A DNA stretch of 64,000 bases from the NCBI GenBank assembly GCA_051530055.1, contig CM121341.1, forward strand, positions 5,000,784 through 5,064,783, written 5' to 3'. Below the pieces are notes generated by a model. That model was not told the DNA's origin. It saw only the letters and a program-made list of their open reading frames with translations, and made no database searches. The DNA comes from Neoechinorhynchus agilis (taxonomy: Eukaryota > Animalia > Acanthocephala). A program made the translations under genes and the position numbers. Position 1 is the first letter of the stretch. Each line of letters opens with the position of its first letter. This document shows positions 1 to 64,000 of the stretch, one piece after another.

Positions 1-760
1 ACGACAAACTCCCAAAATCGAGCCAAGTGACCGAACTTCTCAACCGGATTTTGCTAGGTTCGTGGAGGAATTTTATCCCTGGCCAAAACAGCAGTTCTCA
101 AGTTTCATTAAGACTCTCTTCGGCGACTCGTTTCACAAATACTTTGGTCTATCCTTTTTTGATTAATATTGTCCTAGAAATCCAATCTCGATTGGTGGCA
201 GTCTCGACTTAGAGAATCAGGTGTTTGGCAAAACGCTCTCTTAGGTTGTTTTCTTTGGGTACCTTTTGACGAGACGGAAACTTAAGGAACGACCGTGCCG
301 AAGTGAACGCGATTCTCTCAGTCGTGCCCAGAATACTGGGAATTCGAAAAAAAATATCCTAGAGTCGATCTATGATCCTCAGAGATAATTTTTGCTTCAC
401 TATTCACGCTGAAGCATCCCGTTTTAGAAAACAATAGACGAAAAACTATCTTCGAACTAGAAATGTTTGCAAAACTAGGAAGCAACAAAAGGAAGATGGA
501 CAGATTTAAAGAAGCCAAGAGAGTTTTTAAATCGCCATTTACAGATTAACGCATTAATTGAACAAATTTGAACCCGATATTTAACGTGGATTTATCGTAT
601 AATGTCACTCGCTCATCAATTAAAAAATCGCAATAATTTTTTTTTACATCATCGTCTGTAATGTACCATTATCGATTTTTTCCACACATAATACTTGAAC
701 AAGTGCAATAAAAAAAACGGTGATTTTTAAAGTGTTTTCATTTAACAGAGTTTGTCAACA

Positions 761-2295
761 ATGGACAATTATCAAGAGGAATCTTCTACATATTATCCAG
801 TAATGAATTACACTCTTTGGGCGGAAAGCATAATGGATTACACCTACAAGTCGTACGTTTGGCTTACTAGCAAGTAAATGATCAAATCGATGGCTCCTTG
901 AGAATCGATTTGATTAAATATAATGGCTGTTATGATCGCGAATTTATAGATAGCTCATACGAGTTTCAACCGCTATGTTTCCAAGATGACCCGGATGAAG
1001 GATTCGTCGTTCACGAACTGGACGAAGAACCGATTGATTTAGAAAATGATGAAAGTGAAAGTCCTGTGTTACTGGAGAACTCTCCACCTCCCACAGCAGA
1101 ATACTACAAACGAATCGAACCTCAAATATTCCAGAAACTTAAGAATTTTTCTATCGAAAAGTATCAACGTTATCCAACCATCGGCCCCCGTCGGACACTC
1201 GCAGATGATTGTATTGGAAAAAGCCCGATCTTAGTTTCCACCATATCCTTACTATCATTCGTGAATTTCTTTAATCTTGTGTTACCAATTAACAAATTGT
1301 TCAAAAGGGAACCTTTGGCGGATCTAGAGGAAGCTAAAAATCATTTACCTGCTCTTCGGATTATTTCAGCTTTCTTTGGTTTATTTTCAAGTGAAAATAT
1401 GAGGCGATTGACCGCTGACAAAGTACGCGAGGAATTGGTTAAAATTGAACTGGTAGGTAACGCGATTATCGATTGCCGAGGGGATCCTGCTACGTTCATC
1501 CGCGCACTTTTATCTTCATTGCATCGAGAAATCAATCATTGCCGTAGGAAATACGAAGAAAGTACCGCTGGCCTCAATGGAACTGCGAATCAACAACACG
1601 AATCGATCTGCAGGAATGGACACGTAAATCAACAACAACAACAACAACAAAGATTGACCAAATCACTAAATCCCGTGGCTGAATTGCTTGGAATCAAATT
1701 CAGGAGTTTCGGTAATTTCTAAACAGACTTTCCAGTACCAAGGAAATGCTTAGTGGAAAATCTGTTTAAACGTAACAAACATAATCAGCAACTTACTGAG
1801 GATTGTTGTTATTTATTCAAAATTCCGTGTGGTTGTAAGAGTCTTAATCAAGCTTTAAGACAGTTATGCTTAAATGGAGATCAAGGAAGACCTCGTTTGC
1901 AGTTTAACTATCTTCCTCCTTGTCTCATGTTTGAAATTGACATGTTTACTGAGGATTCATATTACAGGACTCTGTCAACAACGAATATTCCTTTTGTTCT
2001 AAAGATAGATAAAACCTTTATGGATGGGAGTGGTTCAATCAATGGTTGTTCTGATTATTTGTTGTGTGCAATCATCCATCACGACGGACAAAATCTCACA
2101 AATGGGCAATTTATCACTACCGTATTCGATCGAAAAACCCCTGGATGGGTCCGATTCGTTAGCGAAACAAGGAGTTTCTCTACAACACGACGCTCTATTA
2201 ATCAAGTGACCGGAATTTATAGATGCCGACCTTATATTTTGTTTTATAGAAGCGCTACTGAAAATTCTATAAGGATTCGATCTCTTGAATCATGA
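761..2295 (+). CDS. USP-family (peptidase C19) protein, apparently catalytically dead; USP10/USP39-like
   Basis: Three exons joined in frame by GT-AG introns 853-902 (50 bp) and 1712-1753 (42 bp). Contains RGDPATFIRALLSSLHREI (QxD box) and YLLCAIIHHDGQNLTNGQFITTVF...GWVR...PYILFYR (His box). Confidence 0.75.
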
Positions 2296-2549
2296 GGGTT
2301 TTTTTTCTTGAAAAACTTAAAATTCAACAATTGCAACACGTTTTCGGGTTTCAAAACAGTCGAGCGAACTACTGCATCGATTGTGATACAGTTTTTAATA
2401 AACAGCGTTTTGTCATTTGTATCGGGCGCTTATTTAAAGAATCTATCAATCAGCGTTTTACATAATCGGGACAATCACCAATTTTAAGGCAAACTTCATT
2501 CCTAACATTTTTTTATGGAACTTGAATCGAACAAGACATCAACATTAAC

Positions 2550-3160
2550 TTAATTTTTTTGCTTTTATAACTTTCAGTTTACTAAAGTCAAAGAGGATAG
2601 ATTAATTTTTTTAAAGAAGTTTTAAATTTCCTTTGTTTGCTCATTAAAATTTATTTAACATTCACATGAAGTGGCATTGTCTTAATTTTTTCGTTTATAA
2701 TTTTCAATTTACAAAAGTCAAAAAAGATGGATTAATTTTAAGAGAAGTTTAATTTTTTGCGTTTATAATTTTAAATTTACAAAAGTCAAAAAAGATGGAT
2801 TAATTTTAAGACAAGTTTCATTTTTTTCGTTTATAATTTTCAAATTTCAAAAGTCAAAAAATATAGATTAATTTTAAGACAAGTTTCATTTTTTTCGTTT
2901 ATAATTTTCAAATTTAAAAAGTCAAAAAATATAGATTAATTTTAAGAGAAATTTAATTTTTTTCGTTTATAATTTTCAATTTACAAAAGTCAAAAAAGAT
3001 AGATTAATTTTAAGAGAAGTTTAATTTTTTGCGTTTATAATTTACAAAAGTCAAAAAAGATAGATTAATTTTAAGAGAAGTTTGATTTTTTTCGTTTATA
3101 ATTTTAAATTTACAAAAGTCAAAAAAGATGGATTAATTTTAAGAGAAGTTTTAAATTTCG
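2550..3160. repeat. AT-rich tandem array, ~60-bp unit, ~9-10 degenerate copies
   Basis: Repeated tttttcgtttataattttcaatttacaaaagtcaaaaaagatggattaattttaagagaagtt. Confidence 0.9.
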
Positions 3161-3350
3161 TTTATTTTCAATTAAAATTTATTTTAAGAAAATTTGTTGA
3201 TAATCGTACGAAAATGTACGCAAATAGTCCTCTAAACAAAAAAAAGTCAACAAATATCAACTAATGTCGGTGTTTGCAAATCTTTTCTTGCAAACAACGT
3301 TCAAAATAACCTACGTTAATCTCATATAGGAAACTTATAGATTGCTTTAA

Positions 3351-3989
3351 ATGGTTGTATTGAATCTGATGTGTTATTCGACAACGTTTGCGTTGTTATT
3401 TCTTTTGAGATTCACAGTCGCAATCACATCTCGGAACACTTTTTCGTTTCGAAACGAGGTCCAAGGATCGAACAGTGATGTATCCGAAGAGTATGGAGTA
3501 GGAAAAGCTCATAATTCCATTAATTCCGTTATAAGCTTGCCTTATCCTGCGTTCCCCCCACTGTTTCATGGAGAAATTTCAACAAATCTTCTCCGAATAT
3601 TTGAGGAAATGAATTCAAAACAAGACGATGATAGCGACCAATCGGAATCAAACGAGGATACAACTACGCCGAAAATTTGTGACAATACTACCGCTTCCAT
3701 TATAAGTGAAGTGAGCAGTCCATATACCAAGCTGGAGATCGTTAGTGCACTTATCGACGAGCTGGAGAAATTAAAAAATGAAGTCGAACAGTCAACTACA
3801 ACTGAGGCTGCATTTGTTGAGACCACATCGAGCATACAACCAGGCGGAGAATCTTATAAAAGTCAAATATCGGATCTAATGAAACAGTTGGGACATGAAG
3901 ACCGATTATTGATGTTAGCCGATCTTATTCGAATGGAAAAGCTCCGATATCTCTGTTACTTAATAGAGAATCAACTAAATTCGTTTTAA
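3351..3989 (+). CDS. Hypothetical secreted protein, 212 aa, intronless
   Basis: Clean ATG ORF with a hydrophobic N-terminus (FALLFLLRFTVA) and an acidic Ser/Thr-rich middle; no family recognised. Confidence 0.6.
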   Translation: MVVLNLMCYSTTFALLFLLRFTVAITSRNTFSFRNEVQGSNSDVSEEYGVGKAHNSINSVISLPYPAFPPLFHGEISTNLLRIFEEMNSKQDDDSDQSESNEDTTTPKICDNTTASIISEVSSPYTKLEIVSALIDELEKLKNEVEQSTTTEAAFVETTSSIQPGGESYKSQISDLMKQLGHEDRLLMLADLIRMEKLRYLCYLIENQLNSF

Positions 3990-4561
3990 AAGGTCTATTT
4001 TGGTATTTAGTTCTGCTTAGTCGTCAAAATATATAATCATTTTTATCGTATGTCTTGATTTCAAGTGGCCATCATTACACAGCTGATTATTTTCGTTTTG
4101 ATCCTGAGATCTCTCCGGAGTGGGCCGGGACTCATGAGTTTCCTATTGCATTCAACAATATTCCGTTTCATTTTGTTGTGAGTCATCTGCAATAATGAAT
4201 TTTAAACACTTAAAAAATGTAACCGGCAAGTTAGACATAAGATAAAATTAATATTTGGGCTCAAGTCCCCTAGACCACCTCGATACAATTCTGCTAGTTT
4301 TAGCTTGGGCAAATATTAAATTATTTTCAAGCTGTTCAACACTTGATACTCATTTTTATTTATCGTTGCACTGCAAACGACAAGACTTTTCTCTTATATT
4401 AATCATTTATTGGATTTATTAACCCGTAATGACATTCAGATTATTAACTCCAATTTTTTTATTACAACTTTGCAGTCTTCGCAAGTTAATTTTTCAGACG
4501 TGGACAAATTTCATTGGACAACAGACATGGCGCATATGCAGGGCTAATTAGCACTCGCACT

Positions 4562-4588
4562 CTGATTGGCTGAAACGGCATCACGTGA
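4562..4588. promoter_or_regulatory. CCAAT box plus E-box (TCACGTGA) ~100 bp upstream of the 4684 ORF
   Basis: ctgATTGGct at 4565 and tcacgtga at 4581-4588; motif match only. Confidence 0.3.
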
Positions 4589-4683
4589 TATTATAGGCTA
4601 GACGAACGCGTCTACTAAAACGGTCGTTCATCTTATCGTTATCGAAGACTGAGACCATTACAATCGACGCATTATCATTCACT

Positions 4684-5181
4684 ATGACAAAGAAATCAAT
4701 TGTAAAGAAAGCGAAACGATGCAATGTTAAAAATCAAAAGATACCGATGAAATTCGCTGACGAAATCGGTAAACCATTAACACAATCATCGAGCATTAAT
4801 AATTTTTTGGGCGGCAAGTCAAAGGAGGAAATAAGACATTCAACAGTTGAGCAAAGAAGGCAGGAAAACGATACAGAATTAAATCAGATAACGTTAAATG
4901 TTCAATCGGAAAAAGCTGCGAATCAAGTAGAAACCCCATCAGACGTATCTAAAATTAAAGACAAAGATTTATCGTATTTAGAACATGAAGAGGATGTCGT
5001 CGATGAACAAGTTGAACAACTCAAATACTGGAAAAAGGAGAAAAAAATCGGAAAAAAAGCAAACGGCCAGAAAGTTTCACAAACAAGAATGGTAAAGAAC
5101 TCCCGAAAGGGTGGTAAAAGAGGAAAGTTTTGTAAAGGAGATATTATTGATGCACTTAACGATCTGTCTCTCAATGACTAA
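4684..5181 (+). CDS. Hypothetical Lys-rich protein, 165 aa
   Basis: ATG ORF in non-repeat DNA. MKFADEIGKPL resembles the VSFADxxGxxL PP1-docking segment; weak. Confidence 0.55.
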   Translation: MTKKSIVKKAKRCNVKNQKIPMKFADEIGKPLTQSSSINNFLGGKSKEEIRHSTVEQRRQENDTELNQITLNVQSEKAANQVETPSDVSKIKDKDLSYLEHEEDVVDEQVEQLKYWKKEKKIGKKANGQKVSQTRMVKNSRKGGKRGKFCKGDIIDALNDLSLND

Positions 5182-5555
5182 TAAAATTTAGCGTGTATTT
5201 CTTTGTCAAAAAAATTTACATTTAACTAAATTACATGATTAATGGAAAAAAAATCATATCAATTTTGAGTGGGCCTTGTTTATATAGCGGCAGAAGATCA
5301 AATGTTTTCATACCATTCGTTTCCAGTCATTTGCAATGGCTATTAAAAATTTTATGCATGATTTATAATCGCAGCTTGTCATCAAACACTTCAAGTGTTT
5401 TTATATTGATAAATGGTGTTAATTTTCACGTTATCTTGTCATTTTTGATCACAATCGCGTGTCAAATCATAAACTGGTTATTTTTATAAAGAAAATCGCA
5501 CTTCTATTGACTAAAAATAATAAATGAAATGTCGTAAACTTTAGCCTAGAAAATA

Positions 5556-5720
5556 TTGATATTCGATTTAGTTTTCTGTGTGTGCCCGCCGATCTCCATT
5601 TTCCAACCTCTCGCTATTGAGACAATCGGTGCCGTCGGACCAAGCATCGTAAAAAACTTTAAACTTGGAAAATGTTTTATAGCCATAAAAAAAGTCCCAA
5701 ACCAACTATTTTTATTAGAT
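5556..5720 (+). mobile_element. Relic of the C-terminal restriction-like endonuclease region of a CRE/R2-type non-LTR retrotransposon
   Basis: FQPLAIETIGAVGPSIVKNFKLGK matches the FxPxAxETxGxxG...LG segment of RLE-bearing elements. Confidence 0.55.
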
Positions 5721-5769
5721 AATCAGCGAAAGTTTTTATTAAATTTTATTTAAAGATAAAATCCATGAG

Positions 5770-5920
5770 TATGTGGAAGTGGGGAAAAATTATATATTAA
5801 AGACTGACTTTAATTTGAAATATTTCGTCCAATCACACTGGACTTCTTCAGTCAATTATTGCTTGAAATATTTCAATTAAAGTGATTCTTGAATATATAA
5901 TTATTCCCCACTTCCACATA
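5770..5920. repeat. Palindromic, MITE-like insert with ~29-bp arms
   Basis: tatgtggaagtggggaaaaattatatatt (5770-5798) is the reverse complement of 5892-5920 with one mismatch. Confidence 0.8.
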
Positions 5921-6016
5921 TTAAATTTTATTGAAATTATCAATTAAATCCAAATTTAAAATTTTTACACACATTAATTTGTAATATTATGGAAAGCCTC
6001 TTTTCCCAACACCCTC

Positions 6017-6215
6017 ATGTTTATTCCAAATTTATTATCGAACGGAAAATGGGTGTTTTATTTGTTTATTGCTTCAAATTTTCGACGTCTTCGTCAGGAA
6101 GCTTTTCTTCGGTTGTCTGAAAAGGAATCAGAGGAGGGCAACGCTGTCCGTCATCATTTTTATTTGAAACTTCTATTAATTGCTAGTCATGGAAATGCTC
6201 ATGAGCGAGAAAACC
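6017..6215 (+). mobile_element. Second probable RLE C-terminal relic
   Basis: FIPNLLSNGKW...AVRHHFYLKLLLIASHGNA resembles the FxP...GxW and F..RLSIAxQRGNA tail of CRE-type ORFs. Confidence 0.4.
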
Positions 6216-6272
6216 GAAGAATCACGAAGAAATCAGAGTGCAATGCTAAAGACTATTTATTATTAAGACCAC

Positions 6273-6602
6273 TTATTTCTCTTCATTAAAACTAAGAATC
6301 TTCAGTGGTCTATCATTGATATCTCGATGAATTACCATGGAATAAATACGATCTAATTTGGGAACATGAATCTTTACATCGTATTTCAAACCACGGACGA
6401 CTTGACGAGTAGCGTGAATGATATTATAATCCGCTTTTACGAATCCGGCCATCTTGTTGGTGACAGCATCATGGACAGCTTCTACCAAGTGTTCATCTCG
6501 GACATCTACGGGCTCAGGTCCTCCAAGTAATCTTGACCCTGCTGATGAACACATAATCATTAATTGAACAATAGCAACAGTAGTCACTATCGAAGACATC
6601 AT
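6273..6602 (-). CDS. Secreted cystatin (cysteine protease inhibitor), 109 aa
   Basis: Signal peptide, N-terminal LLGG and the QVVRG (QxVxG) motif; intronless; ATG at 6602. Confidence 0.9.
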   Translation of the reverse strand: MMSSIVTTVAIVQLMIMCSSAGSRLLGGPEPVDVRDEHLVEAVHDAVTNKMAGFVKADYNIIHATRQVVRGLKYDVKIHVPKLDRIYSMVIHRDINDRPLKILSFNEEK

Positions 6603-6659
6603 TTTATACTCTGAAAAAAGACAATGAATCATAAATATCTTTTCACTCCTCAATGATTT

Positions 6660-7258
6660 GCCGTTAAATGTGTGAGTAGCGATTGAAGAGACAATTAAAA
6701 CCTTTTAAAATATTTCGCAATCAATAAAAAAAATTAGTATCGATAACACTGAACGTGTACAATCAAATTTAACGCTCCTCAATGATGAAAAAACAAAATT
6801 AAATTGAAGAGACAATTAAAACCTTTTAAAATATTTCGCAATCAATAAAAAAATTAGTATCGATAACACTGAACGTGTACAATCAAATTTAACGCTCCTC
6901 AATGATGGAAAAACAAAATTAAATTGTACGTTGGTGAATCCTGTCCCCAATGTTTAGAGATACTCATTTATTGCGATTTCACAAGGTTTTAATTGCCGTT
7001 AAAAGTGTGAGTAGCGATTGAAGAGACAATTAAAACCTTTTAAAATATTTCGCGATCAATAAAAAAATTAGTATCGATAACACTGAACGTGTACAATCAA
7101 ATTTAACGCTCCTCAATGATGAAAAAACAAAATTAAATTGAAGAGACAATTAAAACCTTTTAAAATATTTCGCAATCAATAAAAAAAATTAGTATCGATA
7201 ACACTGAACGTGTACAATCAAATTTAACGCTCCTCAATGATGAAAAAACAAAATTTAA
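6660..7258. repeat. Nested duplication: four ~120-bp units inside a ~336-bp duplicated block
   Basis: gaagagacaattaaaacc...aaaattaaatt at ~6686, 6807, 7020 and 7140; gccgttaaa-gtgtgagtagcgatt at 6660 and ~6996. Confidence 0.9.
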
Positions 7259-7270
7259 TGTTCTTTGCAC

Positions 7271-7915
7271 TTACATTCGCGGCGTTAGATTGAACGCATC
7301 CAAACTTACGGAATTCTCGGTGTAACGATAAGTCTCAAAGTCAGGATAGGTTAGGAAAATAGACCGAAAAAGAGATTGAACAGGTTGGACGTTGAAGTGT
7401 TTTACCAAATCAAAAGATCCCAGAATGTTTATGTCTTCTTCACACGAAATCAGTATGCTTTGCACATCAGCGGAGGATTCAGGCAAGTTCCACCAATCCA
7501 TGACCATCCCACCACCATTTTCAATTATATTTTCAACTAAACTTTGACTTGGTTTGACACTCATTGTGCATGCAAAAGTGAATTTCTCAAATATTGGACG
7601 GGGCCGCATAAACGCCGAATCGATATCCAATCGATATGTAAATAGGAAAACTTCTCTGTTCAAGTAATGGTGTTTAGTGTCAGGATCGATGAATCTGCCT
7701 TCTGCTAGAGAATCCTCAAGCCATTTTAAATTGAGAATATATTTATGTTCCTTAAGTTCGGTCCATGTTGATGCCAGAATCAAGGCTAATTTTTTAAGAC
7801 TTAGGGCGGAATGCAAAGTATAAAAACACTTTGAGAATATCCCACTACAAAAGGGAGACGTACGAAGTCTACTCATGCTTGACTCACATTTCTCACGGGA
7901 GAGTCGACGGATCAC
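7271..7915 (-). CDS. Tandem BRCT pair: C-terminal exon of the PAXIP1-like gene or a separate MDC1-like gene; 5' end unresolved
   Basis: YILNLKWLEDSLAEGRFIDP...IFEKFTFACTMSVKPSQSLVENIIENGGGMV...ILISCEEDINI aligns by eye with PTIP BRCT5-6 and MDC1 BRCTs. Confidence 0.7.
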   Translation of the reverse strand: MIRRLSREKCESSMSRLRTSPFCSGIFSKCFYTLHSALSLKKLALILASTWTELKEHKYILNLKWLEDSLAEGRFIDPDTKHHYLNREVFLFTYRLDIDSAFMRPRPIFEKFTFACTMSVKPSQSLVENIIENGGGMVMDWWNLPESSADVQSILISCEEDINILGSFDLVKHFNVQPVQSLFRSIFLTYPDFETYRYTENSVSLDAFNLTPRM

Positions 7916-8391
7916 AAGCCGTTTTCATTATATCTTAAAGTGAGCTCAAGACTTCGTCAAGTAAGACGGAATTGTGAAAAGGTTAACTTACCCACCAAGA
8001 AGTCAAAGGGCCGAAGAATTGTTTCAATAAACTTTCATTTCAACCATGACCTTTTTGTGTAGGGTTTGACAAATATTCTTTTTGTGTACTACTCGAACGA
8101 TTACAATTATTGTACTCGCATAAAATCAAAATTGACGACGATTTAAAATATTTTGATACACACGAAAAAAAAGTATATTTTTGTTTTAAATTTCCTAGAT
8201 TCGATAAGCTATTATTTGTGCAATATAATTTTTTTTCAAGTATAAAAAGTCATAACTTTCAATTGAAGACCATCTAAGTATTTATGGATGAAAGAGTGAT
8301 TATTACAAATGTGTACGATCTTAAAGGAAAACACAGATATTATTTTGTCCTGAGCAGATCTTATACGGGAATAACGAAAAGAATATTGATG

Positions 8392-8632
8392 TTTTTTCCC
8401 CATATACGGCCGAATGGACATCCAAAATCCACCGCGATTTCGCTCTTCACAGCGCTGGTCTGCGCTCAATGTCTCAAGACCGTAGAATCCCTCCGGATTC
8501 CCACGAGAATGAGTTTCCTCTTCCTTTCATCGAGGTATTTCGGCCCCTCCGTACGATCTTGAGACATTGAGCGAGCGCTTTCCAGACCGAATTCGCGGTG
8601 GACTATGTGTCCATTCGCCGTGTATGGAAAAT
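8392..8632. other. ~240-nt imperfect fold-back with a multi-hairpin apex
   Basis: Paired blocks catatacggc/gccgtgtatg, gaatggaca/tgtccattc, tccaccgcga/tcgcggtgga, ggtctg/cagacc and cgctcaatgtctcaaga/tcttgagacattgagcg (17 bp perfect). Confidence 0.8.
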
Positions 8633-8715
8633 ATCCATAAAAAAGACTACCGTCTGAGCCACATATAAAAATTCTAAGAATATTAAGATTACCAAAAAAG
8701 AGATTTTATGAGAAT

Positions 8716-10605
8716 TTACGGAAATCGTCGGGGAAAATGGATTAAATTTAACCAATGAAAACCGAATAATTGAAGCACAATACGGACAAATTCTATACGT
8801 TTAAAATTAAATTTAAAAGTGTCTATAAGATGAAGCCAATGATTTCCGAGCAATCCGTCCAAGGCATTAGAATAAGCTCCGAAATCCTTACATATCAAAT
8901 GTGTGATTCCTGGTACATCCAAACTAGTTACATCGAATCTTCTAGATCCGATTGGACGCTCAGTATAGGCTAGACACATTGCAACCGAAAATAGCCGCTT
9001 CTCTTCTTCGAAATCGAAACCGTCGAAAGCAAGGACATGAGAAGCATGGCAAATTAATTTCCTCTGGACCAAAGATTTCATTGGATTCATCAAGGGTTTT
9101 GAATGGTTCATGTTTAAATCGAATAAGTCGTATCCGTCTAAAAAAGTTGGTTTGCATATCCAAGAAGCAAGCATAAATTCGTTATGTTTTTGATAAATAT
9201 TCAAAACCGACGAATGTTCCTTTGTACAATCGATAGAATCTGCTTTGATACCAAGAAATAAACAAATAAGCCATCCAACGCTCACCGTTCTCACATTTGA
9301 ATATTTAATCTCATCGGATTCATCTTTATATCCGTGACCAGCTGAAACAATCACTGATACGTGTCGAAGAAACCGATCGATCACTTTTCCACCGAGCAAT
9401 TTTACGAGAGTTTCGATAGCAGTCACCTCGTATTCGTCCATGCCACATCCACGAATCAATACAATGCAATTTCTAAGCGGAAGTCGGCTTGAACGTAAAC
9501 ATGAATGAAAACAGGGTAAGTGATGAAGGAGCCAAGGTGTTCTTAAACAATTAAGTTTCAGACAGTCTTCCACAAACGAACTAGTGACCAATTTACAATC
9601 ACTCGTATCCGTCATAAACATCTTAAAGCTTTCAGACGATTGGTTCTCACATACAATAATATTGGATGGCTCGTTTTTAAGGTTCTGGCATCCAATCGAG
9701 GCTGACGCTCCATTACTCCTAACCTCTTCCATCAGTTTTAAAACAAACTTTCGTCCTCGACATATCTCAACTTCTTCGTCAAAAATAAAGCGAAAGTTGG
9801 ACAAAAACAAGTAACCACTAATAGGCTCGAATTCTCGTCCTGAACATCTAGTAGACGAATCACTAACCGTTCCAGTGACTGTAACGATTCTATACATTGG
9901 CCGATAAATCGTCCATTCCATTAAACATCGTTGATTTATACACTCAATCACAAATTGAGGTGTAACAATGCGTACTTTTGAACTGATTTCATGGTGAGGT
10001 TCAAGCAATCCTGAACTAATCAAATAATTGCATTGGTATAGATCTTGTGAACATCGCCCTCCATAATACACAATCATACATTTAAGCTTTAGTTGATCGT
10101 CTAAATCAATCGGCCCTAAATATTGATGCCTTGAAGTCACAAATCCAAACGTCAAGCCGCCGAATATCCTCTTAAATTGATCGGCACCATGGCTAATGCT
10201 AAAAGGTGCCACTGGCAGAATAGTATTGCATCTTAACGACCATCGAACCCAATCGGAAGTTACGACGGGTGGAATTTTGAACAGATTACTGGCTACCAAA
10301 AGCCGCTCTTTATCAGGACAATCACATATCACATGAGTTACCTGTTCGTTCAAGAAAGGACCGTTAAATGTTGCTCCATGAAGTAACAGACATGATTGGA
10401 CCGATTTGTCGATCGGTGCAAGGACACAAAACCGAACGTTTTGAAACAAATCCTGACTGTTTTGAATCTCGTCTTGCGGTTTTAACGGAGGATCTTCGTA
10501 ATCATGAATTTCCATTGAGATTAGCGAATCAGGTTTTGTCTTATAAGGCTGCTGCGTTAAATACTCAAGCGAAACGAACGAAGATATCGGACAAAGTACA
10601 TCCAT
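8716..10605 (-). CDS. PAXIP1: PAXIP1/PTIP-like multi-BRCT protein, N-terminal part
   Basis: DLFQNVRFCVL...VTHVIC...PVVTSDWVRWSLRCNTILPVAPFS (BRCT1), IFGGLTF (BRCT2), FLSNFRFIF (BRCT3), PLRNCIVLIRG (BRCT4). Start at ATG 10605 or 10515; the ORF tail probably reads into an intron. Confidence 0.7.
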   Translation of the reverse strand: MDVLCPISSFVSLEYLTQQPYKTKPDSLISMEIHDYEDPPLKPQDEIQNSQDLFQNVRFCVLAPIDKSVQSCLLLHGATFNGPFLNEQVTHVICDCPDKERLLVASNLFKIPPVVTSDWVRWSLRCNTILPVAPFSISHGADQFKRIFGGLTFGFVTSRHQYLGPIDLDDQLKLKCMIVYYGGRCSQDLYQCNYLISSGLLEPHHEISSKVRIVTPQFVIECINQRCLMEWTIYRPMYRIVTVTGTVSDSSTRCSGREFEPISGYLFLSNFRFIFDEEVEICRGRKFVLKLMEEVRSNGASASIGCQNLKNEPSNIIVCENQSSESFKMFMTDTSDCKLVTSSFVEDCLKLNCLRTPWLLHHLPCFHSCLRSSRLPLRNCIVLIRGCGMDEYEVTAIETLVKLLGGKVIDRFLRHVSVIVSAGHGYKDESDEIKYSNVRTVSVGWLICLFLGIKADSIDCTKEHSSVLNIYQKHNEFMLASWICKPTFLDGYDLFDLNMNHSKPLMNPMKSLVQRKLICHASHVLAFDGFDFEEEKRLFSVAMCLAYTERPIGSRRFDVTSLDVPGITHLICKDFGAYSNALDGLLGNHWLHLIDTFKFNFKRIEFVRIVLQLFGFHWLNLIHFPRRFP

Positions 10606-10956
10606 TCTAAAAATTGAACGTAAAAAAACTGTCAATTCTACATTTTACTACTATTACAAACTGAAGAATTTCCGTAAAGTCACGTTGAAGTCACAAAAAC
10701 GTGTTGTCTTTTAACAGATCATGCTTTCGAAAATCTAGTTGGATACTTTTTAAAGAAATCATCATTCAGGCAAATTCGAATGAGAAAATGTAAACAATTA
10801 AGGTTGTAATTTAGTAATTTTTTAAATTGGTAAGTAATAAAAACTATTTTTTAAGGATCATGCCAAGAACACAGATTACGATTGAGAACAGTCGTGGCTC
10901 AATGTTGAAAAACAAGCAAACAATCGTGGTTTCATGCTGGAAAATTGCGATTAGGA

Positions 10957-12082
10957 AACCGAACTTATGAATTAAAAAAATTGGTGAGAAATCTGATAAT
11001 GTAAAAAAATGGAAATAAAAAGATTCTAATTCCAGGCTAATTGTAAAATAGACTAATCAGTAGATTTTAAATCGGAGACGATTATAGAATAATAGAACGC
11101 CAAATGATAATTTTGTTTAAAGATCAAAAATTGAGGTGATTTGGAGAAATATTTGAGACCTTTTCGACATAATGAAGAAACCGACCGAACTTATGAATTA
11201 AAAAAATGAGTGAGAAATCTGATAATGTAAAAAAATGGAAATAAAAAGATTCTAATTCCAGGCTAATTGTAAAATAGACTAATCAGTAGATTTTAAATCG
11301 GAGACGATTATAGAATAATAGAACGCCAAATGACAATTTTGTTTAAAGATCAAAAATTGAGGTGATTTGGAGAAATATTTGAGACCTTTTCGACATAATG
11401 AAGAAACCGACCGAACTTATGAATTAAAAAAATGAGTGAGAAATCTGATAATGTAAAAAAATGGAAATAAAAAGATTCTAATTCCAGGCTAATTGTAAAA
11501 TAGACTAATCAGTAGATTTTAAATCGGAGACGATTATAGAATAATAGAACGCCAAATGACAATTTTGTTTAAAGATCAAAAATTGAGGTAATTTGGAGAA
11601 ATATTTGAGACCTTTTCGACATAATGAAGAAACCGACCGAACTTATGAATTAAAAAAATGAGTGAGAAATCTGATAATGAAAAAAATGGAAATAAAAAGA
11701 TTCTAATTCCAGGCTAATTGTAAAATAGACTAATCAGTAGATTTTAAATCGGAGACGATTATAGAATAATAGAACGGCAAATGACAATTTTGTTTAAAGA
11801 TCAAAAATTGAGGTAATTTGGAGAAATATTTGAGACCTTTTCGACATAATGAAGAAACCGACCGAACTTATGAATTAAAAAAATGAGTGAGAAATCTGAT
11901 AATGTAAAAAAATGGAAATAAAAAGATTCTAATTCCAGGCTAATTGTAAAATAGACTAATCAGTAGATTTTAAATCGGAGACGATTATAGAATAATAGAA
12001 CGGCAAATGACAATTTTGTTTAAAGATCAAAAATTGAGGTGATTTGGAGAAATATTTGAGACCTTTTCGACATAATGAAGAA
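10957..12082. repeat. Tandem array, ~225-bp unit, 5 copies
   Basis: cttatgaatt at 10964, 11191, 11416, 11642 and 11867. Confidence 0.95.
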
Positions 12083-13019
12083 AATAATAAAAATAAAAGT
12101 GGTGGAATACTTGATTCGGTACTAATGGACTTCGAAGCACTCTCCGGAATGCAATAAAAACACAACCTAAGCAATTTATTATCCAGAAGGGGTGATAACC
12201 GTTCCGTTTTCCTCTGAAACAATTTAGATAAAAAACATAAAAACATTGTGCTGCGATTATTTTCAGAATGTAATAATGAAATTAAAAAGTGAACAAAACA
12301 ACGATTTATCATTATCCAGAGCAGTTAATTTCTCTTTAAATATTTGTCCTTAAATACGGATTGAAACAACATATCGTAAATTTCAGGAGTTTTTGTTGTA
12401 ATTGCCAATGAAATCGTACGAAACATTGCCATGATCGCCCAAATAAATGCTAGCGGCTTTAATCGAATAACTAATAATGCATTTTCCAACGAAGACTTTC
12501 TCTTCCTAATTAAATTATTTCAATACTTTACGTGAAGTTTGTCGATTTTTCCCGGTTGGGTACTCGTGGATCTTCTGAATATCAGAGAACATCTATAAAT
12601 TGGATAAAATTGATACTTAGGATTTCAAAAGATTTTGTGTCAAATCAATATTTCATGAACGGAGAAACGAGATCGTAAATTCAACGCAAATTGAGCTTTG
12701 TTGGTATTCGTATTAATAAATTAAGTTTTCGAGAGTTACGTTTCAATATTCGTTGAGCTGAAAATATCATTTATATTAGAAAAATTAAAAGCGGATAAAT
12801 TCATGATCTTTTTGAATGTTTTGAAAAATAAAAACTCCCAATTTCAATTCATTTTTAAAATTACCAATCAAAAAAACCACGCATTCACTTTTGCGTTTGA
12901 ACATTGAACTGTTCATGCTTTCCTTATATGGCATAAATTTAGAACTAATTTATTCAATCCGAATTTTAGGAGGCGAAATCGTAGGCATTTATCAAAGTTG
13001 TTGCGAATTAAACACTTGC

Positions 13020-15410
13020 AAGCAACCTTGGGAAAATCGTACACGAGATTGCTCCTCCTCCGAAAACAATGGAAATCAATCGAAATTCCCTCAATTTTTC
13101 CGCCATAAAAAAGAATTGTTCAATGTTCAAACGAGTGATCAAAGTTTCAATAATAAAGAAAACCAGCAAGGAACCTTGGGAAAATCGTACACGAGATTGC
13201 TCCTCCTCCGAAAACAATCGAAATCAATCGAAATTCCCTCCAATTTTTCCGCCATAAAAAAGAATTGTTCAATGTTCAAACGAGTGATCAAAGTTTCAAT
13301 ACTAAAGAAAACCAGCAAGGAACCTTGGGAAAATCGTACACGAGATTGCTCCTCCTCCGAAAACAATGGAAATCAATCGAAATTCCCTCAATTTTCCGCC
13401 ATAAAAAAGAATTGTTCAATGTTCAAACGAGTGATCAAAGTTTCAATACTAAAGAAAACCAGCAAGGAACCTTGGGAAAATCGTACACGAGATTGCTCCT
13501 CTCCGAAAACAATGGAAATCAATCGAAATTCCCTCAATTTTTCCGCCATAAAAAAGAATTGTTCAATGTTCAAACGAGTGATCAAAGTTTCAATACTAAA
13601 GAAAACCAGCAAGGAACCTTGGGAAAATCGTACACGAGATTGCTCCTCCTCCGAAAACCATCGAAATCAATCGAAATTCCCTCAATTTTCCGCCATAAAA
13701 AAGAATTGTTCAATGTTCAAACGAGTGATCAAAGTTTCAATAGTAAAGAAAACTAACAAGAAACCTTGGGAAAATCGTACACGAGATTGCTCCTCCTCCG
13801 AAAACAATGGAAATCAATCGAAATTCCCTCAATTTTCCGCCATAAAAAAGAATTGTTCAATGTTCAAACGAGTGATCAAAGTTTCAATACTAAAGAAAAC
13901 CAGCAAGGAACCTTGGGAAAATCGTACACGAGATTGCTCCTCCTCCGAAAACAATGGAAATCAAATGAAATTCCCTCAATTTTTCCGCCATAAAAAAGAA
14001 TTGTTCAATGTTCAAACGAGTGATCAAAGTTTCAATAGTAAAGAAAACCAGCAAGGAACCTTGGGAAAATCGTACACGAGATTGCTCCTCCTCCGAAAAC
14101 AATGGAAATCAATCGAAATTCCCTCAATTTTTCCGCCATAAAAAAGAATTGTTCAATGTTCAAACGAGTGATCAAAGTTTCAATACTAAAGAAAACCAGC
14201 AAGGAACCTTGGGAAAATCGTACACGAGATTGCTCCTCCTCCGAAAACAATGGAAATCAATTGAAATTCCCTCAATTTTTCCGCCATAAAAAAGAATTGT
14301 TCAATGTTCAAACGAGTGATCAAAGTTTCAATACTAAAGAAAACCAGCAAGGAACCTTGGGAAAATCGTACGAGATTGCTCCTCCTCCGAAAACAATGGA
14401 AATCAATCGAAATTCCCTCAATTTTTCCGCCATAAAAAAGAATTGTTCAATGTTCAAACGAGTGATCAAAGTTTCAATACTAAAGAAAACCAGCAAGGAA
14501 CCTGGGAAACGTAAGATTGCTCCTCCTCCGAAAACAATGGAAATCAATCGAAATTCCCTCAATTTTTCCGCCATAAAAAAGAATTGTTCAATGTTCAAAC
14601 GAGTGATCAAAGTTTCAATACTAAAGAAAACCAGCAAGGAACCTTGGGAAAATCGTACACGAGATTGCTCCTCCTCCGAAAACAATGGAAATCAATCGAA
14701 ATTCCCTCAAATTTTCCGCCATAAAAAAGAATTGTTCAATGTTCAAACGAGTGATCAAAGTTTCAATAGTAAAGAAAACTAACAAGAAACCTTGGGAAAA
14801 TCGTACACGAGATTGCTCCTCCTCCGAAAACAATGGAAATCAATCGAAATTCCCTCAATTTTTCCGCCATAAAAAAGAATTGTTCAATGTTCAAACGAGT
14901 GATCAAAGTTTCAATAGTAAAGAAAACCAGCAAGGAACCTTGGGAAAATCGTACACGAGATTGCTCCTCCTCCGAAAACAATGGAAATCAATCGAAATTC
15001 CCTCAATTTTTCCGCCATAAAAAAGAATTGTTCAATGTTCAAACGAGTGATCAAAGTTTCAATAGTAAAGAAAACTAACAAGCAACCTTGGGAAAATCGT
15101 ACACGAGATTGCTCCTCCTCCGAAAACAATGGAAATCAATCGAAATTCCCTCAAACTTTCGGCCATAAAAAAGAATTGTTCAATGTTCAAACGAGTGATC
15201 AAAGTTTCAATAGTAAAGAAAACCAGCAAGGAACCTCGATAAAGGCATAAGATTGCTCCTCCTCCGAAAACAATGGAAATCAAATGAAATTCCTTCAATT
15301 TTTCCGCCATAAAAAAGAATTGTTCAATGTTCAAAAGTGTGATCAAAGTTTCACGAGCTTACATAGCAAAGAAAACTAACAAGCAACGTCGATAGAAGCG
15401 TACAAGATTG
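13020..15410. repeat. Tandem array, ~148-bp unit, ~16 copies with two interspersed variants
   Basis: ttgggaaaatcgtacacgagattgctcctcctccg period 147-149; variants aatactaaagaaaaccagcaagg versus aatagtaaagaaaactaacaaga. Confidence 0.97.
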
Positions 15411-16193
15411 CTCCTCATTCTCCAAAATCAATTTTTATTCACTAAATCTATAATGAATTATTTGTTTTTCATTATAAAGTCGGCACATTTGTAGAAGATA
15501 CATTAAATACGTTTTTTTGGTTTTGAATAATAAAGGCTTTTGATTGAGTCGAAACAAAGATTCAATAAATTCACCTAAATATTATTTTGGCGATAATGCC
15601 GGTAATAGCACATTTGATTGATTGGAAATATTTCGCAGCTCCCTTCATCCCGAAGGATTTTCTCTGTCGATGACAAAACTGTTTCAAAAACCCCGAGGTT
15701 TTCCCCAATGGGTTTTTTCTTTTAAAATAACGCAGCAACAAATGAACGAAAATCATTTCGGTTATGGTAATCTCGTCAGGATTTCTTTAATGGTCGATCG
15801 CAAACAGTGGATCCACAGACAACTTGGAGAACAAGTAGTGTGTTTCACACGGTTGGCGTAATCACACCCGCATAGGAGACGGAAACACTGACGACAGCCA
15901 TAGAAGCTTCCCGGATTGTCACATCTTTAGTGATTTCTCTTTTTTAGATATTTTTCATCATCCAAATATCGATGTTTACGACGCTCTCTAATGTTGTGAG
16001 TTAGTTCAATCACATAGACACATCGTAAAATTTAACTAGAGTCTCTTAACAAAAGTGTCACACTTTCACACCAATGAAAAAGTCAAGTTCGGTGTGGTAC
16101 ACTCCGTCGAATCTTATGACTTTTCATTTGTGTATTAACGAGCGGAACTGAGGTTTTTAGCCACATTTTCTAACAAAAGTCAATTCGTTTAGC

Positions 16194-17276
16194 ATGGAAA
16201 ACAAGGACCAAGCTGCGATTCTACAAAAAGAATTGAGCGATATTCGAAATAGATTGTCCGCACTAAAGACTCGAGCCAACAATACTACATTCCATGATGA
16301 AACTCGCTCTATTGAACCTAAAAAGTTGTCGATTTCATCTAGGAGAATTTTAAAGGGACATTTGGCAAAGGTTGTTGGACTTCAATGGTTCTCAAGTGCC
16401 ATTAGTCCGATGGATTCGTTAGTCAGCGCTGCTCCAGATGGACGTTTATTGGTTTGGGATCCAATGACGGGGATGAAGACGGCTACAATTAACCTCTCAT
16501 GTCTTTGGACTACAAGTTGTGCGGCTTCATCTGACGCCCGATTTCTAGCAAGTGGATCGCTTAACAATGTGTGTTCTATCCATTCATTAAAAGACAAAAC
16601 TCCAGATATTAAGAGTCTTAAAGGACACGAAGGATATGTTTCCCAATGTAGATTTATTGAAGGATCTGTGAAGATTTTGACTAGTTCAGGAGATCATAGT
16701 ACAATCGAATGGGATATTGAAAATGAAAAACAGCTCAGTTGCTATAAGGGGCATATTGCGGAAGTTCTTAATATTGATGTTAGTTCGGATGAACGCTCTT
16801 TTCTCACTTGTTCACTTGATAAGTCTTGTAAAATCTGGGATAGGCGTACTGGGAAATGCGAAAAGACTTGTGAGGTTTGAGTAATCTAAGGTCCTATAAT
16901 GGATAATTTTTTCTGTATTTAGGGACATGAGAAGGACGTTAATGCATGTAGATATTTTCCAAATGAATTATTGTTCGGATCTGCTTCCGATGATAAAACA
17001 TGCCGGCTATACGATCTCCGTAGCGATCAATACATTGCTACTTATAGTCGCTCATTAATTTCAAGTGCTGCCACTTCAGTCTGCTTTTCAACGAGTGGAA
17101 GACTGATTTTTGCGGGATATGATGACTTCAAATGTAGAATATGGGACACTCTGAAGAACTCGCATGTGATTGGAAGTTTGTCGCATTCCGGACGTGTCAG
17201 TTGCGTCGAGAAAAATGCGAATGGAAATGCAATCAGCACTGCTTCTTGGGATGGAACTATTAAGATCTGGAATTAA
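16194..17276 (+). CDS. GNB: Heterotrimeric G-protein beta subunit, divergent, 344 aa
   Basis: N-terminal coiled coil, RRILKGHLAKV, WD40 repeats and C-terminal ASWDGTIKIWN. One 48-bp intron (16875-16922) joins KTCE to GHEKDVNA in frame. Confidence 0.95.
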
Positions 17277-17426
17277 AGAAATCAGATTCTTGGGGATTAT
17301 AGTCTTGATGAGTAAATCACACGAACGAGCTTTTTATAGGGGTTTTTTTTGAAATACTACTAAAATCAACACATTTTATCCACACACACAAAAAAAAACA
17401 ATTTTTATTTCTTATACTTTGTAAAG

Positions 17427-17778
17427 TCGATCACAATAAATAATGCGATTTTATGGTTTTATTATTTACAAAAAATCGTCGATGTTAATGTTTTCATGCT
17501 GAAATGAAAACATTAAATCAAACTGATCCGTACGTTTTATTCGCCACAAAAAACCAATATAATTCCCTTTTTTCTCGAAATTATGCAAAGATTTTTATCC
17601 TTGCGAATTGTAGACACAACTGATTAAATATTTCTGAGCAGTTAGATCGGTTGCATTCATTGGCAAATCGATCACAATAAATAATGCGATTTTATGGTTT
17701 TATTATTTACAAAAAATCGTCGATGTTAATGTTTTCATGCTGAAATGAAAACATTAAATCAAACTGTTCCGTACGTTT
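17427..17778. repeat. ~110-bp direct repeat, two copies ~240 bp apart
   Basis: tcgatcacaataaataatgcg...ccgtacgttt at ~17427 and ~17668. Confidence 0.85.
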
Positions 17779-18654
17779 CATCCGCTCTCGAAATTTTATT
17801 TTTAAAAAGAAATAGAATAAATAAAGTACAAAACGTGAAATCACCACCGTCCGCAAAATCTTAGCTTCTCTCCCTCCTCGGCTGTCGCTATCACGTTAGC
17901 AGCATTGCCTCGTTGAACTGCAAGCGACAAAGATTTTTATTCTTTGAACATTATATATTTAAAAAAATTAAATCGCAGCTCGCCGCCGGTTGTGGTCGTG
18001 TTCAGGCTTTTCGAAGAAGATCGAAGCTCAATGAAGTGTTGAGCAAAAAAAACGAACACGAATAGAACTAATGTTTAACGAAGCAATTAGAGATTAGCAA
18101 TCTTGATGCGGAATTGATTAGTATTCGGATGGGCAAGTTATTTCAGTGTACATTTGCAATCTCATGAGATGGAGAAAAACGAATTTCGGCGATTGAAAAA
18201 CTACAAAAGATGCAGGCTAGGAGCCATCGGAAGCAGAGGAAGTAAGCCTAAGACATTCGAGAGACATTAGGCGCGGATGCACTAATCCGGATGAACTTTA
18301 TATTAAAGCGTTTTCTAATCGAAAAATGCTTAAAGGCGGTTTCGACTCTTTTTAATAAAAGGAACCTCATGATTCGGTAAACCTGTGCGTGAGGAATTTA
18401 GCATGGGAAGAATAAAAATGGTTTAAGACTTGAACATGGTATTTAATCAGTGAGTTTAAAACTTGTGAAACAATAATTGATTTTCAACAAGACGTTTTAT
18501 TTATTTTGTTTAAGAAGAGGATCCATGTACCTCTGGGTCCTCGTGATCACTTTAGAGTTGATGACGGATCCGGAGAGGTGGAAGACGGATCCGGAGAGTT
18601 ACGTTCGACGACGACGACGATAGACCTCATGATTGATCAAGTTTTTGTTTTCGA

Positions 18655-19895
18655 AAGTTGACACTTGGAATAATAGTGTTTTAATGACAAAAAGAAAATC
18701 TTTACCCTGAGAGATTTCGCCGTCTTACGGCTTCCTCGGGAATCTACAAAAAAACGAGTGGAGATGTGAAGTTTAAGTTAAATAGCGACATTGAAATATC
18801 GAAAGATCGTCTCTCTTGTTGAGTAGTTCTGGAGCTTTGTCTGATGCCCTGGGATAAAATTGGTGCCTCGGCGATATATAGTTCTCGCCCCGGGTCCTTG
18901 GCCAAAACCCAAACTCGCGTGTGGAGAGTTTCACTTCTCCATCGCTGTGGCACTTTGAGTGGTGCTTTGTCCATGGTATAGCCATGATTTTGCGCCTTGG
19001 GAGCAAATTACAGACAAGATTTTATTTTAGCTCGAAGAAACGTGGTTTGCGAACGATGTTTGGCCGATGACAGACAGGCAAAATTGAACGCTTTTAAAAT
19101 TTATCTAAAGATAAATCCTTTTAATCTTCGAACGTCCTTTCTTTATGGTACAGTCAAGTTTTTTGGATGGACACTTGGCCGGGGGCTGTTGTAATGACAA
19201 AAAGAAAATCTTTATTTCAAGAGCTTTCGCTGTCGTGCGACGGAGAGTTCTGGACATCAGACAAAGCTCCAGAACTGCTTAACAAAAGAGACGAACTTTC
19301 CATACTTCAATGTCGCTACTTTAACTTAAAACTTCACATCTCCACGCGTTTTTAATGTAGATTCCTCAGGGAGCCTTAAGACGACGAAATCTCTCGGAAT
19401 AAAGACTTTCTTTTTGTCAATAAAACGGTTTTATTCCAAGTGTCAATTTTGGAAAATAAAAATTTGAGTTTAAAGATGATAATTTCACATCAAAAAAAGG
19501 AGCGTAATTCACAATTCGGCTTACGTCCTTTCTTTATGGTACAGTCAAGTTTTTGGATGGACACTTGGCCGGGTGTAATGACAAAAAAAAATCTTTATTT
19601 CAAGAGCTTTCGCCGTCGTGCGACGGAGAGTTCTGGGCACTCAAACAGAGCTCCAGAACTACTTAACCAAAGAGATGAACTTTCCATACTTCAATGTCGT
19701 TACTTTAACTTAAAACTTCACATCTCCACGCGTTTTTAATGTAGATTCCTCAGAAGACGACGAAATCTCTCGAAATAAAGATTCTCTTTTTGTCAATAAA
19801 ACGGTTTTATTCCAAGTGTCAATTTTGGAAAATAAAAACTTGAGTTTAAAGATGATAATTTCACATCAAAAAAAGGAGCGTAATTCACAATTCGA
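18655..19895. mobile_element. Non-coding dispersed element in fold-back plus tandem arrangement
   Basis: 18656-18850 is an inverted copy of 19250-19447; ~19450-19895 repeats the preceding block; a homologous copy lies inverted at 36360-36905. Confidence 0.75.
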
Positions 19896-20099
19896 CTTTT
19901 TGACCATCGAACATGAAAAACTGAGATCAGTCAAGAAAACGAAACGATGCAACATGATCAGCGATCTGACAATCGAATGAAATGCTGACGATCACTTGGA
20001 AACGTGATTTTAAATGCTTTGTACAATTCTTTCCGGACAAATGACGTAAGACGCGAACATTGACGTAGCTGCCCAAAGAAACTTCTTCGATATTCTGAA

Positions 20100-21395
20100 A
20101 TGGTTAAGGTTGCGATCGTCGGTTGCCTCCATGGCGAGTTGAATTCTGTTTATGAAGACATCGAATTGATCGAAAAGGAGATGAATGTGCAAATTGAACT
20201 CGTTCTGGTATGTGGGGATTTCGAAGCGATCCGCAATCATCAAGACCTTGACTCGGTAGCGGTTCCCAGTAAATATCGTAAACTTGGGGACTTTTGGTCT
20301 TACTATTCAAGGATCCAGACAGCTCCTAGAATGACCATCTTTATTGGCGGTAATCATGAATGTTCAAATTTCTTAACTGAGCTTCCTTATGGAGGATGGG
20401 TAGCTGAAAACATCTACTATTTGGGTCGCAGTGGAGTTGTAAATTTCCGTGGAATTCGAATTGCAGGATTGAGTGGGATTTATAAGGCTCGTGACTTTAA
20501 ACGTGGAATCTATGAAGTGCCTCCGTTTACTCAAGAGACCGTCCGTTCATGCTATCATGTCAGAAATTTGGACATATTACGATTGAGCCTCCTTAACCAA
20601 CCTGATGTTGTGCTAACTCACGACTGGCCACGAGGAGTTCATCGATTCGGCACATCGGAAGATATAAACACTTTAAGAAGTCAAAAAGAGCACCTTTGTG
20701 AGGATATGGACTCGGATGCTCTTGGTAGTCCAGCGTCCGAAATGCTTCTTGAAAAACTCACACCTTCCTACTGGTTTGCAGCTCATCTACACACCAACTT
20801 CTCAGCCGTTATTCAACATTCAACCGGCGCGGTTACTAAATTTCTCGCTTTAAATAAAGTCAAGGAAGATTATTCCCACATACGAGTGATAGACATTGCA
20901 GCAGACCAAGGAGAATTTTGTTATGATCAACAGTGGATTTCGATTCTCAAACAAACAGATTCGATGATCAACACTGATCCAGTCGAGCAAACCAACTTAA
21001 AATCGGTTGAACCTGAATCAATCGACAACGATGATTTCGGAGACTTACGAATTCCTCAATATCAACAAATCTTCGAGTGGACAGCGTCGCCTTCGCTTAC
21101 GGACGTTGAAGACCGCTACGATAATCCATTTGAATATGTACCATTCGAAAACCCACAAACTGCTGCATTTTGCCGAAAATTCAACGTACGAGATCCCCTT
21201 AGGCTGCGATTGAGCAATCTTGGACGACAAATGATCGACATTGTTAATGCTAGAAGGATGTGTGAAAAGAAACTTATTCAATGGATCAATTCTGAAGAAA
21301 TTGGGCAATGCAGTGACCTTGAGGAAAACGAAGAGCAAGGTCCAGAAAACGATGAAGAAAAGGCCGGTGAAGTTTCGGCGATTGATGAAAATTGA
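20100..21395 (+). CDS. DBR1: Lariat debranching enzyme, 431 aa, intronless
   Basis: VGCLHGEL, CGDFEAIRN, GGNHE, THDWP and AAHLH metallophosphoesterase motifs, plus the lariat-recognition segment YxVPPF. Confidence 0.97.
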   Translation: MVKVAIVGCLHGELNSVYEDIELIEKEMNVQIELVLVCGDFEAIRNHQDLDSVAVPSKYRKLGDFWSYYSRIQTAPRMTIFIGGNHECSNFLTELPYGGWVAENIYYLGRSGVVNFRGIRIAGLSGIYKARDFKRGIYEVPPFTQETVRSCYHVRNLDILRLSLLNQPDVVLTHDWPRGVHRFGTSEDINTLRSQKEHLCEDMDSDALGSPASEMLLEKLTPSYWFAAHLHTNFSAVIQHSTGAVTKFLALNKVKEDYSHIRVIDIAADQGEFCYDQQWISILKQTDSMINTDPVEQTNLKSVEPESIDNDDFGDLRIPQYQQIFEWTASPSLTDVEDRYDNPFEYVPFENPQTAAFCRKFNVRDPLRLRLSNLGRQMIDIVNARRMCEKKLIQWINSEEIGQCSDLEENEEQGPENDEEKAGEVSAIDEN

Positions 21396-21748
21396 AGGAT
21401 TTTCTCGGCGATTCCAATAAAAATTGCTATGTAACTAAGGTTTCATTTTCTATTTTGATCAAGAATAATGTTGGAAACACCCTAATTAGGATAGTCCCGA
21501 GAAGCCTTCGTAATAAAACACTGAAAAGACTCTGCAGAGACTTGTGTTGTCTACTGAGCACAATTGATCGAATTTTCATCTGCTCACCGAATACCTTTAT
21601 AAAATTTTCAACAAACAATCAAAACGCCTCTCAACGCTACCACCACAATTTTTACATCATTTTTTATCTCCTTTTCACACGAGCACAACACTCGTAATTC
21701 TAATTTGTTTCATTTTCTCTCATCCTCGCACCTCCCAGTAATTTTCTT

Positions 21749-22290
21749 GGATATCGAGACCCGAAATGGACCTAAGGAGAGACCCAGCCTCACAAATTCC
21801 CCTACAGACAATAGACGCCAACTTTCGTATCCGAACGAGCCCATTATCCACTTTTAAATCAACAACCACATTCAATTTTACCTATCAGTAATCGCACTTC
21901 CCTGTACCAACTTTCCCACCCGAACGAGCCCGTTATCCACTCCAAAATCAACAACAGGATATCGAGACCCGAAATGACCTAGAGAGACCCACCTCACAAA
22001 TCCTAAACAATACGCAACTTTCCCGACCCGAACGAGCCCGTTATCCACTCCAAAATCAACAACCACATTCATTTTTCCTATCAGTAATCGCACCTCCCTG
22101 TACTTCCGCTCCTTTTTCCATACTGCCCAATCTTCTTGGATATCGAGACCCGAAATGAACCTGAGAAGAGACCCAACCTCAGAAACTCCCCAGAAAACAA
22201 TAACCGTCAACTTTCCCAACCCGATTGGATATTTCCCCGCCCGACCAGACCCGGTATAGACTCCAAAACCAACAGCCACATTCATTTATC
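21749..22290. repeat. Degenerate modular C-rich repeat
   Basis: gatatcgagacccgaaatg three times (~21750, 21959, 22140) and ccgaacgagcccgttatccactccaaaatcaacaac three to four times, in shuffled order. Confidence 0.8.
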
Positions 22291-22504
22291 CTATCAGAAC
22301 TCGAGTGTTCATGATGATCGTTTCCTATTCTTTATAAATTAACAAATAAAATGTGTTATTATAAGATACGATCTTTTTAGAATGAAGTACAGCGATTGAG
22401 CAATCAAAATTACTGTGGATTTGTATTTTAAACGTTTGATTCCGGTCGACTTCGATGACTAAGGTGCCTGTCTGAAATTTAAGTTTTTGCTTAACAATCT
22501 CTTT

Positions 22505-23228
22505 TTTTTAAAGTTTTACTGGCAAGCCGGTATTGTTATCATCATTCAATTTTAGTCAATCCCTTTCTTGTCCGGCTATCAAAATTAATCCGGTGCCCAC
22601 TGCTCACAGTATTGGACACTATTGCCGAACTCAGTAGTCTTTAAGGCTGCTCTCAGGATTCATGAACATCCGCGATTAATAACATTTTTTTCGATTAAAG
22701 TCGTTTCGAACTTCGTCGGATTCATCATCAGTTTGTTACTAATAGACGCTATTGGATATTTAGGCTGGACTTAATTGTTTTCTCCAAGGACGGCTTGAAG
22801 TTTGAGAAATCCCATCCATGGTTTCGCTCTCCCTTCATTTTCTTTTTTTCAAAGTTTTCCGATATTATTTTAAAATACCGGCTTGCCAGTAAAACTTAAA
22901 ATAGAACACAGCGCTCACCCTGAGTCGAATAACTGGCTGAGTTTGACATTTCGTAGTTGTGTCGAGGTGGTCACCCGTGATCCCGATTTTGGGAATCCGT
23001 TACCACCAAAGACGCACAGCCAAAGGAGACGAAATACCTCGTTGAAAGGAGGAAACTCACTGATGAGTCCCGCCTCCTCGGGAGGTATCTGAAGATCCGC
23101 AGGAATGTACAAACTCTTTTATCGGATGCATTAGAGATTATGTGGTTATATCACTTCTCTGATTTAATTGGTTTGGCTTTATGCCTAAATAAATAAGCCG
23201 GACAACTAAAGGGATTGACTAAAATTTA
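22505..23228. other. Interleaved inverted repeats around a GC-richer structured island
   Basis: Arm A ~22505-22533 pairs with 22872-22900; arm B ~22548-22580 pairs with 23195-23228; local stems at 22935-23095. Confidence 0.7.
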
Positions 23229-23755
23229 ATGATATTCTCATTTTTTATTCGAAATTCTTCAAACGTAATTTTCGCTTTAGATTGCCAAACCTTTTGCACG
23301 CAATAAAATAATATACAAACGTTTTAAGAGTGTATCACCATCCATATCTGATAAAATATTTCATCGCCGATTCTAGATCGCATTTGAATCATGTCTTTTC
23401 TGGTTGGAAATTTTTAGACTTATGCCCCTTGTAGTGTTTTTTCTACGATTCAAATTTCTGACAAGAAGATTGCCCCTATTAATTGCGTTAAATATAATTG
23501 CTTCGTTTCATATGGACTAACTTCATTGTTTTCCGCTTAACAGACATTACTCATTATATTGATTTCCTAATTTTTTTACTATAAGCTGAAATTATTTTGA
23601 ACAACGTCAATGGTACCCATCATTATTAAAATCACAATTTGAACCCTGACTTTGCCCGAGAGTAAATTAGATCAAATTAATCGGAATTTCTTTTTTAGAC
23701 GCAACGAAGCAAGTTGCTTTTAATATTCGATGATCTGCATAGTGGTTTCTGGCCG

Positions 23756-24170
23756 AAACTATAAATTATGCTTTTGGTTAAAAATTTGATCCAAAAGAGA
23801 AAGGTAGTAAAATTAAAATGATTTTGACATTTCGGTACAATCTTGTGTCTTTTTATCAAGGTTGTGCAAGCTTTCTAGCGCCGATGAATAGGAGCGTTGA
23901 AGAAACTATAAATTATGCTTTTGGTTAAAAATTTGATCCAAAAGAGAAAGGTAGTAAAATTAAAATGATTTTGACATTTCGGTACAATCTTGTGTCTTTT
24001 TATCAAGGTTGTGCAAGCTTTCTAGCGCCGATGAATAGGAGCGTTGAAGAAACTATAAATTATGCTTTTGGTTAAAAATTTGATCCAAAAGAGAAAGGTA
24101 GTAAAATTAAAATGATTTTGACATTTCGGTACAATCTTGTGTCTTTTTATCAAGGTTGTGCAAGCTTTCT
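23756..24170. repeat. Tandem array, 147-bp unit, ~2.8 near-identical copies
   Basis: aaactataaattatgc at 23756, 23903 and 24050. Confidence 0.95.
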
Positions 24171-24562
24171 GATAAAGGCATACGAGATTGTGTGTCTTTT
24201 AAAATCATTTTCTTCAAATAGATCTACATGGTTTCAACAAAAGCAAAAATGAAACAAGTTAGAAAACGGTTTAAGGGACCAGAAAATTTAGATGTCCTCT
24301 ATCTCATACAAACTCTCGCGCGAACGAATGGATGCAAAGTCGTTGTTCAGGACTAAATCACACCAGCAGCCACGGTAAGTTTCATTTGAAATTCTGTGAT
24401 AAAATGGAGATTCCTCGGTGTATCTTTCTTGACTTCGGACATTTCACGCACTGGGGTTTCGTGTTCGTGTAGGACATTGGGTTTGGTGTGGGGTGTCCGT
24501 GCGTTGTCGCGACCTCATCTCCATTTGGCTGCTAACTTTGCAGTTCCCTGAACAACTGCACA

Positions 24563-26278
24563 TCATTTTGTCACATTGTCAGGTTCAACCGGTTCAATGT
24601 TCTGCTGCACTGAAGGGGTTAAATCCAAGTTCGCTGCTGGTTCATCTGTACCATCATTTTGAACATTTTCGTCGGGTTCAACTGGGAAAAATTCTTCATT
24701 ACTGCCTGATACAACAGGGTTGTTCGCGGTTGAAATCGTAACCGAAGAAGCCGAAGACGATTCGTATGCCGGATACTCATAACCATTGTCGTCGTCACAT
24801 TGTTCTTCACCAAATTCATTAACATTAGCGTCGGACGATACCGTCGAGTAATGGCTACTTGCAGCACCGAGATTTCCATTGGCCGTCGGTGCCATGATAT
24901 ATGGATTTAAAGCGGTTATTCCATCGTAAGTTGCCAGAATACTAGGTACGAATGCTCCAGTTGGCGGAGAATGTGGGGAGGATGAATGATTAAAGTACGG
25001 GAACGTGTTAAAAAATCCATTTGTCGAATAGGCAGCTGCAGCGACGGCAGCTTGAGTAGCAAAAGGCATTTGAGGTTGTTGTTGAGCGGCCTGGAGGTTC
25101 GGAGGAGATCCAATGTGGAGCTGGGCGAATGCATGAGTAAGTTGTCCGCCTGGAGATGCCAAATAACAAATCGGTGTAGCAGCGGCTGCTGCTGCAGCTG
25201 CATGATTGGCGTTCAAATAGTCCTGAGGGTTATTGGTTGGAGGAGTCGTTGCAAACAATGTAGTTGGATGAGTTGTCAAAGTCGGCGGCTGTACATCCGG
25301 TCTATATTGCATGTAAGTGGCTCCTGGATGATCATATTGATGAGTGACGGGTGGCAATCCAAACGGTCTACCTAGTCCGGCTGCTAGATTTTGAGCATGT
25401 TCCGCGTAATAATTAGCCGATGCGGCTGCTGCAGCTGCGACCTGTGCAGCGTTGGGTTGAACTTGATTAGTGCCGAAAGATGATCTTTGATGAGATTGTC
25501 TCGGTTTTTTGCTTCCATCCGCTAATTTTACTAACAATTCACTGTCACCCAACTGCTGATGTTGTTTCCCGTTCAATTCTTGGATAACTTGCTCACAAAT
25601 ATCGCGAGTTTCCATTCTAGCAAATCCAACTCCTTTGCTTCTTGAACCATTGTCCCTGAGTATTCGAGTGGAAATCACGTTTCCGTATCTACTCAAGACA
25701 GATTCCAAAATTACTTCAGTTACCGTTGGCGAGAGATTCGCAAAATACAAGTTGGTTGGGTCTTGTTCTTGTTGCTACACGTGCCAATATTATGAGAATA
25801 TTTTAATCGAGAAACACGTACGAACCTTTGCTTTTTGAGCATGGAAATTCGTGAGTCGATTAATACGCTGCATGGCAAAATCCGCAGCTTCCGGGGTTTC
25901 AAAGTCAACGAAACCATATCCCTTACATTTATTTGTGTCTTTATCAAGAATGGCTTTGAGAGATCGAATCCGTCCAGCACCTTGGCACAATCGCGCTAAC
26001 TCAGCGTCGTCAAACTCCTTTGGGAGTCCTTTAATGTAAAGATTGGTTCGACTTAGTTGACTATCGTTCGTACTATCATTTACTTGAGTGTTCATTACGT
26101 AGCCTGGTCCATACAAGTTACTAGTTGTATTCGTATTGCTGGAACCTTGCTGAAATCGATGATTGCTTGGACGATAAGTTCGGTATGTAACGCTATCCGC
26201 TGCCGCCGCCGCTGCTGCGGTCCGTGTTAGTTGCATGTTGTTGTCCGTTGATGTTTGGTTGTTGGTCGGTGAAACCAT
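24563..26278 (-). CDS. RBMS: RBMS/alan shepard-family two-RRM RNA-binding protein
   Basis: [12 protein letters not shown]...[19 protein letters not shown], then a 51-bp intron (25825-25775), then [14 protein letters not shown]...ISTRILRD...KGVGFARME; poly-Ala/Gln tail. Confidence 0.95.
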
Positions 26279-26904
26279 TCGGATTGCGCGGAATGAACGA
26301 TCGAGTGGATCAACTAGAGAAGAGTCGATCACGGTTCCCGAGTTATAAATTCGATTTTCGTAATACGATGAAGATTCCTTGTTTTGGCGATTATTAGAAG
26401 GAGGCTGAAATTAAAAGGGGCCAAGGTTAAACAGGAGTTGCCGAGAATTGTGCTCGTTCACATTTGTACCTTTTTTAACAGGGGGTGTGTTCAAACGAGC
26501 AATTAAAATGTTTGAAGGTGGTAGTGGCAGCGGAACACAAAATGAATCACCAACACAAAACTCAACGCTATAGAGAAATTGAGGCGAAAACAGTCTTGAA
26601 GGACACGAAAACGAGGTTCAAAAACAATCCAAGTAGCAAGAGAGTTTCAAAATCTTACATGCTTCTCACAGGGACGAACTAGCGTTGCACTGACATATCT
26701 TTCACTAGAGGATTGTCGTGGAAAAAAGGAGTAGGAGGAAGAGAAGTGCGTCAGATTTAAATAGCGCGTCTAAAAAATGTCAAATTCCAACCAATTTGGA
26801 CATAGAACGTCCTCAATATTCTGGGTCGTAATTCGGGGAACATTCCATTGGTAAGTCATGAATAATATTTTAATTCGAGCCAAAAGATTTTATTCATCGA
26901 AAAC

Positions 26905-29900
26905 AAATATAGGAGCTCTGAACTTCACCCTCTTTTGTACGTCTCAGACATCCGAGTTCTTAGTTTCTATTTTTCGTTTTGTGGATTTATACGACGCGAA
27001 ACTATGCAAAAAGTCCAGATAAAATTACTTAATTTTTATTCTCTAAGAAGAAACCTTTTTGAAATTTCTCAAAACAATGTTTTAAAAAGAAATCCGAGGT
27101 CCCAGACCAAACAATTCATCGAAAATCAATCTAAGAGCTCTGAACTTCACCTTTTTTGTACGTCTCAGACATCCGAGTGTTCAGTTTCTATTGTTTCTTT
27201 TTGTGGATTTACACAAGATGAAAATATACAAAAAAAAGCCCAGATAAAATTACTTCCTTTTTATTCTCCAAGCAGAAACCTTTTTGAAATTTTTTAAAAC
27301 AATGTTTTAAAAAGAAATCCGAGGTCCCAGACCAAACAATTCATCAAAAATCAATCTAAGAGCTCTGAACGTCACCCTTTTTTGTACGTCTCAGACATCC
27401 GATTGTTCAGTTTCTATTGTTTCTTTTTGTGGATTTACACAAGATGAAAATAGACAAAAAGCCCAGATAAAATTACTTCCTTTTTATTCTCCAAGAAGAA
27501 ACCTTTTTGAAATTTCTCAAAACAATGTTTTAAAAAGAAATCCGAGGTCCCAGACCAAACAATTCATCGAAAATCAATCTAAGAGCTCTGAACGTCACCC
27601 TTTTTTGTACGTCTCAGACATCCGAATGTTCAGTTTCTATTGTTTCTTTTTGTGGATTTACACAAGATGAAAATAGACAAAAAAGCCCAGATAAAATTAC
27701 TTCCTTTTTATTCTCTAAGAAGAAACCTTTTTGAAATTTCTCAAAACAATGTTTTAAAAAGAAATCCGAGGTCCCAGACCAAACAATTCATCGAAAATCA
27801 ATCTAAGAGCTCTGAACGTCACCTTTTTTGTACGTCTCAGACATCCGAATGTTCAGTTTCTATTGTTTCTTTTTGTGGATTTACACAAGATGAAAATAGA
27901 CAAAAAAGCCCAGATAAAATTACTTAATTTTTATTCTCTAAGAAGAAACCTTTTTGAAATTTCTCAAAACAATGTTTTAAAAAGAAATCCGAGGTCCCAG
28001 ACCAAACAATTCATCGAAAATCAATCTAAGAGCTCTGAACGTCACCCTTTTTTGTACGTCTCAGACATCCGAATGTTCAGTTTCCATTGTTTCTTTTTGT
28101 GGATTTACACAAGATGAAAATAGACAAAAAGCCCAGATAAAATTACTTAATTTTTATTCTCTAAGAAGAAACCTTTTTGAAATTTCTCAAAACAATGTTT
28201 TAAAAAGAAATCCGAGGTCCCAGACCAAACAATTCATCGAAAATCAATCTAAGAGCTCTGAACGTCACCCTTTTTTGTACGTCTCAGACATCCGAATGTT
28301 CAGTTTCCATTGTTTCTTTTTGTGGATTTACACAAGATGAAAATAGACAAAAAAGCCCAGATAAAATTACTTAATTTTTATTCTCTAAGAAGAAACCTTT
28401 TTGAAATTTCTCAAAACAATGTTTTAAAAAGAAATCCGAGGTCCCAGACCAAACAATTCATCGAAAATCAATCTAAGAGCTCTGAACGTCACCTTTTTTT
28501 ATCGTCTCAGACATCTGAATGTTCAGTTTCCATTGTTTCTTTTTGTGGATTTACACAAGATGAAAATATACAAAAAAGCAGATAAAATTACTTAATTTTT
28601 ATTCTCTAAGTAGAAACCTTTTTGAAATTTCTCAAAACAATGTTTTAAAAGAAATCCGAGGTCCCAGACCAAACAATTCATAAAATCAATCTAAGAGCTC
28701 TGAACGTCACCCTTTTTTGTACGTCTCAGACATCCGAATGTTCAGTTTCTATTGTTTCTTTTTGTGGATTTACACAAGATGAAAATAGACAAAAAGCCCA
28801 GATAAAATTACTTCCTTTTTATTCTCTAAGAAGAAACCTTTTTGAAATTTCTCAAAACAATGTTTTAAAAAGAAATCCGAGGTCCCAGACCAAACAATTC
28901 ATCAAAAATCAATCTAAGAGCTCTGAACGTCACCCTTTTTTGTACGTCTCAGACATCCGAGTGTTCAGTTTCTATTGTTTCTTTTTGTGGATTTATACAA
29001 GACGAAAATAGACAAAAAAGCCCAGATAAAATTACTTCCTTTTTATTCTCTAAGTAGAAACCTTTTTGAAATTTCTCAAAACAATGTTTTAAAAAGAAAT
29101 CCGAGGTTGGGGACCAAACAATTCATCAAAAATCAATCTAAGAGCTCTGAACGTCACCCTTTTTTGTACGTCTCATCCGAGTGTTCAGTTTCTATTGTTT
29201 CTTTTTGTGGATTTACACAAGATGAAAATAGACAAAAAAGCCCAGATAAAATTACTTCCTTTTTATTCTCCAAGAAGAAACCCTTTAGAAATTTCTCAAA
29301 AAAATATTTTAAAAGGAAATCCGAGGTCCCAGACCAAACAATTCATCGAAAATCAATCTAAGAGCTCTGAACGTCACCCCCTTTTTGTACGTCTCAGACA
29401 TCTGAATGTTCAGTTTCTATTGTTTCTTTTTGTGGATTTACACAAGATGAAAATAGACAAAAAAGCCCAGATAAAATTACTTCCTTTTTATTCTCCAAGA
29501 AGAAACCCTTTAGAAATTTCTCAAAAAAATATTTTAAAAGGAAATCCGAGGTCCCATACCAAACAATTCATCGAAAATCAATCTAAGAGCTCTGAACGTC
29601 ACCCTTTTTTGTACGTCTCAGACATCTGAATGTTCATTTTCCATTGTTTCTTTTTGTGGATTTATACAACGCGAAACTATACAAAAAGCCCAGATAAAAT
29701 TGGTTCCTTTTTTCTCTAAGAAGAAACCTTTTTGAAATTTCTCAAAACAATGTTTTAAAAAGAAATCCGAGGTCCCAGACCAAACAATTCATCGAAAATC
29801 AATCTAAGAGCTCTGAACGTCACCCTTTTTTGTACGTCTCAGATATCCGGATGTTCATTTTCCATTGTTTCTTTTTGTGGATTTACACAAGATGAAAATA

Positions 29901-29968
29901 GACAAAAAGTCCAGATAAAATTACTTCCTTTTTATTCTCTAAGAAGAAACCTTTTCGAAATTTCTCAG
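26905..29968. repeat. Tandem array, ~223-bp unit, ~14 copies
   Basis: gagctctgaac recurs at 26913, 27135, 27360, 27583 and onward to ~29808. Confidence 0.97.
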
Positions 29969-30749
29969 GTCAAGAAAATATCATTGCTTACACTATTTCC
30001 TAAATACTTGTTTACGAAAATCCTGAAGTTTCTTGTTAAAACAAATAAGAATATAAGATGTATGGCAAGTGTTGACAACTAGAATCCAATTGAGATTCGG
30101 CCAAATATTTAAAAATCGAGTAAGACATTTCCGGCAACATAGTGTTGTATCATCTTCGTGAAAGCATAGTTCTAGAGAAAATCTTGTATGCCGAGAGTTC
30201 GATGGCATTTTGCGTATTGTTATAATGAGCAATAAACGAACAAGACCTTTTTCTCTAACACAAAACGGAAAATGTCTACTTGAAGCATATGCTAATCACA
30301 AGGAAATAAAACCTTTTGAGTTCGGAAATGTACACTGCCTTTTTTTCCCAACAAAATTTTCAAAGACCTTCGTGTGAAAGGTTAAAGTTCATTCGCAACG
30401 TTCTATTAAAAATTTTGCGACGATTTCTAGAAGAAGATATCGTTTCAAGGTTTAAAAAGTTAAGAATATCTCAAAAGAGTTGGGTATTCCACAGTATTTT
30501 TGAGGAACTTTGTGGCAAAAAATGGAATGTTAACAAGAAGTCGTGTAGAATGCGAATATCACACGGTTCATTGGCGCCCCGGCTCATAAGTCTCAGCCTT
30601 GATTTGTAGTCTCGTCGAGCATTCCTCTACACAAAAACGATGGAATTCACAAATAGTTTTGGTGGTAACGAGTGTGAGCGAGGAGCAATTTTACTAATCA
30701 AAACCCCTTTTTTCTCCTTGTAATGTTGCGTGTTGGAGCAACCGCACAA

Positions 30750-31070
30750 CTAAGGAGGGCAAAGAAGCAGCATTTTTAGAGGAAAAAAAAGAAGGGAAGT
30801 AAAGAATATGCTAGACATACGAGAAAAGACGGTTGAAGGGCGTTTTTGTATATGTGAGAGTACACTCACCACATATCCTCCATAGAGTTTCTGATTGGTA
30901 ACCTCCAATCCTGGCAAATGTTCTTGAGTTCGTTCAATTGACCTTTGTCCAAGTTTAAAGTAGGCTAATTGTTGTGGAGTGTACCGAGGAGAAGTAACCA
31001 CTGAAGGGTCACTGCTACCACCGACAAGATGTTGATTGATTGTTTCATTAGTGGTGATTCGTCTGTGCAT
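30750..31070 (-). CDS. Hypothetical gene, probably the first exon
   Basis: ATG ORF in non-repeat DNA with a strong donor (GTG|gtgagt) after YGGYV; no homolog recognised. Confidence 0.35.
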   Translation of the reverse strand: MHRRITTNETINQHLVGGSSDPSVVTSPRYTPQQLAYFKLGQRSIERTQEHLPGLEVTNQKLYGGYVVSVLSHIQKRPSTVFSRMSSIFFTSLLFFPLKMLLLCPP

Positions 31071-31464
31071 TGTCAGACCTTGGCTAATCGCTCGCTCGCT
31101 CTATATACGACTGACCATTCGATCAGCTAAAGTTAATTATTTTTTAAATAGAAAGGGTGCGGGGGGAGGGGATTTGAACTCGTTTTTGCGCTCGATGGTG
31201 GCGGTGACACAAGGTACACCACCAAAGTGACTGTAGGAAACCGAGGAGAGTTGTTAGTAAGACGCTCCCACACCAGCGCATACAAAAGAGAGAGCTTTCG
31301 AAGACTACACGCCTAGGTGGTGGTGGTGGTGGTGGTGCACGACATTACTACTCTCTTCGGCGCAAAATAAAGTTGGCAGCCGTTACAGTCGCAGTGTCGT
31401 TTGCTTTGACAACTGAGAAGAGAATGAGAGAGATGATGCTTTTTAGCCAACCGTCGCAGGCCCG

Positions 31465-33720
31465 TGAACCTTTTGGTCAATCGGGGGCGGCGAGGGAGGC
31501 GAGGGAGGGACGTTGGAGGGGAATTCATGGGATGAAATGGGGAAAGACATCCGGCACAATCGAGGGCGGCGAGGGCGGCGAGGGAGGGACGCTGGAGGGG
31601 AATTCATGGGATGAAATGGGGAAAGACATCCGACACAATCGAGGGCGGCGAGGGCGGCGAGGGAGGGACGTTGGAGGGGAATTCATGGGATGAAATGGGC
31701 CAATAAAACACAATGAGCCTTTTAGTCAATCGAGGATCGCGATTCGGTGGGCGGCGAGGGGGGAATTCATTGGATGAAATGGGAAAACATCCGACACAAT
31801 CGAGGGTCGCGAGGGCGGCGAGGGAGGGACGTTGGAGGGGAATTCATTGGATGAAATGGGGAAAGACATCCGGCACAATCGAGGGCGGCGAGGGCGGCGA
31901 GGGAGGGACGTTGAGGGGAATTCATTGGATGAAATGGGAAAAAACATCCAACACAGACCTTGGTCAATCGAGGATCGCGAGGGCGGCGAGGGAGGGACGT
32001 TGGAGGGGAATTCATTGGATGAAATGGGAAAAAACATCCAACACAACGAACCTTTTGGTCAATCGAGGATCGCGAGGCGGCGAGGGAGGGACGTTGGAGG
32101 GGAATTCATTGGATGAAATGGGAAAACATCCAACACAGAACCTTTTGGTCAATCGAGGGTCGCGAGGGCGGCGAAGGAGGGACGTTGGAGGGGAATTCAT
32201 TGGATGAAATGGGAAAAAACATCCGACACAATCGAGGGCGGCGAGGGCGGCGAAGGAGGGACGTTGGAGGGGAATTCATTGGATGAAATGGGCCAATAAA
32301 ACACAATGAGCCTTTTAGTCAATCGAGGATCGCGATTCGGTGGGGGGGGCGGCGAGGGAGGGGAATTCATTGGATGAAATGGGAAAAGACATCCAACACA
32401 GTAAACCTTTTGGTCAATCGAGGGTCGCGAGGGAGGCGAGGGAGGGACGTTGGAGGGGAATTCATTGGATGAAATGCCAATAAAACACAATGAGTCTTTT
32501 AGTCAATCGAGGATCGCGATTCGGTGAGCAGGGAGGGGAATTCATTGGATGCAATGGGCCAATAAAACACAATGAGCCTTTTAGTCAATCGAGGATCGAA
32601 ATTCGGTGAGGGGCGGCGAGGGAGAGGGAATTCTTTGGATGAAATGGGAAAAAACATCCGACACAGTGAACCTTTTGGTCAATCGAGGGTCGCGATTCGG
32701 TGAGGGGGCGGCGAGGGAGGGAAATTCATTGGATGAAATGGGAAAAACATCCGACACAATCGAGGGCGGCGAGGGTGGCGAGGGGGAATTCATTGGATGA
32801 AATGGGCCAATAAAACACAATGAGCCTTTTAGTCAATCGAGGATCGCGATTCGGTGAGGGGGGCGGCGAGGGAGGGGAATTCATTGGATGAAATGGGAAA
32901 AAACATCCAACACAGTGAACCTTTTGGTCAATCGAGGGTCGCGAGGGCGGCGAAGGAGGGACGTTGGAGGGGAATTCATTGGATGAAATGGGAAAAAACA
33001 TCCGACACAATCGAGGGCGGCGAGGGCGGCGAAGGAGGGACGTTGGAGGGGAATTCATTGGATGAAATGGGCCAATAAAACACAATGAGCCTTTTAGTCA
33101 ATCGAGGATCGCGATTCGGTGAGGGGCGGCGAGGGAGGGGAATTCATTGGATGAAATGGGCCAATAAAACACAATGAGCCTTTTAGTCAATCGAGGATCG
33201 AAATTCGGTGAGGGGCGGCGAGGGAGAGGGAATTCTTTGGATGAAATGGGAAAAAACATCCGACACAGTGAACCTTTTGGTCAATCGAGGGTCGCGATTC
33301 GGTGAGGGGGCGGCGAGGGAGGGAAATTCATTGGATGAAATGGGAAAAAACATCCGACACAATCGAGGGCGGCGAGGGTGGCGAGGGGGAATTCATTGGA
33401 TGAAATGGGCCAATAAAACACAATGAGCCTTTTAGTCAATCGAGGATCGCGATTCGGTGAGGGGGGGCGGCGAGGGAGGGGAACTCATTGGATGAAATGG
33501 GAAAAGACATCCGACACAATCGAGGGTCGCGAGGGCGGCGAGGGAGGGACGTTGGGAGGGGAATTCATTGGATGAAATGGGAAAAAGCATCCAACACAAC
33601 GAACCTTTTGGTCAATCGAGGGTCGCGAGGGCGGCGAGTAAGGGGAATTTATCTGATGAAATGGGCCAACGTGCAGATTATCGATTTGACAATGAGCGTT
33701 TAGTCAATGGAGGCTTCTTT
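31465..33720. repeat. GC-rich modular minisatellite (constant core plus alternative spacers)
   Basis: Roughly 25 copies of gggaattcattggatgaaatggg, each followed by one of about three spacer modules; ~600-bp higher-order duplication (32606 versus 33208). Confidence 0.95.
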
Positions 33721-35461
33721 TTAAAAAAGATTAGAATTCACTACATAAAGGAACCTATATAAAAATCTAGGATTGCTCACATTCAACAATATGCGAACGT
33801 TTGGTCAATTGATGCCTTTGAAAACTGCGTTAAAAGTCTCAGTACCGAAATCAGTGCGTAAAATAATGTCCGACTAACCGTATGGAACTCGTCGTCTTAT
33901 GGATCCGACAGCACATCTCTGCCGATTTCCACTAAAACATAATGTGCCTGCTGCAAAAACATCTTCAACTAATGTTTCCGACCTATCATTGCTCATGGAT
34001 CCCATTCTTCGCATTTGCACCGAAAAAGAAGAAGATCCATTTTTAGATCATCAGTCAATTTTTTTGTTAAAATGATATTATCTATCAAATTAGCTCTTCA
34101 TCTTTTTAACGCATTACTTAGGGAACTGCTTTAAATCGCTCTTTTAGACTAATCAAGTCGCCCGGACAAATCGTTTCATTTATCTAGGGTTTATTGCACA
34201 TAAAAATCGAATTATTTAATTTGAATTGCGAAATGTTACATTATTAAGGTTTAATGAGTTTAGACAGAATGAAAGCACTCAACGAAATCGACATATACAC
34301 ACATCGTAAGCGGGATTTTTGCTAGTTCCAGTCAAAAGAAATGTCTCACTCGTGAATACATTCAATTCAAACGATCGTAAAGACAAAAGTTATAAACATT
34401 TCTTTTAAATTCGTAGTTTTAATGGCTTTTCATGGGCGTAATCCAAGAATGCCGATAGTTTTTATGGATTAACAAATGATTTAGAGAACTCATTTCAATT
34501 TATTATACGCAATCTTTTTAAATACGTCAACTCAATCGTTCATTTCGACCAGCTTTCAATTGAGTGACTTGAGAGCTTTTGAAAGACGAACATATCGATT
34601 TTATCGATTAAAAAGTATTCTAAAACTATACAATCGTTCATTGCATTATTGATGAATGCGTAACGAATGTCGTTCGTTTATTTTGCAAGAATACATCAAT
34701 AGTCTAGAAATGATAAAATTTCTATGGGATCGCCGTTAGACCAGTGTTGGCTGATCTCCACATTCGCGAATGAGAATCTGATATTCGGGAGAGGCTATCC
34801 GGTATCCAACACTGGTGGAGTTATGTTGATGACGTCTGCATGATCACAACGGTGATCTTAAATCGATTGATGTTTTAATATCAATAATCAAGGTAGTTTG
34901 TCTCAAAATGTAACAACAAATAACTCAAGAACCATGATAGCTATCGCAAATCCGAAAACAGATTTGGAATCAGCGCGTTAAGATGTACTAAATTAACTGA
35001 TACCAGAGTTTCACAACTCTGAGATAAGTGCTCTAGTCTCCATAATGGATTTGCTCGGATTTCAGAGTCGTTAAAATCCGCGGACCTTTTTAATGTTTAC
35101 ATTGATTAACCCGAAGGATTTTCTATCGATGATAAACCAATCATTTTGTTCGTATGACTTATTTAATCCTTCAAAGAGTATGAGAATGTGCGGATTCATT
35201 AGTTTTCAGGACAAAACGTTTTATCAGTGAAAAGATCTCTTATGCGAATTCGTATTTTTTTGTAGGCTAAGAAATTGTTTCTTTTATAAACCACTTTTAT
35301 ATTTGGCAAACATAAATTTAAACGGATATTTTCAAAAAAGGCCAATATTTAAAAAGCAATGGACTGAAGAAAAGGCCGAAAATTATCAGATAAATCAATT
35401 ATTTCACAATTCCCGCTATAAAAAAAGAGGTAAATAAGTGAACAGTGTTTGTTTTGGTCTT

Positions 35462-36034
35462 TTAATAATTCCCATAATTAAAATCAAGCAGTCTTCTAAT
35501 GGTTCCATTTGACGCCATCGTATGAACGAATTCAATTCGGTCTACTTTACCACTTCCGTCGGCGTCCATTTCGGCAAACACGTTCTTTACAAGCTGATCC
35601 AGTTCCGTTTTGCTCACAATTCGATCTTTTCTAAGAGTGATAAGACTTCCTATCAGCGATCTGAGTTCTTTAATAGTGATGATGCCATTTCCGTCTTGAT
35701 CGCAAATATCGAATATAATATTGGCCTTGTGTGTAGGTTCCGTTTGGTATATAAGAGCATTTGGAAGAAAATATTCGCTGAACGAAATGTATCCTGAATT
35801 GTCAGCGTCGAAATATTTGAACAAAATTTCAGCAATTCCTTCCACGTTGGCGTTCTCATGTCTCGACTTAAACATTCGAATGAAGGTTTTCTTATCCATC
35901 TTGCCGTTTGGTGCTACAGCCTTATAGCGTCTATAACTCTCGAGAACAACTCGTTCATCACAATTCGCTGAATGTGCCAACATTTTGATTATCCGAGGTG
36001 TTGGTTCTGCATGTCGATTGAGCTTGGAACCCAT
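35462..36034 (-). CDS. Neuronal calcium sensor family EF-hand protein (frequenin/recoverin-like), 190 aa
   Basis: MG N-terminus, inactive EF1 (APNG), and EF loops DADNSGYISFSE, DQDGNGIITIKE and DADGSGKVDRIE. Confidence 0.9.
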   Translation of the reverse strand: MGSKLNRHAEPTPRIIKMLAHSANCDERVVLESYRRYKAVAPNGKMDKKTFIRMFKSRHENANVEGIAEILFKYFDADNSGYISFSEYFLPNALIYQTEPTHKANIIFDICDQDGNGIITIKELRSLIGSLITLRKDRIVSKTELDQLVKNVFAEMDADGSGKVDRIEFVHTMASNGTIRRLLDFNYGNY

Positions 36035-36359
36035 TTTGTAGCCTCGTATTTTAGTTCACTGCATAGGCTAAAAAATGAGCTGAGGCGTCGAAAACTTTCA
36101 TCCTGAATCATGGAGGTGCAACGCATTTTGTGCTTATTATAAGCCGGAAACGAGCCATTTAAGGAAAAATCGATGAAAACGCGTTCTCTAATTGTTGTGA
36201 GTGTATTAATCTAAATTCTAAAGATTCGCCGATTGATTTTTTTTAATTTTCATGGCATTTCCCATTCTCTGCCGTACTCCCAATATCGAGGTTTAATCAG
36301 CAATTTTAAATGGCATTTCATTCTGGGATGTGGAAACTTTTGTATTTAAGAAAGCGAAT

Positions 36360-36905
36360 TCGTGCCCAGAACTCTCCGTCGCACGACGACGAAATCTCTC
36401 GGAATAAAGATTTTCTTTTTGTCATTACACCCGGCCAAGTGTCCATCAAAAAAACCTGACAAGCCGAATTGTGAATTGCATTCTTTTTTTGATGTGAAAT
36501 TATCATCTTTAAACTCAAATTTTTATTTTCCAAAGTTGACACTTGGAATAAGACCGTTTTAATGACAAAAAGAAAGTCTTTATTCCGAGAGATTTCGTCG
36601 TCTTAAGGCTCCCTGAGGAATCTACATTAAAAACGAGTGGAGATGTGAAGTTTTAAGTTAAAGTAGCGACATTGAAGTATGGAAAGTTCGTTTCTTTTGT
36701 TAAGCAGTTCTGGAGCTTTGTCTGATGCCCAGAACTCTCGCTTCGATTCCATGCTCATTCCCGATTGATTCATCAGCATATTTATCCCAATATAAATTTC
36801 TGGGAAAGTGTTGTTCAATTTTGCCTATCTATAGATTAATTTGCTATTGTCATCGGCCAAAACATTGTCCGCAGATCATCGCGTAGACCACGTTTCTTCG
36901 AGTTC
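36360..36905 (-). mobile_element. Second copy of the 19-kb dispersed element
   Basis: Reverse complement matches ~19030-19090 and ~19250-19635 (e.g. ctcgaagaaacgtggt, gacaaagctccagaactgcttaac). Confidence 0.8.
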
Positions 36906-37418
36906 AAATCGAATCTTGTCTGTAATTGGTGGATTTCGGTAGGTACGAGTCCAGTTCCCGTAAGGATTCGCCTAAGTGTAAGCGCATTTCTGTTTACAAT
37001 ACGGACATCCAGCTTTTTGGAACGTCACTAGTGAACTTTTCACTGATATATTTTTATCTTAAGAATCGATTTTTTCTCTATATCCTTTCGATTTCTCCTG
37101 TCTTGAATCACATCGCTACTGGAACCACTTGACCCCCTTTTTACGTTTGTATATCGATTATCAGCGATAATTGCATTCACTCCGTCTAGATCCAATCGTT
37201 CTTCGTTAATGACAATGAGTAAACCAGTGCTGTCCAGGACATCTCAGCATAAATTGCCTATTTAATTACCAAAGGATAATTGGAAATCTAGACGCATGGC
37301 TATCCTTTGGAGGCTCCGTTTGCCATTGAGAAACGACAGATAATCCGATGGTTTGTCTCGCGTTACCTTAATCCCACCAGTAAAATCTCTAGAATTCAAC
37401 ATCGTCTCCGTAGATTAG

Positions 37419-37651
37419 CGAAGATTAATTTGGTTCGACGTTAAATGTAGAACCATTCACTGCTTTTCCAAATCATAAAAAACTCGATACTCTCCTGTTT
37501 ACGAATTATTGTTTTTACAACCCAATAACTTTAATTCCGTTTTAAGGTTCCGTAAAACAATAATTCATAAACAGGAGAATATCAAGTTTTTTGATGATTC
37601 GGAAAAGCAGTGAATGTTTCTACATTTAACGTCGAACCAAATTTATCTTCG
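37419..37651. repeat. Long palindrome with ~97-bp arms and a ~38-nt loop
   Basis: 37419-37516 versus 37555-37651 reverse complement, about 6 mismatches. Confidence 0.9.
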
Positions 37652-38020
37652 TTATGTGGTTCTTCTCTTTTTATGTTATTCTAAAAAGTCATTCTACATG
37701 GTTTGCAGTCTTCAGGAGGATAAAATGTTTAAATCTATAAAATACGGTCTAACGTTTCTAAAAAAACCGTTGCTTTTTGTTGGGAGCATCACGAACGTTC
37801 TTAAAATTCTTAATTCGAACAAGGTTATAATTTTTAAGAGTTCCATAATTTCATTAGAGGCATTGTTTATGTCTTCATTCGGTAAAACCTCCTAAAATTT
37901 AGAACACAATTTAAAAAGTAAAGACTAGAGAACATCTTTATAGCTCGACGTCTTCTAAGATTTGCATATCCCATTCCGTCCTCATTATTAATTTATTTTG
38001 AGCATATTGTTTTCGATGTG

Positions 38021-38758
38021 TCACATATTGGTTGATCCCGATGATGATGAAGGTGGTGCTTGCAAATACTGTTGATTCGGATATCTGAACGGTTCTCTGA
38101 ACATTTGTTTGGCTTCTTCAGCCTTGCGGTTCCATTCGTTGACAAAATTAACTTTATATTCCTCTGGGACGTTTCGGTGGTATCGTCTATCTTCGAGTGC
38201 TCCAGTTTGTGGATTACGATATCGTTCCCTGATTTCTCCTTGATCTCCAATGAACAATCCTTCCTGCATTTGTTCAATTCCCTTCGAAGTGTCTCTGTGA
38301 GCTCTACGTTGCCTCCAAACGCCATTAGGACCCATTTCACGTTCGTCGTGACTCTGAACAAGTTTCGGTTTTCCGTTTAAATTGCTGTATTCCACTGTTT
38401 GACTTTTTGACATCATGTAAGTCTTTGCGTTTGGGTCACTTGTCATAGCTTGAGACAATGATGGTGGATGCATGAACCCAAATGACGAAGGTTGCATGAA
38501 CATTCCCATTGAAGATCCAAACATGGAGTTCATTCTGTTCATCATTTGATCCATATGCTGCTCCACTAAAGCAGATAAACTATTCATCGTAGGCATCATT
38601 GGGTCGTAAGGAGCTAAATTTGTGCTAGGAAATAGCTGACTGTTCATCGGTTGACCTTGGAAGTAAGATCGAGGAGGATAGGTTGCTGGTGAAATTGTGC
38701 TGTTTATCGATGGTGGAGGCACTTGATTGCTGCCATGGGAAACCATTTTACGAGGCAT
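38021..38758 (-). CDS. MLF: Myeloid leukemia factor family protein, 245 aa
   Basis: Met/Ser-rich N-terminus, then SQTVEYSNLNGKPKLVQ...GPNGVWRQRRAHRDTSKGIEQM...IGDQG...NPQTG...FVNEW, matching the MLF1/2 core. Confidence 0.88.
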   Translation of the reverse strand: MPRKMVSHGSNQVPPPSINSTISPATYPPRSYFQGQPMNSQLFPSTNLAPYDPMMPTMNSLSALVEQHMDQMMNRMNSMFGSSMGMFMQPSSFGFMHPPSLSQAMTSDPNAKTYMMSKSQTVEYSNLNGKPKLVQSHDEREMGPNGVWRQRRAHRDTSKGIEQMQEGLFIGDQGEIRERYRNPQTGALEDRRYHRNVPEEYKVNFVNEWNRKAEEAKQMFREPFRYPNQQYLQAPPSSSSGSTNM

Positions 38759-38974
38759 TCTAAAAAGACCGTAGTTGTACTCCCTTCCTCGACCTTTTTA
38801 TATGTAAACACACATTCATCGCTTTGTTGTCGTTACGGTTTTATGAGTCATTTTTAGGGGGTTCTTGGAAAGTGCAATAAAAGAAAAATTTCGCCAAAAT
38901 GTGGTGTTACCTTGAAAATGTTTTTATACCCAAACGCGACCTTAGTCTCATCGACCATCGCAATTTTCAAACTT

Positions 38975-40285
38975 TTCATTTTTTGTAGAGAGAACCGCAA
39001 CCTCTCGAAAGAGCGAAAAATGCGTGAATGAGAAGATTTTAGCCATTATTAAAACAGAATAAAAAATTTTGTAGAGGGAACCACAACCTCTCGAAAGAGA
39101 GAAAATACGTGAAAGAAGATTTTAGCCATTATTAAAACAGAATAAAAAATTTGTAGGGAACCGCAACTCTCGAAAGAGAGAAAATGCGGAAGAAGATTTA
39201 GCCATTATTAAAACAGAATAAAAAATTTTGTAGAGGGAACCGCAACCTCTCGAAAGAGAGAAAATGCGGAATGAGAAGATTTTAGCCATTATTAAAACAG
39301 AATAAAAAATTTGTAGAGGGAACCGCAACCTCTCGAAAGAGAGAAAATGCGTGAATGAGAAGATTTTAGCCATTATTAAAACAGAATAAAAAATTTTGTA
39401 GAGGGAACCGCAACCTCTCGAAAGAGAAATGCGTGAATGAGAAGATTTTAGCCATTATTAAAACAGAATAAAAATTGTAGAGGAACCGCAACCTCTCGAA
39501 AGAGAGAAAATGTGAATGAGAAGATTTAGCCATTATTAAAACAGAATAAATTTTTAGAGGACCGCACCTCGAGAGAAAATGTGAAAGAAGATTTTAGCCA
39601 TTATTAAAACAGAATAAAAAATTTTGTAGAGGGAACCGCAACCTCTCGAAAGAGAGAAAAATGCGTGAATGAGAAGATTTTAGCCATTATTAAAACAGAA
39701 TAAATTTTTTTCTAGAGGTAACCGCAACCTCTCGAAAGAGAGAAAATGCGTGAGTGAGAAGAAGATTTTAGCCATTATTAAAACAGAATAAAAATTTTTG
39801 TAGAGGGAACCGCAACCTCTCGAAAGAGAAAAATGCGTGAGAGAAGATTTTAGCCATTATTAAAACAGAATAAAAAATTTTAGAGGGAACCGCAACCTCT
39901 CGAAAGAGAGAAAAATGCTGAATGAGAAGATTTTAGCCATTATTAAAACAGAATAAATTTTTAGAGGGAACCGCAACCTCTCGAAAGAGAGAAAATGCGA
40001 ATGAGAAGATTTTAGCCATTATTAAAACAGAATAAAAATTTTGTAGAGGGAACCGCAACCTCTCGAAAGAGAGAAAAATGCGTGAATGAGAAGATTTTAG
40101 CCATTATTAAAACAGAATAAATTTTTTTGTAGAGGTAACCGCAACCTCTCGAAAGAGAGAAAAATGCGTGAGTGAGAAGAAGATTTTAGCCATTATTAAA
40201 ACAGAATAAAAAATTTTGTAGAGGGAATCGCAACCTCTCGAAAGAGAGAAAAATGCGCGAGAAGAAGATTTTAGCCATTATTAAT
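38975..40285. repeat. Tandem array, ~82-bp unit, ~16 copies, indel-rich
   Basis: gagaagattttagccattattaaaacagaataaa...gggaaccgcaacctctcgaaag repeated. Confidence 0.95.
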
Positions 40286-40612
40286 ATCGCAAAAATGACA
40301 TTGAAATGTTCATCGTGTCAATTTTCGAAAACAAGGAGAAGGCTCTAAAAATCATCAGGTTTCAACGCTGATTCAATGCCCCATAAAAACACTTTGATAG
40401 CATTCTGAAATGCCTTACAGGTCTTTGAAGTATTGTTCGTGAAAGAAGGAATTACGCCTAAAGGTTCGAGATTGATAAGAAAAAATTCTTAACATTGATC
40501 ACGAAACTGCTCATAGTAAGAATTGCTTTTGATCTTCGGGGGTAAAATGTGAATGTCGCCTAAGCAACGCTTTCACATTTTGATGGCACTATAATTCTTT
40601 TTGGGACGTTTA

Positions 40613-41974
40613 ATGAGAAGTAAGTATTGATTTGAGCGATTCCCTCTAATGTCTTTTTTATTTGAACAAAAAAGTCACCGTTGATATGGTTAGGAAAAGG
40701 GCTGAGCACAATGATTGTGTTTTACATACTCTGGAGGAGATTAGTCTTCATCATTTGGGAATTGAGAGGTAGATTTTGTTTCAAAGCAACATATTTTCAG
40801 GGTTATTGTGTATTTTGACAGAATCGAATTTTTAAATAGATGGTGTCCGGATCTGAAAATCCTATTGCTACAAGGAAACGTTATTAGACGAATAGGTATG
40901 CAATGCGAGCTCACTTTATGAATTGATTTTTTTTCAGAGAATATGTCCCGTCTCAAGCATTTGCAGTATCTCAATCTTGCTTTAAATTGTATTCAAACTA
41001 TCGAGAATCTAGAAGGTTTTGTACCCAGCAGATTAGCACAAAAACCAATGTTACCATCAGCTTCGATGTTTAGAATGCGAGGCATTGGAAAAGCTCGATC
41101 TTACGCTCAATTTCATAGCGGATCTGAAATCGGTGTCCAAATTGAGAGCAAACGAAAATCTTCGCGAGTTGCACTTGATCGGAAATCCATGCTGTGATTA
41201 CGATCAATATCGAATGTACGTTATAAAAGTTCTTTCACCCAAATTGAACGTTCTAGATGGTGTTCGGATAAATGCATATGAACGAAGAGCAGCGATGATG
41301 TTCAACGAGCAAACCTTTTCGTCAATTGGGACAATTATTGAAGTAGAAGATAGCCAAATCGATCGGTTTTTGAGAATTCTGCACACTGAAGGACCGAGTG
41401 CAAAGTTACCACATTGTCCAGCAGCACGAATTGCATCTCAAAAGTTCAAAGAGTTAAATAGTATTCAAGAACCCATTTGTGTCCCAGTTGAGACCCAAAG
41501 TAAAGTTAAGTATATGAAGCCGGACGGCACTCCCCGTTGCTGTAATGAAGCTAAATCAAAGGTTTTAGCACTGTATGAATGGTAGCTAGTCTTGAACCTT
41601 TGGAATAAATTAAAGTTTCGATTTATTGACGAAACAGGTTATTATATACTAAAGCTCTTTGTTCCAAGATACTTAAGTTCGGATTTGGTGTCATGTGTGG
41701 CTCATCCGAATTATGTAAGGGTAACTGTTAAAGGAAAGGTTCGTCTACAGGTTTTAAAGACTTGCTTAAATAAACCTTTTAGGTATTTCAAATTACTTTG
41801 TTAGAGGAAATTCATGCCGATAAGACCACTTTTTCACGAAATAAGGATGAATTGACTGTTAAAATGTTTAAAGTCAACGATAGGCATACGTTTAACGTAC
41901 CTAAAAAGCAAATGAAGAATAAGACTATGGAACATAATGAAGATGATTTATCATTGCCTCCACTCGTAGAGTAG
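40613..41974 (+). CDS. DNAAF11: Dynein axonemal assembly factor LRRC6/tilB, 7 exons
   Basis: Spliced product [28 protein letters not shown]...LEKLDLTLNF...LIGNPC...LPPLVE*. Introns 40620-674, 40769-821, 40896-937, 41016-073, 41562-615 and 41739-782, all GT-AG and in frame. Confidence 0.95.
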
Positions 41975-42085
41975 ATTTTTTAATAAAATTAGAATTTTTT
42001 TTGATATTTAGTATCTATTAAGGGCTCCATGGCTCTGTTTGGACACACAACAAACTTATTCATTGGTCAGTAAATTGGATAAAAT

Positions 42086-42368
42086 CACTTATGGGTTTTG
42101 TACGCATCCCTCAGGATAATCTCCGAGGATAAGTTTCACTCCTTGATCAAAATGGAGGTTAGAAAAGGTAAAATGCCATTCATTAATCTGAGTGAAAAAG
42201 AGATTTTACAAGAAGTTTTTGCTCAAACCTATATATATAGTAATCCTATTGAGTTCAAATTGAAAAGGGACAGAATTTTTTTTAAATCATCTAAGGACTT
42301 TTCGAATCATCAATGATTTTACACGAGTTAAAGTAGTTGGAGGGATACGGTGCCAAAACCCAAATGTG
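42086..42368. mobile_element. Possible MITE relic with imperfect ~28-bp terminal inverted repeats
   Basis: cacttatgggttttgtacgcatccctc versus the reverse complement of gagggatacggtgccaaaacccaaatgtg; no target-site duplication identified. Confidence 0.4.
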
Positions 42369-42693
42369 GCATACCTTTGCGATTTGGCTGCCTCTTAATT
42401 CGTCGTCAGAGGTTTTGTTCTATGTGTTCCTGAGTGAAATATCGATCCAATTTGATTGCATTGCTTTCCATCTTAAAAAGAACAGCAGGGAAGTGATCCC
42501 GTATTCGATTGCTTAACCGGACAAAATTAAAAGTTGAGACGATGTTAAGTATTGACGGTTGCAAAGGTTACCCGCTGATTCTGAATGAAAAAAGTGGGAG
42601 TAAAATCGAGCCTTTTGAAGAAACTGCTGGCTTTTTGTCCATTTTCACTTGCTGATCATACACTTTTAACGGAATTATTGAACAATACATTTC

Positions 42694-45600
42694 TCACTTG
42701 ACACGAGTCTGATTCAAGTAGCGAGAAATCGAAGATTTGACTTTTTCGAAGCAATCCAACATGAATTTAGAATCGGTTGACCTTTGTTGTTGTTGTCTAT
42801 ACTGATTTAAATCATGTTCACAATCTTTCCAATCAATTAATTGAGTTTGATTAAAGGAGTCGTAACTTCGTTGTTTTAATCGAAGACCAAGAAGACAATC
42901 GTATACAATACTTAGATGGATACATCTGATAAGCAATTTGTTAGCATCATTAGTCGATTTCTGTTGAACATAAACTCGTATGATTGATTTTGAAAGCGGT
43001 GAATTCGTTTGAAAAGTTGGATTTTCTTGTAGAACATGTAGTTCTAACCTACTAATAACATCCACGGAGTTCACAATAAAGTAATCGGTCAGTTTCTTTA
43101 CCACTAATCTATAAAAATCGTCCGGGACATTTAATATGTTTTGAGCCACTAACACTTGTACTGAAAAGGAGCTTTGTTCGTCTATCAAAATATCAATGAG
43201 TTTGTCGAATATTGTGTTTTTTGCAAGTCCAATGGCAAACTGAAAATCTCCAATGTCATAATCTTGCTCAGTTAATGATCGAACACTTTCAGTGACACAG
43301 AGTGCTTGTTTAATATACGATGTGATAGCATTGGATTTATAGCAAGATCTTAGTATGTGTCTACACAATCTATGAATCTCTGGATGTCCATCTGAACTCC
43401 CGGATATTATAATTGGAAGAAACTGCTCTGGATGAATGAGTTTTTGCTGGATTATTCGCGTCAATAATTCCACAACCCTAATTCGCAATTTAAGGCTTTG
43501 AGTCGAATAAAGTTGAGAGATTTTTATGAGGTCAACTTGACTTAGGATTGCATTAATCGTATCTTCTTTTAGGACTCGTTTATCTATTACTTGAGTTATT
43601 GAAAGTGGAGGCAGCGAGAGTGGACCACGTTTGTCCATCAATGCAAATCCAAGAGCCTCATTGATGTTTGAAACGACTTGATTCATAAGATCCCATTTAT
43701 TTCCGTCCAATATCCGACAATATAATTCACGCGTTTTTGTCTTAAAACAATTGAGATACGATTGTCTGTGACAAATATGTCCGATCGATTCAAGAAGTCG
43801 GCATCTTGTGTGAGTTAGAAATCTCCTATTTTTGACTGACCGGACTAGAATTTCAAACAAATGTGAGACTCCGTATTCCTTGATTGATGAAAGATCAAAA
43901 TATTTAAAAAAAAGGCCGAGAGCACAGGATGATCGGGTGAACGTAAATTCATTAATCGACTCTAGAGTAATTGTATAGAATCTCTGGATTATTAAATTAG
44001 GGAAGCGGTTTAATCGCATCAGCATGACTGATAAGCAAGATATTGACGACTCGATTATAGGGATTGATTTAGTTGCCGTGAAACCGATTAAGGTTTGTTG
44101 GAAGTATTCGGGGAAAGATATATGAGACACGCTGAGCAAAATGAGTCTGACTGTTGATAAAAGACATTCTAGAACTTGATTGGTCAATTCACTCGAATCA
44201 TATTTGAACTTATTGATGGATTTAATCATTTTGCCAATGTACTTCTCACCAAGTTTCGGGTTCGACTCACAAATCACGTTCACTATCCATGCAGTCTCCA
44301 GTTGCTGAGAATCATTCGACTTTCGACTGGAACAGAATATCTCCAAGAGAAGCTCTACGTGTTCGAAATTCCCTTTGAGAGCATTTTGAATGATTTCTCG
44401 TGTAATCTTTAATTTCTTCGAAGGTACAAAACTTATCGTTGACAGCATGTTTTCTACCACGTTTTCAATCGCTTCTTCGGATTTATAATCAAAATTGAAC
44501 CACGTTTCTCTGATAGTTTGAGTCAACATTTGTTTAAGACTCGATATTCTGCATTCATATTCTTCTTTATATAAATTATCGATTAAACAAGAAAATACTT
44601 CGCCTGGTACAAGAAGGTATCTCTTTTCTTTAATAAGTAACGATATTGAAGACATGACTCGGTGCCTAATGATTGTTGATTGATCGAGAATATATTGGCA
44701 CAAAAGATGCCAATATTTCAATTCCCTTAAACGACTGTTAGTTGATCTTAAAACATTAATAAATATTTGCAGAACCGTCTCACGAATATGAACGAAATTA
44801 GACTCAAAGGCTTTAACAATCAAAGCTTTACAATCCAATTGATCTACGATCGTCTCGTCTATGCTCACCAACACAGCAATAACTTTAATAATCACTAATT
44901 TCGTTTTTTGGCACGAATTTTTGCTTTCAAAAATCTTACGGATCACTGTAAAGCCGTGTTCAAGGATAGATCCACGTTTAACCTGAAAGAGTAAACTACT
45001 AACTTTAATTGCGTCGTCCATTTTGCAATATTTAAGTTTTAATTTGTTCAATTGTGATTCATATCGAACATAGAATGATTTGAACGCAACGTGATTTATC
45101 AGTGGATCTTTTGCCGAAGTTGTAAGTGAGTATAAGTGTCCGTATAGTTTATAGAAGGCATATTCGTCTGATTGATCGAAGGCTAAATGAGACTGTTTAT
45201 ATTGTGCGTTTGATGGTTCGCTTTAAAAAAGTTTGGGTCCGAGCTTTCATTTCGAGAGAGAGAGTTTAATTTTGACTTGTGTGGTAAAGTTTGAAATATT
45301 TCGACAACAATAAACACCACACAAGTCAAAACTACGCTAATGTTCTAAATAAAGTTACTCATAACAAAATAATTTAAACTGTATTCTTTGTAGAAAAAAA
45401 TAGGAATTTGAATGCAATAAACGAGTTGAGGTCTCAATTTTTTTCTAAGGAGTTTTGCAATTTTTGTTAACAGACGTTTTGAACTCTTTGAAGCATTTTT
45501 TTGCGATCAAAACGAAATGTTTTTGATTTTGGCCAATAAAGCGCTTCAAAGTGTACACAAATTAGTCCAATTCAAAAACATTTCGTTTAAATCGCGTAAA

Positions 45601-48600
45601 ATCCTAAAATAACGACAATTGAAACAAAAAAAGCAGGAAAAAATGATTTGGTCAAAAGCACTGTATCCTTTGTAGAAAAAAAATAGGAATTTGATTGCAA
45701 TAAACGAGTTGAGGTCTCAATTTTTTCTAAGGAGTTTTGCAATTTTTGTTAGGAAACGTTTTGAACTCTTTGAAGCATTTTTTTGCGATCAAAACGAAAT
45801 GTTTTTGATTTTGGCCAATAAAGCGCTTCAAAGTGTACACAAATTAGTCCAATTCTAAAACATTTCGTTTAAATCGCGTAAAATCCTAAAATAACGACAA
45901 TTGAAACAAAAAAAGCAGGACAAAATGATTTGGTCAAAAGCACTGTATCCTTTGTAGAAAAAAAATAGGAATTTGATTGCAATAAACGAGTTGAGGTCTC
46001 AATTTTTTTCCTAAGGAGTTTTGCAATTTTTGTTAGGAGACGTTTTGAACTCTTTGAAGTATTTTTTGCGATCAAAACGAAATGTTTTTGATTTTGGCCA
46101 ATAAGGCGCTTCAAAGTGTACACAAATTAGTCCAATTCTAAAACATTTCGTTTAAATCGCGTAAAATCCTAAAATAACGACAATTGAAACAAAAAAAGCA
46201 GGACAAAATGATTTGGTCAAAAGCACTGTATCCTTTGTAGAAAAAATAGGAATTTGAATGCAATAAACGAGTTGAGGTCTCAATTTTTTTCCTAAGGAGT
46301 TTTGCAATTTTTGTTAGGAGACGTTTTGAACTCTTTGAAGCATTTTTTTGCGATTAAAACGAAATGTTTTTGATTTTGGCCAATAAAGCGCTTCAAAGTG
46401 TACACAAATTAGTCCAATTCTAAAACATTTCGTTTAAATCGCGTAAAATCCTAAAATAACGACAATTGAAACAAAAAAAGCAGGACAAAATGATTTGGTC
46501 AAAAGCACTGTATCCTTTGTAGAAAAAAAATAGGAATTTGATTGCAATAAACGAGTTGAGGTCTCAATTTTTTTCCTAAGGAGTTTTGCAATTTTTGTTA
46601 AGAGACGTTTTAAACTCTTTGAAGTATTTTTTGCGATTAAAACGAAATGTTTTTGATTTTGGGCAATAAGGCGCTTCAAAGTGTACACAAATTAGTCCAA
46701 TTCTAAAACATTTCGTTTAAATCGCGTAAAATCCTAAAATAACGACAATTGAAACAAAAAATCCAGGACAAAATGATTTGGTCAAAAGCACTGTATCCTT
46801 TGTAGAAAAAATAGGAATTTGAATGCAATAAACGAGTTGAGGTCTCAATTTTTTTCCTAAGGAGTTTTGCAATTTTTGTTAGGAGACGTTTTGAACTCTT
46901 TGAAGCATTTTTTGCGATTAAAACGAAATGTTTTTGATTTTGGCCAATGCTTCAAAGTGTACACAAATTAGTCCAATTTTAAAACATTTCGTTTAAATCG
47001 CGTAAAATCCTAAAATAACGACAATTGAAACAAAAAAAGCAGGAAAAATGATTTGGTCAAAAGCACTGTATCCTTTGTAGAAAAAAATAGGAATTTGATT
47101 GCAATAAACGAGTTGAGGTCTCAATTTTTTTCCTAAGGAGTTTTGCAATTTTTGTTAGGAGACGTTTTGAACTCTTTGAAGTATTTTTTGCGATTAAAAC
47201 GAAATGTTTTTGATTTTGGCCAATAAGGCGCTTCAAAGTGTACACAAATTAGTCCAATTCTAAAACATTTCGTTTAAATCGCGTAAAATCCTAAAATAAC
47301 GACAATTGAAACAAAAAAAGCAGGAAAAAATGATTTGGTCAAAAGCACTGTATCCTTTGTAGAAAAAAATAGGAATTTGATTGCAATAAACGAGTTGAGG
47401 TCTCAATTTTTTTCCTAAGGAGTTTTGCAATTTTTGTTAGGAGACGTTTTGAACTCTTTGAAGTATTTTTTGCGATTAAAACGAAATGTTTTTGATTTTA
47501 TTAAAATTAAAGTGCCAAATTATCCACTAAACATTTCGTTAAATCGCGTAAAACCTAAAATAACGACAATTGAAACAAAAAAAGCAGGAAAAAATGATTT
47601 GGTCAAAAGCACTGTATCCTTTGTAGAAAAAAAATAGGAATTTGATTGCAATAAACGAGTTGAGGTCTCAATTTTTTTTCTAAGGAGTTTTGCAATTTTT
47701 GTTAGGAGACGTTTTGAACTCTTTGAAGTATTTTTTGCGATTAAAACGAAATGTTTTAGATTTTGGCCAATAAAGCGCTTCAAAGTGTACACAAATTAGT
47801 CCAATTTTGAAACATTTCGTTTAAATCGCGTAAAATCCTAAAATAACGACAATTGAAACAAAAAAAGCAGGAAAAAATGATTTGGTCAAAAGCACAATTT
47901 CGTCTAAACTGTAGTTCAGCACAAAGCAATACCTTGACGAGTTTGATGCAAAATGCGGCACTCGTGTAATCGAGCGAACATTGTGCACAGTAGAAAAGAA
48001 GCGTTTGACAAAGACGACCGGCTAATAAATCTGCGATTGGATATTGAGGATGATACATCAATTTTCCAATGTCATTGATCAATTGTTCGATCTTAGTCCT
48101 TTGTGAGGATTCGTTCTTAATGAAAACACATATTGCGCTAATAAAGACCACTGCCAATTTCAGAGCATCATCCAATGAGTCGAGTCGTGAATCTTCGGCA
48201 CATGCTTGGATGAGAATCAAAAGGAGGCGAGATGACGATGAAATCGATTTTTTCGATGATTTGATAGGTTTTATCAATTTCCTGTTGTGTTGTGGATTGC
48301 GCTTTGTTGATTCTGTACTCGTCGAAGTAAAATCAGGTCCGTAGAATTCGCGTAAATACAAATTTAAAAGTTGGTAACGTATTTGATGATACTTGAGCAT
48401 CACCCGGATTATGGATGATCCGCAAATGGAGAAATTATAGTGTATTCCATAAATGATGCCGTTGTAGAATATATGAAATGGCACAATTGAAGTAGAACGA
48501 AAAAGGAGAACAATTTACGTTGTTTGGTCAGAATATTTACGAAAAAATGCGACTTTCTTCATGGAAATAAAAATTTTAGTCGGGAAAATGTTCAAAATTT

Positions 48601-51433
48601 TCTACTAAAATCATAGATCCCGTAGCTGTCTAAGAGTTTAAAGTTCTAAAAAGTAGTACAATGTGAAATAATCAACGATAAGTAGAGGTTTCCTCGCAAA
48701 CTGCAATTAAAACTTTATCATCTCGAAACATTTTCTTTCAATGATAAATTCTTTTTTTTCAAATCGTCAACTAACTTCGTTTACAGAAAAAATCGAATTT
48801 TAAAAGATTACAAAATTTACACCTAGGAAAAAATATGGTTTTTCTTAAAAATTGAGCCAATTAGATTTTTTTAGAAACAAAATCTTTATGAGTTCGATGC
48901 AAAATTCGGCTATATAAAGTTTCTACTTTGGTTTTTATCACGAAGGAACGGAATCCAGTGTAATGCATAACTTAACCATTCTCACAAAATTGAAAATTTC
49001 TTCATAAGAATCAAATTTTATTCCCTGAAAATATTTTCAGTTTTCAAAGATTCATTTAAACATCTTTTTTCCGGGGTAGCTGCCTAGATTTTTCATTCTA
49101 AAAAGTTGTAAAATCAACGAATTTCAAAGACTACAAAATTTAGATAAAAATATGATTTTTCTTAAACTTAAAAAGTTTTTGTGTGAATCGAGCCAATAAG
49201 ATTACGAGTTCGATGTGGAATTCGGCTATGAAAAGTTCCTACTTTGGTTTTCTTTATCATTAAAGGAACCTACAACGGAATCCAGTGTAATGCATAACTT
49301 AACCATTCTCACAAAATTGAAAATTTCTTCATAAAAATCCAATTTTATTCCCTGAAAATATTTTCAGTTTTCAAAGATTAATTTAAACATCTTTGTTCCG
49401 GGGTAGCTGCCTAGATTTTTCATTCTAAAAAGTTGTAAAATCAACGAATTTCAAAGACTACAAAATTAAGATAAAAATATGATTTTTCTTAAACTTAAAA
49501 AGTTTTTGTGTGAATCGAGCCAATAAGATTACGAGTTCGATGTGGAATTCGGCTATGAAAAGTTTCTACTTTGGTTTTCTTTATCATTAAAGGAACCTAC
49601 AACGGAATCCAGTGTAATGCATAACTTAACCATTCTCACAAAATTGAAAATTTCTTCATAGAAATCCAATTTTATTCCCTGAAAATATTTTCAGTTTTCA
49701 AAGATTAATTTAAACATCTTTGTTCCGGGGTAGCTGCCTAGATTTTTCATTCTAAAAAGTTGTAAAATCAATGAATTTCAAAGACTACAAAATTAAGATA
49801 AAAATATGATTTTTCTTAAACTTAAAAAGTTTTTGTGTGAATCGAGCCAATAAGATTACGAGTTCGATGTGGATTTCGGCTATGAAAAGTTTCTACTTTG
49901 GTTTTCTTTATCATTAAAGGAACCTACAACGGAATCCAGTGTAATGCATAACTTAACCATTCTCACAAAATTGAAAATTTCTTCATAGAAATCCAATTTT
50001 ATTCCCTGAAAATATTTTCAGTTTTCAAAGATTAATTTAAACATCTTTGTTCCGGGGTAGCTGCCTAGATTTTTCATTCTAAAAAGTTGTAAAATCAACG
50101 AATTTCAAAGACTACAAAATTAAGATAAAAATATGATTTTTCTTAAACTTAAAAAGTTTTTGTGTGAATCGAGCCAATAAGATTACGAGTTCGATGTGGA
50201 TTTCGGCTATGAAAAGTTTCTACTTTGGTTTTCTTTATCATTAAAGGAACCTACAACGGAATCCAGTGTAATGCATAACTTAACCATTCTCACAAAATTG
50301 AAAATTTCTTCATAGAAATCCAATTTTATTCCCTGAAAATATTTTCAGTTTTCAAAGATTCATTTAAACATCTTTGTTCCGGGGTAGCTGCCTGGATTTT
50401 TCATTCTAAAAAGTTGTAAAATCAACGAATTTCAAAGACTACAAAATTAAGATAAAAATATGATTTTTCTTAAACTTAGAAAGTTTTTGTGTGAATCGAG
50501 CCAATAAGATTACGAGTTCGATGTGGATTTCGGCTATGAAAAGTTTCTACTTTGGTTTTCTTTATCATTAAAGGAACCTACAACGGAATCCAGTGTAATG
50601 CATAGCAGCTCTCGCAACTGCGATTGCGACATGTTTCGGTGAATTGAATACTTCGATTGCACGACTCATTTCGTCAATGATTGCGACGGAGTCCTGATTT
50701 ATTTGTGATTGTTCGCTAGCTCGATCCTCTGAATAAAGCATTGAAGAAAACTTGAAGATCAGCTCGAATACGTCTTCAGATATTATATCAGGACTTAAAT
50801 TTGGAACAATGAGCACATTGAGTACTAATCTCATCGAGATATCAACACTGTTCGTTCTTTCAAATCCACTTTCATCGATTTTTGAACAAAGTCCCATAGA
50901 AATCCTCTTTAAGACATCTCTAAGATCTTGTGATGGCAATTTGTATCCTAAATTACAGTTTTGCATTTGCATTGCATCCATTAGGACATTGTAAACAACA
51001 TCTCGTTTCCAACTTGATGGTTTCTTGGTACAAACGAGCTTGATTGCGTGCAGAAATTGATTAAGTGCTACTTTATTGTTCAATTTGATTTTTCGAATCG
51101 GTGGCGGTTCAATGATAGATCTCATTCTTTTCTGAGATCTTGGCTTTTCGGTACAAAATTGTTCAGATGAACAATTTAACAATGCTTTGTCGACACAATC
51201 CAATATTTTTTTATTCGCATTTACGATATCGATCGCAATCGATGGAATTTCCAATATTGGCAAATTAGTGCTCCTTTCATCCGCTTGGAATTCAGTATCT
51301 AAAAATATGCGAACGAGTAATCTTCAATCAAAGTAAACAGTCGATTTTTTAAGCTCAATGAAATGAACTTACCAGCTGAAACGGATTCAGTTTCCACATC
51401 CAAATGCTCTGTAGATCCATTTGTAAATTCCAT
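42694..51433 (-). CDS. NIPBL: Nipped-B/Scc2 cohesin loader, multi-exon
   Basis: Exons ~51433-51373, 51298-~50580, ~48400-47910 and 45220-42694. Motifs VPNLSPDIISEDV, HPQYPIADLL, HIRETVLQI, YILDQSTIIRHRV, QTIRETWF and LIHPEQFLPIII match NIPBL HEAT regions. Structure at 48.4-50.6 kb is unresolved. Confidence 0.88.
45270..45331. other. 62-nt hairpin with a perfect 16-bp stem, in an NIPBL intron
   Basis: ttttgacttgtgtggt (45270-85) pairs with accacacaagtcaaaa (45316-31). Confidence 0.8.
45378..47895. repeat. Intronic tandem array, ~283-bp unit, ~9 copies
   Basis: ctgtatcctttgtagaaaaa period ~283; occupies most of the 2.7-kb NIPBL intron 47909-45221. Confidence 0.97.
48800..50603. repeat. Intronic tandem array, 327-bp unit, 5+ copies
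   Basis: ggaatccagtgtaatgcat at 48950, 49277, 49604, 49931, 50258 and 50585. Confidence 0.97.
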
Positions 51434-51675
51434 CTCTGCAAATGGTCTCAAATCAGCGAATTTAGTTTAATTGGCCGTCCACAACAAAACTTTGACAATT
51501 AATAAATGGTGTATTCGTGTCAATTGTTACCAACTAATGAATGCTACGTGATGCCGAGGCACGTCCGCAGGTCCAATCGCTTCGCCGACTTAATGTTTTC
51601 TTGGTTAAACGAACCAAATTGGGATCGGAGGTACCTTCAAAAGGACGCATCTGGTCGAGATTTGCTTTTAAGTTC

Positions 51676-54292
51676 CTTTGCCGGCTTCAAGACTGGTTTT
51701 AAAGCCGAAGACGACGACGATCTTTTGATCCATCCGAAACTTGGATTCCGTCCTAATTGCAAAAAATCTAAAATTTTGAACCTCTTCAATGTGATATTTT
51801 AAGAACTTTATGAACTTAAAATACATAAGAGATTCTCAAATGGAACCAAACTTTGCGGGCTTCAAGGCTGGTTTTAAAGCCGAAGACGACGACGATCTTT
51901 TAATCCATCCGAAACTTGATTTTTGTGCCAATTGCAAAAAATCTAAAATTTTGAACCTCTTCAATGTGATTTTTTAAGAACTTTATGAACTTAAAATACA
52001 TAAGAGATTCTCAAATGGAACCAAACTTTGCTGGCTTCAAGACTGGTTTAAAGCCGAAGACGACGACGATCTTTTAATCCATCCGAAACTTGATTTTTGT
52101 GCCAATTGCAAAAAACTAAAATTTTGAACCTCTTCAATGTGATTTTTTAAGAACTTTATGAACTTAAAATACATAAGAGATTCTCAAATGGAACCAAACT
52201 TTGCTGGCTTCAAGACTGGTTTTAAAGCCGAAGACGACGACGATCTTTTAATCCATCCGAAACTTGATTTCTGTGCCAATTGCAAAAAATCTAAAATTTT
52301 GAACCTCTTCAATGTGATTTTTTAAGAACTTTATGAACTTAAAATACATAAGAGATTCTCAAATGGAACCAAACTTTGCCGGCTTCAAGACTGGTTTTAA
52401 AGCCGAAGACGACGACGATCTTTTAATCCATCCGAAACTTGATTTTTGTGCCAATTGCAAAAAATCTAAAATTTTGAACCTCTTCAATGTGATTTTTTAA
52501 GAACTTTATGAACTTAAAATACATAAGAGATTCTCAAATGGAACCAAACTTTGCTGGCTTCAAGACTGGTTTTAAAGCCGAAGACGACGACGATCTTTTA
52601 ATCCATCCGAAACTTGATTTCTGTGCCAATTGCAAAAAATCTAAAATTTTGAACCTCTTCAATGTGATTTTTTAAGAACTTTATGAACTTAAAATACATA
52701 AGAGATTCTCAAATGGAACCAAACTTTGCTGGCTTCAAGACTGGTTTTAAAGCCGAAGACGACGACGATCTTTTAATCCATCCGAAACTTGATTTCTGTG
52801 CCAATTGCAAAAAATCTAAAATTTTGAACCTCTTCAATGTGATTTTTTAAGAACTTTATGAACTTAAAATACATAAGAGATTCTCAAATGGAACCAAACT
52901 TTGCTGGCTTCAAGACTGGTTTTAAAGCCGAAGACGACGACGATCTTAATCCATCCGAAACTTGATTTCTGTGCCAATTGCAAAAAATCTAAAATTTTGA
53001 ACCTCTTCAATGTGATTTTTTAAGAACTTTATGAACTTAAAATACATAAGAGATTCTCAAATGGAACCAAACTTTGCTGGCTTCAAGACTGGTTTTAAAG
53101 CCGAAGACGACGACGATCTTTTAATCCATCCGAAACTTGATTTTTGTGCCAATTGCAAAAAATCTAAAATTTTGAACCTCTTCAATGTGATTTTTTAAGA
53201 ACTTTATGAACTTAAAATACATAAGAGATTCTCAAATGGAACCAAACTTTGCTGGCTTCAAGACTGGTTTTAAAGCCGAAGACGACGACGATCTTTTAAT
53301 CCATCCGAAACTTGATTTTTGTGCCAATTGCAAAAAATCTAAAATTTTGAACCTCTTCAATGTGATTTTTTAAGAACTTTATGAACTTAAAATACATAAG
53401 AGATTCTCAAATGGAACCAAACTTTGCTGGCTTCAAGACTGGTTTTAAAGCCGAAGACGACGACGATCTTTTAATCCATCCGAAACTTGATTTTTGTGCC
53501 AATTGCAAAAAATCTAAAATTTTGAACCTCTTCAATGTGATTTTTTAAGAACTTTATGAACTTAAAATACATAAGAGATTCTCAAATGGAACCAAACTTT
53601 GCGGGCTTCAAGGCTGGTTTTAAAGCCGAAGACGACGACGATCTTTTAATCCATCCGAAACTTGGATTCCGTCCTAATTGCAGAAAATCTAAAATTTTGA
53701 ACCTCTTCAATGCGATTTTTTAAGAACTTTATGAACATAAAATACATAAGAGATTCTCAAATGGAACCAAACTTTGCTGGCTTCAAGACTGGTTTTAAAG
53801 CCGAAGACGACGACGATCTTTTAATCCATCCGAAACTTGATTTTTGTGCCAATTGCAAAAAATCTAAAATTTTGAACCTCAATGCGATTTTTTAAGAACT
53901 TTATGAACTTAAAATACATAAGAGATTCTCAAATGGAACCAAACTTTGCTGGCTTCAAGACTGGTTTTAAAGCCGAAGACAACGACGATCTTTTAATCAA
54001 TCCGAAACTTGATTTTTGTGCCAATTGCAAAAAATCTAAAATTTTGGACCTCTTCAATGTGATATTTTAAGAACTTTATGAACTTAAAATACATAAGAGA
54101 TTCTCAAATGGAACCAAACTTTGCTGGCTTCAAGACTGGTTTTAAAGCCGAAGACGACGACGATCTTTTAATCCATCCGAAACTTGATTTTTGTGCCAAT
54201 TGCAAAAAATCTAAAATTTTGAACCTCTTCAATGTGATTTTTTAAGAACTTTATGAACTTAAAATACATAAGAGATTCTCAAATGGAACCAA
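51676..54292. repeat. Tandem array, 175-bp unit, ~15 copies
   Basis: ctttgc at 51676, 51851, 52026, 52199 and 52374 onward; lies between the NIPBL start and the 54381 ORF. Confidence 0.97.
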
Positions 54293-54380
54293 AGACCCCA
54301 AATCGCACTTGCCAAACTACGATCTATTAACGAAAAGAAAATCTAACTAAGTCTTAATTGTAACTGCTATCGATATTGTA

Positions 54381-54761
54381 TTATTCCCCTTCATCAGACG
54401 ATTGATCGGGAGTGCGGAAACCTGAGGAGATGGAATCGTTAAATCGTGTGATCCTTCGGTCCCACCTCCGTCTCATTGGCTCGCCAAGGAAATAAGATCG
54501 ACGCAAACGAGCGGGTAAGCTCCTACCGCGACTCCTTTGTGGAAGTGGCAATCCAGCGTAACTTTCGCGAGACTCTTCATTGGTTCTATTGATTTCCTCG
54601 TGGTATGATTGTGTCGAATCGCTGCTTATAAATAGCCGATAATGGAAATCTGCGAGCAAATCGAATTCATCCAAGTCACGAATTAGGTGAGAATTCGTCG
54701 TGGGTTCCATTGTCGAATTTGATATGTATCTCCATACGTAACTATTATCCCATTGAGCCAT
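54381..54761 (-). CDS. Hypothetical protein, 126 aa
   Basis: ATG ORF, GC-richer than its flanks, with an Arg-rich C-terminus; no family recognised. Confidence 0.5.
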   Translation of the reverse strand: MAQWDNSYVWRYISNSTMEPTTNSHLIRDLDEFDLLADFHYRLFISSDSTQSYHEEINRTNEESRESYAGLPLPQRSRGRSLPARLRRSYFLGEPMRRRWDRRITRFNDSISSGFRTPDQSSDEGE

Positions 54762-55142
54762 GATCGATAACTAACGGACCTCATTGAACAATAGATACCT
54801 AAATCTTTAATTTGTTTCCCAACAAATATTGTTTTGAGTATATTCGAAAATATTGAACTTAAATTTCGGTTGAACAACTTGTTGTCGAAAAGTCCGAGGT
54901 TAACAGGTACTTTTAAGATGTAGGCTCTAAAAATCGTTAGAACATTGAATACTAAAGAACGTTTTCTGAACGCAAATCCAAACTGCATTGTTTTGCAGTT
55001 CTTCAAAATCAATGTTGATGACCAATCGAAAGTGCGATTCGAGCAAAATATCAACAGTCATTAGGAATTTGGGTCCTTGTAATAAAAAATTTTTTAAAAC
55101 AAATTATGAAAATCGAAACGAAAATGACGGTTCAATCATTCT

Positions 55143-55405
55143 AAAATACAAGAAGATGAATGATTTTATTCGTCGGTTTCGGCCATTTTTTCATTTCAGC
55201 GTTGATACTCACAAGCGTTGTTTCCTTTGAACGAATCGAGATGGCATGAATAGAAATAAAAACAGAATGGTCGAGGGCGATGATATTTGATTTGCTGGAT
55301 ACCAAATGTCGTTAGAAAGAAATTACTACAAAAACAATCAATACCGTAAAGTTTTTGTATGGATTTCAAAAACTCCTTTTCGTCCAATTCTGCAACTGTC
55401 GTCAT
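55143..55405 (-). CDS. Probable small multi-exon gene, structure unresolved
   Basis: ATG at 55405 (MTTVAELDEKEFLKSIQKLY), downstream gtattg...atccag and gtgagt...tttag intron-like segments, and a CCAAT motif beside the ATG. Confidence 0.35.
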
Positions 55406-55836
55406 GATTGGCCGCGCTGATTCGCTGCATCAGGTTCCAATTTACTTAGATTTTCGCTTTAAATCTCTTCGTCTAAATGTCTTCGGTCGTTGATTTAAAG
55501 GAGGGCATTCTAAATGGAGATTTTTTGAATTTAAACGATAAACGTGAAAGTTTGGGGCGAATTTTATAAATGGCCCAAAATCGGATGTCCAATTGCGTAT
55601 TGAATTTATTACACACTTTATCGAAAAAACTTAGCTAATTTTTTTTGCATGAAAGAGACAAATTTTTATCGTAAAAAGTTGGCATTTTTACACATTTTCA
55701 GCGCCCAAGACGTTCAACTCTTATTTCCGTTCATCTTTAGCACATTCAGAATATCTAAGGTTTGTTTTACCAAGATTTGTGCTGCGCTTTCGGCTTCCTC
55801 CTCTTGTTGTTTCTTAGAGATCTAAAATCAGCACAA

Positions 55837-56551
55837 TCAACAAAAACATTTTACATTGGCTCTACAAACCATTGAATTGCTTTTAATAATTTGTTTCTTA
55901 AAATCTTCAAGGACTGTTTTGTACCTCTCATCGTCCTCGAATGCGATTCCTCGCTTTTTTATCGCCATCACAGTAGCGTACATGAGTGTCCGTTCATTGC
56001 TGATTCTAGTGCTTACTCGGAAAACGCCAGGACTGTTCGTGTCATATCGGCCGATCTCAAGCAGATTTCCGAGCAGAATTCGATTTCTCAGTCTCGATAC
56101 TTCTTTAGTTGGCATTTCCATCGTTAAGTTCGATATTTGTAATCTCGAGCTCAAGTCACAGAAGACGCTTTTAAGAAGAGAGTATCCGTGGCGGCGGTTC
56201 CGTCGGTTTGGTGTTATATAGATTTGACTTTTTAAGCCGTACGGGAAACTTTTTCTTAGAATTACGAAAAACTCACCCTATCCTTGGTTTTATGCGATCC
56301 GGGAAACCATAGAAGAGATAGGCGGTTAAAATTCCAATCGGTACATAAACGCCTTGTTGACCATTGTCCAGTTTCATGAGTTCAAACAACACGTAGACTA
56401 TCCATTTACGATCATGTAAATCAATCCGCCTAGCTCCTTCAATTTCAAAAGGCAAAATATGTTCAATGTTTGAATGGACTTGTTTGGCAAATCCTTCTAA
56501 TTCGTCCGCACGGAACCATTGAAGCAAATATTCTACGCCTATTTTAAACAA
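55837..56551 (-). CDS. Hypothetical two-exon gene
   Basis: Two adjacent ORFs (92 and 105 aa) with globular composition and a G|gtgagt donor after KPRI; no family recognised. Confidence 0.5.
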
Positions 56552-56829
56552 TCAATCCATGTGGATTGATAGAAATGTGGGTGTTTTTTTTCTGTTGGCG
56601 TGTAAAAATTAAATTGTTTCCAAAAAATAAACAATTTACAACCGACCAAGTACAGCGCCGAATATTAGCCGATTACGAAGGTCGCTGAAAAAAAAAGAAA
56701 GATTGGCCAGCGTGGAATCGAAGATGGTGCTCTAAAAGCAATAGTGAACGCAGTAGAAGTTCAAGAGATGATGCCTCCGATAAAGGATTTGCTTCCTCGT
56801 CTTACGCAAATTCCAAAGAATTGTATTGA

Positions 56830-56995
56830 TTGGTCGAATAGCGTCTAATTTTGGTTGTATCTTTAATGCTCAAAATGAAATCTGGCGGGCAATCCATTAT
56901 TTAGAGAAGGCGTCTCAACTTGATCCACACTTTCTTGATGCTTTCCTCAATCTTGGAAACTTGTTGGCTCGGCAAACTCGCCTGGATCATGGCCG
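56830..56995 (+). pseudogene. OGT: Isolated O-GlcNAc transferase TPR fragment
   Basis: [41 protein letters not shown] versus OGT [41 protein letters not shown]; frameshifted upstream, unrelated sequence and a stop downstream. Confidence 0.8.
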
Positions 56996-57204
56996 AAATG
57001 ACGACATCACACTTCATTATGGTGTCGAGCCGGTCATCCACAAACTCAGAGAAACATTCGAATGAAGGTAGTCTGGAAGTCGAGGTAAAAGGCAGACGAG
57101 CCTGAGAGATCGACCAAAACAACGCTGGCTCGATACCATTCGAAGCGATCCTCGAACGACTCGACTTAATCCGGACAAAGCCAGGATCAAATAAAATGGA
57201 GGAC

Positions 57205-57535
57205 AGAAAAGAAGAAGAAGAAGAAGAAGAAGAAGAAGAAGAAGAAGAAGAAGAAGAAGAAGAAGAAGAAGAAGAAGAAGAAGAAGAAGAAGAAGAAGAA
57301 GAAGAAGAAGAAGAAGAAGAAGAAGAAGAAGAAGAAGAAGAAGAAGAAGAAGAAGAAGAAGAAAGAAGAAGAAGAAGAAGAAGAAGAAGAAGAAGAAAAG
57401 GAGGAGGAGAAAAAGAAGAAGAGAGAGAAGAAGGAGGAGAAGGAGGAGAAAAAGAAGAAGGAGGAGAAGGAGGAGAAAAAGAAGAAGGAGGAGAAGGAGG
57501 AGAAAAAGAAGAAGAAAAAGAAAGGAGGAGGAGAA
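57205..57535. repeat. (GAA)51 microsatellite plus a compound GAA/GGA tract; ~330 bp of pure purine
   Basis: gaa repeats at 57211-57363, a one-base slip, ~11 more copies, then three ~27-bp ggaggagaa units. Confidence 0.98.
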
Positions 57536-57652
57536 TGAGGAGAATGAACTGTTCATGTATTTTCCTCGGCAAACAACCTTGATAAATTCGCTTATTTAAA
57601 ATAATTTCAATTTCTTCGTGCCAGAAAACAATTTTGCTGAAAGCAATCGGAA

Positions 57653-58240
57653 TTAAATTCTTTTAATTTTTATAACGCCAACAGAAAGAGAGGATAAATG
57701 TATGAAAGGTTGAAGAAGACACTGACCGTCGTTATGAACATAATGAACCTTATTAGTCTCCTTGGCACAATTCCATTTTAATTTCAGATCATTTCGAAGC
57801 CATTCACGAAACTCTTGTTCAGATTCTGTACATCGATTCGGGAGATGTGCTCTCAATACCTTTTTTACGTCGATGGGCTATAAATCAAATGAGGTTATTT
57901 CGATACTTGACAATATATTAAAAATCAATATGCCTGTTTTCTATAAGGGCCATAAATCATCCTTTTTTTATATGAAATCTTCAAAAGACAATTATAAGAC
58001 AGACCTGAGAAAATAAGATCGACTTTCAGGTCTTCGTATCCGTATATCGTTTCTCTGTAATAGATCATCTTGTAAACAATTTATTAGAAAAAGAATGTCT
58101 AACTCATCGCCAAAAACATGAAAAAGATACTTGAGACTGTATTTGGGTCTATTTGCATCATCTTCTAAATCATTTTCAGTGTAAACTAGAAACGATTTGT
58201 AGCCATTGCTCATTATGAACAAAAAAACTTCTCGTACCAA
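57653..58240 (-). CDS. Hypothetical interrupted gene or pseudogene
   Basis: Two ORFs (82 and 67 aa) with protein-like composition; junction not resolved. Confidence 0.3.
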
Positions 58241-58560
58241 TTGACATTGTGATTAGGTCGTCAACTTTTACAGGAAAAGCGCTCACTGGCAATGAAAACG
58301 TTGGAAACATCTAAAACGTCGTTATTGCTCGAAATATAGCTTAAACCGAGGTTTTTAAGGTAAAACTTTTTAATGCTAAAGAAAATTTAAGCGACAAAAA
58401 AATTGTAATTGCAGCTTCAATTAGCGATGTTTGATTATTGTTTGTACGTTTAAAATTTTCAATATAAATCTATTGTCAAACATCGCTAATTGAAAATGAA
58501 ACGTATAATTTCTTTACAAAAATTGTAATAATTCGTGAATTCTTCCGTGCATACAGAAAA

Positions 58561-58654
58561 TGACGTCAGTTTTGTATCTTTTTTTCGTTAACTGACGTCA
58601 CTGCTAAGGAAAAGATTTGAGGTCATTTCGTCTAAGAGTAATCGCGTGACGTCA
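58561..58654. promoter_or_regulatory. Cluster of three perfect TGACGTCA (CRE/ATF) palindromes
   Basis: At 58561, 58593 and 58647. Confidence 0.55.
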
Positions 58655-59059
58655 TCACTTTTGTTTCTTAGATGAGGGTCGTAAAGCGGCGAACGCGGAA
58701 TCGTAAATGCAAAAAAAATCGTTGCTAGTTTTCCGGTTTGGTACATTTTGGTGATGATGTAATCGTTCGATTTTTACAAACGGATTTTCGGAAAAAAAAA
58801 CCGAAACGTCGACAATTTCTTATAAAAGTTTAATTTTAATGAAAGCGACAAAGCGCCCATGGAGATTATCAAAAATAATGTTTCACATATTTAAAAACTT
58901 ACAAACAAAATGGTACAAGCTCATAAAATCAGTTTGAAAGTTGATCAATCGATTCTATTTCCAATCGATTTATCTTATGATATCAATGAACGAAGATATT
59001 TGTAGCTTCTATTACTAACATTTTTGTATTTCAATATGGAAAAACTTACAAGCAATCGG

Positions 59060-60765
59060 CATGTCAACGATTCCACCGCCGTCACCTCGCTCCACTCGGG
59101 AACTTGACCATCTCACAAAACCAAGATCCGCCCGCGCTCGACGCTGCTGACGACGGCGAAAGGCCAACGATGCCCGAGGTCCGGTGGTCTCAACACTTAC
59201 GAAAGGGGAGGAATTTCGGACTCACGGCCCAAGGGATTCTTGATGCGTTGGTTCCGGCCTTCTGCCAGCAAACTCTACTCCTCAGCTCACTGAACCTCGT
59301 CACAACATCCAAAACATCCTACGTTGCACCCCTTCGTTGCTGGAGATCGTGCGCTGCCCAGAAACATCCTGAAGCGGACCCCGAAAGGCGCTCGATTTCA
59401 GGTAGCGAAGAGGTATTCAGCTGAGCGACTGTCTCGAGACGAATACCGAAATATCTACGCCTTTTTGCATTCCCGAGACTTTTGTGCTGGAGTTCCATCT
59501 GAGGTGTCCCTTGTTACCCTCATCAAAAGCCGGGTGTCCTCCTTCGACAATTCGTTTCCGGTGGTCTCAACACTTACGAAAGGGGAGGAATTTCGGACTC
59601 ACGGCCCAAGGGATTCTTGATGCGTTGGTTCCGGCCTTCTGCCAGCAAACTCTACTCCTCAGCTCACTGAACCTCGTCACAACATCCAAAACATCCTACG
59701 TTGCACCCCTTCGTTGCTGGAGATCGTGCGCTGCCCAGAAACATCCTGAAGCGGACCCCGAAAGGCGCTCGATTTCAGGTAGCGAAGAGGTATTCAGCTG
59801 AGCGACTGTCTCGAGACGAATACCGAAATATCTACGCCTTTTTGAATTCCCGAGACTTTTGTGCTGGAGTTCCATCTGAGGTGTCCCTTGTTACCCTCAT
59901 CAAAAGCCGGGTGTCCTCCTTCGACAATTCGTTTGGAGATGTCCTACGCAAAGCTCGCGTTTTTAGGGGAGATTTTTCAAAGCCACTGACCCGTTCAATG
60001 ACCCAGAGAATGCCTTCTAAATTCGCCGATGGCGAGGCGCGATTCGCATTCTATCGTCCACCAACGAATTCGCAAGAGATGATACGAAAACCCTCCAACT
60101 TCTCAGAGAGAAACATCATCGACCCACTGGTTACCTAGAATATTCGGAGATTATCCCCTCGTACACCCCCGTCCGAGTTTTCGGTTGATGTAGTCAGTAA
60201 AGCCGTTTCTTCGTTCGCAAATGGGTCAGCCGATGGGCTTCGGCCTCAGCACCCAAAGGACATGATGTCCTTCTCCGTAGGTGATCCATCCAATGTTCTC
60301 CTGAACGCCTTGACTCGCTTAGTCGGCGTTTTCTCAAGAAACAACCTGTCCCCTGGCGCTTTCCTCTGCGCTTTAGAAAAGAAGGACGGTGGGATTCATC
60401 CCATCGCGATTGGTTTTACATTAAGACGACTAACAGGGAAAGTGATTTCTAGGCGAGTCTCAGGTGTTGCTGAAATTCTTCGTAGGTTGCTGCACACCTC
60501 GCGGGGAGGAAGCCATAGTCCCATCCTAAACAACTCTGGAGTCTTTTGGACAAGAAAATAACTACTTAGATTGATAATTGCAATCAAGGTGAAGATCATC
60601 GTCATCTTCCTGAAGGAAATTCTTTTCTGACGTGTCCCTTGTTACCCTCATCAAAAGCCGGATGTCCTCCTTCGACAATTCGTTTCCGGTGGTCTCAACA
60701 CTTACGAAAGGGGAGGAATTTGGGACTCACGGCCCAAGGGATTCTTGATGTGTTGGTTCCGGCCC
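59060..60765 (+). mobile_element. Degenerate, rearranged CRE-clade non-LTR retrotransposon (ORF N-terminus plus start of RT)
   Basis: ILKRTPKGAR, KFADGE, SFANGSADGLRPQHPKD and GAFLCALEKKDGGIHPIAIGFTLRRL; stops and frameshifts; internal 377-bp tandem duplication. Confidence 0.85.
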
Positions 60766-61077
60766 ACCGCCCTACATTGGTCGAAACGGAGATTTATTAA
60801 GCAGTATTTTAGGCCATCATCATCTTTAGCAATAACGACACTTCGATTTCTTGTTTGATTTAGGAACCTTTTTGTTTCCATTGTTTTTGCTCTTAGAATT
60901 CAAAGCGCACTGTTTGTTGCATAGATCAGTTGATTGGCGGATATTAAGTCCCTGTCTTCTCTTTTCCCCGACGCACTCAATTTCACATTTTAGTCCAGTG
61001 GAAACGGAATGCTGTTGTTCCTTTTTCGAGAATGATAGAGTCAATCCAAGCACTAAAGTAAATCTTAATAATCGATC

Positions 61078-62432
61078 ATCAATAGAAAATCCTTAGGAAG
61101 AGTTGGTTTCATCCGAATAAAAAAATATTGATATCTATCGAAAGAGGAAACCTCTCCTAAAAACATCTCCAACTTTATCATCCCGAAGGATTTTCTCTTG
61201 ATGATTTCTTAAATTGACTATCAATAGAAAATCCTTAAGAAGAGTTGGTTCCAGCCGAATAAAAAATATTAAGATCTATCGAAAGAGAAAACCTCTCCTA
61301 AAAACATCTTCAACTTTATCTTCCCGAAGGATTTTCTCTTAATGATTTCTTCTATTGATTATCAATAGAAAATCCTTAAGAAGAGTTGGTTCCAGCCGAA
61401 TAAAAAAATATTAAGATCTATCGAAAGAGAAAACCTCTCCTAAAAACATCTTTAACTTTATCTTCCCGAAGGATTTTCTCTTAATGATTTCTTCTATTGA
61501 TTATCAATAGAAAATCCTTAAGAAGAGTTGGTTCCAGCCGAATAAAAAAATATTAAGATCTATCGAAAGAGGAAACCCCTCCTAAAAACATCTTCAACTT
61601 TATAATCCTGAAGTATTTTCTCTTGATGATTTCTTCTATTGATCATCAATAGAAAATGCTTAGGAAGAGTTGGTTTCATCCGAATGAAAAAAATATTGAT
61701 ATCTATCGAAAGAGGAAACCTCTCCTAAAAACATCTTCAACTTTATCATCCCGAAGGATTTTCTCTTGATGATTTCTTCTATTGATTATCAATAGAAAAT
61801 CCTTAAGAAGAGTTGGTTCCAGCCGAATAAAAAAATATTGAGATCTTTCGAAAGAGGAAACCCCTCCTAAAAACATCTTCAACTTTATCCTCCCGAAGGA
61901 TTTTCTCTTAATGATTTCTTCTATTGATTATCAATAGAAAATCCTTAGGAAGAGTTGGTTTCAGCCGAATAAAAAAATATTGAGATCTATCGAAAGAGAA
62001 AACCTCCCCTAAAAACATCTTCAACTTTATCATCCTGAAGGATTTTCTCTTGATGATTTCTTCTATTGATTATCAATAGAAAATCCTTAGGAAGAGTTGG
62101 TTCCAGCCGAATAAAAAAATATTGAGATCTTTCGAAAGAGGAAACCCCTCCTAAAAACATCTCCAACTTTATAATCCTGAAGGATTTTCTCTTGATGATT
62201 TATTCTATTGATTATCAAAAGAAAATCCTTAGGAAGAGTTGGTATCAGCCGAATAAACAAATATTGAGATCTTTCGAAAGAGGAAACCCCTATTAAAATC
62301 ATCTTCAACTTTATAATCCTGAAGGATTTTCTCTTGATGATTTCTTCTATTAATTATCAATAGAAAATCCTTTGGAAGAGTTGGTTTCAGCCGAATAAAA
62401 AATATTAAGATCTATCGAAAGAGGAAACCTCA
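61078..62432. repeat. Tandem array, 142-bp unit, ~9.5 copies
   Basis: aatagaaaatcctta at 61081, 61223, 61364, 61506, 61648, 61791, 61933, 62075, 62217 and 62359. Confidence 0.97.
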
Positions 62433-62599
62433 TCAGTGATCAATGCTTAAAGGAGGATAATCGATTAAGCAACTTAACATTTCCCTTTTTTTCTATTAAA
62501 CTTACTTTTCATACCAATTAAAAAATCTATTTTTATTTCCCTATTGTTTTATAGAAAATTTTCCTTTTTTGAAATATTTTAATATTTTTTATCCGGCTA

Positions 62600-62870
62600 A
62601 GGATTATGATCACCAAATCTCCATAATAATTGATTTACCTTTAAAAGCTTACCTAAAAGGACAAACAAACAGAGGGTATTCATCGTTTACGTGAAGATGT
62701 AAGCAATGCTTTAGTGCCGAATATGCGGTAAAAGACTTGTCGTATGGAATTTATGATCCTTCTGCTGACAGTTTCGCATAAAATGATTTCGGCACGTCGC
62801 TAGTAGAACCCATAATTCGTTTGTTGTCTTTACATTATGGCAGACGTGGTTTGGGAAGATAATATTCAAT
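62600..62870 (+). pseudogene. Possible CACTA/CMC-type transposase relic
   Basis: One frame with stops reads IIIDLPLKAYLKGQTNRGYSSFT*RCKQC...SADSF...LSLHYGRRGLG, resembling the CDxPAKAFxKxxxGHxGYxSCxxC...LDYMHxxxLG pattern. Confidence 0.4.
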
Positions 62871-63675
62871 GATAATTTTAAAACTACTTTTGAAATATCT
62901 GATAACGACGGTGATCGTAATTATCATCATGTGATCGCTGATGGATCCATCGATCTAGATCGATTTCGCTCGATTGTGCAATACTTTTAAATGAACCTGC
63001 CATTCAAATGTGATTTTTGTTTAAAGAAAATGCCCGGACTCTTATTTACACAAAATACTAAGAGCATCGCATTTTAAAAAATTGTTTTGTCGATACTTCT
63101 ATCATGAAAGGAAAAAAGGCGAAAAGTAAGGCAAAAATTGAAAAAAATCCCATGGACTATTTTTTTCTTTTGCGAACAAAGAAGTTTATAAATTTCTTGA
63201 GAGTTAATCTTCGTGAGTAAATTTGTATAAATTCTTACAATGATCGTGAAAGTACAAAACCAGTATAAATAATAAAAAATCTACTCTCTAAACACAGAAA
63301 AATTTCATTCCATAGAAAAAAGACCTTAAAGAACAATAAAAAAATGAACTCTATTAAAACTTCGGTAAATAACGTCTCAATATTTTTTCCCTTTTGTACT
63401 AAATACAAATGCTTAACGCTTTACGATTGTGATTTTTATTAAAAAAAATGCCCGATATCGTTTAGAGATGGCGATGAAACTCGAAGTTTATCAGTAAGTT
63501 AAAAGGAATCGCTTATCGCAAGGAGATGAAAGACGGGCGAATCGGTGATCGTCGATCGCCGCTGGTCTATTCAGTCGAAGGCACACTTTTTTCCAGGAAA
63601 AGGGAAGATTACTCGGTGCTTTGAATGGAAATGTGAAGCGATAAAAGTGAAAACTTGAGATTTATTCTGTGTTGT

Positions 63676-63792
63676 TGTAGTTGGCATCAGTAGATCGAAA
63701 AATCTACTTTCGCCGCACAGAAATTGGTTTTTATTCAACATAACACCGAAAACGTTAACATGAACCTTGTGGCGTCGTTAATGGTCACTACA
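63676..63792 (-). mobile_element. Putative 3' LTR (117 bp) of a Ty3/gypsy element
   Basis: Bounded by TGTAG...CTACA inverted ends, has an internal AATAAA, and follows the polypurine tract GAGGGGG (63802-63796). Confidence 0.7.
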
Positions 63793-64000
63793 TAGCCCCC
63801 TCAAGAAGGTTCTTCCGTTTTTTGCGAGGTCTGCCTCGTTTGGGAGGTTGATCGAGAATGGCGGGTGATGTTGGATCGATATACGCTTGTTTGAGGCGGT
63901 CTATCGATACGTTTTCTGGTTTTCCACCGAGATCGATCATGAAAAACTTTTCGTTGCGATCAAGTACTTTGTAAGGTCCGGTATTCGCCGCCTGTGTAGG
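63788..64000 (-). mobile_element. Ty3/gypsy integrase C-terminus (GPY/F module), continuing beyond the window
   Basis: Hand translation, not in the ORF track: PTQAANTGPYKVLDRNEKFFMIDLGGKPENVSIDRLKQAY...PPKRGRPRKKRKNLLEGAM*. Confidence 0.88.

Follow-up and report, generated by a model that had tools for sequence, protein, structure and literature searches.

An unclassified non-coding repeat, probably mobile, in at least three copies on a chromosome of the acanthocephalan Neoechinorhynchus agilis

The core of a fold-back island in the genome of Neoechinorhynchus agilis recurs at two or more other loci and, on balance, the three islands are best read as copies of a non-coding interspersed repeat that is lineage-specific and unclassified and probably represents a non-autonomous mobile element; the fold-back (copy A) would be a palindromic derivative. 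The DNA analysed, here called the window, is a stretch of 64,000 nt on the 19.4-Mb chromosome CM121341.1 (assembly GCA_051530055.1), and is A+T-rich (G+C ~35%). An initial annotation of the window had offered two readings of the core, a structured RNA or DNA motif or the core of a small mobile element. The second is near the one favoured here, in that a family of at least three copies is present whose mobility we infer, and the first is unsupported.

For a phylum that has been studied very little, the repeat is one more unclassified family to annotate, and what looked like a lead to a new ribozyme or structured RNA proves false. The case also illustrates a general trap, as a short "core" of high similarity at a fold-back tip need not be a selected RNA motif and can instead be the sole surviving, or a transplanted, piece of a decaying repeat.

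A family of at least three copies

As initially annotated, the core at 8542..8510 (-) in copy A shares 29 of 30 positions with 23030..23059 (+) in copy B, apart from a 3-nt indel. Its sequence is CGAAATACCTCGATGAAAGGA[AGA]GGAAACTCA, where the bracketed AGA is the indel. Local alignment lengthens the match to 39 nt at 92% identity (AGG[G/A]G[C/A]CGAAATACCTCG[A/T]TGAAAGGA(AGA)GGAAACTCA). When up to three mismatches are allowed, the first 21 nt of the core occur exactly twice in the window, compared with 0.01 occurrences expected from shuffled sequences. Identity across the 39 nt is far above that of the neighbouring sequence and ends abruptly; the flanks of A and B, already described as unrelated, show no alignable similarity in pairwise alignments. 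The single recurrence implied by the initial annotation was an undercount, given that a third copy (C) is present at 4165..4134 (-). It was first detected, weakly (E 0.17), by an nhmmer search with a profile of the A and B cores.

Copies B and C are homologous over about 145-230 nt, including head, core and tail, at roughly 52-68% identity, and are thus two copies of one element of roughly 180-230 nt. Copy B opens with the head block TTGTGTCGAGGTGGTC, and the corresponding block of C is at 4288..4273, with the core at ~4165..4134. The alignment of 22994-23138 in B with 4201-4058 in C (~145 nt) scores 75, against 27.6 +/- 3.9 for shuffles. A profile built from B and C matches C at E 9e-37, a value that includes C among the source sequences of the profile. 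One block, GGAAACTCA(CTGA)TGAGTCCCG, is exactly common to both, and an upstream block, TTGTRTCGAGGTGGTC, is present in B and C only. The copies are graded in decay, B being G+C-rich and C A+T-rich, with an AT-rich insertion of ~50 nt relative to B and a T6 run.

Between B and C, conservation of the core does not exceed that of the sequence beside it (~66% identity, vs ~72% just downstream, by reading of the alignment). Copies C and A both carry three bases that are absent from B, and C agrees with B downstream of ACTCA, where A diverges. Given this mixed sharing, the "core" is simply the part common to all three copies. In copy A, the B+C profile matches solely 8546-8476 (E 1.2e-4 and 4.7e-6 in two profile searches), which corresponds to the palindrome's apex loop and the first paired bases next to it. 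There is an incongruence here, as A and B are 92% identical in the core and B and C about 66-76% in the core region, yet A lacks the flanks common to B and C. To account for it, one has to invoke a chimeric origin, gene conversion over a short tract, or selection acting on the core.

As expected of an interspersed repeat, the three homologous copies occupy unrelated sites (one intron and two intergenic spacers) and occur in both orientations. The genes on either side of copy B are convergent, and copy C lies ~70 nt downstream of its neighbouring gene, on the opposite strand (Table 1). Copy A is within an intron of ~830 nt (8762..7934) of the minus-strand BRCT gene, in sense orientation. This placement was obtained by mapping the annotated protein of a haplotig onto the window, with the GT donor and a downstream micro-exon read directly. 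Host genes in the window have large exons. The model of the BRCT gene encodes 941 aa on the chromosome, where it reaches 6273, and 817 aa on the haplotig, where it stops at 7271; the extra part crosses a 120-nt tandem repeat (6682-7259), and database searches with the protein found no relative except itself. The haplotig, which is 33 kb long and, like CM121341.1, contains an exact match to the DBR1 ORF, is 99-99.8% identical to the chromosome, and copies A and B are identical in both. Because of this near-identity, it is uninformative on conservation or insertion polymorphism.

Table 1. Features of the repeat family and its surroundings, in positions of the window.
Feature	Position	Strand	Basis or context
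Copy A, 240-nt imperfect DNA palindrome	8392..8632		Inverted repeats, folds, G:U pairs on both strands
Family-homologous part of copy A (~71 nt)	8476..8546	-	B+C profile, 39-nt alignment to B; contains core 8542..8510
Candidate flanking direct repeat of A, AAGAATATTGA	8378..8388		Partner AAGAATATTAA at 8676-8686; encloses 287 nt; weak
Copy B, best-preserved copy	22957..23140	+	B-C alignment, head block, shared block; intergenic, DBR1/RRM
5' half of 12-bp inverted repeat in B, GAGTTTGACATT	22939..22950	+	Outer helix of MFE fold
3' half of inverted repeat in B, AATGTACAAACTC, then TTTT	23103..23115	+	Outer helix of MFE fold
Copy C, decayed, A+T-enriched	4058..4288	-	nhmmer, alignment to B, profile; intergenic
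Candidate flanking direct repeat of C, ATAATCATTTTTAT	4033..4046		Partner ATACTCATTTTTAT at 4346-4359; encloses 299 nt; weak
DBR1 gene	20100-21395	+	Gene call; left neighbour of copy B
RRM gene	24563 onward	-	Gene call; right neighbour of copy B
Gene near copy C	3351-3989	+	Gene call; opposite strand to copy C
BRCT-domain gene	6273-10605	-	Hosts copy A in intron
Satellites	2682-3151, 6682-7259, 10958-12083, 13018-15353, 26892-29967, 38981-40284, 45378-47895, 48947-50604, 51676-54293, 61074-62431

Profile searches of the window and of an additional 6.65 kb on its left side identified no fourth copy. The region 22578-22873 was considered and not counted, as its similarity to the 3' part of B scores 49, where shuffles score 33 +/- 5.6 and reach 52. 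The segment 22627-22683 faintly resembles the 3' part of B (AACTCA..AGTC..TGAA.ATCCGC), is in the same orientation ~425 nt upstream of it and, from this resemblance, may be a fourth, very decayed fragment of the family. Around copy B, a contiguous segment of 76 nt (22502-22577) is repeated in inverted orientation as two separate halves, at 22874-22906 and 23196-23233. The halves are swapped, with the reverse complement of the first to the left of B and that of the second to the right. The swapped order makes this neither a simple inversion nor an empty site, and B does not read straightforwardly as an insertion into the 76-nt segment. The arrangement would be compatible with fragments of a short tandem unit or with circular permutation of a copy.

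All three copies are found within 19 kb (4-23 kb of the window), with none in the other 41 kb or in the left flank, and this clustering means that local duplication could have produced them instead of transposition. The copies would then be relics of an old local segmental duplication of non-coding DNA that were never mobile, and a gene-conversion tract of ~40 nt would recently have homogenised the A-B core. The abrupt end of the 39-nt match, which is well above the identity of neighbouring family sequence, is consistent with such a tract, and there are more scrambled local duplications around B. We nevertheless regard this origin as unlikely. The contexts of the copies (an intron and two different intergenic spacers) are unrelated, the copies are short and sharply bounded G+C-rich islands within A+T-rich DNA, and gene conversion normally requires more extensive flanking homology than that between A and B.

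The palindrome of copy A and the question of a conserved fold

The fold-back initially annotated at 8392-8632 is real: the predicted MFE is -133 kcal/mol on the minus strand (z -13.4) and -121 kcal/mol on the plus strand (z -12.2). Its arms, at ~8392-8484 and ~8552-8632 (about 93 and 81 nt), enclose a unique apex of 67 nt. The arms have no match in B, C or the remaining window, and alignments of the arms to the head or tail of B and C, as their possible source, were not significant. Each strand of A carries a 33-codon ORF with an ATG start (8466-8567 on the minus strand, 8469-8570 on the plus strand), and both products start with MSQDR and finish with LRH. The palindromic symmetry makes these twin ORFs an artefact rather than evidence of coding.

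Both A and B fold about equally well on either strand, and the G:U pairs of A are spread over both, which points to inverted repeats in DNA rather than to an RNA selected on one strand. We suggest that the palindrome of A was made at the DNA level, perhaps because the core, which is prone to form hairpins, was the centre of an inverted duplication or of snap-back synthesis; alternatively, a fragment of the family may have been captured inside a foldback element. With such an origin, the fold-back would be a symmetry of double-stranded DNA and not a selected RNA fold.

The other copies fold less well, B moderately (plus strand, z -3.96; minus strand, z -2.94) and C no better than shuffles (z 0.03). 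Three consecutive hairpins had been described in the core of A and B. They can be drawn in both, but they are not the MFE folds and are not preserved in copy C, where the hairpin 2 loop (ACTCATGAGT) and the greater part of hairpin 3 have been lost. In the MFE fold of A, CCUC pairs with an upstream GAGG and not as in the hairpin described. In that of B, the three hairpins are fused into one long hairpin by the pairings AUACCUC...GAGGUAU, GGAGG/CCUCC and ACUCA/UGAGU.

We placed the three helices on an alignment of A, B and C, where 63.2% of cells can pair, compared with 62.2% after shuffling (three sequences, hence low power). A single double change was found across the three copies, and most of the pairing in helices 2 and 3 is disrupted in the other copies. 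RNAalifold yields a weak consensus for 119 columns (-10 kcal/mol; covariation term, +0.45). Compensatory base-pair changes in support of a conserved structured RNA are lacking from this three-sequence, low-power alignment. Conserved secondary structure across the copies is therefore not supported by these alignments and predicted folds, which is an absence of support and not proof of absence. The proposed family of structured RNA or DNA motifs fares poorly overall: there is no covariation, pairing equals that of shuffled sequence, C is unstructured, and A and B fold on both strands. Many decayed copies devoid of covariation and of expression had been named as an outcome that would speak against it, and, as far as three copies allow, decay and a lack of covariation are what we observed.

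Because selection on the core is one way to account for the incongruence between the A-B and B-C comparisons, the structured-RNA reading stays alive at low probability. Under it, the islands would belong to one family of small, structured ncRNAs or functional DNA hairpins, with a conserved core of ~40-70 nt carried on a closing helix of variable sequence and with C as a pseudogene. The closing helices of A (~100 bp) and B (12-16 bp, then UUUU) are indeed unrelated in sequence, and the core is near the centre of the inverted repeats in both. Copy B beats its shuffles, A is intronic and in sense orientation, the 39-nt core is far better kept between A and B than its surroundings, and a stem AUACCUC/GAGGKAU can be drawn in both. 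We consider this reading improbable all the same, since the reverse strands fold nearly as well, the local hairpins do not covary, C has lost the parts noted above and does not fold, and Rfam searches were negative (see below). The internal T4 of B and T6 of C further argue against Pol III transcripts. More doubtful again is the specific version in which A and B would be functional members of an acanthocephalan-specific structured non-coding RNA or DNA-hairpin element, with a closing helix of any sequence and widely differing length, and C a dead copy. If the structured-RNA reading were true, the islands would represent a new lineage-specific class of RNA.

Known RNA families and coding potential

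The initial remark that the core matches no snRNA, SRP, RNase P/MRP, rRNA or complete ribozyme agrees with our searches. Rfam 15 gave no match at gathering scores across the whole window, and at E<=10 the A, B and C islands gave only chance-level matches to lncRNA or miRNA models (5-18 bits). ARAGORN identified no tRNA, and models for tRNA, 5S and SRP RNA had no match at E<=10 in the three islands. The same was true of the hammerhead, twister, pistol, hatchet, HDV-like and other ribozyme models. Resemblances to hammerhead, HDV-like, RNase P/MRP, SRP, snRNA/Sm-site, C/D-box and 5S sequences were inspected by eye and dropped, as the motifs are not common to all three copies and Rfam is negative.

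Two of these resemblances are described here. The CR-I/P4 region of RNase P and MRP RNA has the motif GNAANNUC, and the sequence GGAAACUC, invariant in all three copies, resembles it. Unlike RNase P and MRP RNAs, the copies are too short, no CR-V partner was found in them, and the RNaseP_nuc and RNase_MRP models were unmatched even at E<=10. The hammerhead ribozyme has a catalytic core of CUGANGA ... GAAA in this order, helices I-III and a UH cleavage site. Copy B contains the motif CUGAUGAG at 23060-23067 and CGAAA at 23030-23034; at the position of CUGAUGAG, A has UUCUCG and C a deletion. That the family encodes a self-cleaving, hammerhead-like ribozyme, or a retrozyme- or viroid-like element, is suggested by these two motifs and by the rod-like form of A, but is highly improbable because GAAA lies 5' of CUGAUGA (the wrong order for a single unit), helices II and III cannot be drawn, CUGAUGAG is missing from A and C, and no ribozyme model matches. 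The sequence AUUUUGG recalls an Sm site and TGGCTSAG the A box of Pol III promoters; neither has any backing from Rfam or ARAGORN.

Coding is an equally faint prospect. A short conserved exon or micro-ORF might be proposed from the two A-B indels (3 nt and 6 nt, both multiples of 3) and from ORFs of 33-92 aa that span the core on both strands; however, of the six frames that cross the core five are open, as expected in a G+C-rich island and hence not discriminating, and the intron that contains A is annotated. Peptides from all six frames of A and B, joined by X-spacers before the search, had no relative (E<=10) in a set of 5.8 billion proteins that includes the annotated N. agilis proteome, and three exact look-ups of core-spanning ORFs found no gene product on record.

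Exact-pattern scans of metagenome, prokaryote-genome and viral collections returned only chance matches that could not be extended. A literature search with 11-mers of the core yielded nothing but primers, and the N. agilis genome paper treats repeats only in terms of masking.

Features of mobile elements and the closest known systems

The favoured interspersed repeat would have a length of ~180-300 nt, with the core as its best-preserved block; it has at least three copies within 19 kb. Copy B is the most intact, C is an old copy decayed toward A+T, and A retains ~71 nt between two unrelated inverted arms of ~100 nt. These copies probably arose by insertion of a non-autonomous mobile element, either through retroposition or as a DNA element of the MITE/foldback type.

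Candidate flanking direct repeats were identified for A and C (Table 1). They are A/T-rich and enclose similar lengths. At random control sites, flanking repeats of >=11 nt with at most one mismatch were found in 19.5% of cases and repeats of >=14 nt in 8.8%, so that the candidates of A (11 nt) and C (14 nt) are within the range given by random sites. For copy B, only a gapped flanking direct repeat was found. Reading of the sequence at 8392/8632 revealed no direct repeat that directly abuts the A palindrome; the nearest candidate is asymmetric, at distances of ~3 nt and 44 nt from the two ends. Lacking from the set A, B and C are common terminal inverted repeats, and a clear poly(A) or simple-repeat tail was not found in the copies, which end in GGGGAAAAAACA (A) and AAATAAATAA (B). 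None of these features establishes a hallmark of transposons.

Other repeats are frequent in the window. Palindromic, MITE-like elements occur at 37416-37654 (240 nt, arms of ~100 nt), 5770-5920 (151 nt, 46-nt arms), 36385-36602 (a pair of 43-nt arms with 98% complementarity) and 18637-19467 (118-nt arms, 595 nt apart). A second dispersed family, of ~380-400 nt and with an internal palindrome of its own, is represented by a tandem pair at 19132-19898 and by an inverted copy 17 kb away at 36362-36739 (~91% identity). Nearly every intergenic spacer has a different satellite (Table 1), with periods of 68-447 nt and units that are mostly 90-99% identical; it is unusual for tandem arrays unrelated to one another to lie so densely between genes. 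The region 31476-33600, within the annotated span of the RRM gene model, consists of G-rich, strongly strand-skewed and degenerate tandem repeats (periods 79-265 nt, GC skew up to +0.33) and is the most divergent between chromosome and haplotig, at 75-94% identity. Given so many palindromes, dispersed repeats and satellites, elements of this kind are ordinary in the N. agilis genome.

Two groups of mobile elements are the closest known systems for the interspersed repeat favoured here. Foldback elements and MITEs are recognised by shared terminal inverted repeats and an abutting target-site duplication of fixed length. Neither is seen here: the three copies share no terminal inverted repeats (B has only a 12-bp inverted repeat and C none), and no fixed-length duplication abuts the palindrome. 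Like these elements, the copies are short, non-coding and dispersed in intronic and intergenic DNA, copy A consists of long inverted arms around a unique centre, and the window contains several more palindromic elements of 150-240 nt.

The second group is the SINEs with a conserved central domain, which include the CORE-, V-, Deu-, Nin- and Meta-SINE superfamilies. A Pol III-type head derived from tRNA, 5S or 7SL RNA, as is expected of a SINE, was not identified by ARAGORN or Rfam. The copies also differ from SINEs in that there are T-runs inside A and C, no clear tail and no partner LINE seen, and the candidate flanking repeats have lengths that control sites also reach. Like the central-domain SINEs, the islands are ~200-300 nt long and non-coding, and combine a conserved internal block with flanks that differ between A and B/C. 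The candidate flanking repeats are A/T-rich and variable in length, and in A and B alike 8-mers resembling the A box (TGGCTSAG), identified by eye, precede the core by ~100-120 nt.
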